NCBI RefSeq assembly: GCF_963921235.1
Contig: NC_086108.1
Coordinates: 82,338,001-82,402,000, forward strand
Source: Mobula hypostoma
Lineage: Eukaryota
Direction of reading: 5' to 3'
DNA: 64,000 nucleotides
The notes under the pieces are model-generated. The model was not told the DNA's origin. It was given only the letters and a program-made list of their open reading frames with translations, and made no database searches. Made by a program: the position numbers and the translations under genes. Shown here piece after piece: positions 1 to 64,000 of the stretch. Positions within the stretch are counted from its first letter, which is position 1; each line of letters starts with the position of its first letter.

Positions 1-555
1 TAGCAGCAGCAGTTCAATGCAATACATAATAGAGAAGAAGAAAAAATAATGGGTGGCTGTCTCTCGGGGTCCGAGGAAGACTAAACGTCGTGCAGTCATC
101 TGTGGATACGCATGTGGCTTTGTAGGCTGAAGCACACATGTGGTTGCAGGTTGGACATGGAATGGCGGTTGTAATTATGTATAATTACACTATACATATA
201 TCGACTAGATTAAAAGTCATGCAAGAACAGAAAATAAAATATATATTAAAAAAAGTGAGGTAGTGTTCACGGGTTCAATGTCCCTATGGGAATTGGATGG
301 CAGAGGGGAAGACGCTGTTCCTGAATCGCTGAGTGTGTAACAGTGAGAAAAGGACATGCCCTGGGTTCTGGGGGTCCTTAATAATGGACACTGCCTTTCT
401 GAGATGCCACTCCTTGAAGATGTCCTGGATACATTGTAGGCTAGTACCCAAGATGGTGACGACTATATTTACAACCCTCTGCAGCTTCTTTTGGTCCTGT
501 GCAGAAGCCACCCCCCCACCCCCCCCCCATACCAGACAGTGATGCAATCTGCTAT
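1..555 (-). mobile_element. Rex1/Babar-type LINE 3' fragment (UQCRH intron)
   Basis: Minus ORF 284-547 contains KKLQRVV...KAVSIIKDPQNPGHVLFSLL, the typical Rex1 RT C-terminus. Confidence 0.75.
51..170 (-). mobile_element. Short RTE-like LINE 3' end inserted in the Rex1 tail
   Basis: Reverse strand reads PCPTCNHMCAS..SHMRIHR* (C2H2-like terminus, with a frameshift), followed by a short 3' UTR. Confidence 0.4.
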
Positions 556-706
556 CCAGCTATCCATGCATACAAGAAAGATTGTCATGTCTTTTGCAAG
601 TATCTCACACTCAAATTGAGTGTAAAATCCAATGATTAAATAGGGAAATATGCTTGTATGCTGTTAACATGTATTTGGTTTACTTAAAATATTTGATTTT
701 TCTTAG

Positions 707-868
707 GATCCCATAATAAACATCAGGGAGCAATGCGAGCAGCTTGAAAAGTGTGTGCAACTGCGGTCACGCCTGGACACATGCACAGATCGAGTGAACT
801 CTAGATCACAAACAACAGAGACGTGCACAGAGGAGCTTTTTGATTTCCTGCATGCCCGTGACCACTGT
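707..868 (+). CDS. UQCRH: UQCRH (cytochrome b-c1 complex hinge subunit), penultimate coding exon
   Basis: ttttcttag|GAT...TGT|gtaagt, 162 nt, phase 0/0. Translates [54 protein letters not shown], the hinge-protein Cys pattern with the [15 protein letters not shown] motif. Upstream exons lie outside the window. Confidence 0.96.
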
Positions 869-1574
869 GTAAGTACTTCTTCATCATTCTGAGAGGGAAA
901 TAAATACTTGCATTGTCATCTTGTCCTTTAGGGAGGAGTTCTAATTTACTCATTAGGTGTTGCTCATCCTCTTGTGTTTTTGATATAGTGTCCTGGTAAC
1001 ACAGTTCTGATGTTACCACTTGAAGTATTATTTAGTACTGTCTTCATAAATAAATACCTGAATACATTTTGGAATTCATCAAAGAAAAGTTGTTTTATTG
1101 AACCAGTTACTATAAACACCTGACTTTTGATGCTTGTTAACATCCACTGCTTACGTTGGAGGACTAAATAGGACTAAATACTAATTTTAGAGATTAGAAC
1201 TGAACATTTGAGAAATTAAGTGGTCTAAATAAATTTTAAATACTATCATCATTTGTTTTCTAGTTCTGGTATTAAGTTTCCTACAATAGAAAGGGTGATA
1301 ATTTGTCACGTGTCGGTTCTTGAAAGCCTTGTCCAGGTTGTCTAACTAGGTTGCCTTTTTCCCTTAATTGAACAATTATTTCTGTTGAAGTCTATTTTTA
1401 AAGATCAAGATAGGAAATGTACTTTGTTATTTGCTCTCCTTGTCAGTTTGAAAGCCATAAATCCACCTGGCAATAGGATGCCCTTCTTAGAGGCATTTCC
1501 TAAATAGTTCATTGAATTTTCATATGACAGCACAATAAAGAGGCTGGAAATAAAAATTAATTCTTTTCTTCCAG

Positions 1575-1607
1575 GTGGCTGAGCAGATCTTCAGTAGGTT
1601 GAAGTGA
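1575..1607 (+). CDS. UQCRH: UQCRH last coding exon
   Basis: Pyrimidine tract ttcttttcttccag, then GTG GCT GAG CAG ATC TTC AGT AGG TTG AAG TGA = VAEQIFSRLK*. This matches the hinge C-terminus (human VAHKLFNNLK). Confidence 0.93.
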   Translation: MAEQIFSRLK

Positions 1608-1749
1608 AGTCCAATTCTGGAAGAAAAGTACTCGAATTCCATGTCCAATTCTGAAGAAGGTATATGACACATGAATCTTCGTGGTCCACTGCACAATGAT
1701 TCGGGTATTACTGTGTCTGTAACTGAGTTTGGTGCCAGCAATTGTCATT

Positions 1750-1755
1750 AATAAA
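1750..1755 (+). terminator. Probable UQCRH polyadenylation signal
   Basis: AATAAA about 140 nt after the stop codon, followed by a T-rich stretch. Confidence 0.6.
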
Positions 1756-3277
1756 TTTATTGAACTTAAACACCTGTAATTTGCTTTTTATTTCATACAG
1801 ACTGCTTACAGTTGAATGGATAGTCCCTTTGCAAGTAGATTTTTTATTTCTGTCCTTTTAAGTGTCAATTTAGGCAAATTCAGGATATACATTCGGACTA
1901 TGACTATCTTGTATCTTGACTGTCTTCTCTACATTCTGTTTTTAACATGAAAATTATTTAGATTTACAATTCACAAAACCATTTTATCCACGCAAGTTAA
2001 ACAAGTTCTGGGTAAATTGTAAGATGTAGATCAAACATGATCCAGAAGCTGTTGCCAATCGTGTCTTTTCTGAAGCTGCAACAGTTGTCACTTGACGTTT
2101 CTGAAGGGCGTACTGAAAAACTGCTGAAGGTGCTTGTCCAGCCAATATTATTTGGTAAACAACAGGAACTTTGATGTAATATTATTTGGTATCTGCCCTA
2201 AGTTTTACAGCGTTTAAATTGGCCCCAGTGACAATTTTCTTGATTTCATCTTCAAGACACAGATTTGAATCCTGCCCCGTATCTTGATTACATATTGTAG
2301 GCTGTTATCTTGTGCTTCCTTGTGTCGTGATTTCGAAGAGATTGGATTGAACTTTCCTGAGCTGAAGGATACTGTACTTTTGCACCCTCTAAATTACTTC
2401 AGGATAGTGTGAAATGTGCTACTACACTTGCAAAGTCTTTACAGTATAAAGTCTGAATTGTTGGAAGTAGTTGGCTAGATGAGACTTAAAGCAGGCCATC
2501 CTTTATTTCCAACCCCAACATATTCTAAATTCAGAGCTGTACCAAATGAAATTTCTGAATCAAATGGAAGACAATTAAAAAAAACCTATTAAAACTATAG
2601 TGATGTATTCACAAATGCATTAAAACACAGCATACGCATCCAAATAGGTATGGTCATTATTTATTTATAGCATAGCATTTTTAAACATGGCAAATCTTTT
2701 AAAATGACAGCATTTCTGTTTGCAACAAAGCAACCACATTGAATCTTGTCCAATAAGGTAGTATAAATGTACAAGAACAGATTGTCCCTATTTAAAACTA
2801 TTTCATGCTACTCCTTTTGTACAAAGGCAAATAACTTAGTATACACATTTAATGGTCAACATCTGTACAGTTGCTATAAGTAACTGGTTTATGGAGTTAT
2901 CTTGATTGGCCTACAGAATGTATTAAATTAACTCATGGAAACATGCATTTCTGCTTTGTCAAACTTTCTTTGAGCACTATTGGATTCAGGTGGGACAAAA
3001 CTTCATGTTCAACTGGCTGATCATCCAGATTTGGTTCATCTTAGACGTGGATCATTTGATCTATATGATCATTTTGGTTAAAATTAGTAATTTAAAAACC
3101 AAAACATACCTTGGTTTGACAATCCCTTACAAAGGTTCCTGTCTTGAACCGTATGATTCATTAGGTAGTGTTAAGCTTCTTTGAGTTCTTGGTTTGAAAC
3201 AATTATTTCTAATAAATGTGATAATGACATTTTCAGCTGTTGTCTAGGTGAGGTGTGGGAATCCATGAACCCATTAG

Positions 3278-5882
3278 AACAGAGAACATAGAATAGTACA
3301 GCACATTACAGGCCCTTCGGCCCAAAATGTTGTGCCGACCCTCAAACCCTGCCTCCCATATAACCCCACCCCACCTTAAATTCCTCCATATACCTGTCTA
3401 GTAGTCTCTTAAACTTCACGAGTGTATCTGCCTCCACCGCCGACTCAGGCAGTGCATTCCACGCACCAACCACTCTCTGAGTAAAGAAAAGCGCCTTCTT
3501 CTAATATCCCCCTTGAACTTCCCACCCCTTATCTTAAAGCCATGTCCTCTTGTATTGAACAGTGGTGCCCTGGGGAAGAGGCGCTGGCTATCCACTCTAT
3601 CTATTCCTCTTATTATCTTGTACACCTGTATCATGTCTCCTCTCATCCTCCTCCTCTCCAAAGAGTAAAGCCCTAGCTCCCTTAATCTCTGATCATAAAG
3701 CATACTCCCTAAACCAGGCAGCATCCTGGTAAATCTCTGTACCCTTTCCAATGCTTCCACATCCTTCCTACAGTGAGGCGACCAGAACTGGACACAGTAC
3801 TCCAAGTGTGGCCTAGCCAGAATTTTATAGAGCTGCATCATTACCCCGCAACTCTTAAACTCTATCCTTCAACTTATGAAAGCTAACACGCCATAAGCTT
3901 TCTTAACTACCCTATCTACCTGTGAGGCAACTTTCAGGGATCTGTGGACATGTACCCCTAGATCCCTCTGCTCCTCCACTCTACCAAGTATCCTGCCATT
4001 TACTTTGTACTCTGCCTTGGAGTTTGTCCTTCCAAAGTGTACCACCTCACACTTCTCCAGGTCGAACTCCATCTGCCACTTCTCAGCCCATTTCTGCATC
4101 CTATCAATGTCTTTGCAATCTTCAAAAATCCTCTACACTATCTAAAACACCACCAATCTTTGTGTCATCTGCAAACTTGCCAACCCACCCTTCTACCCCA
4201 ACATCCAGGTCGTTAATAAAAATCACGAAAAGTAGAGGTCCCAGAACAGATCCTTGTGGGACACCACTGGTCACAATCCTCCAATCTGAATGTACTCCCT
4301 CCATCACGATCCTCTGCCTTCTGCAGGCAAGCCAATTCTGAATCCACCTGGCCAAACTTCCCTGGATCCCATGCCTTCTGACTTTCTGAATAAGCCTACC
4401 GTGTGGAACCTTGTCAAATGCCTTACTAAAATTCATATAGATCACATCCACTGCACTACCCTCATCTATATGCCTGGTCACCTCCTCAAAGAACTCTATC
4501 AGGCTTGTTAGACACGATCTACCCTTCACAAAGCTATGCTGACTGTCCCTGATCATACCACAATTCTCTAAATGCCTATAGATCCTATCTCTAGGAATCT
4601 TTTCCAACAGCTTTCCCACCACAGATATAAGGCTCACTGGTCTATAATTACCCAGACTATCCCTACTACCTTTTTTGAACAAGGGGACAACATTCGCCTC
4701 CCTCCAATCCTCCGGTACCATTCCCGTGGACAACGAGGACATAAAGATCCTAGCCAGAGGCTCAGCAATCTCTTCCCTCGCCTCATGGAGCAGCCTCAGG
4801 AATATTCTGTCAGGCCCTGGGGACTTATCCGCCCTAATGTATCTTAACAACTCCAACACCTCCTCTCCCTTAATATCAACATGCTCCAGAACATCAACCT
4901 CACTCATATTGTCCTCACCATCATCAAGTTCCCTCTCATTGGTGAATACCGAAGAGAAGTATTCATTGAGGACCTCGCTCACTTCCACAGCCTCCAGGCA
5001 CATCTTCCCACCTTTATCTCCAATTGGTCCTACCTTCACTCCTGTCATCCTTTTTTGATTCACATAATTGAAGAATGCCTTGGGGTTTTCCTTTACCCTA
5101 CTCACCAAGGCCTTCTTATCCCCCCTTTTTGCTCTTCTCAGTCCCTTCTTAAGCTCCTTTCTTGCTTCCCTATATTCCTTAATAGACCCATCTGATCCTT
5201 GCTTCCTAAACCTCATGTATGCTGCCGCCTTCTACCTGACTAGATTTTCCACCTCACTTGTCACCCGTGGTTCCTTCACCCTACCATTCTTTATCTTCCT
5301 CACCGGGACAAATTTATCCCTAACATCCCGCAAGAGATCTCTAAACATCGACCACATGTGCGTAGTACATTTCCCTGCAAAAACATCATCCCAATACACA
5401 CCCGCAAGTTCTAGCCTTATAGCCTCATAATTTGCCCTTTCCCAATTAAAACTTTTCCTGTCCTCTCTGATTCTGTCCTTTTCTATGATAATGCTGAAGG
5501 CCAGGGATCGGTGGTCACTGTCCTCCAGATGCTCACCCACTGAGAGATCTGTGACCTGACCCGGTTCATTACCTAGAACTGGATCTAGTATGGCATTCCC
5601 CCTGGTTGGCCTGTCCACATACTGTGACAGGAATCCATCCTGGTCACACTCAACAAACTCTGCCCATCTAAACCCTTGGAACTAATCAAGTGCCAATCAA
5701 TGTTAGGGAAGTTAAAGTCACCCGTGATAACAACCCTGCTATTTTTGCACCTTTCCAAAATCTGCCTCCCAATCTGCTCCTCTGTATCTCTGCTGCTGCC
5801 AGGGGGCCTATAGAATACCCCCAATAGAGTAACTGCTCCCTTCCTGTTCCTGACTTCCACCCATACTGACTCAAAAGAGGAT
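3278..5882 (-). mobile_element. CR1 LINE, 5'-truncated (endonuclease C-part, RT, 3' tail)
   Basis: Minus ORFs contain [43 protein letters not shown] and RPHLEYCVQFWSP. Frameshifted. Tail is gaacatagaa-type. Confidence 0.93.
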
Positions 5883-6109
5883 TATAACCACACCTGCAGA
5901 GGATAGCTGCTGCTCAAGGAATTTGTGCTCAGAATTGATGGGTTGGTGTTCAGGAACTAGATCCTTTATTACATCAGAAAAGGGGGAAAGTTGTTGATAC
6001 TCTGTATATACCACAAAGGCAGACATTACGTTAGGTTAAGTACTGTATAACTGGGTAGGCTGGTGGGAGAGGTGGAAGTGATTGTCTGAGACAGGTGTGG
6101 GATGTAAAT

Positions 6110-6245
6110 ATCCTCCCCCACCTTCTTGCTCTAAGTTATTTTTTCTTCCCAGTCTTGAAGGATCTCGGCCCGAAACGTCGACTGTTTACTTTTCCATAGA
6201 TGCTGCCTGGCCTGCTGAGTTTCTCTTGCATTTTGTGTGTTGATG
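6110..6245 (+). mobile_element. Penelope-like element 3' terminal fragment
   Basis: Contains the tctcggcccgaaacgtcgactg...gatgctgcctggcctgctgag terminus shared with the 41.2-42.8 kb element. Confidence 0.7.
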
Positions 6246-6337
6246 GGACGTTGACAATAGGCTTGCTTGTACCTTTCCCCTCGCAGAAGGAACAAAAAGG
6301 AACGTAAAACATGGAATGGGAGCGAAAAGATGTGTGA

Positions 6338-7640
6338 GCAACACACACAAAAATGCTGGAGGAACTGAGCAGGCTAGGCTGCGACTATGGGGAAAAAAGT
6401 ACAGTTGGGCTGAGACCCTTTGTCAGGACTGGAGAAAAAGAGATGAATAGATTTAAAAGGTGGCAGAGGAGAGAGTGAAACACAAGGTGATAGGTGAAAC
6501 TGGGAGGGGGAGGGATGAAGTAAAGAGCTAGGAAGTTGATTGGTGACTGAGATAGAGCTGGAGAAGGGGAGTCCAATAGGAGAGAACAGAAGGCCATGGA
6601 AGAAAGAAAAGGGGGGAGGAGCAGCAGAGGGAGGTGATGGGCAGGCAAGGGGAAAAGGGGATTGGGAATGGTGAAGGGGGCATTACTTGAAGTTCAAGAA
6701 GGTGATGTTCATGCCATCAGGTTGGAGGCTAACCAGACGGAATATGAGGTGTTGTTCCTCCAACCTGAGTGTGGCCTCATCGCAACAGTAGAGGAGGCCA
6801 TGGATTGACGTATTGGAAGGGGAAGGGGGGTTAAAATGGGTGACTACTGGGAGATCTCGCTTCTTCTGGCAGATTAGCGTGGGTGCTCAGCAAAGCAGTC
6901 TCCAAACTACGTTGCGCCTCACCGACATGCAGGAGGCCGCACCGGACACAATGTATGATCCCAACAGACCCACAAGTGAAGTGCCACCTCACCAGGAAGG
7001 ACTGTTTGGGGCCCTCAATGGTACTGAGGGAGGAGGTGTAGCACTAGTTCTGCTTGCAAGGATAAGTGCCGGGGAGAGATCAGTAGGGAGGAATGAGTGG
7101 ACAAGGGAGTCACGTAGGGTGCAAATCCTGTAGAAAGCAGAAGGTGGGAGGAGAGGGAAAGATGCTTGGTGGTGGGATCCATTGGAGATAGCAGAAGTTC
7201 CGGAGAATTATGTGCTGGATGTGAAGGCTGTTGGAGTGGTAGGTGAGGACACGAGGAACCCTGTCCCTGATGGGGTGAGAGCAGTTGTGCATGAAATGGA
7301 AGCTATGGCTGAGGGCAGCAAAGAAGGGAAGCCCCCTTTGAAAAAGAATGAAGTCTCCTTCGTTCTCAAATGAAAAGCCTCACCCTGAGAGCAGATGTGG
7401 CAGAAATGGAGGAATTGAGAGAAGGGGATGGCGTTTTACAAGTAATGGTGGGAAGAGGTATAGTCCAGGTAATTGTGAGAGTCCATGGGTTTATAATAGA
7501 TATTAGTAGATAAGCTGTCTCTAGAGAAAGAGACAGATGGATACAGGGGAGGGAGGTGTCGAAATGGGCCAGGTAAATTTGAGGGCAGGATGGAAGTTGG
7601 AGGCAGAGTTGAAGATGATGATGAACTTGGCATGGGTGCA
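6338..7640 (-). mobile_element. Penelope-like element (RT C-part and GIY-YIG remnant)
   Basis: Minus peptides IYYKPMDSHNYLDYTSSH and RDRVPRVLTYH are homologous to the 41.6-42.4 kb element. Confidence 0.85.
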
Positions 7641-8374
7641 TTTTGTTGTGAATCATGTTGAGGGAGATAAATAGCCTCATCATGGGAAAACGTACTATCT
7701 AAGAATTAAGGACAGAGGCTTCAGGAGACAGGAAGGAGGTTTAGAAAGGCTTTGACTGGGGGAGATTACCTTCCCCCCACCCTCCCCACAGTGAATGGAA
7801 CTGGAACAACCGACCTTAGCTGATGGAGGCAGGTATTCTCAATAATTAAGAAACATTTGGATTAGTATTTTAATCACCAAGACATAGAAGGCAATGGATC
7901 AATTATGGGTAATTATTACAGATGTGTAGCAGTACTACAGATGAGCAATGACTTGGCATGCAATGGGTGGTTGGAAGGGTGGTTTCATGTATATATTGAG
8001 CTCTAATGACAAACATACCAATGTACATCCAACTGGATTAAGAGCAAGGAAGAATGGCAATTGAAGTTAAAACCAGAACATAGTCAATGATACCATCTGA
8101 ACTGGAAAGAAAGCAGGAAAGGTGTCAAAGTAGTTAAAACAAACAGAATGCCATAATGGGTTGCAGACCAAAGTTGCCAAGGTAACTGTTACTTTAAACC
8201 ACTTGGCTACTATTATCCATTTATTCCTATTCTCTGTTATCTTAACCAACCTTCTGTCCATGCCAGTGTTTTCCTCTCAATATAATGCATTGTAATTGTA
8301 TTTAACAACTGTGGCAGGTATCAAAGATTTATTCTGCTGTAAGTATCTGGTAAACTTGAATTTCCCATTCATAA

Positions 8375-9191
8375 TGTCACGTGACTGGCAACAATGAATA
8401 TAGAATGGAGTCAGGTTTTATAAAAACAAACAAACAGTTATTAAACTCTGCTCAAATATAGTGTAATATATTTAGACGACTAACTTAACCGGAAGTTAAC
8501 TGCTATACGGCAACTCTGGAACAGTTCTTAAAAGGGTAAATGCGAAAACAGTTCTTAAAGTGGTAAATTCAAACACAGTTCTTAGAATGGTAAATTCGAA
8601 AGTCCAAGAGATTTATGCAGTCAATTAGAAGAGACTTTCCTGAAGTAAAGAATTCCTCGAAGACGTGATGTTACTGCTGATCCTAGCCGGAATCTGCCTT
8701 GTCCGCAGGATTCACAACGACGGAAATAAAACGGTTTAAAGGAACTGATCTTTTCCTCTGGAAAATAGACACTGCACAATCCTTCCTGCTTTAGCAGAGG
8801 ATATCTCAAAATGCAGGTCACTGTTTCTGGAACGAACATTCAATAAAGGTCGATCCTCTCCAAAACCGCCAAACGATATCAGCTTTACTCGACTCTGCGA
8901 GTTCCTGTACTTTAGTAAGGTCTTCACCCTACTTACAATAGAAAGTAGAACTCCACTTTAAAACAAAACTGCATCATAAGACGAATACTCAGCATAACGG
9001 AGTATCTGACGAATTAAATAACGAACTAAACTTAAAACTAACCGCGTCACCCCAGGGGTCTCCGTTTTATACCCGTGGTGAATATGTCATCACGTGATCT
9101 CACTGGCAGGAAAATTACATCATCCCACCATCACATGACCATGACCTCATGCTTGTAAGACAGTCACAAAATATCCATGAGGTATGTAACA
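8375..9191 (-). mobile_element. Solo LTR (Gypsy-like), 817 bp
   Basis: Termini TGTCAC...GTAACA. Perfect 4-bp TSD ATAA at 8371-8374 and 9192-9195. TATA-like ggtataaaac on minus near 9065. Three internal ~27-bp repeats (acagttctta...ggtaaat) at 8521-8600. Confidence 0.85.
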
Positions 9192-10547
9192 ATAAGTCCA
9201 CATTGACCGCCCAATCACATTACTATTTACTTAATGCTCTAAAACCTTCCATGTGATATTGAATTGCCTGTCAGCCCATCCCTACTAAAGTTGACCTGCT
9301 CTCATAGTTTGCTATAGTGATTGGTAGCTATATTCTCTGTGCGCTTCATTTGAATTAATACCTATAGACTTCACTGGGTAGGTTTTTCTTTTTGGAACTT
9401 CTAACAATAGTATGTAGCTCAACTTGCTAGAATCAGGGTCTGACTCATCATCAATTTACATCTAATTACTTATGGTATACAGTATATAATGTACAATTCC
9501 AGTTCCACTTTCTGAGTGAACTTTAAATACCTGAAATCTGTTATTCTTTCAAATTGTTCCTGAATTTGTAATTGTTGCTTGTCTTAGCCTAAGACTTGTA
9601 GGGTATCAAAATTTGGTCTTTTGACAATAAGGAACACTTTGCTATTGTAGACTGAAAAGACCATGACAGGCAATTATTCAATCTGGTCTTGGATATTGTT
9701 TCATTAGCTTTGACCTTGTTGTGGTTCATTGGAACTGGATCACAGTTACATCTGATATTTCAAGTTCAAGTTTATTGTCAATCAACCATACACATATATA
9801 CAGCTAAACAAAGCAATGTTCCTCAGGAACCAATGTGCAAAACACAGTGTGTGTGTACAGCACAAAATTATCTGAACACAGTATTAACAAATAAAAAGGC
9901 ATTCTTTAGATTATGTAAAGTACATATGACATAGTTAAATAACAGTGATTATTGCTACTGATGCTGTCATAAATAATGTGTATTGCATTGTTGGGTGTTC
10001 AGAGCATGGAGGAAGAAGGTGTTATCCAGTTTAACAGTCCTTGTTATACTATGGTACCTTCTGCTTGATTGTATGAGGGTACGGAGATCATGGGATGGAT
10101 AGGGGGCATCCTTGGCAATATTGAGGGCTCTGCAAACGCAGCACATCTAGTGTATGTCTTAGACTGGGGTGGGGGGGGGGGGAAACTGGCACCGCATGAG
10201 AGACCGTGAAGATTCTCTCAGCAGTCCTCACAATCCATTGAGGGTCTTGTGGTCGGATGCCTTGCAATACTCATACCAGAAGGTGATACAGCTGATCAGA
10301 ACACACTATGGTGCTTTGGTCGAAGGCAGTTAGAATGGGAGTGGGGAGCCTCGCAACCACAACCTCCTCAGGAAGTGGAGGCACTGCTGTGCTTTCTTGA
10401 CTAAAGAGGTGGTGTTTTGGGACCAGGTGAGATCGTCTGTGATGTGCCCTCCAAGAAACTTGGTGTTCCTGACTCCACAGAAGAGCCATTGATGTGCAGA
10501 AGGGTGTGGTCAGCCTATACCTTCCTGAAGTCCACAATCATCTCTTT

Positions 10548-11345
10548 AGTCATACAGAAGTACAGCACAGAAACAGGCCTTTCGGCTCATCTAGTCCATC
10601 CATGTCAAAACCATTTAAACTGCCTATCCCATTGACCTGCACCAGGGTCCTAGCCCTCCATACCCCTACCATCCATGTACCTATCCAAACTTCTAAATGT
10701 TGAAATTGAGCATGCATGCACCATTTATGTACACTAGCAGCTCATTCTGAAGAAATTTCCCCTTACGTTCCCCTGAAACTTTTCATCTTTCACCCTTAAC
10801 CCATGACCCACACAACCTCAGTGGAAACCCCTATCTATACCCTTCATAATTTTGTTTACCTCTATCAAATCTCCTCCCAATCTTCTACATTCCAATGAAT
10901 AAAGTCCTAACCTATTCAATCTTTCCTTATAATACAGGTCCTCCAGATCGGCAACATCCTTGTAAATTTTCTCTGTACTCTTTAAAACTTATTTACATTC
11001 TTCCTGTAGGTGGGTGATCAAAACTGCACACAATACTCCAAATTAAACATCACCAAAGTCTTATACAACTTCAACATAACATCTCATCTCTTGTAGTCAA
11101 TACTTTGATTTATGAAGGCCAATGTACTAAAAGCTTTCTTTACGACCCTATCTACTTGTGACACAACTTTCAATGAATTAAGGACCTGTGTTCCTAGATC
11201 TTTTTGTTCTATTGTACCCTGCAGTGCCTTACCATTCACTATGTAAGTCCTACCCTGACTGGTTCTACCACTGTGCAACACCTCACACTTGAATGCATTA
11301 AATTCCATCTGCCATTTTTCAGATCATTTTTCCAACTGGTCCAGA
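10548..11345 (-). mobile_element. CR1 3' fragment nested in Rex1
   Basis: Peptide MEFNAFKCEVLHSGRTSQGR...QVDRVVKKAF. CR1 tail agtcatacagaag at the left end. Confidence 0.85.
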
Positions 11346-12472
11346 TAACACTGTGCTTATTTGTGTGTGTGTAGAGAGAGTAGAGTAGTGGGCTAAGCAC
11401 ACATCTTTGAGGTGCACTAGTGTTGGTTATCAGCAAGGAGATGTTATTTCTGATCTGTACTGGCTGCAGTTTCCTAATGAGTAAGACAAGGATCCAGTTG
11501 TAGAGGGAGGTGCAGAGGTCTGGGGTTTGAATGCTGATTTGTAATCACTAACTAGCAGGTGGATGTTGGTATTGCTATTGTCCAGGTGGAGAGCCAGTGA
11601 GATTACATCCACATAAACCTATTGTGGCAATGGTCAAATTGCAGTGGGTTCAGGTTCTTGCTTAAGCAAGAGTTGATTCTAGCCATTATCAACCTCAACA
11701 ATCACTTCATCACAGTAGATGTGAGTGCAACTGGGTGATGTGAGGCAGCTCACATTTCTCTTCTTGGGCATTGCTATGACTATTTCCCTTTTGAAGCAGT
11801 TTGGAACCTCCAACTGCAGCGGTGAGAGAATAAAGATGTCCTTGAACACTCCTGCCGGTTGGTTGGCAGAAGTTTACAATCTCCTAAGGGTTTGACATCT
11901 TGTGAGGGTTCACCCGCTTGAAAGTTGCTTAATATTGGCCTCCTGGACAGAGATCACAAGGTTGTCAGGTGCTGCAGGGATTTGCACTGGTGTAATTTTA
12001 TTCTCCTTTTCGAAGTGTGCATAAAAGGCATTGAGTTCATCTGGGACTGAAGCATCACAGCCACTCATCATGTTAGGTTTTGCCTTGTAGGAAATATTGG
12101 TCCACAAACCCTGACAGAGCTGAAATCCATCCGATTCTGTCTCTAACTTCAATTGGAATTTTTCTTTCACTCTTAAAATAGCCTTGCCCAGGTCATACCT
12201 GCACTTCTTATATTGTGCTGGATCGCCATCAGGAGAATCTCACAGATCTAACCTTCAGCAGACTATGACTCTCCTAGTTCATTCATGGCTTTTGGTTTGG
12301 GTATGTCCAGTATGTTCTCGAAGGCACACAGGTCTTAAACTTGGTGACATCTGGCGTATTCACTCAAATTTGAAGATGAGTTCCTGAATATTGTCCAGCC
12401 CACTGGCTCAACGCAAACCTGTAAGTGCCTCTGCCTCCCTTAACCATCCCTTTTTGATCCTCAGACTGGTGC

Positions 12473-12880
12473 TGTGCAGTACCAGGAACTCCAATTAATC
12501 AGATACTAGGCCCCTGGAACCAGGAGAGAGGATGCGTCTGGGGGTAAATTTTGAGCCCTGATAACAGGGAACAAAGACTCGCACTGAGAGAATAATTGAC
12601 ATGTCTTTTAAGTGATTGATATTGTACTGACCGTGGGATAGCAAACAAAGTTATGTGAAGTTGTTTGTCTTGCTGTATAAGTATGAGCTCTGTATAACCT
12701 AGAATTCAGAGTTCTGGTGGTGGTGGAGACTGCTGCATTGTCTCCATGATATCATGTTGATAAACTCTTAAAACGAAACTTGAAGTCACTCTGATGTTCT
12801 TAGTGTTTCCACGATACACGGTAAGCGTTCCTGATGGTGGTATAACAGTGGTCAGGTGTGTTGGCTCCTCTGGTTGCACA
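12473..12880 (+). mobile_element. Solo LTR, 408 bp
   Basis: Inverted termini TGTGCA...TGCACA. Flanks GGTGC/GGTGA form a 5-bp TSD with 1 mismatch. TATA-like gtataag near 12676. Interrupts Rex1. Orientation is tentative. Confidence 0.7.
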
Positions 12881-13214
12881 GGTGATATGTTGGTTGCAGT
12901 TGTTCGGAGACTTCTTCAAGCTGGCCTGGCTGAAATGCCCCACAATGACAGGAAAGGTATTTGGGTGCACTGTCCATGACTGCTGATCAAATTGCTCAGC
13001 CGTTCCAATGCTTGCCTGATGTTGACCTCAGCTGGAATGTATTCTGCTACCAGGATGATTTTGGAAAAAAAAATGGACAACATTTGACCACTAGGTGCTA
13101 CAGGTTAGGTGAGCAGGACTGAGATAAACCACCGTATTTATGTACCACGATGAGTTAATCAAAAAGCATAGTCCACTCCTCTACCTTTAAAAGATCCAGA
13201 ACTCCTCTGCAGAG

Positions 13215-13704
13215 AATGGTGAAGCCATTGGGTTGGACCGAAAGAAGCTGCAGAAGGTTGTAAATCTAGTCAGCTCCATTTTGGGCACTAACCTACAAAG
13301 TACCCAGGACATCTTTGGGGAGTGGTGTCTCAGAAAGGCAGCGTCCTTTATTAAGGACCTCCAGCACCCAGGGCGTGCCCTTTTCTCACTGTTACCATCA
13401 GGTAGGAGATACAGAAGCCTGAAGGCACACACTCAGTGATTCAGGAACAGCTCCTTCTCTTCTGCCATCCGATTCCTAAATGGACATTGAATCTTTGGAC
13501 ACTACCTCACTGTTCTAATATACAGTTATTTCTGTTTTTGTACATTAAAAAATCTATTCAATATATGTAATTGATTTACTTATTTATTAATATTATTATT
13601 TTCTCTCTCTGCTATATTGTGTATTGCATCGAACTGCTGCTGCTAAGTAAATAAGTTTCACGTCACATGCCGGTGATAATAAACCTGATTCTGATTCTGA
13701 TTCT
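13215..13704 (+). mobile_element. Rex1/Babar LINE 3' end
   Basis: ORF DRKKLQKVV...HPGRALFSLLPSGRRYRSLK, then aataaa and a (gattct)n tail. Confidence 0.85.
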
Positions 13705-14469
13705 AAATTCTGAACGCTGAACGAAAATGGGGGAAGCGAGCCACGTTTCTGTACAGCAGTCTTGCTCTGAGGTCTTCAAAACAATGTGTCCTGATGAAGG
13801 GTCTCGGCCTGAATCTTCAACTCTTTATTCATTTCCATAGATGCTGCTTGACCTGCTGAGTTCCTCCAGCATTTTGTGTGTGTTGCTCTCGATTACCAGA
13901 ATCTCTTATGTTTAAAACTTGGATTGTTGACTTTGGGGAGATGGAGGCTGAGGTGAGACCTGATGGATGTTTATAAGAGACATAGACAGTAGTAGTTTGT
14001 CCAGGTTTGTCCAATATTATGGCAGGTGCCCTCTGTTCCAGGCAGCGTCCTGGTAAACCTCTTTTGCATCCCTCTCCAAAGCCCCGACATCTTTCCAATA
14101 ACGTGCTGACTACAAGTAAATGCAATGCTGCGGACATGGCCGAACCAGAGTTTTCTGAAGCTGCAACATATTGTTTAGACAAGTAAGTGCAACACCTACA
14201 ACTTTACCGCCTGATCAATTACCATCAGGGACTGTCATCAACGTAAAGTGTAAACCGGAGTTGTTTTCATTTTATTCCCCCTTTCCCCATGCTGTTTGCG
14301 TTGCTTTAAATTTTAAATATATGTGTGTGCGTGTGTGTACATATATAGATATCGCACAAATATATACACACATATACACATAGCATACGTATATGTGTAT
14401 ACACACATTATATATGCATGTATGAACTTCAAGCTAGATCTCTTGTTGGATTTCATTCAGGGAATTCAA

Positions 14470-14960
14470 AGTTACCGTCTGTCTGTACAGTATTTTTGAA
14501 AAGCGGAACGCTTGTGGATGGGACATGTTTCTGACCGGACTGATGTGAGTGGTGCGGTATAATGGCGGTGCTCGGAGGTTGGAGTGTCCGTCTGAAGAGT
14601 TTGACCGAGCGTTTGGGTGAATGGCAGCGGCTCCCACGGAGAAACGTTTACAAGAAGAAACGGGTGAGTAGCCGGGGTGAGGTGGAGGGGTGAGCTGCTC
14701 TCCGCGGGGAGGTGCCCAAGACTGATTCCTCCTCCTTTCCATCCACAGGCTCCGTCTGGCCCCAGAGTTCCCCGTACCCAGTTGGCGTTGCAGAACTTGG
14801 ACATGAGCTGCAGCTCTCAGTTCGGCGACCTCTGGCCCTCCATCCGTGTCGGCTTACTCTGCGAGCAGAAATACGGGGCCCTGGTTAACGGCTTCGGTGA
14901 CGTGGAGGAAGTGATCCGAAAGCTAGAACTGCAGCAGGCCAAAGACTTCGTGTACGACGG
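14470..14960 (+). promoter_or_regulatory. CpG-enriched NSUN4 promoter and 5' region
   Basis: Local rise in GC and CpG content around the start codon and exons 1-2 in otherwise AT-rich DNA. Confidence 0.5.
14562..14663 (+). CDS. NSUN4: NSUN4 exon 1 (probable mitochondrial targeting region)
   Basis: ATG GCG...CGG|gtgagt encodes MAVLGGWSVRLKSLTERLGEWQRLPRRNVYKKKR (compare human ...VPRRHRYKKKW). Phase 0. Confidence 0.9.
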
Positions 14961-15206
14961 CTGGAGCAAATGGACAGAACTGGGGCCAGGCTGCGTTCCT
15001 AACACAGACTGTCATCTCCGTGAAATCCAGGATTCACATCAGAGTTTGCAGACATCCCAATCTTATCCTGATCCTTCACTGCCTGTCGGTGACTCGGGAC
15101 GAGAATCTTCACCTTCCCTGGAATCGAAAACGCGCCTATCCCTTAGCCCAAATCTGAAATGTTTTACATTTCCAAGAGGAGACACCACACGTTTTAAGCC
15201 CGCGAG
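14749..15206 (+). CDS. NSUN4: NSUN4 exon 2
   Basis: catccacag|GCT...GCG AG|gtatta. Contains LALQNLDM..QFGDLWPSIRVGLLCEQKYGALVN and SPNLKCFTFPRGDTTRFKPAR. Ends in phase 2. Confidence 0.95.
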
Positions 15207-15464
15207 GTATATTAATGACTTGTGGTCCAATTGATGAATGCAACATATTCACCGTAATTTAGTAACTATATCAGATTTATATTGGGATTTTCTACAAACG
15301 TTTGTACATTGAAGCCCGCGCGTCCTTGAAAGGTATTTAGTGGGGAAATACATGCTGCTCTCCACCTTTTGTGGTCAGTTAGAAAGTGGAATTATAGAGC
15401 TATTCAAGGTATTGCAAGAACTGCTACTCATTCATTAATTCATTCATTCCTCGCTCGCGTACTC

Positions 15465-15700
15465 TGTGAGATACAGCGCGGAATAGGCCATTTCGGCTCG
15501 TTGAGCCGCGTTGCCTAGCAACCCCTGATTTAACCCTAGCCTAATCACAGGACAGTTTACAATGGCCAATTAACCTACCAACCGGTACGCCTTTGGACTG
15601 TGGAAGGAAACCGGAGGAAACCCACACATTCCACAGGAGAGACGCACAGATTCCTTACGGATGACTTTGAATTGAACTCCAACCGCTGATGCCCCAAGTT
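15465..15700 (-). mobile_element. SINE-like repeat (chondrichthyan HE1/V-SINE-like)
   Basis: Core ctttggactgtggaaggaaacc...gaaacccacac recurs at about 63830. The left end resembles a CR1 tail. Confidence 0.55.
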
Positions 15701-16194
15701 TGCGTTCTATCTGAAAGATGTTCTCTGCCTGGTTTCTTGTTCTGTAGATTTGAGTCAGTTACATTCCCTAAAACTAGGGAGATAATTGATAGTTTTCCAG
15801 CCCTAATGTTACATCTCTATCCAAGCTGAATGCTCACAGTCTTGCACTGTGAAACACACTCACCTCTATGTTCTGTGCTCTGTACTGGTCAGAGCAGATG
15901 GGCAGATATAAGCTATAAAACATGCACTGATTCAGCTAGCTCTTATGGTTTGTCACTCAATTCACATTCTTTCCTCCATTGTGCATCTAGATTTATTGTT
16001 TACTTTCCTTAGAAAAAGATTTTGAAAGACTTTTTAACCTCTCCACCTGCCCCCCCATTCAAGAAGTAGGATTCTAGTCCTGAAGTGTAGGTGTCCTTTG
16101 AGCACCTAGCTTACTAATAAATATATAAATCACAGCTGAAGACTTTGACAGATACCTGTACTTACATGCTTCAATAGTTGAGGTCCTAATACAT

Positions 16195-16880
16195 CAGTCA
16201 TCGAGTTATACATGGAAACAGGCCCTTTGGCTCATGTGCTCCACACTGTTCATGTTGTCTACCTGAGCTACTCCCGTTTGCTTGCCTTTGGCCCATATCC
16301 CCCTAAACCTTTCCTGTCCAGGTACTGATCTAAATATCTTCTAAAGGTTATAATTGGTCCTGTCTCTATGGCTTCTTCTGTCAGCTTGTTCCATGTGCCC
16401 ACACTTCAGTATGGAAAAAGTGCTGGCCAGGTCCCTTCTCTTCTGCCAGCTTAAACATTTGACTTCCAGTTTTGGATTTCCCCATCCTGGGAAGAATGGC
16501 CATTCAGTAAATCTATGTTCCTCATGATTTTGTATCCCTCTATAGGGTCACCTTAAACCTCCTATGCTCCAGGGGAAAAAAAGAGTTCTAGCTTATCCAT
16601 CCACACCTTATAACTGGTCTCTCATGTCCCAGCCACATTCCCATGAACGTTATGTACATTTTTTTATTCAAGCCTTTAAAAGGGACGAGGGGCAACTTCT
16701 TCATGCAAAGGGTGATATGCATATGGAATCATCTGCCAGAGAATGTGGTTGAAACAGGTACAATAAAACATTTAAATAACTATGCTATAGGAGGAGTTAG
16801 AGGGATATGGACAACTGGGACTGGATTGATGGTCAGCATGGATGAGTTGGGCCAAAGGGCCTGAATTACTCTATGACTTG
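16195..16880. mobile_element. Two degraded CR1 3' fragments in opposite orientation
   Basis: Peptide RGNFFMQRVICIWNHLPE on +, and a mirror-image CR1 tail on -. Confidence 0.6.
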
Positions 16881-17242
16881 ATATGATTATAAATTAACTA
16901 AAACTGGTTCTGTAGCATTAAAACTTTAACACTTCTCAGTCCCAAACATGAATCAGTATCTCTCATTAGAAATGCACTTGTTTTTGAATATCACTCAGTC
17001 ACTCCCTCAGCTCAGATTAATCTTTTTTTAAGATGTTTCAAAATACAGGTAATGGAGGATAGAATGTCTGATATGGTGCTAGGAAATGATTATAGGGTTT
17101 TTGAAACATGGGGAGATGATAAATATAAAGCTGAAAGAAGTAAGTCATGCGAAGCTTTGCATCTATTTTGGAAAAAAATGGAAATGAAATTGTCCTTTCT
17201 TCCCCTTTTATAAAGGAGAACCCTTTAAACTTAATGGCATAA

Positions 17243-17578
<336 letters not shown>

Positions 17579-18169
17579 TAACCATTTCACTCTCCTTTGC
17601 ACTTGTGTACTGAAGAATGACAATTAACAATCTTGAATCTTGAAGCATTTCCTGTCCTTTCAATGGCATTTGAAAGAAGGAAATCAGTTTGCTTCCCAGG
17701 GTAGATTAGTTCTATGAAAATTTTGCAGGAGAAACATTTGCCTACTTGTTACTATTTCTCCTGTTCCAGAAAATACAGGATTTTCTCCTTGTGGTATGAC
17801 TGTGGTATGGTATGTTGGGAGATTACATGCAAATTGGGTGGCAGCTCTGCAAAGACTTCGGTATGCAAGTTCCCTGCTGATTGTTTGTCACATTAGTTCT
17901 CTGATATCACTTGTACTTTAACCTCAGCTCCGGTAAAACTCCGTGTAAGACTGAAGAATCTTTCTTTTGACCGGATGCACTACAGTATTCTGAACTTGAC
18001 ACTGAGTTGAAAAACTTAAGATAACTATCATGCTATTCCTGTTTACTCCTCTAGGTCTATCTTTTCTTAATGTACACCCATTTCATCTCCTTTTATCTTG
18101 CAGCATTATGCCCCTTTGTCTTTTAATCAGCCTGAGCATTCCTTCCCTTCCCACTTCAAATGTTTCTGA

Positions 18170-20865
18170 AGAAGTTCAGGACGCAGGAAACTAGGTGACA
18201 GTCATGAAGGGGAAAAGGGTTAAAAAGCCAGTGCAGTCTACACCTGTAGTCATCCCCCTCACTGTTGCATATAGTTGTTATAGTAGGTAATTTTAATATA
18301 ATTTTGACTGGGATTCCCATACTGTAAAAGGACTAGATGGGTAGAATTTGACAAATATGTTCAAGAAAGTTTCCTTACTCGGTATATAGAAATCACAAGA
18401 AGAAAGTGTGAGATACTTGATCTGCTTTTTCTTTTATTAAGTGCAATCGTGAACAGTAGCCAGATCAGAAATGCTGATCAAGTCAACTAGTTCCCAAAGA
18501 GAACTCTGATAGGCCAATCAGATGGTTCACTGCTGCTCAGCGACAGAACACAAAAAAATCATATGTACAATTAAGAAACATTAAAAAGTAGTAGAAATAC
18601 TGGAGTCATGATGATCATTTAGGGCAGGTGACAAAAGATTGTCTAGATGAACACTTTGCATCTAGTGATCACAGTGCCTTTAGTTTCAAAGTAAGTATGC
18701 AGAAAGATAGGTCTGGTTCAGGGTTTGAGATACTAAATTGGAGAAAGGCCAATTTTGATGGTATCAGAAAGGGTCTGACAAGTGTGAATTGGGACACTGT
18801 TTCCTGGCAAAGGTGTACTTGGTAAGTTGGAACCTTAAAAAGTACAAAACACTGACAGTACAAAGCTTGTAGGTGCTTGTCAGAATAAAAGGTAAAGATA
18901 ACAGGTATAGGGATCCTTGGTTTTCAAGAGATTGAGGCTTTGTTTAAGAAAAAAGGGTGCTGATGGAGAATAAGAAATAGAAGAGAAGACTTAAAGAAAT
19001 CAGGAGGGCTAAAAGAAGGCATGAGGTTGCTTTAGCGGACAAAGTGAAGGAGATGGGGATTCTACAGATGTAGTAAGAGCAAAAGAATTACAAGGGACAG
19101 AATTGGTCCTCTGGAAGATCAGACCAATAATACATGCATGGAGCCAAAAGAGATGGTGGAGATTTTAAATGATTTTTTTTGCATCTGTATTTAATCCAGA
19201 GATGGACACAGAATTTACAGAAGTAAGGCAAATTGGCACCAACTTTATGGACTCTATACAGATTACAGAGGAGGTGTTTGTTGTCTTCAGGCAAATTAGG
19301 GTGGATAAATCCCCAGGGCCTGACAAGATGTTCCCTCAGACCTTGCAGGAAGCAAGTGCAGAAACTGCCAGGGCCCTAGCAGAGATATTTAAATCATCCT
19401 TAGTGACAGGAGAGATACCAGAGGATTGGAAGATATCCAGTGTTGTTCCCGTTTAAGAAAGGCTCTAAAGATAAACCAGGAAATTATAGGCAGGTGAGTG
19501 TGACATCAGTTGTGGGAAAGTTATTGGAAGGTATCCTAAGGGACTGGATATATAAATATATGGATGGACATGGACTGATTAAGGATAGTCAGCATCGCTT
19601 CAAGTGTGGTAGTTTGTGTCTAATTTTATATAGAGTTATTCAAAGAAGTTATTGGGAAAGTTGATGAAGACAAGACAATGGATGTTGGCTACATGATCTT
19701 TTGCAAGGCATTTGACAAGGTCCAGCATGGGAAGTTGGTCAAAAAGGTTCAGTCGCTTGGCATTCAAGAAGAGGTAGTAAATTTGATTAGACATTGGCTT
19801 TATGGGAGAAGCCAGAGTTGTAGTAGATAGTTGCCTCTCTGACTGGAGGCCTTTGACTAGTGGAGTGCTGCAGGGATTGGTACTGGGTCCATTGTTGTTT
19901 GTCGTCTATATCAATGATCTGGATGATGATGTAGTTAACTGGATCAGCAAATTTGCAGATGACACCAAGATTGGAAGTGTAGTGGACTGCGAGGAAGACT
20001 ATCATCGCTTGCAGAGAGATCTGCATCAGCTAGAAAAATGGGCTGAAATATGGCAGATGGAATTTAATGCAGATAAGTGCAAGGTGTTGCCCTTCAGTAG
20101 GATCAACCAGGGTAGGTCTTACACAGTGAATGGTAAGGCACTGCAGAATACGATAGAACAAAGGGATCTGGGAATATAGGTCCATAATTCATTGAAAGTC
20201 ATACATAGATAGGGTCGTAAAGAAAGTTGTTTCACATTGACCTTCATAAATCAGAATATTAAGTACAGGAGATAGGATGTTAAGTTGAAATTGTATAAGA
20301 CATTGGTGAGACCTAATTTGGAATACTGTGTGCAATTTTGGACACATACCTACAGGAAAGATGTAAATAAGGTGAACGCATACTGAGAACATTTACAAGG
20401 ATGTTGCTGAGTCTGGAGGACCTGAGGTATAAGGAAAGATTGAATAGGTTAGGACTTTATTCCTTGGAAAGCAGAAGATTGAGAAGAGATTTAATAGACA
20501 TATACAAAATCTTGTTGGATGATAGATTGAATAAAATGCAAGCAGGCGTTTTTCACTGACGTTAGGTCGGACTACAACCAGAGGTCACGGGTTAAGGGTG
20601 AAAGGTGAATTGTTTAAGGGGAACATGAGGGGAAACTTCTTCACTCAGAGAGTCATGATAGTGTGGAATGAGCTGCCAGGGCAGGTGGTGCATGCGAACT
20701 CACTTTCAGTGTTTATAAGAGAAGTTAGATTAGGTGCATGGATGGTAGTGGTATGGAGGGCTATGGACCCCATGCAGGTCGTTTTGAATAGTTTAATGGC
20801 TCAGCACGGACTAGTTCGCTCAATGGCTTGTTTCTGTGCTGTACTTTTACATGACTCTATGACTA
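18170..20865 (+). mobile_element. CR1 LINE, degraded (NSUN4 intron 3)
   Basis: Peptides [38 protein letters not shown] and RGNFFTQRV. Tail (atgactct)n. Confidence 0.9.
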
Positions 20866-21744
20866 TTTGCTTTACCTGAAACATAAAATTATATCAAAGG
20901 GTTAATCACCTAAAATATTAATTTTGAATCCTTCTCCACAGGTGCTACTAATTTTTGTCTTTATTATATATGAAATAGCTCAGTTTAAATTTTATCAAAC
21001 ACCTTTGCACTACAAGATCCATTAAATTCAGTATTGAGTGCAGTATTGTTGATTGAGCCTCCTCATTTGATAGAAAATTCCAAATATTTGTAACAGTTAT
21101 TTATCCATTGCTATGTATCAATTCCACATAAGATCAGCATGCAAAGCAAAGTCTGACGTTGCCCCGTTATCTTGTCTTGCGGGTGGTAGGGATACGTTTA
21201 CTGAAAACTGAAATGCTGAGGTTGAGTAAACTTCTCTGGAGAGGGAGAGAAAACAAACTACATGCAACTTTATTCTGCTCCTACCTATGGGTGCCAAGCC
21301 TGGAAATGTAGAGATACCACCAGTAATAAAATGGTTCTGCTCAGCATCTCTGCTGTGCCTCACCTCTGACAAGCAGTTACCAGTGAATTGACAACACTCC
21401 AGAAATTACATATTGTTAAGCTCATTATGATGCCTTGAGGAATTTAAACATATTATGGGCATAGAAGTTTTTTAAACGAGAAAAAATGTGAGCTGAGAAA
21501 ATAATTGCTACAGGCGGTACCATATTTTGAATAGTGTCATGTTTAATAAAACCAGTAAATGATGAAAGCACTCAACAGTTCTGGCAACATTTGTGGAAAG
21601 GAAAACAGTTAACGTTTCAAGTCTGGGTCCTTTCATCAGAGCTGGGAAAGAGAAAACAAATCAGTTTATTTTGTAGAAGAGTTGGAGAAGGGGAATGGAT
21701 ACAATGAAGGAAATATTTCTGATAGGGTAATATTGTAATGTGTC

Positions 21745-23000
21745 AACTACAGAGCAGAAAAAGGCAATCTGGCCCATTGAGTCTGCTCCACCATTTATTG
21801 AGAACATGACAGATCTGGTCGTGGACTCAGCTTCCGCTGCCTTCCTTTTCCCCGTAACCCTTAACTCCCTTGCTATACAAAAATCTATCCAATTGTGTTT
21901 TAAATGTATGCCATGAGGTAGCCTCTGCTGCCTCCCTGGGCAGCGAATCCCGCAGGTTTACTACCCTTTTGGAAAAGCAGTTTCTTCTCATCTCTGTCCT
22001 AAATATATTCCCCCAAATCTATGTCCCTTAGTCTCACTTTCCTGCCTCTATCTTATCAATCCCTTTCATAATTTTGTATGTCTCTCTAAGATTTCCTCTC
22101 ATCTGACTTCCAGTGAATATAGTCTAGGCGATTCAATCATAGACTGACCCTCTCATCTCTGGAATCAAACCGGTGAGCCTCCTCTGCATCACCTTCAAAG
22201 CCAGCATATTTTCCCTTCAGTGAGGAGAACAGAACTGCACTCAGTACTCCAGGAGCGACCTCACCAGTACTCTGTAAAGTCGCAGCATTACCTCCCTGCT
22301 CTTAAATTCAATCCCTCTAGCAATGAAGGCCACCATTTCATTTGCCTTCTTGACAACCATTTTCATCTGAAAACCAACTTTCTGCGATTCATGCATAAGC
22401 ACTCCCAAATACCTCTGCTGAACAGCATGCCACAGTCTTTCACCTTTTAAATAATAATCTGATCTTCTGTTTTTCCTTCCTCACATTTATCAATGTTGTA
22501 CTCCATCTGTCAGACACTTGCCCACTCACTGAACTTATTTATATCTCTCTGCAGACTCTCCACATCCTCTGCACAGTATGCTTTTCCACTCAAATCAGTG
22601 TCATCAGCAAACTTAGATACCCTGCACGTAGTACTCTTTTCCAAGCTGTCACTGTATATTGTGAACAGCTGCAGGCTCAGCACTGAACCCTGCAGCACTC
22701 TGCCAACCAGAGATACACCCATTTATCTCAACTTTCTGCCTTCTTTTGGTTAATCAGTCTTCTGTCCATGCATCAAACACCTCTGAAAAACCAAATAAAC
22801 AACATCCACCTGTCCACATTATCCACTGTGCTCATTATATCCTCAAGGAGCTCTTGTAATTTTGATAAACAGGACCTGTCCTTCATGAGTCCGTGCTGTG
22901 TCTGCCTGATGGAACCACTTCTATCCAGCTATCTCGCTATTTCTTGATGATAGCTTCAAACATTTTTCCGACAACAGGCGTTAAACCAAATGCCAATAGT
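21745..23000 (-). mobile_element. CR1 fragment
   Basis: Minus peptide QGSVLSLQLFTIY...KFADDTDLSG. Confidence 0.8.
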
Positions 23001-23960
23001 GTCACCTCACCTGGAAGGACTGTCAAGAGTTTCTCTCCCTGAATGGTAGTGAGAGAGGAGGTGTAAGGGCAGCTGTAGCACTTGTTCTGCTTGCAAGGAT
23101 AAGTGCCAGGAGGTAAATCAGTCGGGAGGGATGAATGGACAAGGGGGTTGAGTAGGGAGCAATTCCTGCTGAAAGCAGGAAGTGAGGGAAAGGGAAAGGG
23201 AAAGATGTGTACCTGGAAGGACTGCTTGGGGCCCTGAATGGTAGTGAGAGGAGGTGTAGAGACAGGTGTGTGCCTTTTGGGGTGATATACTGTGTCCAGT
23301 GCTCCCGGTGTTATCGGTGAGACCCAACGTAGATTGGGAGACCACTTCACCAAGCACCTACGGTCCGTCCGCCAGAAGAAGAGGGATCTCCCAGTAGCAT
23401 CCATTTTAGTTCCACTTCCCATTCCCATTCTGATATGTCCATCCATGGCCTCCTCTCCCAAGTCGCAATGAGGCCATACTCATTGGCCTCATTGGAGGAA
23501 CAACACATTGTATTCTGTCTGCGTAGCCTCCGACATGATGACATGAACATCGGTTTCTTGAACTTCTGGTAATGGCCTTCCCCCCCCCCCCACCCCTTTT
23601 CCCTCTCTCACCTCATCTTCTTGCCTGTCCATCTCCACCCTCTGGTGCTGCTCCCTCCTTTTCTTTCTTCCATGACCTTCTGTCCTCTCCTATTAGATTG
23701 CCCCTTCTCCAGCCATGTATCTCTTTCACCAATCTAATTCCTAGCTCTTTACTTCACCCCTTCCCCTTCTGGTTTCACCTATCACCTTGTGTTTTCCCTC
23801 CCCTCCCCCCACCTTTTAAATCTACTCCTCAGCTTTTTTTCTCCAGGCCCGCTGAAGGGTCTCAGCGGAAAACATCCACCGTACTGTTTTCCATAGATGC
23901 TGGCTGGCCTGCATTTTGTGTGTGTTGCTTAGATTTCTAGCATCTGCAGATTTTCTTGTT
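23000..23960. mobile_element. Penelope-like element with internal inversion and duplication
   Basis: 23000-23270 is on minus (PTDLPPGTYPCKQNKCYSCPY). From about 23275 the GIY-YIG region and 3' terminus are on plus. Confidence 0.75.
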
Positions 23961-23999
23961 TCCTCCAGAAATTTGTCTTTTGCTAACGACCAAGGAGGT

Positions 24000-24960
24000 C
24001 ATGTTGCTCTATCCATGAGAAGGGATGAGAGCAGAGGTGCAGGAAATAGGGTAGGGTGAGATAGGGTCTAGTGCTCTGTTCTCAATGGAAGCTACAGTTC
24101 AGGAAGAAAGAAGAAATTACAGATACATAAGTGAAATATTTCTTCGTCGGAATAAGTGCAACCGAGATGGGGTGGGGGGGGGGGGAGGAAGGAAAAATAG
24201 AATAGAGTCCTTACTCCAGTGGTACAAAGTATAGTCAGGAACAGTGGACGTCCGTGAGTTAGCATAAATGTTGATGGCTAGCCTATCCCCTGAAGTGGAG
24301 AAACAGCAATCCAAAAAGGGAAAAGTTAAGAGATGCACCATGTAAAGAAGAGAGTAGGGTGAAAATTGGCAGCAAAATTGGTGAAATTTTTGAGATCTGC
24401 AAGAGTGCAGTCATTGATATACTGCAGAAAGCCTTAGGAGAGTGGACCTGAGTTAGATAATGTCAGGACCCATAGATATACTTTGATCTGGAGAAAGTGA
24501 GTGAATAGTTGAAGGAGGAGTTGACCAATGTTCTGATAAGTTCAGCTTGGAAAGAGAGTGTGTTAGAGGAAAATAGGTTAGGTCTTTGTTCAAGAAAGAA
24601 GTGTCCCTTAGATTTTCCTGATGTGGGATGAAGATCTAGAGGGACTGCACAGTTAGGATCAGGAAATTACATTTGTAGATGCCATTGACTAGACAAAGGG
24701 GATACAAAGGATCATAAATATTTGAAAAATGGACTGGATTAGGACATTAGGATGGGATCACGGTTGGAAGCAATATGTTCTGTGGGGCAAAAGCAGGCTG
24801 AATTGGCTGGACAGTTCTGTTTGTAGCTGTTAAACAGAAGGTAGAAGTAGATTGTGTGATGTTAGGCACTGCAAGGCTGGAAGCTGCAAAAGGGAAGAAT
24901 TTCTGAGGAAATGAGGTCCATGACTGGGAAACAGTCACCAGATGTGCAATAGTGTGGTCA
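24000..24960 (-). mobile_element. Old Penelope-like RT remnant
   Basis: Minus peptide LTFPFLD..STSGDRLAINIYA..PDYT resembles the PLE RT segment LPFLDL..SGD.L.T.VYYKPT. Confidence 0.45.
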
Positions 24961-25095
24961 AGGAGGTATAAAGATGTGCATCAGAGCTGGCATTTAGCTA
25001 CTGTATAATCAAGGTCAGATTTTCAGTAACTGCTCTTCCATTAATATTCATCTTCTTAATGTTTAATGTTGCTTTTGTTCTTGTCTTTTGGATAG

Positions 25096-25256
25096 GACAT
25101 CTTGCTGTCAACGATATATCCTTATCTCGTGTAAATAGGTTACGTAAAATTCTTCGGAATTACATCCCAAAGAATCTTTGTGTAGGAGACAGACTACGTA
25201 TCACGTCATTGGATGGCAGGCTCTGGGGAGAAATAGAGAGGGAAACTTTTGACAGG
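25096..25256 (+). CDS. NSUN4: NSUN4 exon 4
   Basis: gatag|GA...AGG|gtgagt, 161 nt. Encodes HLAVNDISLSRVNRLRKILRNYIP...DGRLWGEIERETFDR. Confidence 0.95.
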
Positions 25257-26354
25257 GTGAGTACATTAGTATGCGGCAAGAGGCATTGTGGCTAAAGAAA
25301 AGAAAGCTCTTCAATTGCAATTATTAAAGGGCCCTGAATTGCTTTGCTTTAAGCCTTATAACTAGGAGCAAGGTTTTCATAAAAGTTATTACTATAAAGA
25401 AATAGTTTGATTTCCATTACATTTAAGAGATTTTGCTCTTGATGCTGGTTTGCTCTTTATTACGTCTGAGTTAAGGTTTTGTCGTACTTCTTGATTATCT
25501 AACAGAGGTTAGGTAAAGCATTTTTAAAATGAAGCCGTGCAAAAAAAGATGTTTATACCTATTGAAGCCATTGCTTACTTGATCCATTTAAGGAATGAAC
25601 CACATGCTTGGAGCAGAGGAGTTTCAGAGCTTGTTCTCCTAAACAGAGAGCAAGGTTTGATCAATCTAAGCGCCAGGCTGATTTGGAAAGGTCAGGTGGA
25701 ACGTGGTGACGGGGTCCAGGCCCAGAGCCTGTTGAAGCGACAGGGCCTGGGTCTTAGACTGAGGAATGACCCAATGTTTGGACAATTTAAATGCCAGGCC
25801 AGGTGGATTGAAAAAGCAGTGTGTCGGGACTGGAGGCGAGGATCGGGCTGGTTCTGCTCGCTGGTCTGTGATGTTTTCTCCACTCTTTGCTGCACTGATG
25901 CTGAGGTTGTGGGCCTGTTCTGGGCTTCATGGCTGCAAGCTTTGCTATGTGATGAACTGAAGCTGAGGTTGTAGGCCTGCTCTGGCTTCATGTCTGTGGA
26001 CTCACTTTTTTTTCTCTGAATGTTTACTTTCATTGTTTGCACGATTTGCTTTCTTTTTTCTCTCTGTGCATTGGGTGTTGGACTTTTTTGAATGTTATTT
26101 GCAAAGAAGCAAATGTTAGCCAATTTGCAGTACCATGTGCCATATTTCCTCACAATATAGAAGGTGGCCTTTATGGCCCTTTGAATCTATGCTGGTTTGC
26201 AGACAATCACATTCTCCACTAATTTTTCCTGTAACCTGTTCTCCCCACATTCCCAGCATCTCTTCCTAGATTCTACCATTCACCTAAACAATAAGGATAA
26301 CTTATAGTGGCCAATTAACCTGGCAATCTATTTGAACAAAGGAGAATGAGAGTT

Positions 26355-27001
26355 ATAAATAAATAAATAGACAGTTTTGTTTGGTATAATTCCTCAACAT
26401 ATTCACGGTATTTCTATATCTGACCAATATGTAATTGCATTTGTTACATTATTGGCCAGAAGGGCTATTTTATTAAAATGGAAAGATGCCTCTGCTCCCA
26501 CTTTCATACAATGGTTCTCTCAGGTGATGTTATGTCTTAGTTTGTAAAAAATTAGAAGTCGAACTTTTGATCCTAAATTTGACTTTGAGAAAAGGTGGGG
26601 CTCTTTTGCCCGTTATTATCATTTGACTTGAGTTAATTAAGATGGTCCTTTTCTGATGCTTGGTTATATGAATTTGGTTGGCGGTTTGATGTCTTTTTTT
26701 TATGGAAGCTTGTATGGCACATAGCTTTGGGTTTGTGCTCCAAATGGGTTGTTTTTTTCCCCTTTTTTTTAGTTATTAGGGGTTTTTCTCTGTTTTAGTT
26801 AGTAGGGGTTCTTTTTTTCCTTCTTTCCTTTTTTCCATAAAAACAAAGCTTTAATACTTTGTTTTTTGATTATTATTGATATACTGTTTAGCCTGGTTGA
26901 TAGTTTAACTTTTACTCTACCTTTGGATATGTTATCTTCATTATTTTGATGTATTTTTTTCTGTTGTTGATTTTCAATAATAATTAATAAAAAGATTTAA
27001 A
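26355..27001 (+). mobile_element. L1-clade LINE 3' end with TSD
   Basis: Translates IAFVTLLARRAILLKWKDASAPTFIQWFSQVMLCLSL*KIR...FEKRWGSF, an L1 ORF2 C-terminus. T-rich 3' UTR, AATAAA and A-rich tail. 12-bp TSD AGAATGAGAGTT at 26343-26354 and 27002-27013. Confidence 0.85.
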
Positions 27002-27096
27002 AGAATGAGAGTTTGGTGAAAATGTATTTTCATCCACCCAAACTTTCCTGAAAAGTTTGTGAATAATCAAGTTGTTTGTATTAATTGTCTTTATAG

Positions 27097-27222
<126 letters not shown>

Positions 27223-28276
27223 TGAGTATTTTAATGGTTTTGTTCTGTGTGCTACTAATACGCATGGCCACCACTCCCTCCCCAACCCATTCTCCCGAGC
27301 ACCCTCAATATTGCAACACTTCCATGCTGCTGCATCTCTGTGTGACCTTGCTGTGGTGGTATGTTGCTTGTCCAATCTAAAATGGTCAGGAGCAGGTTAT
27401 CAAAAGTGAGAGATTATGTATATATTATTAGATGTGAGTATGATGTTCACTTAAAATGAGAGATGGAATATAGGGACAGCAGAACAAGGAAATTAAAAAA
27501 CACAAAAAAGTGTAAAAGTTAAATAAACAGTAGATCATTGAACTGGAATGTTGTTTCTGTTTCACTTTCCACAGATGCTGCTTAAGTTGTTAAGTATTTC
27601 TGGCCTGCTTTACTATTTCCAACATCTCTACAATTACACTTTCATAGCAGGGAAAGTTAGCTTATTTTAGAAATCATTCTAGTTATATCCCTGAATTTGG
27701 TTTCTGCAGGAATTATAGAATTAGGTATTTGTTTTCCCTCCAGGTTGGGCAGAGTTAAGGGAAGTCAGCTGGGTCTTTTTTCCCCCCTCTGTTGATTATC
27801 CAGTATTATCAAATAGTAAGTGCTTGTGAGAACTTCTGGAGCTGAAGTTAGTATTTGGTATGCCATAATGCTTTGGCTTTTTCCATCCATCCATGCCCAC
27901 TCATTGTCCATTGCATCTTCTGTTGCCATCCTGATGGAAGCTCTGCCCTATTCTTGCCCCCGTCCCAACTCTACTTGTAGTTTTTATACTGTTGTCACTC
28001 CTGCTATTTAATTATATCCTACTCTCCACTTAAGTATGCTACAGATTGATTTATTTTCCTTTTCTGAATATGATTGTGTCCCCCACCCCCAGTTGTTTAC
28101 CCTCCAATCTCACCCACAAAATAACTTTGCCCCTTGTTCCTTGTTACGTGCATTTTCTTTGTATATCAATCCAGTTCCAGGCATAGGTCTACAGTCGATT
28201 CTCAATTTTTCTTCCATATCAACATATCAAGACAAAAATATTGCAAGAGAATTTATTGTTGAATTTTCTTTCTCAG

Positions 28277-28553
28277 TTCTGCCATTCTTGCTACAAAGCC
28301 TGGCGGATCGGTTGTGTACTCAACGTGTAGCTTGTCCCAGTTGCAAAATGAGCACGTGGTGGAGAGAGCAGTACAAGTGGCAGAGATTGAACATGGTATG
28401 GAGTTGCGTGTGGAGGACCTGAGTGATATTCGGACACTTTACAAAGAGACGTTTAATTTCTATGACCATTGTAGAGTTGGTGAGCTAGTTCTTCCATATC
28501 TTACTGCAAATTACGGGCCAATGTATTTCTGTAAACTGCACAAAATACATTAA
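28277..28553 (+). CDS. NSUN4: NSUN4 exon 6 (motif VI catalytic Cys, stop)
   Basis: tttctcag|T TCT GCC... encodes SAILATKPGGSVVYSTCSLSQLQNE...GELVLPYLTANYGPMYFCKLHKIH*. Spliced CDS is 1278 nt (425 aa plus stop). Confidence 0.96.
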
Positions 28554-29885
28554 AAGTGTGTATTTTTTTAACTCTTAGATGACTTATTGATTTCATTTTT
28601 TGTCTAGTAATGCAACTGGAATTTTGTTTGCTGTTTCCCTGTTCATGAGACTTATCGTTTGATTTTTTTTTTGCAAGTTAGTACTTTCCTCTTCACTGTA
28701 AAGGTTATTAGTTCAGAAAGTGAACATGTGAAATAATTCTGGGTAGAGCCAAGTTGCACCTCAGGACACAGGATGTTATCCATGGGCTTTCAAACAAATG
28801 GTGATGCAGGAGGCATCATTAAACAAGAAATTAAAAATGCATGTAGCAAAGGTGCTACAGTAAATGTTGGTCTTCAAGTCAGCTATGATACCTGGGGTAT
28901 GCATGGGATGTTTTTTTAAGACTAGTTTGTATGCTGGGTAGCTAACCTAGGAACAGACTACTCTTGATTGGGTATTTTGCAATGAGCAAGGGTTAGTTGA
29001 AAGTGAGAAGCGAAAGCAATTACTTACTAGTGATGAATGGCACTGAGAGCCAATAAATCCCAGGACCTGATCATTTGCATTACGAAAGTTGTAGCTATGA
29101 AAATAGCCATGATGACATTGACGACCTCTCTCTAATCCAGTGAACATATACCATAATGAGAAAGAAAGGAGCTGCATTTTAAGGCATCCTTTAAGATGTT
29201 CTGGGGAAGTACTACTTAATTGTAATTATTGTTGTAATTTAGTAAAGTGTAGCTATTGATTTGCAGATTCTTAGCTTTTACAAGTGACATGGCCAGATCT
29301 GCCATTTTAATTACTAATAATTGAGTAATCAATGTTGTTCAGGGCACCAATTGAACTTCCTATCTTGAAATATGCAACGGTCCTTGTGTCCAACATGGGA
29401 GCTCAGTGCAATGCTGTCTTAAGGCTGACAATTTTTAGAATCAGAAATTTCATACATTTCCCTGAGTCCACCTGAACTTTGGTGATAAAAATCCAGTCAT
29501 CTTTGTGAAATAAAGCACATCCTTAATCTGCTGTGAAGGTACAACACTCTTACCCGTATCTGGTGAGATGAAACTTGGCGGGCCTGAAGTTTAGAGAACC
29601 CTATACATTGCTGTAATTTTACCAAGAAACTACTCAACTTATAATTACAGTAAGCCTATGAGCAACTGTTACTATCAGTTATAGTTAGTCACATGAACAG
29701 AAATGAATTTAACATTAAAAAAAATACAGTATACTTTTTATGTTTACAAATAATTTTGTAATATCTATGACCCATGATGTATGTAAGGTGCTGAAATGTA
29801 AGGTCTCTCATACAACCAAATATTTTACTTGCTTGAATAGTAGGTCCTGTGGCAGATTATTAAAGGCAGACATTGGGAGGTAAAT

Positions 29886-31134
29886 TTTTTTGACGATGTA
29901 ACTAGTAGAGTGGATAGGGGAGAAGCAGTGGATGTGGTATATTTGGATTTTCAAAAGGCTTTTGACAAGGTCCCACACAGGAGACTAGTGTGCAAACTTA
30001 AAGCACACGGTATTGGCGGTAAGGTATTGATGTGGATAGAGAATTGGTTGGCAGACAGGAAGCAAAGAGTGGGAATAAATGGGACCTTTTCAGAATGGCA
30101 GGCAGTGACTAGTGGGGTACCGCAAGGCTCAGTGCTGGGACCCCAGTTGTTTACAATATATATTAATGACTTAGACGAGGGAATTAAATGCAGCATCTCC
30201 AAGTTTGCGGATGACACGAAGCTGGGTGGCAGTGTTAGCTGTGAGGAGGATGCTAAGAGGATGAAGGGTGACTTGGATAGGTTGGGTGAGTGGGCAAATT
30301 CATGGCAGATGCAATTTAATATGGATAAATGTGAGATTATCCACTTTGGTGGCAAAAACAGGAAAACAGATTATTATTTGAATGGTGGCCGATTAGGAAA
30401 AGGGGAGATGCAACGAGACCTGGGTGTCATTATACACCAGTCATTGAAGGTGGGCATGCAGGTACAGCAGGCGGTGAAAAAGGCGAATGGTATGCTGGCA
30501 TTCATAGCAAGAGGATTTGAGTACAGGAGCAGGGAGGTTCTACTGTAGTTGTACAAGGCCTTGGTGAGACCACACCTGGAGTATTGTGTGCAGTTTTGGT
30601 CCCCTAATCTGAGGAAAGACATCCTTGCCATAGAGGGAGTACAAAGAAGGTTCACCAGATTGATTCCTGGGATGGCAGGACTTTCATATGATGGAAGACT
30701 GGATCGACTAGGCTTATACTCGTTGGAATTTAGAAGGTCAAGAGCGGATCTTATTGAAATGTATAAAATCCTAAAGGGATTGGACAGGCTAGATGCAGGA
30801 AGACTGTTCCCGGGGAAGTCCAGAACGAGGGGTCACAGTTTCAGGATAAAGGGGAAGCCTTTTGGGACCGAGATTAGGAAAAACTTCTTCACACAGAGAG
30901 TGGTGAATCTGTGGAATTCTGTGCCACAGGAAACAGTTGAGGCCAATTCATTGGCTATATTTAAGAGGGAGTTAGATATGGCCCTTGTGGCTAAAGGGAT
31001 CGGGGGTATGGAGAGAAGGCTAGTACAGGGTTCTGAATTGGATGATCAGCCATGATCATACTGAATGGCGGTGCAGGCTCGAAGGGCCGAATGGCCTACT
31101 CCTGCACCTATTTTCTATGTTTCTATGTTTCTAT
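29886..31134 (+). mobile_element. CR1 3' part, relatively young
   Basis: Near-intact RT from [13 protein letters not shown] through FADDTK to RPHLEYCVQFW, with one in-frame stop at 30546. Tail (ttctatgt)n. Confidence 0.95.
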
Positions 31135-31639
31135 CACAAAAGGAATGGCTTTTTGATAGAGTACATCACTTAACTATTTTCCAAGTTTAGATCTCCCCTA
31201 TTAGTAAATGAACCTAGTAAAAACACACTCCTTTCTGATTGTTCCAAGATACACTGCTTTCAGCGGCTGTGAAAGAAGAATCCTATAACAGAACGATAGT
31301 CAGTCATCATGGTACAATTTACTTAGAAACAGCCGCTAAACACGGCCACTTATTTGTGTTAGTGGTTTTACAGTACCAAGGCAACAAGGTTATATCACGT
31401 GTTTTATCTATTCATTTTATGGGACCTGGCTACCCCTGACATTTACTGCCATTCCCATTGATTTGACTTGAGAGGTGTTGGTGAACATTGAAACTGCTGC
31501 AGACCTTCCTGTGAAGGTGCTCCCCACGACACTGCTGGGTTAGAAGTTCCAGGGTTTACAACGAAGGACTAACAGTACATTCCACATCAGGAGGAACCTG
31601 CATGTGGTGGTGATTCTTTAACATCTTTTCCAGTGCACA

Positions 31640-32537
31640 AGTGTAAAGGAGAATATAATAATTGTTACTCTGGATCAGAGGCTGCACAAAAAAACACAGC
31701 AAAATGCGGAGATGATGGTTATTTGAAGCATGTGGGGGACAGCAGTCTGGATGAGTGATGTCTGTGAAGACGTCAGTCAGCACACTGCCTGTGTACTTGG
31801 CCTGGGATGCTGTCTGGCCTGTCTACTTTGCGGGGGTGGACTCCCTACAGAGACCTCATGTCTGCTGCTGTTACTGACAGTGATTGCTTACCTGGGAGAG
31901 GGGTAGCTTTGTGGGCCGGCATTGTTGCATGCCTCAAAGTCTGCATAGAACTTATCAGAGTGTCAGGGAGGGAAGCATCACTGGTACAGTCGATGTTGGT
32001 TTTTCCTTGCATCGTCAGTAACGCCCTTGATGCCCAGCCGCATACACCGAGGAGTGTTGTCGAACAGGTGTTTTTTGAGCTTTGGTGGTCTTTGCCCTCT
32101 TAATGCCCAAGGTGAGGTTTCTCTTGGATGTTCTGAGAGCTGTTCTGTCACCAGACTTGAAGGTCGAGTCCCAGGCGTTTAGTAAGGAGTGCACCTCAGC
32201 CTTCAGCCAGGGCTACTAGTTGGGCTGTGAGATGCCCATTCTTGAGGTACCAATGTCGTCTACACACTTACTGAAGGACCCAATGACAGATGAGGCATAT
32301 TCCTCGAGGTCTGTGTCTTCTCCGTTTGTGACAGCCTCCTTGAACATCTGCCAGTTAGTCCATTCAAAACAACCCAGAACCATAGAGATTGCCTCATTAG
32401 GCCATATGATGATGACTTTCTTGACAGGTTTCTCCATTTTCCGCAGCAGTCAGTTTGCTGGTATTAACATTATGGATTTGTGGTCAGAGAAGCCAAGTTG
32501 AGGGATTGAGATGGCTTTGTACGTACCACGTCTGTTC

Positions 32538-32579
<42 letters not shown>

Positions 32580-32860
32580 GAGCCTGTTTGTTCCCCTAGT
32601 GGCCATGGTGAAATGTTGGTGGGATTTGGATAAGATGTCCTGCAGGTTAATATAATTAAAGTCTCCTGCAATTATGAAGAGACTGTCCAGATGCTTGCTT
32701 TGTAGAGAACTGATGATACTGTTAAGCTCTCCCAGTACATCCTTGGCATTCACACTTGGAGGGGAGGAGACAGCGGTCATGAACACAACCGTAAGCTCCC
32801 TGAGCAAGTAATGTGGTATCATTTAATGGTAAGATGTTCAATTGCCCCAGAACAGTAACT
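31640..32860 (-). mobile_element. Rex1/Babar-type LINE remnant (endonuclease region)
   Basis: Minus peptides HYLLRELTVVFMTAV..PPS..FIIAGDFN, GFSDHKSIMLIP and CFEWTNWQMFKEA. Confidence 0.7.
32543..32576. repeat. (TA)n microsatellite
   Basis: About 17 TA units. Confidence 0.95.
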
Positions 32861-33152
32861 GCTACCACACTTGTCTTCTGGATGGTAGAGATTGTAGATG
32901 TTTGAAGATATTGTTGGAGTAAACTTAGGTAAATAACTAAACAGTAGATGATTCATCACCTTGATACCACACTCTATTATCAGATTGATTCATGACTTTC
33001 AGTTCTGCATCAGTAAATGAAGGAATCATGTTTAAGGTGGCAGAGTAGTTCCAATAAACTAGGCAGCTCTGTCATGCAAGTTTCTTCAGATATTTTGGAG
33101 ATGCAGTTATCATGGGTTTTGGAGAATCTTCCTTGATAGTCCTGACTTGTAA

Positions 33153-33878
33153 AGGCTGATTTATACTTGTGCATACTAGCTTACGCCGCAGCCTACGCAA
33201 GTGGGCTACGCCGTTGTGAGCGTTTATACTGTGCGTTGGTGTATCTGCGTCTCTGCAGTTCACCGCCAAAGCGCTAGTTGGCGGTGGGGTTTCTATGCCA
33301 CTGTGTTGAGTTTCTTCGTGTTGAAACTCAACACGAAGAAACTCAAACTTCAAACAATGGCGACTGAAACTGAAGGAGGGTGAATTTTCTGTGCTTGTCC
33401 GGCCACTGAGAGACATGGACGAGGAAATGCATTTTAAATATTTTCAGATGTCGGCAGGTAGATTTGACGATTTGGTTCATCGTCTCCAACCATTTATTTT
33501 GCATCAGTGTACGCACAGTATACTTAGAGACTGGCGATCACCATTCGAGTTTTAGCTTCAGGTGGAAGTCAACAGGCTGTGGCAACTGGCTGCAAACCGG
33601 CATCAAGCACAGGGTCCTCCGTAATTTCGGAGGTCTGTAAAGCTTTATGGAAAGCATTGCAGCCAGAGTTCCTTCCCTGCCCTTCAGTCGCCCAGTGGGA
33701 AGCTATTGCAGTGTAGGAGGAAATGCGATGCTACCAAGCGGACCAATCACAGTTGTTCAGTCTGCATCGCCGCGAAGTTACATTTTGGGAGAGGTGTGCG
33801 TTAGGCTACGGCGTAGGGTTCGGCGTAGAGTACAGCGTAGGTACGTGGCTACACCGACGCACAAGTATAAATCAGCCT
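33153..33878 (+). mobile_element. PIF/Harbinger non-autonomous DNA transposon (deletion derivative)
   Basis: Perfect 20-bp TIRs AGGCTGATTTATACTTGTGC / GCACAAGTATAAATCAGCCT with a TAA TSD on both sides. Internal transposase remnant [29 protein letters not shown] and [14 protein letters not shown]...[10 protein letters not shown]. Confidence 0.92.
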
Positions 33879-35809
33879 TAACATTGATGGTGGGAAGGTG
33901 TAGGGGTGTCAGGAACTGAATATCAAAAACTAAGCAGGATATTGTTAACACACGAAAGTCTGTAGATGCTGAAAATCCAAATGCACAACGCTGGAGGAAC
34001 TTTAGCGGGTTAGCATCCATGGAAATGAATAGATAGCCGACATTTTGGGCTGAGACCCTTGAGACCGTCACCTTCCAGTTGTTCTGTTTTTTGTAAATAG
34101 GATATATGTGGCAACTTTCTACATTGCCCGGTTGATGCCTGTGTTTTAACAGTATTGGAACAACCTAGCAAGAGACACTGCTAGCTTTGAAGGAAAGGAT
34201 TTCAAGATTAGAATGCTGTGTGATCCCTTATTCTTTGCTGCATCCAGTCCTCTCACCATTTAATGATACCAGATAGAGTGAATCAGATTGGCTGGAGATT
34301 GGTGGTGGGCTTTCAAGAGGAAGCCAATGTGAGGGACGTGTTTGGCAGTTCTGGCTGTATGTGGTCATATAAAAATAAAGCACAAAAGAACATGATGAGG
34401 AATAGTGTGTGTCAATCTAATTATGTTGAGATGCCAGCAAGAAAAGAGGCAGAGCCATAGCATTTAATGGTAAATGATTCATTGTTTGTAAGTGCTATCC
34501 CAGATGTGTCTTCAGTTCAGACCGGCAATTCTTGCTCTAGCTGCGACATTCAAGACTGGATCAGAATTGAGCCTTGAGTATAATCAAACATTTCAAAGGA
34601 AGAAAGGATAGTAATTCCTACTCCCTACCTGTTTCAATGCAAGAAGCAACACAGGAGCATTTTACCTCATCCAACAGTTAGCACAAACAGTGCCACATTT
34701 TAGATACCAATCTGTTGGAAGTTTGGAACATTGGTGTTTGAAGCTGTCAGGTTCTAGAATGCAATTAAAAATACAAAAAGCTGAGACAGTGTCGGTTTAG
34801 ATTGTTTGAAATAATACAACTGGTGATAAGTAATCTAAAGAGAGAAGACAGAAGCAGCAGAAATGGTACGAGGCAAATCCAGAAAGTAACAAGAACTAAC
34901 GTGGTACGAAGGAGCAACCCGTAGAACAAGTGACCCAAGATCAAAAGAAATCGGGTAACAAAAACTTTGAAAATTTTGACCCAAAATACAATCAAGATAG
35001 AGGTGAGCTACTAAATCTCACAAGAAAAAACAACATTTGGATTTACTCATAAAAATTAGCAATATATGAAGGTAAGTAAAAAGGACACAATTAATACAGC
35101 TATCTAAACAAAATACCTGGGGAATTAATGTAGTTGGTAAAATTGTGGCCTCACAAATTCTGAATGATTTTGTCAGACAATGTGTATCCATTTATTTAAT
35201 TTTACTTTTGTTATTTGGTGAAGGTGGGTGGCAGAGAAGTTCAGTTCTTTCTGGAAAGAGTGGCAAGCAAAACTTGCATATCTTCAGGACATCCCAAAGT
35301 CCTTCATAACATTTACTTGTTACTAGAAGAAATACTGTGGATATTTTGTAATGAGCATCATTTTGCAGATGGAAAATATGTGGAATAGTCAATGAATCCA
35401 GTTTTTGTGATTCATTCATTTATGCCCAAGGCACTGGAATTATCCTCTAATTCTTCTTTCACTTCTACCTTCGAGTATTTGTGCACTTTGACATGAGAAA
35501 ATTCTACTTATTGAGATATTACATTTGACAATAATGCAGTCCCTCAGGCAGCAAAGAGGCTGTTGAGATCTGGTTTTAATCCTTATAATTTGCAATGATC
35601 TTGAACCCCAGACATCTGAGATGGAAATCTTCCAGTTGACAAGCCACCTAAATTGTTGATAATATTTCTATATATATATAAATTAGGTGCAAATTCAAGC
35701 ATATGATAAGTAGGAATCAGAAATGCTTGAATACAAAAATATATTTAATACATACAGATATCTGTCATTATTAGTAACATTAATATTTGAGGGTTATAAT
35801 TTAAGCAAA

Positions 35810-37137
35810 TGAAGGAAACCTTAAAAGCAAAATTGTTTGGATCATTAGGAGCTCTTCTGGGGAAGGTGTGAGATACACAAAAAGCATGGGTTACATCTGG
35901 ACCTGAGGGGGACCACTATCCTCGTGGGCAGGTTTGCTAGATCTGTTAGGGAGAGTTTAATCTAAGTTGGCAGGAGGATGGAAATCGGAGTGATCTGACT
36001 GAGGTTGGGACAGTTGGCATACAAGTCAACGTAGTGTGTTGTGAGCCTGTGAGGATGGACAGGCAGAGTTAAGAAACTGGAAGAGTAAAGATGCCAGGAC
36101 AGGAGTTGAACAGTAGCTAGGATGTGGGATATAAGTCTCAATGGGAAATAGAAAAGGCATGCAATAAGGGCAATGTTACCTTAATCATGGGGGATTTCAA
36201 TGTGCGGGTAGATTCGGAAAATCAGGGTGATGCTGGATCCCATTGGGGGAATTTTTAGAATGCCTATGAGATGGCTCTTTCGAGCAGATTGTGGTTCATC
36301 CCACTAGGGGATAGGCAATTCTGGATTTGGTGTTGTGTGATGAACCACATTTGAGTAGGAAAATTAAGGTAAAGGAACCCTTAGGAAGCAGTGATCATAA
36401 TGTGATAGAGTTCACCATACAGTTTGAGAAGGAGAAGATAATGTCAGATGTATCTTAATTACAATGGAGTAAAGGGAATTACAGAGGCATGAGAGAGGAG
36501 CTGGCCAAAGGTGATAGGAAGGCAACAATAGCAGCAGTGACTGGAGTTTTTAGGGGCAATTCAGAAGGCACAGGATAGATACACCTCAAAGATGAAGTAT
36601 TCTAAAAGGAGGAGGAAGCAATCATGGGTGACAAGGGAAGTAGGAAGACAGCATAAAAGCAAAAGAGAGAGGCATTTAGTATAGCAAAAATTTGTGGTAA
36701 GTTAGAGGATTGGGAAGCTTTCAAGTACCAACAGAAGGCAACTAAAAAAAAACACAAGGAGATAAGAAATGAAACACGATGAGGATACTGAAAGCTTTTT
36801 CAGATACCGTATATAAAGACAGGTGAGCGTGGATATTGGTCCAATGGAAAAAGACGCTGGAGAAGTGGTAATGGGGGACAAAGTATTGGCAGACGTACTT
36901 TGTGTCAGTCTTCACTGTGGAAGACACGAGCAGTATGCCAGAAATTCAACAGTGACGGAGGAGGGCAGATGTGAGTGTAGTTGCTATTACTAAGGAGAAG
37001 GTGCTTGGGAAGCTGAAAAGTCTAAAGGTAGATAAGTCACCTGGGACAGACGGACTACACCCTGGAGTTCCAGAGGTAGCTGAAGAGATTTTGGAGGCAG
37101 TAATAATGATCTTTCAAGTATCACTAGATTCTGGAAC
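35810..37137 (+). mobile_element. CR1 5' portion (continues at 56275 and 58813)
   Basis: Contains GDFN, SDHN and LKVDKSPGTDGLHP...IFQVSLDSG. The next expected residues MVLEDWKIANVTPLFK appear at 56278. Confidence 0.8.
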
Positions 37138-37373
37138 TGTACTCCCTTGCTGAGATGTGGTAACATCAACTAGCCAGTCAGCCAAACTCCATTCAAAAAT
37201 GAGAGTCAGGATATAGCCTCCCAGCTTTTTGGTTTTATTGCAGACTCAATGGCATCATATAGTGAGTAAGGAGTAAAACTGAGAAACAAAATACAGTGCA
37301 GTTATCACGTTGTTCCATTCACACAAGTAAACATACACAGGTAAGTCAGAACTTAGTTAAGTTTCCTGCAGGT
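37138..37373 (-). mobile_element. Partial LTR copy (putative 3' LTR end)
   Basis: Starts TGTAC. Direct repeat of 42953-43203. AATAAA on minus at 37234-37239. Confidence 0.6.
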
Positions 37374-40300
37374 CATAGAGTCATAGAGAAGTACAGTTGA
37401 GAAACAGGACCTTCGGCCCATCTAGTCCATGCTGAAAACAAACTGCCTACTCCCATCAAACTGCACCAGGACCACAGCCCTCCATACCCCTACCATCCAT
37501 GTACCTATCCAAACTTCTCATAAATGTTGAAATAGATCTCGCATGCACCACTTGTGCTGGCAGCTCATTCCATACTCTCACAGCTTTCTGTGTGAAGAAG
37601 TTTCACCTCATGTTCCCCTTAAACTTTACAACTTTCAACCTTAACCCGTAGCCTCTGGTTGAGTCCCACCCAACCTCAGTGGAAAAAACCTGCTTACATT
37701 TAACCTATCTATACCCCTCATAATTTAATATACATCTATCAAATCTCCTCTCAATCTTATATATGCAAAAGAATAAAGTCCAAACCTATTCAATCTTTTC
37801 CTATATCTCAGGTCCTCCAGACCTAGCCATATCCCTGTAAAATTTTCTCTGTTATCTTTCAATCTTATTTACATCTTTACTGTAGGTAGGTGACCAGAAC
37901 TGCACACAATACTACAAATTAGACCTCACCAACGTCTTATGCAACTTCAACATTACATCCCATCTCTTGTGTGTGTGTGTGTATGTATATATATATATAT
38001 ATTTATGAAGGCCAATGTGCCAAAAGTTTTCTTTATGACCCTATTTACCAGAAACTTTCAATGAATTATGGTCCTGTATTCCCAGACCCCTTTGTTTTAC
38101 CACACTCCTCAGTGCCTTACTGTTCACTGTGTAAGACCCACCCTGGTTGGTTTTACCAAAGTGCAACACCTTGCACTTGTCTGTATTAAATTTCATCTGT
38201 CATTTTTCAGCCCTTTTTTTTCCAGCTGATCCAGATCCCTCTGCAAGCCATAATAGCCTTCTCCGCTGTCCACTACACACCAAAATCTTGGTGTCATCAG
38301 CAAATTTGCTGACCCAGTTAACCACATTATCATCAAGACCATTGATGTAGTTGACAAACAACAGACCCAGCACTGATCTCTGTGGCACTCCACTAGTCAC
38401 GGGCCTCCAGTGAGAAAGGCCACCATCTACTACCACTCTCTGGCTTCTCCCACAAAGCCAATATCTAATCCAATTTACTACCTTATCTTGATTGCTAAGC
38501 GACTCAATCTTCTTGACCATCCTCCCATGTGGGACCTTGTCAAATGCCTCACTAAAGTCCATATAGACAACATCCAATTTTCTGGTAATTTCCTCAAAAA
38601 ATTCGTTAAGACATGACCTACCATACACAAAGCCATGCTGACTATCCTTAATCAGTCCATGTCTATCAAAATACTTACACATCTGGTCACTTAGGGTACC
38701 TTTCAAAAATTTTCCCACAACATACAGTATATCAGACTCACTGGCCTATAATTTCTTGGTTTACCTTTAGATCTTTCTTGAACAATGAAACAACATTGGC
38801 TATCCTCCAGTCCTCTGGTAACTCTCCTGTCACTAAAGATATTTTAATATCTCTGCCTGGGCCCCAGCAATTTGTGCACTTGCTTCCAGTAGGATCCGAA
38901 GGAGCACTATGTCAGGCCCTGGGGATTTATCCACCCTAATTTGCCTCGAGTTAGCAAATACCTCCTCCTCTGTAATCTGTACAGGGTCGAGGAAGTTGAT
39001 GCCGCTTTGCCTCACTTCTGTACACTCTGAGCAAGTACAGATGCAAACAAATTATTTAAGATCTCCCCCAAATGTTTTGGTTCCCCTCATGAATTACCAG
39101 TCTGGTCTTACAGAAGATCTTGTCTCTTGCAATTCTTTTGCTCTCAACATATCTGTAGAATCCCTTGGGATTCTCTTTCATTTTGTCTGCTAGGGCAGCC
39201 TCATGCCCTCTTCTAGCTCTCCTGATTTCCTCCTTAAGTGTCTCTTGTATTTCTTATACTCCATAAGCATCTCATTTGTTCCTACCTGCCTATACCAGCT
39301 ATGCACTTCTTTTTTCTCTTAACCAGGGCTGCAATATCTCTTGAAGACCAAGATTCCCTACAATTGTTATCTTTACCTTTTATTCTGACAGGCACATACA
39401 AGTTTTGTACCCTCAAAATTTTACCTTTGAAGACCTTCCACTTACCAAGTACACCTTTGCCAAAAAACAGCCTGCCCCAATCCACACTTGCCAGATAATT
39501 TCTGTTACCATCAAAATCGGCCTTTCTCCAATGTAGAATCCCAACCTGTGGACCAGACCTATCTTTTTTGCATACTTACTATGAAATTAATGGCATTGTG
39601 GTCACTCAATGCAAAATTTTCGCCTACACAATCTTCTGTCACCTGCCTTGTCTCATTCCCTAATAGCAGATCAAGTACTGCACAGTCCCTCATTGGGACT
39701 TGTACGTACTGATTAAGGAAACTTTCCTGATCACATTTGACAAACTCCATCCCATCTAGTCCTTTTACAGTATGGGATTCCCAATGAATATGTGGAAAGT
39801 TAAAACCACCTACTATAACAACCTTGTGTTTCATGCAACAGTCTGATCTCTCTACAAATTTGTTCCTCTAAACCCCTCAGACTGTTGGGTGGTCTGTAAT
39901 ATAGCATGATTAACATGGTCAAATCTTTCTTATTTCTCATTTCCAACCATAACACCTCACTAGATAAGTTCTCCAGTCTGTCCGAATGGAGTACTGCTGC
40001 AACTAGTAACGCCACCCCTCTTTCTTTAATCCCCCCCACTCTGTCATGTCTAAAACAATGCAACCCCAGAATATTGAGCTGCCCTTCCTGCAACCAAGTC
40101 TCACTAATGGCTACAATAATTCTAGGTGTCCCTGAGCCCAACTGCCTTTCCTACTTTCATTGAAATATATGTAGCTAAGGATACTTGTAGCACCATGCTC
40201 AACCTTTTCTTACCTGACTTTGAGGTCTTACCAACAACATCAGTCTCCTCAACCTCACCACCATCTGTTCTGGTATTCTGGTTCCCATCTCCTTGCAACT

Positions 40301-41200
40301 CTAGTTTAAACCCCACCGTGCAGCATTAGCAAACCTTCCCGAGGGGATATTGGTCCCCGTCCAGTTCAGGTGCAAACCATCTCTTCTGTACCCACATTCC
40401 CTGGAAGAGAACTCAATGATCCTAAAATCTTATGCCCTCCCTCCTACATCAACTCCTTAGCCACGTGTTAATCTTCCTATTTCTTTCCTCACTAGCATGT
40501 GGCATGTAGCAATCCTGAAATTATAACCCTTGAGGTCCTGCCCTTTAACTCTATGAACTCCCTTTGCAGAACCTCATCACTCGCCCTACCCATGTCATCA
40601 GTACCTACGTGGACTGGGACCTCTGGCTGTTCACCCACCTACTTAAGAACGCTGAGGACTTGATCTGAGTTGTTCTGGACCCTGGCACCTGGGAGGCAAC
40701 ACACCATCCAGGAATCTCATTCTCTCCCACAGAACCTCCTTTCTGTTCCCCTGACTAACAAATCAACACAGCTCACCTTTTATTTCTCCCCCCCACCCCG
40801 CCTCCCTTCTGAGTCACATAGTGCCAGGGGCCCAATTGCTCCGACTTCCCTCTGGTAGGTCAACCCCCGCATCCCCCACCCAACAGTATCCAAAGTGACA
40901 TACCTGTTGCTGAGGGGGATGGCCACAGGGGTTCTCTGCAATGGCTCTTTAATCCCTTTCTCCTTCCTGACTGTCCCCCAGTTTCCTGTGTCCTGCACGC
41001 TGGGTGTAACTACCTCTCTGTGTCCTATCTATCACCACATTAGCCTCCAGAGATCATCCAGTTCCAGCTGGATTAAAGTGGAGTGTTAGAAGCTGCAGCT
41101 GGGTGCACGTCCCGCAGGTGTAGTCGCCACGGACGCTGCAGGTCTCTCACATTCCACAAGAGGAGCATTTCACTACCCTGCCTGGCATCGCTACTGTTCT
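37374..41200 (-). mobile_element. Near full-length degraded CR1 (ORF1 remnant, endonuclease, RT, tail)
   Basis: Peptides AISETWLQ, YYRPPNS, GFNFPHIHW, SDHNAI, DKSPGPD, AFDKVPH and KFADDTK. ORF1-like PVAIPLSNRYVTLDTV. Tail catagagtcatag. Confidence 0.9.
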
Positions 41201-41229
41201 AACTGCGTCAATGCAAAGAAAGGGGGTTG

Positions 41230-42840
41230 AGGAACCTCTAATCAGTTCCCCTCTACCACCACTCTGCTCCATCCAGCGGAATTAGTCCTTACTCTTAATA
41301 ATTTCTCCTTTGGCTCCTCCCACTTCCTCCAAATTAAAGGTGTAGCCACGGGCACCCGTATGGGTCCTAGCTATGCCTGCCTTTTTGTTGGCTTTGTGGA
41401 ACAATCTATGTTCTGAACCTATTCTGGTATCTGTCCCCCACTTTTCCTTCGCTACATCGATGACTGCATTGGCGCTGCTTCCTGCACGCATGCTGAGCTC
41501 GTTGACTTCATTAACTTTGCCTCCAACTTTCACCCTGCCCTCAAGGTTACCTGGTCCATTTCCGACACCTCCCTCCCCTTTCTAGATCTTTCTCTGTCTC
41601 TGGAGACAGCTTACCTACTGATGTCTACTATAAGCCTACTGACTCTCACAGCTATCTGGACTATTCCTCTTCTCACCGTCTCTTGCAAAAATGCCATCCC
41701 CCTCTCGCAATTCCTCCGTCTCCACCGCATCTGCTCTCAGGATGAGGCTTTTCATTCCAGGACGAGGGAGATGTCCTCCTTTTTTAAAGAAAGGGGCTTC
41801 CCTTCCTCCACCATCAACTCTGCTCTCAAACGCATCTCCCCCATTTCACGCACATCTGCTCTCACTCCATCCTCCCGTCACCCCACTAGGAATAGGGTTC
41901 CCCTGGTCCTCACCTACCATCCCACCAGCCTCCGGGTCCAACATATTATTCTCCGTAACGTCCGCCACCTCCAATGGGATCCCACTCTCTGCTTTCCGCA
42001 GGTATCGCTCCCTACGCGACTCCCTTGTCCATTCGTCCCCCCAATCCCTCCCCACCGATCTCCCTCCTGGCACTTATCCTTGTAAGCGGAACAAGTGCTA
42101 CACATACCTTTACACTTCCTCCCTTACCAGCATTCAGGGCCCCAGACAGTCCTTCCAGGTGAGGCGACACTTCACCTGTGAGTCGGCTGGGGTGATATAC
42201 TGCGTCCAGTGCTCCCGATGTGGCCTTCTATATATTGGCGAGACCCAACGCAGACTGGGAGATCGTTTTGCTGAACACCTACGCTCTGTCCGCCAGAGAA
42301 AGCAGGATCTCCCAGTGGCCACACATTTTAATTCCACATCCCATTCCCATTCTGATATGTCTATCCACGGCCTGTAAAGATGAAGCCACAACACCTTATA
42401 TTCCGTCTGGGTAGCCTCCAACCTGATGGCATGAACATTGACTTCTCTAACTTCCGCTAATGCCCCACCTTCCCCTCGTACCCAATCTATTATTTATTTA
42501 TATACACACATTCTTTCTCTCTCTCTCTCCTTTTACTCCCTCTGTCCCTCTGACTATACCCCTTGCCCATCCTCTGGGTTCCCCCCCCCTTGTCTTTCTT
42601 CCCAGGCCTCCTGTCCCATGATCCTCTCATATCCCCTTTGCCAATCACCTGTCCAGCTCTTGGCTCCATCCCTCCCCCTCCTGTCTTCTCCTATCATTTT
42701 GGATCTCCCCCTCCCCTTCCCACTTTCAAATCTCTTACTAACTCTTCCTTCAGTTAGTCCTGACGAAGGGTCTCGGCCCGAAACGTCAACTGTACCTCTT
42801 CCTAGAGATGCTGCCTGGCCAGCTGCGTTCACCAGCAACT
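41230..42840 (+). mobile_element. Penelope-like retroelement (RT C-half, GIY-YIG endonuclease, terminal repeat)
   Basis: GxxMG and FxRYIDD RT motifs at DNA level (cttcgctacatcgatgac). Peptides AIPLSQFLRLHRICS and VIYCVQCSRCGLLYIGETQRRLGDRFAEH (GIY-YIG). Frameshifted. Confidence 0.92.
42751..42792 (+). ncRNA. Putative minimal type I hammerhead ribozyme motif in the Penelope terminus
   Basis: CTGACGA (42760-66), stem II GGG/CCC around TCTCGG, GAAA (42780-83), then CGTC. Imperfect stem I TAGTC/AACTG. Confidence 0.6.
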
Positions 42841-42952
42841 TTAAAGGAGCATTATTACCTCGTTTCTGAACCATGATGCAGCTTTTAGATGTAAAGAAGT
42901 TTTAATGTGCAGCCGCAGTTGTTGAAGCACCAGCTGATCTCTGACTTTTCAC

Positions 42953-43403
42953 TGTACTGCTCTCGCCGAGGTGTCGTAACATCAACTAGAGTTACTAGAC
43001 AGTCAGTCGAACTCCGTTCATAAATGGCGTGAGAGTCAGGGTATAGCCTCCCAGCTTTTGGGTTTTATTGCAGACTCAATGGCATGACATAGTGAGTAAG
43101 GAGTAAAACTGAGAAACGAAATACAGTGCAGTTATCACGTTGTTCCATTCACACAAGTAAATATACACAGATAAGTAAGAACGTAGTTAAGTTTCCTGCA
43201 GGTAAATATTATAAGATTCCGATAAGAAAATACTACAGGTAAATAGTATGTATAAACCATTAGCATCTAGGTTAGTGTCTAACAAACTCAAAAATAGCAT
43301 TCTATTTCAGCAAAATCTTATTGATACCTGTAGATTAACTTCTAAACAATATAACATCAACTTGTAGGCAATGCTTTCTGCCGGAGAAGCACCAGGATGG
43401 CTT
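42953..43403 (-). mobile_element. LTR segment (putative 5' LTR, continues at about 56115-56274)
   Basis: Starts TGTAC and repeats 37138-37373. It is split by a CR1, and the resumed segment ends ...GAGCA. Confidence 0.55.
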
Positions 43404-45867
43404 TAGAAACACAGAAAACCTACAGCACAATTCAGGCCCTTCGGCCCACAAAGCTGTGCTGAACATGTCCTTACCTTAGAACTACCTAGGTTACCCAAGC
43501 CCTCTATTTTTCTAAGCTCCATGTACCTATCCAGGAGTCTCTTAAAAGACCCTATCGTATCTGCCTCCACTACCACCACCGGCAGCCCATTCCATGCACT
43601 CACCACTCTCTGTTTAAAAACTTACCCCTGACATCTCCTCTATACCTGCTTCCTATACCGGTATCCACATGATCAATGCCTCTCATCATCCTGTACACCT
43701 CCGCCAGGTCACCTCTCATCCTCCGTTGCTCCAAGGAGAAAAGGCCGAGTTCACTCATTACACATGCTCCCCAGTCCAGACAACATCCTCTGCACCCTTT
43801 CTGTGGTTTCCATGTCCTTTCTGTAGTGAGGTGACCAGAATTGAGCACAGTACTCCAAGTGGGGTCTGACCAGGGTCCGATATAGCTGCAAAATTACCTC
43901 TCAGCTCTTAAACTCAATCCCACAATTGATGAAGGCCAATGCACCATGTGCCTTCTTAACCACAGAGTCAATCTGCATAGCAGCTTTGAGTGTCTATGGA
44001 TTCGGACCCCACGATCCCTCTAATCATCCACACTGCCAAGAGTCTTGCCATTAATGCTATATTCTGCCACCATATTTGACCCACCAAAATGAACCACCTC
44101 ACACTTATCTGGGTTGAACTCCGTCTGCCACGTCTCAGCCCAGTTTTGTATCCCATCAATGTCCCGCTGTAACCTCTGACAGCCCTCCACACTATCCACA
44201 ACACCCACAATCTTCGTGTCATCAGCACATTTACTAACCCATCCCTCCACTTCCTCATCCAGGTCATTTATAAAAATCACAAAGAGTAGGGGTCCCAGAA
44301 CAGATCCCTGAGGCACACCACTGGTCACTGGCAGAATATGACCCATCTACAACCACTCTTTGCCTTCTGTGGACAAGCCAGTTCTGGATCCACAAAGCAA
44401 TGTCCCCTTGGATCCCATGCCTCCTTACTTTCTCATAATCCTTGCATGGAGTACCTTATCAAATGCCTTGCTGAAATCCATCTACACTACACTGAGGATC
44501 TCACCTGGTCCCTGAACTCCTCCATCCTGATCAAAAAGGTGCAACAGTGCCTTTATTTTCTGCGGAGCATGAAGAAAGCTCACCTCTGTCCCAGGATACT
44601 GACGGACTTTTACTGCTGTACTATTGAGAGCATATTCACCAACGGCATCTCAGTGTGGTATGGCAATTGTCCTGTATCGGACTGCAAAGCACTCCAGCGT
44701 GTGGTGAAAACTGCCCACCATTGAGAACATCTACCATAAACGCTGCCTGGGCAGGGCGAAAAGCATTATCAGGGATGCATCTCACCCTAACCATGGACTT
44801 TTTACTCTCCTCCCATCCGGTAGGCGCTACAGGAGCCTCCACTTCTGCACCAGCAGGCACAGGAAGAGCTTCTTCCCTGAGGCTGTGACACTGCTGAACC
44901 TCTCATCACAGCGCTAAGCAGTATTGCATCTGTATTGTACTGTCTCAGTACTTTTATATCTGTGTGCTGTAGCTCTTTTTTTATTCGTAGTTATTTTGTA
45001 AATAACACTATTCTTTGCATTTCTGGTCAGATGCTAAATGCATTTCATTGGCTTTGTATCTGTACTCCACACAATGACAATAAAGTTGAATCTAATCTAA
45101 TCTAATCTAATCTACGTCCCTACCTTCATCAATGTGTTTAGTCATATCCTCAAAACATTCAATTAGGCATGACCTGCCTTTGACAAAGCTATTCCTCTCC
45201 AAATGTTCATAAATCCTGCCTCTCAGGATCTTCTCCATTAACTTACCAACCACTGAAATAAGACTCACTGGTCTATAACTTCCTGGGCTAACCCCACTCC
45301 TTTTCTTGAATAAGGGAACAACATCTGCAACCCTCCAATCCTCTGGAACCTCTCCCGTCCTAATTGATGATGCAAAGATCATCGCCAGAGGCTCATCAAT
45401 CTCCTCCCTCACCTCCCACAGTAGCTTGGGGTACATCCCATCCGGTCCCTGTGATTTATCCAAGTTGATACTTTCCAAAAGCACATCCTCTTCCTTAATA
45501 TCTACATTCTCAAGCTTTTCAGTTCACTGCAAGTCATCCCTACAATTGCCAAGATCCTTTTCTGTAGTGAATACTGAAACAAAGTACTCATTAAGTACCT
45601 CTGCTATCTCCTCTGGTTCCATACACACTTTTCCACTGTCACATTTAATTGGTCCTATTCTCTCACGTCTTATCCTCTTGCTCTTCACATACTTGTAGAA
45701 TGGCTTGGGGTTTCCTTAATCCTGTCCACCAAGGCCTTCTCATGGCCCCTTCTGTCTCTCCTAATTTCATTCTTAAGCTCCTTCCTGCTAGCCTTATAAT
45801 CTTCTAGATCTCCATCATTACCTTGTTTTTTGAACCTTTCATAAGCTCTTCTTTTCTTCTTGACTAG
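43404..45867 (-). mobile_element. CR1 3' portion, interrupted by Rex1 (44490-45110)
   Basis: Peptides [40 protein letters not shown] and LVKKKRRAYERFKK. Confidence 0.9.
44490..45110 (+). mobile_element. Rex1/Babar 3' fragment nested in CR1
   Basis: Peptide EDLTWSLNSSILIKKVQQCLYFLR...TIESIFT..VWYGN, then aataaa and an (aatct)n tail. Confidence 0.88.
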
Positions 45868-46150
45868 TGTCACGTACCCTGTGACGGGGATAAAGAAACC
45901 AGCAGAGATGGAAAACACTTTGGAGTCTCGTATTGCTATAAACTACTAATATTTATTAGTAACTACGCAATACAGTAATATAAATGTACATAAATCAACC
46001 AGGTTAGCAATGATTATATATAAAATTAAGTGTGGAATATATATGTATGAAAACAAAGCTTCTTTAAGTCTAGGGGTAAAAAGATACAGGCTTACGATGT
46101 TGAGTAAAGTTCAGTTCAGTTCAGTTCGTGGTATGTAGTTGAGTAGTGAT

Positions 46151-46152
<2 letters not shown>

Positions 46153-46192
<40 letters not shown>
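46153..46192. repeat. (GA)n microsatellite
   Basis: About 19 units. Confidence 0.95.
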
Positions 46193-46194
<2 letters not shown>

Positions 46195-46756
46195 TGAGTT
46201 GAGTCTTCAGGTGAGCTGATGCTGTCGATCTCCTCGTCGTCCTCCGAAATCCTTTTCAAGTCACCGACTGTGACTTTAACCAGGGGGACCGGTTTTCCTG
46301 TGGTGGAGCTATCACCCCGGCAAGGATGGACACATGGACAACGCCCCACCAGTCAACCCCTTCTCCTACGTTGGAATTGTGATTTGGAATCGATCCACCT
46401 GATCGATCCTCTAAAACCCACTTTCTCTGCGGGCACAACAATACCCATTCAGTGTCCAGATCATGTGTTCGAGGTCTGTATCATCTGACCTCCCATTTAT
46501 TTCACCAGGCTGAGCATCACCTGTCATTCAAAGAGTCCCTCCTTCCTTTGTCTGTAAAGAAATGCAAGCAGGCAACCTGTCCTTGAAGAAATATCAACGA
46601 CCTGCTGAAAATCATAACATCGAGTGTCCATTAAATAACATCGCCTTCGGTCACCATAGCAACTTACGAGCTGCTCGGTGCTGTCTCCAACTCCAAACTC
46701 AGTAAAAATCCAAAGCTACTTCCAATGCCTTAAAGTGACAGTCCAACCGTGGATCT

Positions 46757-46760
<4 letters not shown>

Positions 46761-46788
<28 letters not shown>
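46761..46788. repeat. (CT)n microsatellite
   Basis: About 14 units. Confidence 0.95.
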
Positions 46789-46791
<3 letters not shown>

Positions 46792-46816
46792 CCAAAAGCA
46801 ATCGTCCAGGCAAGAC

Positions 46817-49800
46817 GAGGCTGGAGTCTTAGAGACTTGAGGCGAGGCTTGGCAGGAGGCAGGAGACCTGAGGCGAGGCTTGGCAGGAGGCAGGAGTCTT
46901 CAGGCTTGAGGCTAGGCAGGAGGCTGGAGTCTTCAGTCTTGAGGCTTCAGGCTGGATACTAGGCTGGGGGCTAGGCAGGAGGCTGGAGGCTTGATCGGAG
47001 GCCAGAGGCTGGAGGTCGGAGGCTTGGCCGGAGGCTGGAGGCTTGGCCGGAGGTCGGAGGCTTGGCCGTAGGCTGGAGGCTTGGCTGGAGGCCGGAGGCT
47101 TGGCTGGAGGCTTGGCCAGAGGCTGGAGGCTTGGCTAGAAGATGGAGGCTGGAGGCAGGAGGCTTGGCTGGAGGCTGGAGGCCAGAGGTCAAAGGCTTGG
47201 CTGGAGGCTGGAGGCTGGAGGCCAGAGGTTGGAGGCTTGGCCGGAGTCTGGAGGCTGGAGGCTTGGCTGGAGGCTGAAGGCTTGGCCAGAGACTGGAGGC
47301 TGGAGGCCAGAAATCGGAGGATTGGCTGGAGGACGGAGGCTGGAGGCTTGTCTGGAGGCCGGAGGCTGGAGGCTTGGCCAGAGGCCAGAGGCCGGAGGCT
47401 GGAAGTCAGAGGTAGGAGGCTTGGCCGGAAGCTGGAGGCTGAAGGCTTGGCTGGAGGTCGGAGGCTGAAGGATTGGCCAGAGGCTTGGCTGGAGGCTTGG
47501 CCGGAGGTCGGAGGCTTGGCCGGAGGCTGGAGGCTTGGCTGGAGGCCGGAGGCTTGGTCGGAGGTCGGATGCTTGGCTGGAGGCTTGCCTGGAGACCGGA
47601 GGCTTGGCCAGACGTCGGATGCTTGGCCAGAGGCTGGAGGCTTGGCTGGAGGCCGGAGGCTTGGCCGGAGGCCGGAGGCTTGGCCGGAGGCTGGAGGCTG
47701 GAGGCCGGAGGCTGGAGGCTTGGCCAGAGGTTGGAGGCTTGGCCGGAGGCTTTGCTGGAGGCTGGAGGATGGAGGCTGGAGGCTTGGCCAGAGGCCAGAG
47801 GCTGGAGGCTTGGCCGGAGGCTGGAGGCTGAAGGATTGGCCGGAGGCTGGAGGCCGGAGGTCAGAGGCTTGGCCGGAGGCTGGAGGCTGGAGGCTTGGCC
47901 GGAGGCTGGAGGCTGAAGGATTGGCCTGTGGCCGGAGGCTGGAGGCTGGGGGCCGGAGGTCGGAGGCTTGGCTGGAAGCTTGGCCAGAAGCCGGAGGCTG
48001 GAGGCTGGAGGCTGGAGGCCGGAGGTCGGAGGCTTGGCTGGAGGCTGGAGGCTTGGCCGGAGGTCGAAGGCTTGGCCGGAGGCTGGAGGCTAGGCTGGAG
48101 GCCAGAGGCCGGAGGCTGGAGGCTTGGCCGGAGGCTTGAGGCTGGAGCCTGGAGGCCGGAGGCTGGAGGCTTGGCTGGAGGTTGAAGGCTTGGCTGGAGG
48201 CTTGGCCAGAGGCCGGAGGCTAGAGGCTGGAGGCCAGAGGTTGGAGGCTTGGCCAGAGTCTGAAGGCTGGAGGCTTGGCCGGAGGTCGGAGGCTTGGCCG
48301 GAGGCTGGAGGCTTGAGGCTGGAGCCTGGAGGCCGGAGGCTGGAGGCTTGGCCAGAGGCTGGAGGCTTAACTGAAGGCTTGGTTGGAGGCTTGGCCGGAG
48401 GCTGGAGGCTGAAGGCCGGAGGCCAGAGGTCGGAGGCTTGGCCGGCGGCTGGAGGCTGGAGGCTGGAGGCTTGGCTGGCGGCTGGAAGCTGGAGGCTTGG
48501 CCGGAGGCCGGAGGCTGGAGGCTGAAGGCTTGGCTGAAGGCTTGGCCGGAGGTCTGAGGCTTGGCCAGAGGCTGGAGGTCAGAGGCTTGGCCGGAGGCTG
48601 GAGGCTGGAAGCTGGAAGCCAGAGGTCGGAGGCTTGGCTATAGGCTGGAGGCCGGAGGTCGGAAGCTTGGCTGGAGGCTGGAAGCCAAAGGTCAGAGGCT
48701 TGGCCGGAAGCTGGAGGCTGGAGGCTTGGCCGGAGGCTGGAGGCTGGAGGTCAGAGGCTTGGCTGGAGGCTGGAGGCTTGGCCGGAGGTCGAAGGCTTGG
48801 CTGGAGGCTGGAGGCTTGGCTGGAGGCTTGGCCGGAGGCCGGAGGCTTGGCTGGAGGCTGGAGGCCAGAGGCTGGAGGCTTGGCCGGAGGCTTGAGGCTG
48901 GAGCCTGGAGGCCGGAGGTCGGAGGCTTGGCTGGAGGCTGGAAGCCAGAGGTCGGAGGCTTGGCCGGAAGCTGGAGGCTGGAGGCTGGAGGCCGGAGGTC
49001 GGAGGCATGGCCGGAGGCCGGAGGCTGGAGCTTTGGCCAGAGGCTGGTTGCTGGAGGCTGGAGGCCAGAGGCCGGAGGCTGGAAGCCAGAGGTCGGAGGC
49101 TTGGCCGAAAGCTTGAGGCCAGAGGCTTGGCTGGAGGCTGAAGGATTGGCCGGAGGCTGGAGACTGAAGGATTGGCCGGAGGCCGGAGGCTGGAGGCTTG
49201 GCCGGAGGCTGGAGGCTGAAGGCTTGGCCGGAGGTCTGAGGCTTGGCCAGAGGCTGGAGGCTGGAGGCTTGGCCAGAGGCCGGAGGTCGGAGGTTTGGCC
49301 GGAGGATGGAGGCTTGGCTGGAGGCTGGAGGCTGGAAGCCAGAGGTCAGAGGCTTGGCCGGAAGCTGGAGGCTGGAGGCTTGGCTGGAGGCCGGAGGCCG
49401 GAGGCTGGAGGCTTGGACAGAGGCTGGAGGCTGAAGGATTGGCCGGTGGCCAGAGTCTGGAGGCTGGGGGCTGGAGGCCGGAGGTCAGAGGCTTGGCTGG
49501 AAGCTTGGGCAGAAGCCAGAGGCCGGAGGCTGGAGGCTGGAGGCCGGAGGCTTGGCCTGGCTGAAGGTCGGAGGCTTGGCCGGAGGTTGGAGGCTGGAGG
49601 TCGGAGGCTTGGCCAGAGGCTGGAGGCTGGAGGCCAGAGGCCGGAGGTCGGAGGTTTTGCTGGAGGCTAGAGGCTTGGCCGGAGGTCGAAGGCTTGGCTG
49701 GAGGCTTGGCTGGAGGCCGGAAGCTTTGCTGGAGGCTTGGCCGGAGGCTGGAAGCTTGGCTGGAGGCTTGGCCGGATGCTTGAGGCTGGAGGCCAGAGGT

Positions 49801-52800
49801 CGGAGGCTTGGCCAGAGTCCGGAGGCTGGAGGCTTAGCCGGAGGTCGGAGGCTTGGCCAGAGGCTGGAGTCTTGGCCAGAGGCTGGAGGCTTAGCTGAAG
49901 GCTTGGCTGGAGGCTTGGCCGGAGGCTGGAGGCTTGGCTGGCAGCTGGAAGCTGGAGGCTTGGCCGGAGGCTTGGTCAGAGGCTGGAGGCTTGGCCGGAG
50001 GTCTGAGGCTTGGCCGGAGGCTGGAGGCTTGGCTGGTGGCTGGAGGCCAGAGGCTAGAAGCCAGAGGTCGGAGGCTTGGCTGGAAGCTTGAGGCCAGATG
50101 CTTGGCTTGAGGCTGGAGGCTTAAGGATTGGCCAGAGGCTGGAGGCTGGAGGCTTGGCCGGAGGCTGGAGGCTTGTCTGGAGGCTTGGCTGAAAGCTTGG
50201 CCAGAAGCCGGAGGCCGGAGGCTTGGCTGGAGGCCGGAGGTCGGAAGCTTAGCTGGAGTCTGGAGGCTGGAGGCTTGGCCAGAGGCCGGAGGTCGGAGGC
50301 TTGGCCGGAGGCTGGAGGCTGGAGGCTTGGCCAGAGGCCGGAGGTCGGTGGTTTGGCCAGAGGCTGGAGGCTGGAGGCTTGGCCAGAGGCCGGAGGTCGG
50401 TGGCTTGACCGGAGGTTTGGCTGGAGGCCGGAGGTCGGAGGGTGGAGGCTTGAGGCTTGAGGCTGGAGCCTGGAGGCCGGAGGTCGGAGGCTTGGCTGGA
50501 GGCCGGAGGCTGGAGCTTTGGCCAGAGGCTGGATGCTGGAGGCTGGAGGCCAGAGGCCGGAGGCTGGAAGCCAGAGGTCAGAGGCTTGGCCGAAAGCTTG
50601 AGGCCAGAGGCTTGGCCGGAGGCTGGAGGCTTGGCCAGAGGCTGGAGGCTGAAGGATTGGCCGGTGGCCGGAGGCTGGAGGCTTGGCCAGAGGCTGGAGG
50701 CTGGAGGCTTGGCCGGAGGCTGGAGGCCAGAGGTCGGAGGCTTGGCTGGAGGCTGGAGGCTTGGCTGGAAGCTGGAGGCCGGAGGCTTGGCTGGAGGCCG
50801 GAGGTCGGAAGCTTAGCTGGAGAGGTCGGAGGCTTGCCCGGAGGCTGGAGGCTGGAGGCTTGGCCAGAGGCCGGAGGTCAGAGGCTTGGCCGGAGTCTCG
50901 AGGCTTGGCTGGAGGCTTGGCCGGAGGCTGGAGGCTTGGCCAGAGGCTGGAGGCTGGAGGCTTGGCCGGATGCTGGAAGCTGGAGGCTTGTCCGGGGGCC
51001 GGAGGCCGGAGGCTGGAGGCCAGAGGCCGGAAGCTGGAAGCCAGAGGTCAGAGGCTTGGCCGGAAGCTTGAGGCCAGAGGCTTGTCCGATGCTGGAGGCT
51101 GAAGGATTGGCCGGAGGCTGGAGGTCGGAGGCTTGGCCGGAGGCTGGAGGCTGAAGGATTGGCCGGAGGTCGGAGGCTTGGCCGGAGGCTGGAGGCTTGG
51201 CCGGAAGCTGGAGGCTGGAGGCTGGAGGCTGAAGGATTGGCCGGAGGCTGGAGGCTGAAGGATTGGCCGGAGGCCGGAGGCTGGAGGCTTGTCTGGAGGC
51301 TTGGCTGAAAGCTTGGCCAGAAGCCGGAGGCCAGAGGCTTGGTTGGAGGCCGGAGGTTGGAAGCTTAGCCGGAGGCTGGAGGCTGGAGGCTTGGCCAGAG
51401 GCTGGAGGCTGGAGGCTTGGCCGGAGGTCGGAGGCTTGGCTGGAGGCTGGAGGCTTGGCCGGAGGCTGGAGGCTGGAGGCTTGGCCAGAAGCTGGAGGCC
51501 GGAGGCTTGGCTGGAGGCCGGAGGTCGGAAGCTTAGCTGGAGAGGTCGGAGGCTTGCCCGGAGGCTGGAGGCTGGAGGCTTGGCCAGAGGCCGGAGGTCG
51601 GAGGCTTGGCTGGAGGCTTGGCCGGAGGCTGGAGGCTTGGCCAGAGGCTGGAGGCTGGAGGCTTGGCCAGATGCTGGAAGCTGGAGGCTTGTCCAGGGGC
51701 CGGAGGCTGGAGGCCAGAGGCCGGAAGCTGGAAGCCAGAGGTCAGAGGCTTGGCCGGAAGCTTGAGGCCAGAGGCTTGGCCGATGCTGGAGGCTGAAGGA
51801 TTGGCCGGAGGCTGGAGGTCGGAGGCTTGGCCGGAGGCTGGAGGCTGAAGGATTGGCCGGAGGTCGGAGGCTGGAGGCTTGGCCGGAAGCTGGAGGCTGA
51901 AGGCTGGAGGCTGGAGGCTGAAGGATTGGCCGGAGGCCGGTGGCTGGAGGCTTGTCTGGAGGCTTGGCTGAAAGCTTGGCCAGAAGCCGGAGGTTGGAAG
52001 CTTAGCCGGAGGCTGGAGGCTTGAGGCTTGGCCGGAGGCCGGAGGTCGGAGGCTTGGCCGGAGGCTGGAGGCTGGAGGCTTGGCCGGAGGCCGGAAGTCA
52101 GAGGCTTGGCCGGAGGCTGGAGACTTGGCCAGAGGCTGGAGGCTGGAGGCTTGACCAGAGGCTGGAGGTTTGGCTGGAGGCTGGTGGCTTGGCTGGAGGC
52201 TGGAGGCCAGAGGTCGGAGGCTTGGCCGGAGGCTGGAGGCTGGAGGCTTGGCCAGAGGCCAGAGGTCGGAGGCTTGGCCGGAGGCTGGAGGCTGGAGGCT
52301 GGAGGCTTGGCCAGAGGCCAGAGGTCGGAGGCTTGGCTGGAGGCTGGAGGCTTAGCCAGAGGCTGGAGGCCGAAGGCTGGAGGCTTGTCCGGGGGCCGGA
52401 GGCCGGAGGCCAGAGATCGGAGGCTGGAGGCTGGAGGCCAGAGGCCGGAAGCTGGAAGCCAGAGGTCAGAGGCTTGGCCGGAAGCTTGAGGCCAGAGGCT
52501 TGGCCGGAGGCTGGAGGCTGAAGGATTGGCCGGAGGTCGGAGGCTTGGCCGGAGGCTGGAGGCTGAAAGCTGAAGGATTGGCTGGAGGCCGGAGGTCGGA
52601 GGCTTGGCCAGAGGCCGGAGGTCGGAGGCTTGCCCGGAGGCCGGAGGCTTTCCCGGAGTCCGGAGGCTTTCCCGGAGTCCGGAGGCTGGAGGCTGGAGGC
52701 TGGAGGCTTGGCCAGAGGCTGGAGGCTTGGCTGGAGGCTGGTGGCTTGGCTGGAGGCTTGGCCAGAGGCCGGAGGCTGGAGGCTTGGCCAGAGGCTGGAG

Positions 52801-54960
52801 GTTTGGCTGGATGCTGGAGGCTTGGCCAGAGGCTGGAGGCTTCACCAGAGGCTGGAGGCTGGAGGCTTGGCTGGAGGCTGGAGGCCAGAGGTCGGAGGCT
52901 CGGCCGGAGGCTGGAGGCTGGAGGCTTAGCCAGAAGCCGGAGGTCGGAAGCTTAGCTGGAGGCTGGAGGCTTGGCCGGAGGCTGGAGGCTGGAGGCTTGG
53001 CCAGAGGCCGGAGATCGGAGGCTTGGCCGGAGGCCGGATGCTGAAGGATTGGCCAGAGGCTGGAGGCTGGAGGCCGGAGGTTGGAGGCTTGGCCGGAGGT
53101 CGGAGGCTTGGCCGGAGCCTGGAGGCTGGAGGCCGGAGTTTGTAGGCTTGGCTGGAGGCTTGGCTGGAAGCTTGGCCAGAAGCCGGAGGCCGGAGGCTTG
53201 GCAGGAGGCCGGAGATCGGAAGCTTAGCCGGAGGCTGGAGGCTTGGCCAGAGGCCAGAGGTCTGAGGCTTGGCCGGAGGCCGGAGGCTGGAAGCTTGGCC
53301 AGAGGTCGGAGGCTTGGCCGGAGGCTGGAGGCTTGGCCAGAGGCCAGAGATTGGAGGCTTGGCCGGAGGCTGGAGGCTGGAGGCTTGACCGGAGGCTGGA
53401 GGCTGGAGGCTTGGCCAGAGGCTGGAGGCTGGAGGCTTGGCCAGAGGCTGGAGGCTGGAAGCCAGAGGTCAGAGGCTTGGCCGAAAGCTTGAGGCCAGAG
53501 GCTTGGCCGGAGGCTGGAGCCTGAAGGATTGGCCGGTGGCCGGAGGTCGGTGGCTTGGCTGGAGGCTGGAAGCTGGAGGCTTGTCCGGGGGCCAGAGGCC
53601 GGAGGCCAGAGATCGGAGGCTGGAGGCTGGAGGCTGGAGGCCAGAGGTCAGAGGCTTGGCCGGAAGCTTGAGGCCAGAGGTTTGGCCGGAGGCTGGAGGC
53701 TTGGCCAGAGGCTGGAGGTTTGGCTGGAGGCTGGAGGCTTGGCTGGAGGCTGGAGGCCAGAGGTCAGAGGCTTGGCCGGAGGCTGGAGGCTGGAGGCTTG
53801 GCCAGAAGCTGGAGGCCGGAGGCTTGGCTGGAGGCCGGAGGTCGGAAGCTTAGCTGGAGGCTGGAGGCTTGGCCAGAGGCTGGAGGCTGGAGGCTTGGCC
53901 GGAGGCTGGGGGCTGGAGGCTGGAGGCTTGGCCAGAGGCCGGAGATCGGAGGCTTGGCAGGAGGCCGGAGATCGGAAGCTTAGCCGGAGGCTGGAGGCTG
54001 GAGGCTGGAGGCTTGGCCAGAGGCTGGAGGTCGGAGGCTTGGCTGGAGGCTGGAGGCCAGAGGTCGGAGGCTTGGCTGGAGGCTGGAGGCTTGTCTGGAG
54101 GCCGGAGGCCAGAGATCGGAGGCTGGAGGCTGGAGGCCAGAGGCCGGAAGCTGGAAGCCAGAAGTCAGCTTGGCTGGAAGCTTGAGGCCAGAGGCTTGGC
54201 CGTAGGCTGGAGGCTGAAGGATTGGCCGGAGGCCGGAGGTTGGAGGCTTGGCCGGAGGCTGGAGGCTGTAGGCTAGAGGTCGGAGGCTTGGCCGGAAGCT
54301 GGAGGCTGGTGGCTGGAGGCTGAAGGATTGGCCAGAGGCCGGAGGCTGGAGGTCGGAGGCTTGGCCGGAGGCTGGAGGCTTGGCTGGAAGCTTGGCCAGA
54401 AGCCGGAGTCCAGAGGCTGGAGGCTTGGCCAGAGGCTGGAGGCCGGAGGTTGGAGGCTTGGCCGGATGTCGAAGGCTTGGCCGGAGGCTGGAGGCTTGGC
54501 TGGAGGCCGGAAGCTTGGCTGGAGGCTTGGCTGGAGGCTGGAGGCTTGGCCAGAAGCTGGAAGCTGAAGGCTTGGCTGGAGGCTTGGCCAGAGGCTGGAG
54601 GCTGGAGGCCAGGCCAGAGGCTGGAGGCCAGAGGTCGGAGGCTTGGCCGGAGGCTGGAGGTTGGAGGCTTGGCTGGAGGCCGGAGTGCAGAGGCTTGGTC
54701 AGAGGCCGGAGTCCGGAGGCTTGGCCGGAGGCTGGAGTGCAGAGTCTGGAGGCTGGAGGCTTGGCTGGAGGTTTGGCTGGGGGTTGGAGGCTTGGCCAGA
54801 GGCTAGAGGCTTGGCCGGGGGGTGGAGTCCAGAGGCTTGGCGGGGGGCTGGATGATTGGCCGGAGGCTGGAGTGCAGAGGCTGGAGGCTTGGCTGGAGGT
54901 TTGGCCGGAGGCTTGGCCGGAGGCCGGAGGCTAGGTGCTTGGCCGGGGGCTGGAGGCTAG
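46817..54960 (+). repeat. ~8.1 kb G-rich tandem array built from GGAGGCT (7-mer) and GGAGGCTTGGCY (12-mer) variants
   Basis: Directly visible. Variant units GGAGGCC, GGAGGTC, AGAGGCT and GAAGGATTGGCC are interspersed. Confidence 0.98.
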
Positions 54961-54991
54961 AATCTCCTTCTGAGCAGGGCGTGGATCACCA

Positions 54992-55220
54992 CCCGACAGA
55001 GGCAAGGGACAGGAAGGGACAGAACCAACCGCAGGTAACGGCAAGACGGCCTGGCTTACCCGACGGAGGCAAGGGTTAGGAAGGGACAGAACCAACTGTA
55101 GGTAACGGCAATACAGCCTGGCTTACCCGACGGAGGCAAGGGTTAGGAAGGGACAGAACCAACCGCAGGTAACGGCAGGACGGCCTGGCTTACCTGACAG
55201 AGGCAAGGGTTAGGAAGGGA
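54992..55220 (+). repeat. 67-bp tandem repeat, about 3.4 copies
   Basis: Unit cccgacggaggcaagggttaggaagggacagaaccaac...gcctggctta starts at 54992, 55059, 55126 and 55193. Confidence 0.92.
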
Positions 55221-55596
55221 GCTAGGTACGGGGTGGCTCCAGGACCAGACTGCAGGAAAGACAAGGCAAGAGTTACCAGCAAGACCAGGCAAGGCTTCAG
55301 GCAATGCAAGGCGAAACGAGAACTTCAGGCGAGGCGAGAGTTACTGACAAAACAACACAAGGCTTCAGGCGAGGAAACAGAAGGCAGAGGAAGGGATACA
55401 AGGAGTAAGGACAAGAACAATCCAGCAGCCACACCCTGGTCTCTGAAGGTATTTATGCAGCCAGCCCCAACGAGCATCAGCTGCCTCAATTAGAGCTCAA
55501 CAAGAACAGAAACAGGGTAGACAGGAAAACCTGGATCAAGGGTCGATGGACCGGACCGTGAACCGGAATACGGACTTCCCGGATCGGACTATGACA

Positions 55597-56114
55597 CTCT
55601 GATCAACAGTGCCACACTCGCACCTCTTTTGCCTCCTTCCCTGTCCTTTCTGAAACATCTAAAGCCCGGCACTCGAAGTAGCGATTCTTTCCCCTGCAAA
55701 ATCCAAGTCTCTGTAATGGCCACAATATCACAGCTCCAAGCGCTGATCCACGCTCTAAGCTCATCTGCTTTATTGGCAATACTCCTCGCATTAAAATAGA
55801 CACAACTCAAACCATCAGTCTGAGCGCGTCCCTTCTCTAACACCTGCCTATCCTCCCTTTTGCACTGTCTTCAAGCTTGCTCTATTTGTGAGCCAACCTC
55901 CCCTTCCTCCATCTCTTCAGTTCAGTTCCCACCCCCCAGCAATTCTAGTTTAAACTCTGCCCAATAGCCTTAGCAAACCTTCCCGCCCGGATATTGGTCC
56001 CCCTCAGATTCAAGTGCAACCCATCCCTTTTGTACAGGTTACACCTGCCTCAGATGTCCCAGTGATCCAGTAATCTGAATCCCTGCCCCCTGCTCCAATC
56101 CCTCAGCCAAGCAT
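55597..56114 (-). mobile_element. CR1 endonuclease N-terminus and ORF1 end
   Basis: Peptide LSCVYFNARSIANKADELRAWI...VAITETW...VALLIR. Confidence 0.88.
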
Positions 56115-56325
56115 AGATAGAATTTTGTTTTACTCCCAACATAAACCTCTGGCCCTCTGCCAGCCAATGTGCTTTCCTACTGCTCAGAAAGTGACCTGAA
56201 ACTGCTCATTAAAATAAAAGCTAAATGTGTTTAATTACAGAGTAAAAACGAACAATTGCCTGAAGGGCAGAGCAGGAATGGTTCTGGAGGACTGGAAAAT
56301 TGCAAATGTTACTCCACTCTTTAAG

Positions 56326-58812
56326 AATCAGAGTGCCAGAAAAGTTAGTGGAGCGGTTGTGGAGACAGATGTTGGCAAGACCTTAGACAAAGTTACAATC
56401 GAAAGGTTGAGCATAGTGCTGCTAGTGTCCTTAGCTGCATGTATTTCAATGCAAGAAGTGTCAAAGGAAAGGCAGATCAGCTCAGGGCATGGATCAACAC
56501 CTGGAATTCTGATATTGTAGCCAGCAGTGAAACTTGGTTGCCGGGGTGGGGGGGGGGGGAGGAGGTGCAGGACTGGCAGCTCAATATTTTGGAATTCTGT
56601 TGCTTTAGAAGTGACAGAGTGGAAGGAATTAAAGGAGGAGGGGGTGGCGTTACTACTAAGAGAAAATGTTGCAACAATACTCTGTCAGGACAGACTGGAG
56701 AACTCGTCTAAGGAGGCATTATGGACGGAACTGGAAAATAAGAAAGGAATAACCATGTTAATGGGGCTATGTTACAGACCAGACCACTGCAGGACTTAGA
56801 GGAACAAATTTGTAGTGATTGCAGACTTTTACAAGAAACGTAAGGTTGTTTTAGTAGGTGATTTTAACTTTCCACATATTGGGTGGGAGTCCCATACTGT
56901 AAAAGGACTAGATGGGATAGAGTTTGTCAAATGTGTTCAGGGAAGTTTCCTTAATCAGTACATAGAAGTCCCAATGAGAGAGAGTGTGATACTTGCTCTC
57001 CTGTTAGAGAATGAGACAGGGCAGGTGACAGAAATTTGTGTTGGGGAATGCAAGTATCTCGTGCTCACAATACCATTAGTTTTAAAGTAAATATGCAAAA
57101 AGATAGGTCTGGTCTGTGGGTTGAGATTCTAAATTGCAGAAAGGCCAGTTTTGATGGTATCAGAAATGATCTGGTAAGTGTGGATTGGGACAGGCTGTTT
57201 TCTGGTAAAGGTGTACTTAGTAAGTGGGAGGCCTTCAAAAGCGAACTTTTGAGAGTACAAAACTTGAATGTGCCTGTCAGAATAAAAGATAGAGATTACA
57301 AAGGAAGAGGTGTTTGCTGTCCTGACGCAGATCAGGGTGGATAGATCACCAGGGCCTGACAAGGTGCTCCCTCAGACCCTAAGGGACAAGTGTAGAAATT
57401 GCCAGGGCACTAGCAGAGATATTTAAATCATCCTTAGTGACAGGAGAGGGACCAGAGGAATGGAGGATAGCCAACGTTGTTCCATTGTTTAAGAAAGGCT
57501 ATCAGCATAAACCAGGAAGTTATAGGCTGCTGAGTCTGACATCAGTAGAGGGAGAATTTTTGGAAGGTATTCTAAGAGACCGGATATATAAGTATTTGGA
57601 TAGACACTGACTGATTAAGGATAGTCATCATGGCTTTGTGCGTGGTAGGTCATGACTAACCAATCTTATAGAGTTTTTTGAGGAAGTTACCAGGAAAGTG
57701 GATATTCTCTACAAGGACTTCAGCAATGTACTTGACAAGGTCCTGCATGGGAGGGTGGTCAAGAAATTTTTGTTGCTCGGCAGTCAAGACGAAGTAGTAC
57801 AGTATATTATATTAGACATTGGCTTTGTGAGAGAAGCCAGAGAGTGGTATTAGGTAGTTTCCTTTCTGACTGGAGGCCTGTGACTGGTGGAGTGCCGCAG
57901 GGATTGGTGTTGGGTCTGTTGTTGTTTGTCATCTGTAACAATCTGGATGATAATGTGGTTAACTGGATCAGCAAATTTGCGGATGACACCAAGATTTTTG
58001 TGTGTAGTGGACAGTGAGGAAGGCTATCATGGCTTGCAGAGGGATCTGGATCAGCTGGAAAAATGGGCTGAAAAATGACAGATGGAATTTAATACAGACA
58101 AGTGTGAGGTATTGCCTTTCAGTAGGACCAACCAGGGTATGCCTTATGCTGTAAATGTTAGAGCCCTGAGGAGTGTGATAGAACAAAGGGATCTGGGAAT
58201 ACAGGTCATAGTTTGTTGAAAGTGGCGTTACAGGTAGATAGGGCCGTAAAGAAAGCTTTTGGCACATTGACCTTCCTAAATTGAAGTATTGAATGCAGGA
58301 GATGGGATGTTATGTTGAGGTTGTATAAGACTTTCATGAGGCCTAATTTGGAGTATTGTATGCAGTTTTGGTCACTTACCTATAGGAAAGATGTAAATAA
58401 AGTTGAAAGAGTACAGCAAGAATTTACAAGGATGTTGCTGGGCCTGGTGGACCTGAGTTATAAGGAAAGATTGAATAGGTTGAAGAGTGTAGAAGACTGA
58501 GAGGAGATCTGATGGAGGTATACAAAACTATGATGGGTATAGATAGGCTAAATGCAAGCAGGCTTTTTCCACTGAGGTTGGGTGGGACTACAACAAGAGT
58601 TCATGGGTTAAAGGTGAAAGGTGAAAAGTTTAAGGGGAATGTGAGGGGTAGCTTCTTCACTCAGGCAGTTGTGAGAGTGAGGGGTGAGCTGCCAGCACAA
58701 GTGGTGCATGCAAGCTTGATTTCAACATTGAAGCGAAGTTTGAATAGGTGCATGGATGATAGGGGTATGGAGGGCTATGGTCCCTGTGAAGGGTTATTGA
58801 GAGTAGGCAGTT
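56326..58812 (+). mobile_element. CR1 with internal deletion, nested in another CR1
   Basis: Peptides YFNARSVKGKADQLRAWI, GDFNFPHIGW, FADDTK and RPNLEYCMQFWS. The sequence jumps near 57300. Confidence 0.88.
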
Positions 58813-61585
58813 TTAAAGGAAATTATAGGCCAGTTATCCTATCTTCAGTGATTGGGAAGATGTTGGAGTTGATTGTTAAAGATGAGGTTTCGGGGTACTT
58901 GGAGGTACATGATAAAATAGGCCAAAATGAGCATGGTTTCCTCAAGGGGAATATCTTACCTGACAATTTTGTTGAAATAACAGGTAGGATAAGCAAAGGA
59001 GAGCTAGAAAATGTTGGTTACTTCAATTTTCAGCAGGCCTCTGACAAGATGCTGCACATGAGGCTGCTTAACAAGATTAGATCCCATGGTATTACAGAAA
59101 AGATACTGGCACAGATAGAAGATTGATTGGCTGATTGGCAGGAGGCAAAGAGTCAGAATAAAGGGGGCCTATTCTGGTTGGGTGCTGGTGACAAGTGGTG
59201 TTCTACGGTGGTCAGTATTGGGACCGCTTCCTTTCACGTTATATGTGAATGATTTGGATGATGGAATTGATGGCATTGTGGCCAAGCTTGCAGATGATAC
59301 GAAGATAGGAGGAGGGGCAGGTACGTTAAGGAATCAGGGAGTCTGCAGAAGGACTGGGAAGAATGGGCAAAGATATGGCAGATGGAATATAGTCTATGGA
59401 AGTGTGTGGTTTTGCCCTTTGGTAGAAGGAATAAAAGCACAGACTATTTTCTAAACGGGGTGAAATTCAAAAATCGGAGTTGCAAAGGGTGTCTTTGTGC
59501 GGGGTTCAATAAAGGTTAACTTGCAGGTTGAGTCAGAAGGAAGGTAAATGCAACACTCGCATTCAGTTTGTGAGGACTAGAGTATAAGAGTAAGGATATT
59601 GTGCTAAGTCTTTATAAGGCATTGGTCAGAATGTAACAATTGTGAGCAGTTTTGGATCCATTACCTAAGAAAAGATATACTGCAGAGGGTCCAGAGGAGA
59701 TTGACAAGAATTATTTCAGGAATGAAAGGGTTAAAGTATGAAGAGTGTTTGATGGCTCTGGATCTCTGCTCACTGGAGTTTAGAAGAACGAGGGGGTTCT
59801 CACTGAAACCTATCGAGTAATGAAAGGCTAGACAGAATGGATGTGGAGAGGATGTTTCATGTAGTGGGTGAGCCTAGGACCAGAGGGCAGAGCCTCAGTA
59901 TGGAGCAACGCCCATTTCTAACAGTTGAGAGAAATTTCTTTTGCCAGATGGTGGTGAATCTGTGGAATTCAATACCGCAGGGAACTATGTCACTCCACTC
60001 TTCAAGAAGGGAGCGAGGCAGAAGAAAGGAAATTTTAGGCCAATTAGTCTGACCTCAGTGGTTGGGAAGATGTTGGAATTGATTGTTAAGGATGTGGTTT
60101 CGAGGTACTTGGAGGCACATGATAAAATAGGCCATAGTCAGCATAGTTTCCTCAAGGGGAAATCTTGCCTGACAAATTTGTTGGAATTCTTTGAAGAAAT
60201 AACAAGTAGGATAATCAAATGAGAATCAGTTGATGTTGTATACTTGGATTTCCAGAAGGCCTTTGACAAGGTGCCACACATAAGGCAGCTTAACAAGTTA
60301 AGAGCTGATGGTATTACAGGAAAGGTAATTGCATGTATAAAGCTGTAGCTGATTGGCAGGAGGAAAAAGGTGGCAATAAAAGGAACCTTTTCTGATTGGC
60401 TGCTGGTGACTAGTGGTGTTCCACAGGGATCTGTGTTGGGATTACTTATTTTATGTTGTATATCAATGACTTGGATGATGGAATTGATGGCTTTGTTTCA
60501 AATTTTGGAGATGATATGAAGATAGATGGAGGGGCAGGTAGTTTTGAGGAAGTAGAGAGGTTGCAAAGGACTTGGGCAGATTAGGAAAATGGTCAAAGAA
60601 GTGGCAGATGGAATACAATGTTAGGAAGTGTATGGTCATGCACTTTGATAGAAAAAAATGAAAGGATTGACTATTTTCTAAATGGAGAGAAAATACGAAA
60701 AAACTGAGGCACAAAGGGACTTGGGAGTTCTTGTGCAGGTTCCCTAAAGGTTAATTTGCAATTTGAATCTGTGGTGAAGAAGGCATGTATGATGTTAGCA
60801 TTCATTTCAAGAGGACTAGAACATACAAGCAGGGATGTAATGTTGAGGCTTTATAAAGCACTGGTGAGGCCTCACTTGGAGTATTGTGAGCAGTTTTGGT
60901 CCCCTTTTCTCAGAAAGGATGTATTGACATTGGAGAGGGTTCAAAGGAGGTTCACAAAAATGATTCCAGGATTGAATAGCTTTTCATATGAAGAGCATTT
61001 GATTGCTCTGGGCCAGTATGCACTAGAATTCAAAAGAATGAGGGGGTGACCTAATTGCAATATATCAAATGGTGAAATTACTCAATAGAGTGGGTGTGGA
61101 GAGCAAGTTTCCCATGGTGGGAGAGTCTAAGACCAGAGGACACAGAGGGATGTCCGTTTAGAAAGGAGGTGAGGAGGAATTTCTTTAGCCAGAGAGTGGT
61201 GAATCTTTATGTACATTTAAGGCAGAGGTTGAAAGATTCTTGATTGATCAGAGCATGAAGGGGTATGGAGAGAAGGCAGGAGATTGGGGCTGTGAAGAAT
61301 GATGGATTAGCTATGATGAAATGGTGGAGCAGACTCGATGGGCCAAATGGCCTAATCCTGCTTTTATACCTTATGGTCTTATGATCTACGGAGGCCTTGT
61401 CATTGATTATATTTAAAGCAGAGGTTGATAGGTTCTTGATTGGTCAGGGTGTCAAACTTATGGGGAGAAGGCAGAAGAATGAGTTTGAGAGGGATAGTAA
61501 ATCAGACACGATTGAATTGTGGAGAAGACTTAATGGGCTGAGTGGCTTAGTTCTGCTCCTACGTCTAATGGTCTTGTGGTCTAAA
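58813..61585 (+). mobile_element. CR1 RT and 3' end with a second related CR1 copy (about 59985-61385) inserted
   Basis: Two successive RT segments (KGNYRPV.. at 58815 and KGNFRPISL at 60025). The 3' end of the first copy resumes at about 61386. Confidence 0.85.
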
Positions 61586-62010
61586 TAGATACCTAATCTA
61601 ATTTTTAAGCTAAGTTTGGTGTTAGAATAAAATTTAAGCGTTAAATATAATTAACTTTAATTTGTTAATAATAAATTAGCCAGTTTGAAACACGCCCAAT
61701 TGAACAGTCCCCAGTTACAGTACTTGTGATTGCCTTTTGCCCATCAGTTTAGCAGGAAACAGTGTCTAATGTGAAGGAAAAAAAAGACAAAAATATAAAT
61801 ATTCATTGGGAAAAGCTGCAAAAAATATTGCGTAGTCTGTTTGGTGATTTGTTTTTGGCATGTTGCTGTGTTCAGGGAGTGAGTCTACTGTTGTTAAGGT
61901 GCCACATTCAAAATCATTGCAGAATATAGCTGTGTGAAAAACTAATGAACATATTAGCCATTGTACTTATTTTGATGTCCCATTTTCAAACCAATTTTAT
62001 TTCCCTGTAG

Positions 62011-62166
62011 TTCATCTCTATTATTGCAATCTCCATTATCCTATCTTTGAAACTGATGAGATGGCTGGAGATGAGGAACTGTCGCAAATTGATTTTGAAA
62101 GTTCGCTCAAGGAGGGAAAAATCTTTAAAAGACATGAGAACCATTATGGATAGGATTAAAACAATG
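62011..62166 (+). CDS. FAAH: Probable FAAH-like (fatty-acid amide hydrolase) N-terminal exon
   Basis: ttccctgtag|TTC...ATG|gtaaga, 156 nt, open frame FISIIAISIILSLKLMRWLEMRNCRKLILKVRSRREKSLKDMRTIMDRIKTM. A hydrophobic stretch, RW and a basic helix end in phase 0, like FAAH exon 1 (..ALRW..RARQRQRAGLENMDRAAQRFRLQ). Synteny with UQCRH-NSUN4 supports it. No amidase domain is in the window. Confidence 0.65.
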
Positions 62167-63689
62167 GTAAGAGCTTAAGACTTCTAGCATCTTCCTGGTT
62201 ATCAACAGAAGGCCCTGTTTGGATTTCAGCGTTTTCTTGTCTATATGATTAAATTATATTCCTAAATAAACCTTTTGAACAATTGTGAAATAGTGGATAA
62301 CTGCTGGCAAATATCCATAGTTATCAAAAATGATTCTGGGGATTATCAATGTTGTCTGGACAGATTTGTCATCTGGAGTGTGCTGAGAATTTTAGTAGCT
62401 TTAGAAATAGGTAGGGTTGGTAACCCAGCCTTTTTTTTGGCTGTTTACATCATGAAAACAATTTGTCTTCATTTGGGAGAATGACCCTGTAGAATTGTAT
62501 ATTTGCATGGGATGGATTGCCCCTAATCCACATTCTTTTCAGATTCAGCATGAGGAATTATAAAATCACCAACTTTATTTGGAGAAAGAATTTGTTTTTC
62601 CTTTAGACAAATGCTTCATTACCCACATGTGCCAGCATTTGCCCATATCATACCATTAAGATTACCTTCTACCACTAGCTTACCACTGTCATCTTGCATA
62701 AGTGTACCTCAATTGTGTTCTTGCCACAGAAGTCATTCACCATGTGGAAGTGTTGCTGACCTCAGTAATTTGTACAAGATCAGAAAAGCCAGGAAACAAG
62801 TTTTCTGCCTGTTTGTTATCATTGTATTATTGGGATAGGGCAGATTATGTCAGTCACCAAACCTTCCTGGACCTGAACATTGTTTACTGTAATCTCTGCC
62901 GCAAAGTTCAAAGTACAGTCACAACGTAAAAAAACTGGCATATAAGCATTTGAGTTGATTTAAAAGTCCTCGTTAAGGTCACATTTCAGGTGTTTTTGTA
63001 CAACTGTACTGCTCACAACTGCCTGGTGTGTGGCTTTTGGCTTTTGTAGACTCCTTATCACGCATGTCCCATGTCTCCTGACCATCCACCAAAATTTACT
63101 TTGACAAAATCACACGTTTCTTGACATAAACAATGACACAGGTTAAATTATGTTTGAAATCCATATTGTGCTCACCCTCATTTTTAAAGCTAATCAAGTT
63201 GTAAGTATACTAGAATATGAATCTATAGTTTGAGGTTAAAGAACCAGCCATGGAGGATTGTGATGAGGAGAACATTCTTTACTTAGAGGTTTATAAATCT
63301 TTGGCAATCTCTATCCCAGAAAGCTATGTATGCACAGCCATTGAATAGGTTCAAGATTAGGTCTGATTTTCCACTTAAACTCTAATTAGATCAAGGAACA
63401 TGAAGGCTGAAAAAAGGAATTCAGTTACAGGATGAGCCATACTATTATTAAATAGCATAGCAGGCTCAAAGAGCTTTTCTGTCTTTTATCTTCATAATTA
63501 TGCAGTTGTAAGTTCAGAAATATTATTTTGCATCTTATCAAGATTGTTGGGATCAAAGACTACTGCATGCTTTCCTCACAGGGAAGTATTATTTGTACCA
63601 CTTTGCTCGATCCATTTTGGGCCAGAATTTCTATATATCAGCCCAGTTAAAGAATATACAAGATTAAAAGATAACCTTAAAAAAATTAC

Positions 63690-63960
63690 CTTTACATTTG
63701 TCACATGTACATCGAAACATACAGTGAACTGCACTGTTTGAGTCAAATCAGATTAGTGAGGATTGTGCTGGGCAGCCGGCAGGTGTGGGCACACAGCATA
63801 CTCACAACGCACAGAGCCTAACCCATATGTCTTTGGACTGTGGGAGGAAACCCACACAGTTACAGGGAGAACACACACATTTCTTGAACTGAGCCCTGAT
63901 CTTACAGTTGACTGCTGTATGACGTTGGGCTTATGACTATGTGGCTGTGCTGCTAATTCT
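63690..63960 (-). mobile_element. SINE-like repeat
   Basis: Core gtctttggactgtgggaggaaacccacacag is shared with about 15590. Confidence 0.5.
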
Positions 63961-64000
63961 GAATGAGGACGCACCATATCACCCATTTCAGTTTCCAGTT

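Follow-up and report, generated by a model that had tools for sequence, protein, structure and literature searches.

The question raised by this stretch of the Mobula hypostoma genome is where eight kilobases of short G-rich tandem repeats came from, how they grew, and how fast they change. The stretch analysed, here called the window, is 64,000 nucleotides long (contig NC_086108.1, positions 82,338,001 to 82,402,000), and all coordinates below count from its first letter. An earlier note had interpreted the array as a short repeat that expanded inside a single LTR upstream of FAAH. Our analysis indicates that the locus is probably a non-coding, transposon-derived minisatellite, in which a repeat belonging to a dispersed family expanded and now changes slowly, held between two joined insertions in a CR1 LINE and carried in an intron of a FAAH-like gene.

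Structure of the array

The array is a genuine feature, and unit parsing, repeat finding and base counts place it as follows.

46961..54960, plus strand (the G-rich strand): core array of GAGG(C/T)YR 7-mers and GAGGCTT-GGCYR 12-mers.
46812..46960, plus strand: complex left edge, in 31-33 bp units built from the array's own 7- and 5-nt modules (repeat finding, unit parse and contig depth).

Tandem Repeats Finder reported periods of 7, 19 and 26 over 46882-54932. The window contains 418 copies of the heptamer GGAGGCT where 13.9 would be expected, a count reached by none of 100 shuffles, and 404 of these copies lie within 46961-54960. G accounts for 3909 of the 8000 array bases, and GC skew stays at 0.41-0.44 in all eight 1-kb bins, so that the place, the GGAGGCT repeat and the strand asymmetry originally described are all borne out. 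The parse of 46961-54960 into 631 7-mers, 290 12-mers and 20 5-mers, with 8 of 8000 bases unassigned, agrees with the 7- and 12-nt variant units proposed from the letters alone. The proposed start at 46817 takes in the complex edge, but the simple array begins only at about 46961. Both edges are graded, as first noticed: a tandem repeat of 31-33 bp units (3.2 copies, 46832-46947) lies on the left, while on the right GAGTGCA variants at 54683, 54735 and 54870 are followed by a 67-bp repeat in 3.4 copies.

The units run head to tail and are highly varied, as in a transposon-derived minisatellite, with 123 distinct types, a longest pure run of three units and a longest exact internal repeat of 112 bp. 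CpG-type variants are common: the GAGGT-YR class shows CG 70 times, CA 18 times and TG 14 times, and the 5-mer shows CG 131, TG 95 and CA 75 times, a pattern that would arise if methylated CpGs on the two strands had decayed, giving TG and CA. Among the changes at fixed array positions, G to A is the most frequent (155 of 3383 G). APOBEC-type editing was set aside as a reading of this excess, because copied variants are not independent.

Gene context and possible function

Two exons, the first of them probable, bracket the array.

34796..34885, plus strand: probable FAAH1-like upstream exon (69% match to Pristis pectinata P0003 residues 4-32, E 2.4e-10), with a phase-0 GT donor after it.
62011..62166, plus strand: FAAH1-like exon with AG acceptor and GT donor.

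All 37 residues encoded by 62056-62166 are identical to M. hypostoma P0001. With an exon located at 34796-34885 by comparison with the sawfish homologue, the array appears to be intronic, within a 27-kb FAAH-like intron that is probably the first; the description "upstream of FAAH" holds only for the annotated start codon at 62056. An immunoglobulin switch-like region was ruled out, the locus being a FAAH-like gene.

A G-rich sense strand is a layout that favours R-loops, and the G-rich strand of the array is indeed the FAAH sense strand. It could be supposed from this that the array is kept for a job, either as a repeat protein or in FAAH regulation through R-loops or G-quadruplexes, but such a role is very improbable. 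Stops occur in all six frames (12-34 each) and no Pfam family matched two array frames (in a scan of 24 frames, taken without the ORF at 58479-59126), which rules out a coding repeat. A G-quadruplex array is ruled out by the lack of any G3 motif and a G4Hunter mean of 0.65 (1.7% of windows at 1.2 or above), and a structured RNA by a 300-nt piece that folds no better than its shuffles (z 0.76) and by the lack of an Rfam match. The element is most likely without host function.

The repeat family at the left edge

Contigs from four public sequencing runs (X1, X5, X12 and X9, the last taken as RNA by guess only) were aligned over 45700-46960, and in all four the left edge and the adjoining left arm are dispersed and multi-copy. 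Summed contig depth in X1 reached 7.6e5-9.6e5 at 46818-46946 as against 6.8e3-2.6e5 across the left arm; in X1, X5 and X12 the edge exceeds the arm in depth by a factor of about 12-40, and in X9 the two are about equal. Loose contig ends left of 46830 run on into further GAGGCT-type units in three of the four runs (X1, X5 and X12), while none does so in X9 among the rows listed. Joints that go back by 38-115 bp are numerous at the edge among those listed (46830-46950), and the number of units varies between related copies. The contigs thus show the left edge to be part of a highly abundant repeat family, other copies of which contain tandem units of GAGGCT type. The seed proposed in the earlier note is therefore present, in variable copy number, in sibling copies of the edge sequence, although that sequence is not tied to a named element. 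The preferred account begins here: an abundant ray repeat family would carry a variable, G-rich tandem repeat assembled from modules of 7 and 5 bases, as observed for the left edge, and a simplified form of that repeat would have grown to 8 kb at this locus.

Self-BLAST of the window revealed no second copy of either arm. Translated frames from the array, from its junction with the right arm and from the left junction were used in protein searches and yielded no sibling gene models; the one hit, for the left junction, was confined to the microsatellite stretch. Edge and array motifs had no matches in viral contigs or prokaryote genomes. A 22-mer from the right arm likewise had none in viral contigs, and its single hit among metagenome contigs (L001) was dismissed as chance, since inspection by eye suggested a bacterial oxidase contig with no relation to the element.

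The flanking arms and their host

The sequence around the array comprises two LTR-like arms set into a LINE.

55597..56330, minus strand: host CR1-type LINE, 5' flank, in which the ORF2 endonuclease begins and is cut off after ...ALLIR.
54961..55596, minus strand: right arm, LTR-like 5' part starting TGTCA, with a TATA-like CATAAA at 55457 and AGGC-rich motifs at 55200-55399.
54991..55220, no strand assigned: 67-bp repeat in 3.4 copies within the right arm, copies 6-10% diverged.
46790..46817, no strand assigned: candidate boundary between the left arm and the array family, with the lowest depth within 45700-46960, confounded by a skipped microsatellite.
45868..46790, minus strand: left arm, LTR-like 3' part ending TGACA, multi-copy, with AATAAA at 45957, (AG)20 and (TC)14.5.
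45101..45867, minus strand: host CR1-type LINE, 3' flank, resuming at LVKKKRR... about 670 bp further in ORF2.

The TGTCA...TGACA termini of the earlier note were found, with TGTCA starting at 45868 and TGACA ending at 55596, giving TG...CA ends. The minus strand has AATAAA at 46501 as well as at 45957, and CATAAA at 55457, these being short motifs scored without a control run. From the termini, the motifs resembling promoter and poly(A) signals, and the multi-copy depth, we infer that the element is probably an LTR; next to it there is neither gag nor pol, nor a primer-binding site or polypurine tract, and it contains no internal region. The family is most likely an LTR retrotransposon of Gypsy type, and Gypsy/DIRS1 elements dominate the LTR content of batoids according to a preprint (bioRxiv 10.64898/2026.10.27.761883).

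That the element is a single intact LTR, as had been supposed, is not upheld. Both flanks are CR1 ORF2 on the same strand (the 3' flank with a weak RVT_1 match, E 0.0011, below the cut-off), and the corresponding points lie about 670 bp apart in a CR1 copy at 39247-40090, so about 670 bp of the host is missing at the insertion site. No target-site duplication of 4, 5 or 6 bp was found (CTAG/CTCT, ACTAG/CTCTG, GACTAG/CTCTGA). Depth also drops between left arm and array, to 354 in X1 at 46775-46817 compared with 6.8e3-1.7e4 in other microsatellite-cut bins, a dip that overlaps the skipped microsatellite. The missing duplication together with the lost CR1 sequence points to recombination or deletion that joined two insertions, possibly from two families; the odds that the two arms come from different families are slightly better than even. 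The TG...CA ends would then derive from two separate insertions into CR1 DNA, and the joining event would have removed both the target-site duplication and the 670 bp of LINE whose loss is observed.

These data also bear on the possibility that the array is a dispersed minisatellite or non-LTR family of its own, abutting two LTR-like pieces rather than born in an LTR. The ratio of edge to left-arm depth is not fixed, differing between X9 and the other three runs, and none of the loose ends listed at 46830-46856 enters left-arm sequence. The similarity of the edge to the right arm is marginal, its score being reached by 9 of 300 shuffles, and by 7 of 300 for the left arm, so the test assigns the array to neither arm. 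On the other hand, a tandem length that varied from copy to copy would also make the depth ratio vary, and AGGC-type motifs, nearly absent from the left arm (0-2 per 100 bp), extend into the right one, where 55200-55399 has 5 and 7 of them per 100 bp. An origin outside the LTR is on balance unlikely.

Growth of the array and its rate of change

Growth in place is recorded in the array itself.

50768..52009, plus strand: recent tandem duplication of a block of about 720 bp (50768-51372 compared with 51488-52009).

Over 528 aligned nucleotides the two blocks differ by 6 substitutions and 5 whole-unit indels, and a third, partial copy lies around 52380-52550. The pair scores 215 against 9-14 in six null sets, and the array has nine runs of at least seven identical units where each of eight shuffles has none. 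Block duplication within the array is thus in-place growth. Two routes would account for the products observed: gain or loss of 1-3 units, perhaps through replication slippage, and duplication of blocks up to about 720 bp, perhaps through unequal exchange. Variant units copied along in this way would leave an array that is interrupted and changes slowly.

It is very unlikely that the length of the array, or its block duplications, are assembly artefacts of a shorter real array. The aligned contig records all fall short of covering even the 1261-bp flank, and only 0.49-0.57 of the sampled words are present in the runs of the sample that matches best, which may be the assembly's own. However, 6178 of the 8050 distinct query 31-mers lie in the array, so a share of this size requires about a third or more of the array words to be present in separately assembled contigs. 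Moreover, 5237 of those 6178 occur only once, and the substitutions and whole-unit indels that separate the duplicated blocks would not be seen in a false duplication. Organisms B-D and the small runs of organism A gave small word shares of 0.06-0.17, X5, X9 and X12 being the ones aligned from among these, and there were no RNA runs among the listed holders of the sequence.

The earlier note had drawn a parallel with the hypermutable mouse repeats, which would imply a length change in a few percent of gametes. Ms6-hm and Hm-2 are near-pure arrays in which one short unit continues over long homogeneous stretches, a feature absent from the ray array. The motif GC(A/T)GG(A/T)GG, which is linked to minisatellite recombination, has 302 copies here, and the short G-rich units and 8-kb length also fit such instability. 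The mouse loci originated in MaLR LTRs (PMC9659126, PMC6947457) and mutate at 0.02-0.07 per generation (PMC3419097); like the ray array they are kilobase arrays of very short G-rich units in LTR-type sequence. In humans, an array of about 8.6 kb at 16q24.1, like the ray array made of imperfect repeats, is flanked by MLT1D (ERVL-MaLR) LTR sequence, is polymorphic and is short in apes; its 33-bp unit and mammalian MaLR host distinguish it from the mixed 7/12-nt ray array and its element (PMC4411736).

Against hypermutability stand the purity limits given above (unit variety, pure runs and exact repeats) and the balance of events, with 5 indel events to 6 substitutions in the cleanest block pair and 14 to 13 over ten pooled, non-independent pairs. 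In a base-level re-alignment, the rarer allele, taken with 8 flanking bases, was unique in the array at five of six differences, as expected of point mutations; the sixth adjoins a gap. With length changes about as frequent as point mutations, the implied rate is roughly 1e-6 to 1e-4 changes per generation, an indirect estimate resting mainly on one block pair and on the mutation rate of a shark rather than a ray, and hundreds to thousands of times lower than that of the mouse loci. The array looks old and slow-changing, "runaway" expansion is not supported, and there is little likelihood that it is a hypermutable repeat of the Ms6-hm kind.

Comparable systems and meaning

Minisatellites born from transposons are already known from mammals, plants and some fish, and the ray locus is a further example of this known process. 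LTR-retrotransposon satellites of Lathyrus sativus arose, much as proposed here, from dispersed retroelements with short arrays and occasional expansion, although these are plant elements that expanded mainly in primary constrictions and not an animal element in a gene intron (PMC7004042). The Alu-derived (CGGGAGGC)n minisatellites of human and the B1-derived (GGCAGA)n minisatellites of mouse share a GAGGC core and an origin in a motif of a high-copy retroelement, but their hosts are mammalian SINEs (PMC6947457, PMC9659126); we infer that their likeness to the ray array is convergent. A literature search, outside the scope of which lay Dfam, Repbase and most subscription papers, found no paper on this ray family.

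In summary, a single locus changes little, and an effect on FAAH is not part of the finding. The locus is nevertheless a clean growth record, in which variant units date the block duplications and give the ratio of length change to point mutation. More speculatively, an abundant ray LTR family with a modular G-rich variable repeat in its LTR may seed thousands of minisatellites of one grammar genome-wide, many of several kilobases, that act as preferred sites of recombination or deletion and fuse neighbouring insertions into chimeric LTRs. SVA elements, which carry their own variable repeat, offer a parallel. If such a seeding system exists, this locus would be one product of it, and the family would form a natural series relating array length and purity to instability in vertebrates whose mutation rate is very low. 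Should sibling copies form a graded length series, comparing them would put minisatellite expansion to the test in a lineage that mutates slowly.

Array composition

Four parts of the locus are referred to below:
46961-54960, plus strand, G-rich core array
46812-46960, complex units forming the left edge of the array
45868-46790, minus strand, LTR-like left arm
54961-55596, minus strand, LTR-like right arm

The GGAGGCT array at 46961-54960 is real and lies well above chance, with 418 copies of the motif in the window against 13.9 expected (0 of 100 shuffles had as many), and by sequence inspection and repeat finding its edges are as described in the earlier note. Tandem Repeats Finder reported periods of 7, 19, and 26 over 46882-54932, the latter two being sums of 7 and 12. 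The core array is 49% G, with a GC skew of 0.41-0.44. A template parse left 8 of its 8000 bases unassigned and resolved the rest into 631 7-mers, 290 12-mers, and 20 5-mers, of 123 types; the 12-mer is the 7-mer GAGGCTT joined to a 5-mer, GGCYR. Over 924 array modules the last two bases were CG in 302, TG in 426, and CA in 157. In the GAGGT class (CG 70, CA 18, TG 14) the decay products are balanced, as expected from methyl-cytosine loss on both strands. CpG decay is behind much of the unit diversity of the array.

Growth of the array

Unit order is non-random, since 9 runs of at least 7 identical units were observed and none in 8 shuffles. Offsets of internal repeats cluster at 694-724 bp. 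In the cleanest block pair (50768-51372 and 51488-52009), the 528 aligned bases contain 6 substitutions and 5 indels, the latter 19, 7, 12, 19, and 26 bases long and whole units in every case. Together, the whole-unit indels and block copies indicate that the array grew through both small slippage-type changes and block duplications. In a base-level alignment of 50768-52009, the first copy was the longer at all four indels, whether by its own gain or by loss in the second; this one-sidedness, though the numbers are small, may point to directional change.

The mixture of substitutions and whole-unit indels between block copies also argues against false duplication in the assembly. Of 8050 distinct 31-mers in 45800-55700, 6178 lie within the array; a share of 0.49-0.57 of sampled words was present in four runs of one sample, so that at least about one third of the array words must be present. 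These runs support the sequence type of the array, not directly its length: the assembly itself may have been made from this sample, and no read spans the array.

Origin of the array

The element begins with TGTCA at 45868 and ends with TGACA at 55596, and two motifs stand in LTR order on its minus strand: CATAAA, which is TATA-like, at 55457, and AATAAA at 45957, some 90 bases short of the end. A small hairpin, GTCAC...GTGAC, lies in the left terminus (45868-45890). Although these ends are shared with an intact solo LTR, no target-site duplication of 4, 5, or 6 bp was found at them. On either side lies minus-strand CR1 ORF2. The right flank ends within the endonuclease domain and the left picks up much further along; a CR1 copy elsewhere in the window has the matching points at 40001 and 39247, with roughly 670 bp between them by extrapolation. 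A single insertion with both termini kept removes no host DNA. Because host DNA has been lost here, a single intact LTR does not account for the locus, and we infer two insertions joined by recombination or deletion.

Contigs of four of the 17 listed public sequencing runs (X1, X5, X9, and X12) were compared with 45700-46960 only. In each of these runs the left arm is multi-copy. Depths, which are summed contig depths and not copy numbers, reached 7.6e5-9.6e5 (X1), 2.6e6-4.9e6 (X5), and 1.7e4-5.6e4 (X12) at 46818-46946, deeper than the left arm and near or above the CR1 flank, whereas the array edge in X9 had only about 1e3, similar to the left arm. The ratio of edge to left-arm depth is roughly 12-40 in X1, X5, and X12, with no excess in X9, which is guessed to be RNA; library type may explain this. 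Records departing at 46830 run on into further GAGGCT-type units (X1, X5, and X12), and many departing at the edge jump back 38-115 bases, which points to tandem arrays of varying length in other copies. Siblings of the edge sequence thus carry the seed repeat, so the first outcome that the earlier note named as refuting, siblings lacking a seed, does not hold. The proposal of an LTR-born array is largely right, its single-LTR insertion excepted.

The two joined insertions possibly belong to different families. Favouring this, depth was lowest at the bin 46775-46817 in 4/4 runs; in X1 it was 354 there and 6.8e3-1.7e4 in other microsatellite-cut bins. The bin overlaps 46749-46798, however, which the depth tool skips. 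Among the loose ends listed at the array edge, none reads into the left arm; however, direct alignment of the left edge gives the right arm no advantage over the left (scores at least as high in 9/300 and 7/300 shuffles, respectively). Gypsy would be the likeliest superfamily, judged only from the LTR sequence of batoids, which is mostly Gypsy/DIRS1 (bioRxiv 10.64898/2026.10.27.761883).

At 17 of the 40 places listed, the left arm departs from almost all sibling depth; over 907 bases this makes a divergence of at least 1.9%, against 1.1% in total between the block copies. If one clock applies, the block duplication would be younger than the left-arm insertion, although the arm may be of another family.

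Other repeats in the window

Self-comparison and tandem repeat finding gave the following:
33306-33346, 41-bp palindrome (self-comparison)
33802-33845, 12-bp repeat, 3.8 copies (tandem repeat finding)
8520-8601, 27-bp repeat, 3 copies (tandem repeat finding)
41643-42377, 6369-7640, and 22998-23912, three related repeat copies (self-comparison)

By eye, 33180-33880, which holds the palindrome and the 12-bp repeat, resembles a decayed DNA transposon, possibly Harbinger-like. A GIY-YIG match in one frame of the three related copies is weak and falls below the cut-off (E 0.0018); it suggests Penelope-like elements. A metagenome contig (L001, 1-4327) was rejected as a relative of the right arm: its match is due to chance, and inspection by eye suggests a bacterial contig with a cytochrome oxidase. 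The contig is an inverted duplication that folds back, probably a chimera of amplification or assembly.

Gene context and function

The array was earlier placed upstream of FAAH, which is not supported. From 62056 on, the exon at 62011-62166 is identical at 37/37 residues to an FAAH1-like protein of Mobula hypostoma, which marks the source of the window as a devil ray, a manta ray, or a near relative. The FAAH1-like protein of the sawfish Pristis pectinata (P0003), in the same protein cluster, has a longer N-terminal start; its residues 4-32 match 34796-34885 (69%, E 2.4e-10), before the array, and residues 33-84 match 62011-62166. Since a GT donor ends the first stretch and an AG acceptor precedes the second, both in phase 0, the array most likely lies inside a 27-kb FAAH-like intron, with the annotated start codon 7 kb further on, as judged from one predicted protein. 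At 34796-34885 and 62011-62055, the Mobula gene model, which begins at 62056, leaves out a hydrophobic stretch (FISIIAISIILSLKL) present in the sawfish model. There is no in-frame ATG in 34796-34885, so the annotated start codon is a candidate start of the protein.

The array has stops in all six frames, no Pfam match in two frames scanned, no Rfam match, no G3 quadruplex motif, and, for a 300-nt piece, folding no stronger than that of shuffles. It is G-rich on the sense strand of FAAH, so R-loops might form there. The array is most simply read as neutral DNA within an intron.

Mutability and relation to known arrays

Instability like that of the hypermutable Ms6-hm, the suggested parallel, is not supported, and the array is probably not hypermutable. 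Its longest pure stretch is 3 units and its longest exact internal repeat 112 bp. Length changes and substitutions are about equal (5 and 6 in the best pair, 14 and 13 over 10 overlapping pairs), although recognisable pairs favour few indels, large changes are left out, and assembly errors could inflate differences between block copies. The rarer alleles in the block pair are mostly unique in context and so behave as point mutations. With a rate borrowed from a shark, the epaulette shark's 7e-10 per base per generation (PMC10587355, in part), 8000 bases would undergo an estimated 5e-6 or so changes per generation, or about 5e-5 on our own assumption that CpGs change ten times faster, against 0.02-0.07 for Ms6-hm and Hm-2 (PMC3419097, in part).

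Ms6-hm and Hm-2 derive from LTRs of the MaLR type (PMC9659126, PMC6947457; both in part), as the ray array probably does from an LTR, but the ray array lacks the purity of a mouse-type expanded simple repeat. A human array at 16q24.1 is likewise imperfect, at 8.6 kb with MLT1D flanks (PMC4411736, in part), and pea-family satellites are also transposon-derived, as expansions of arrays within LTR retrotransposons (PMC7004042, in part). No description of the ray repeat family appeared among the papers listed by literature searches. The ray array behaves like other minisatellites derived from transposons, and it is a real locus of a familiar kind, probably not described before.
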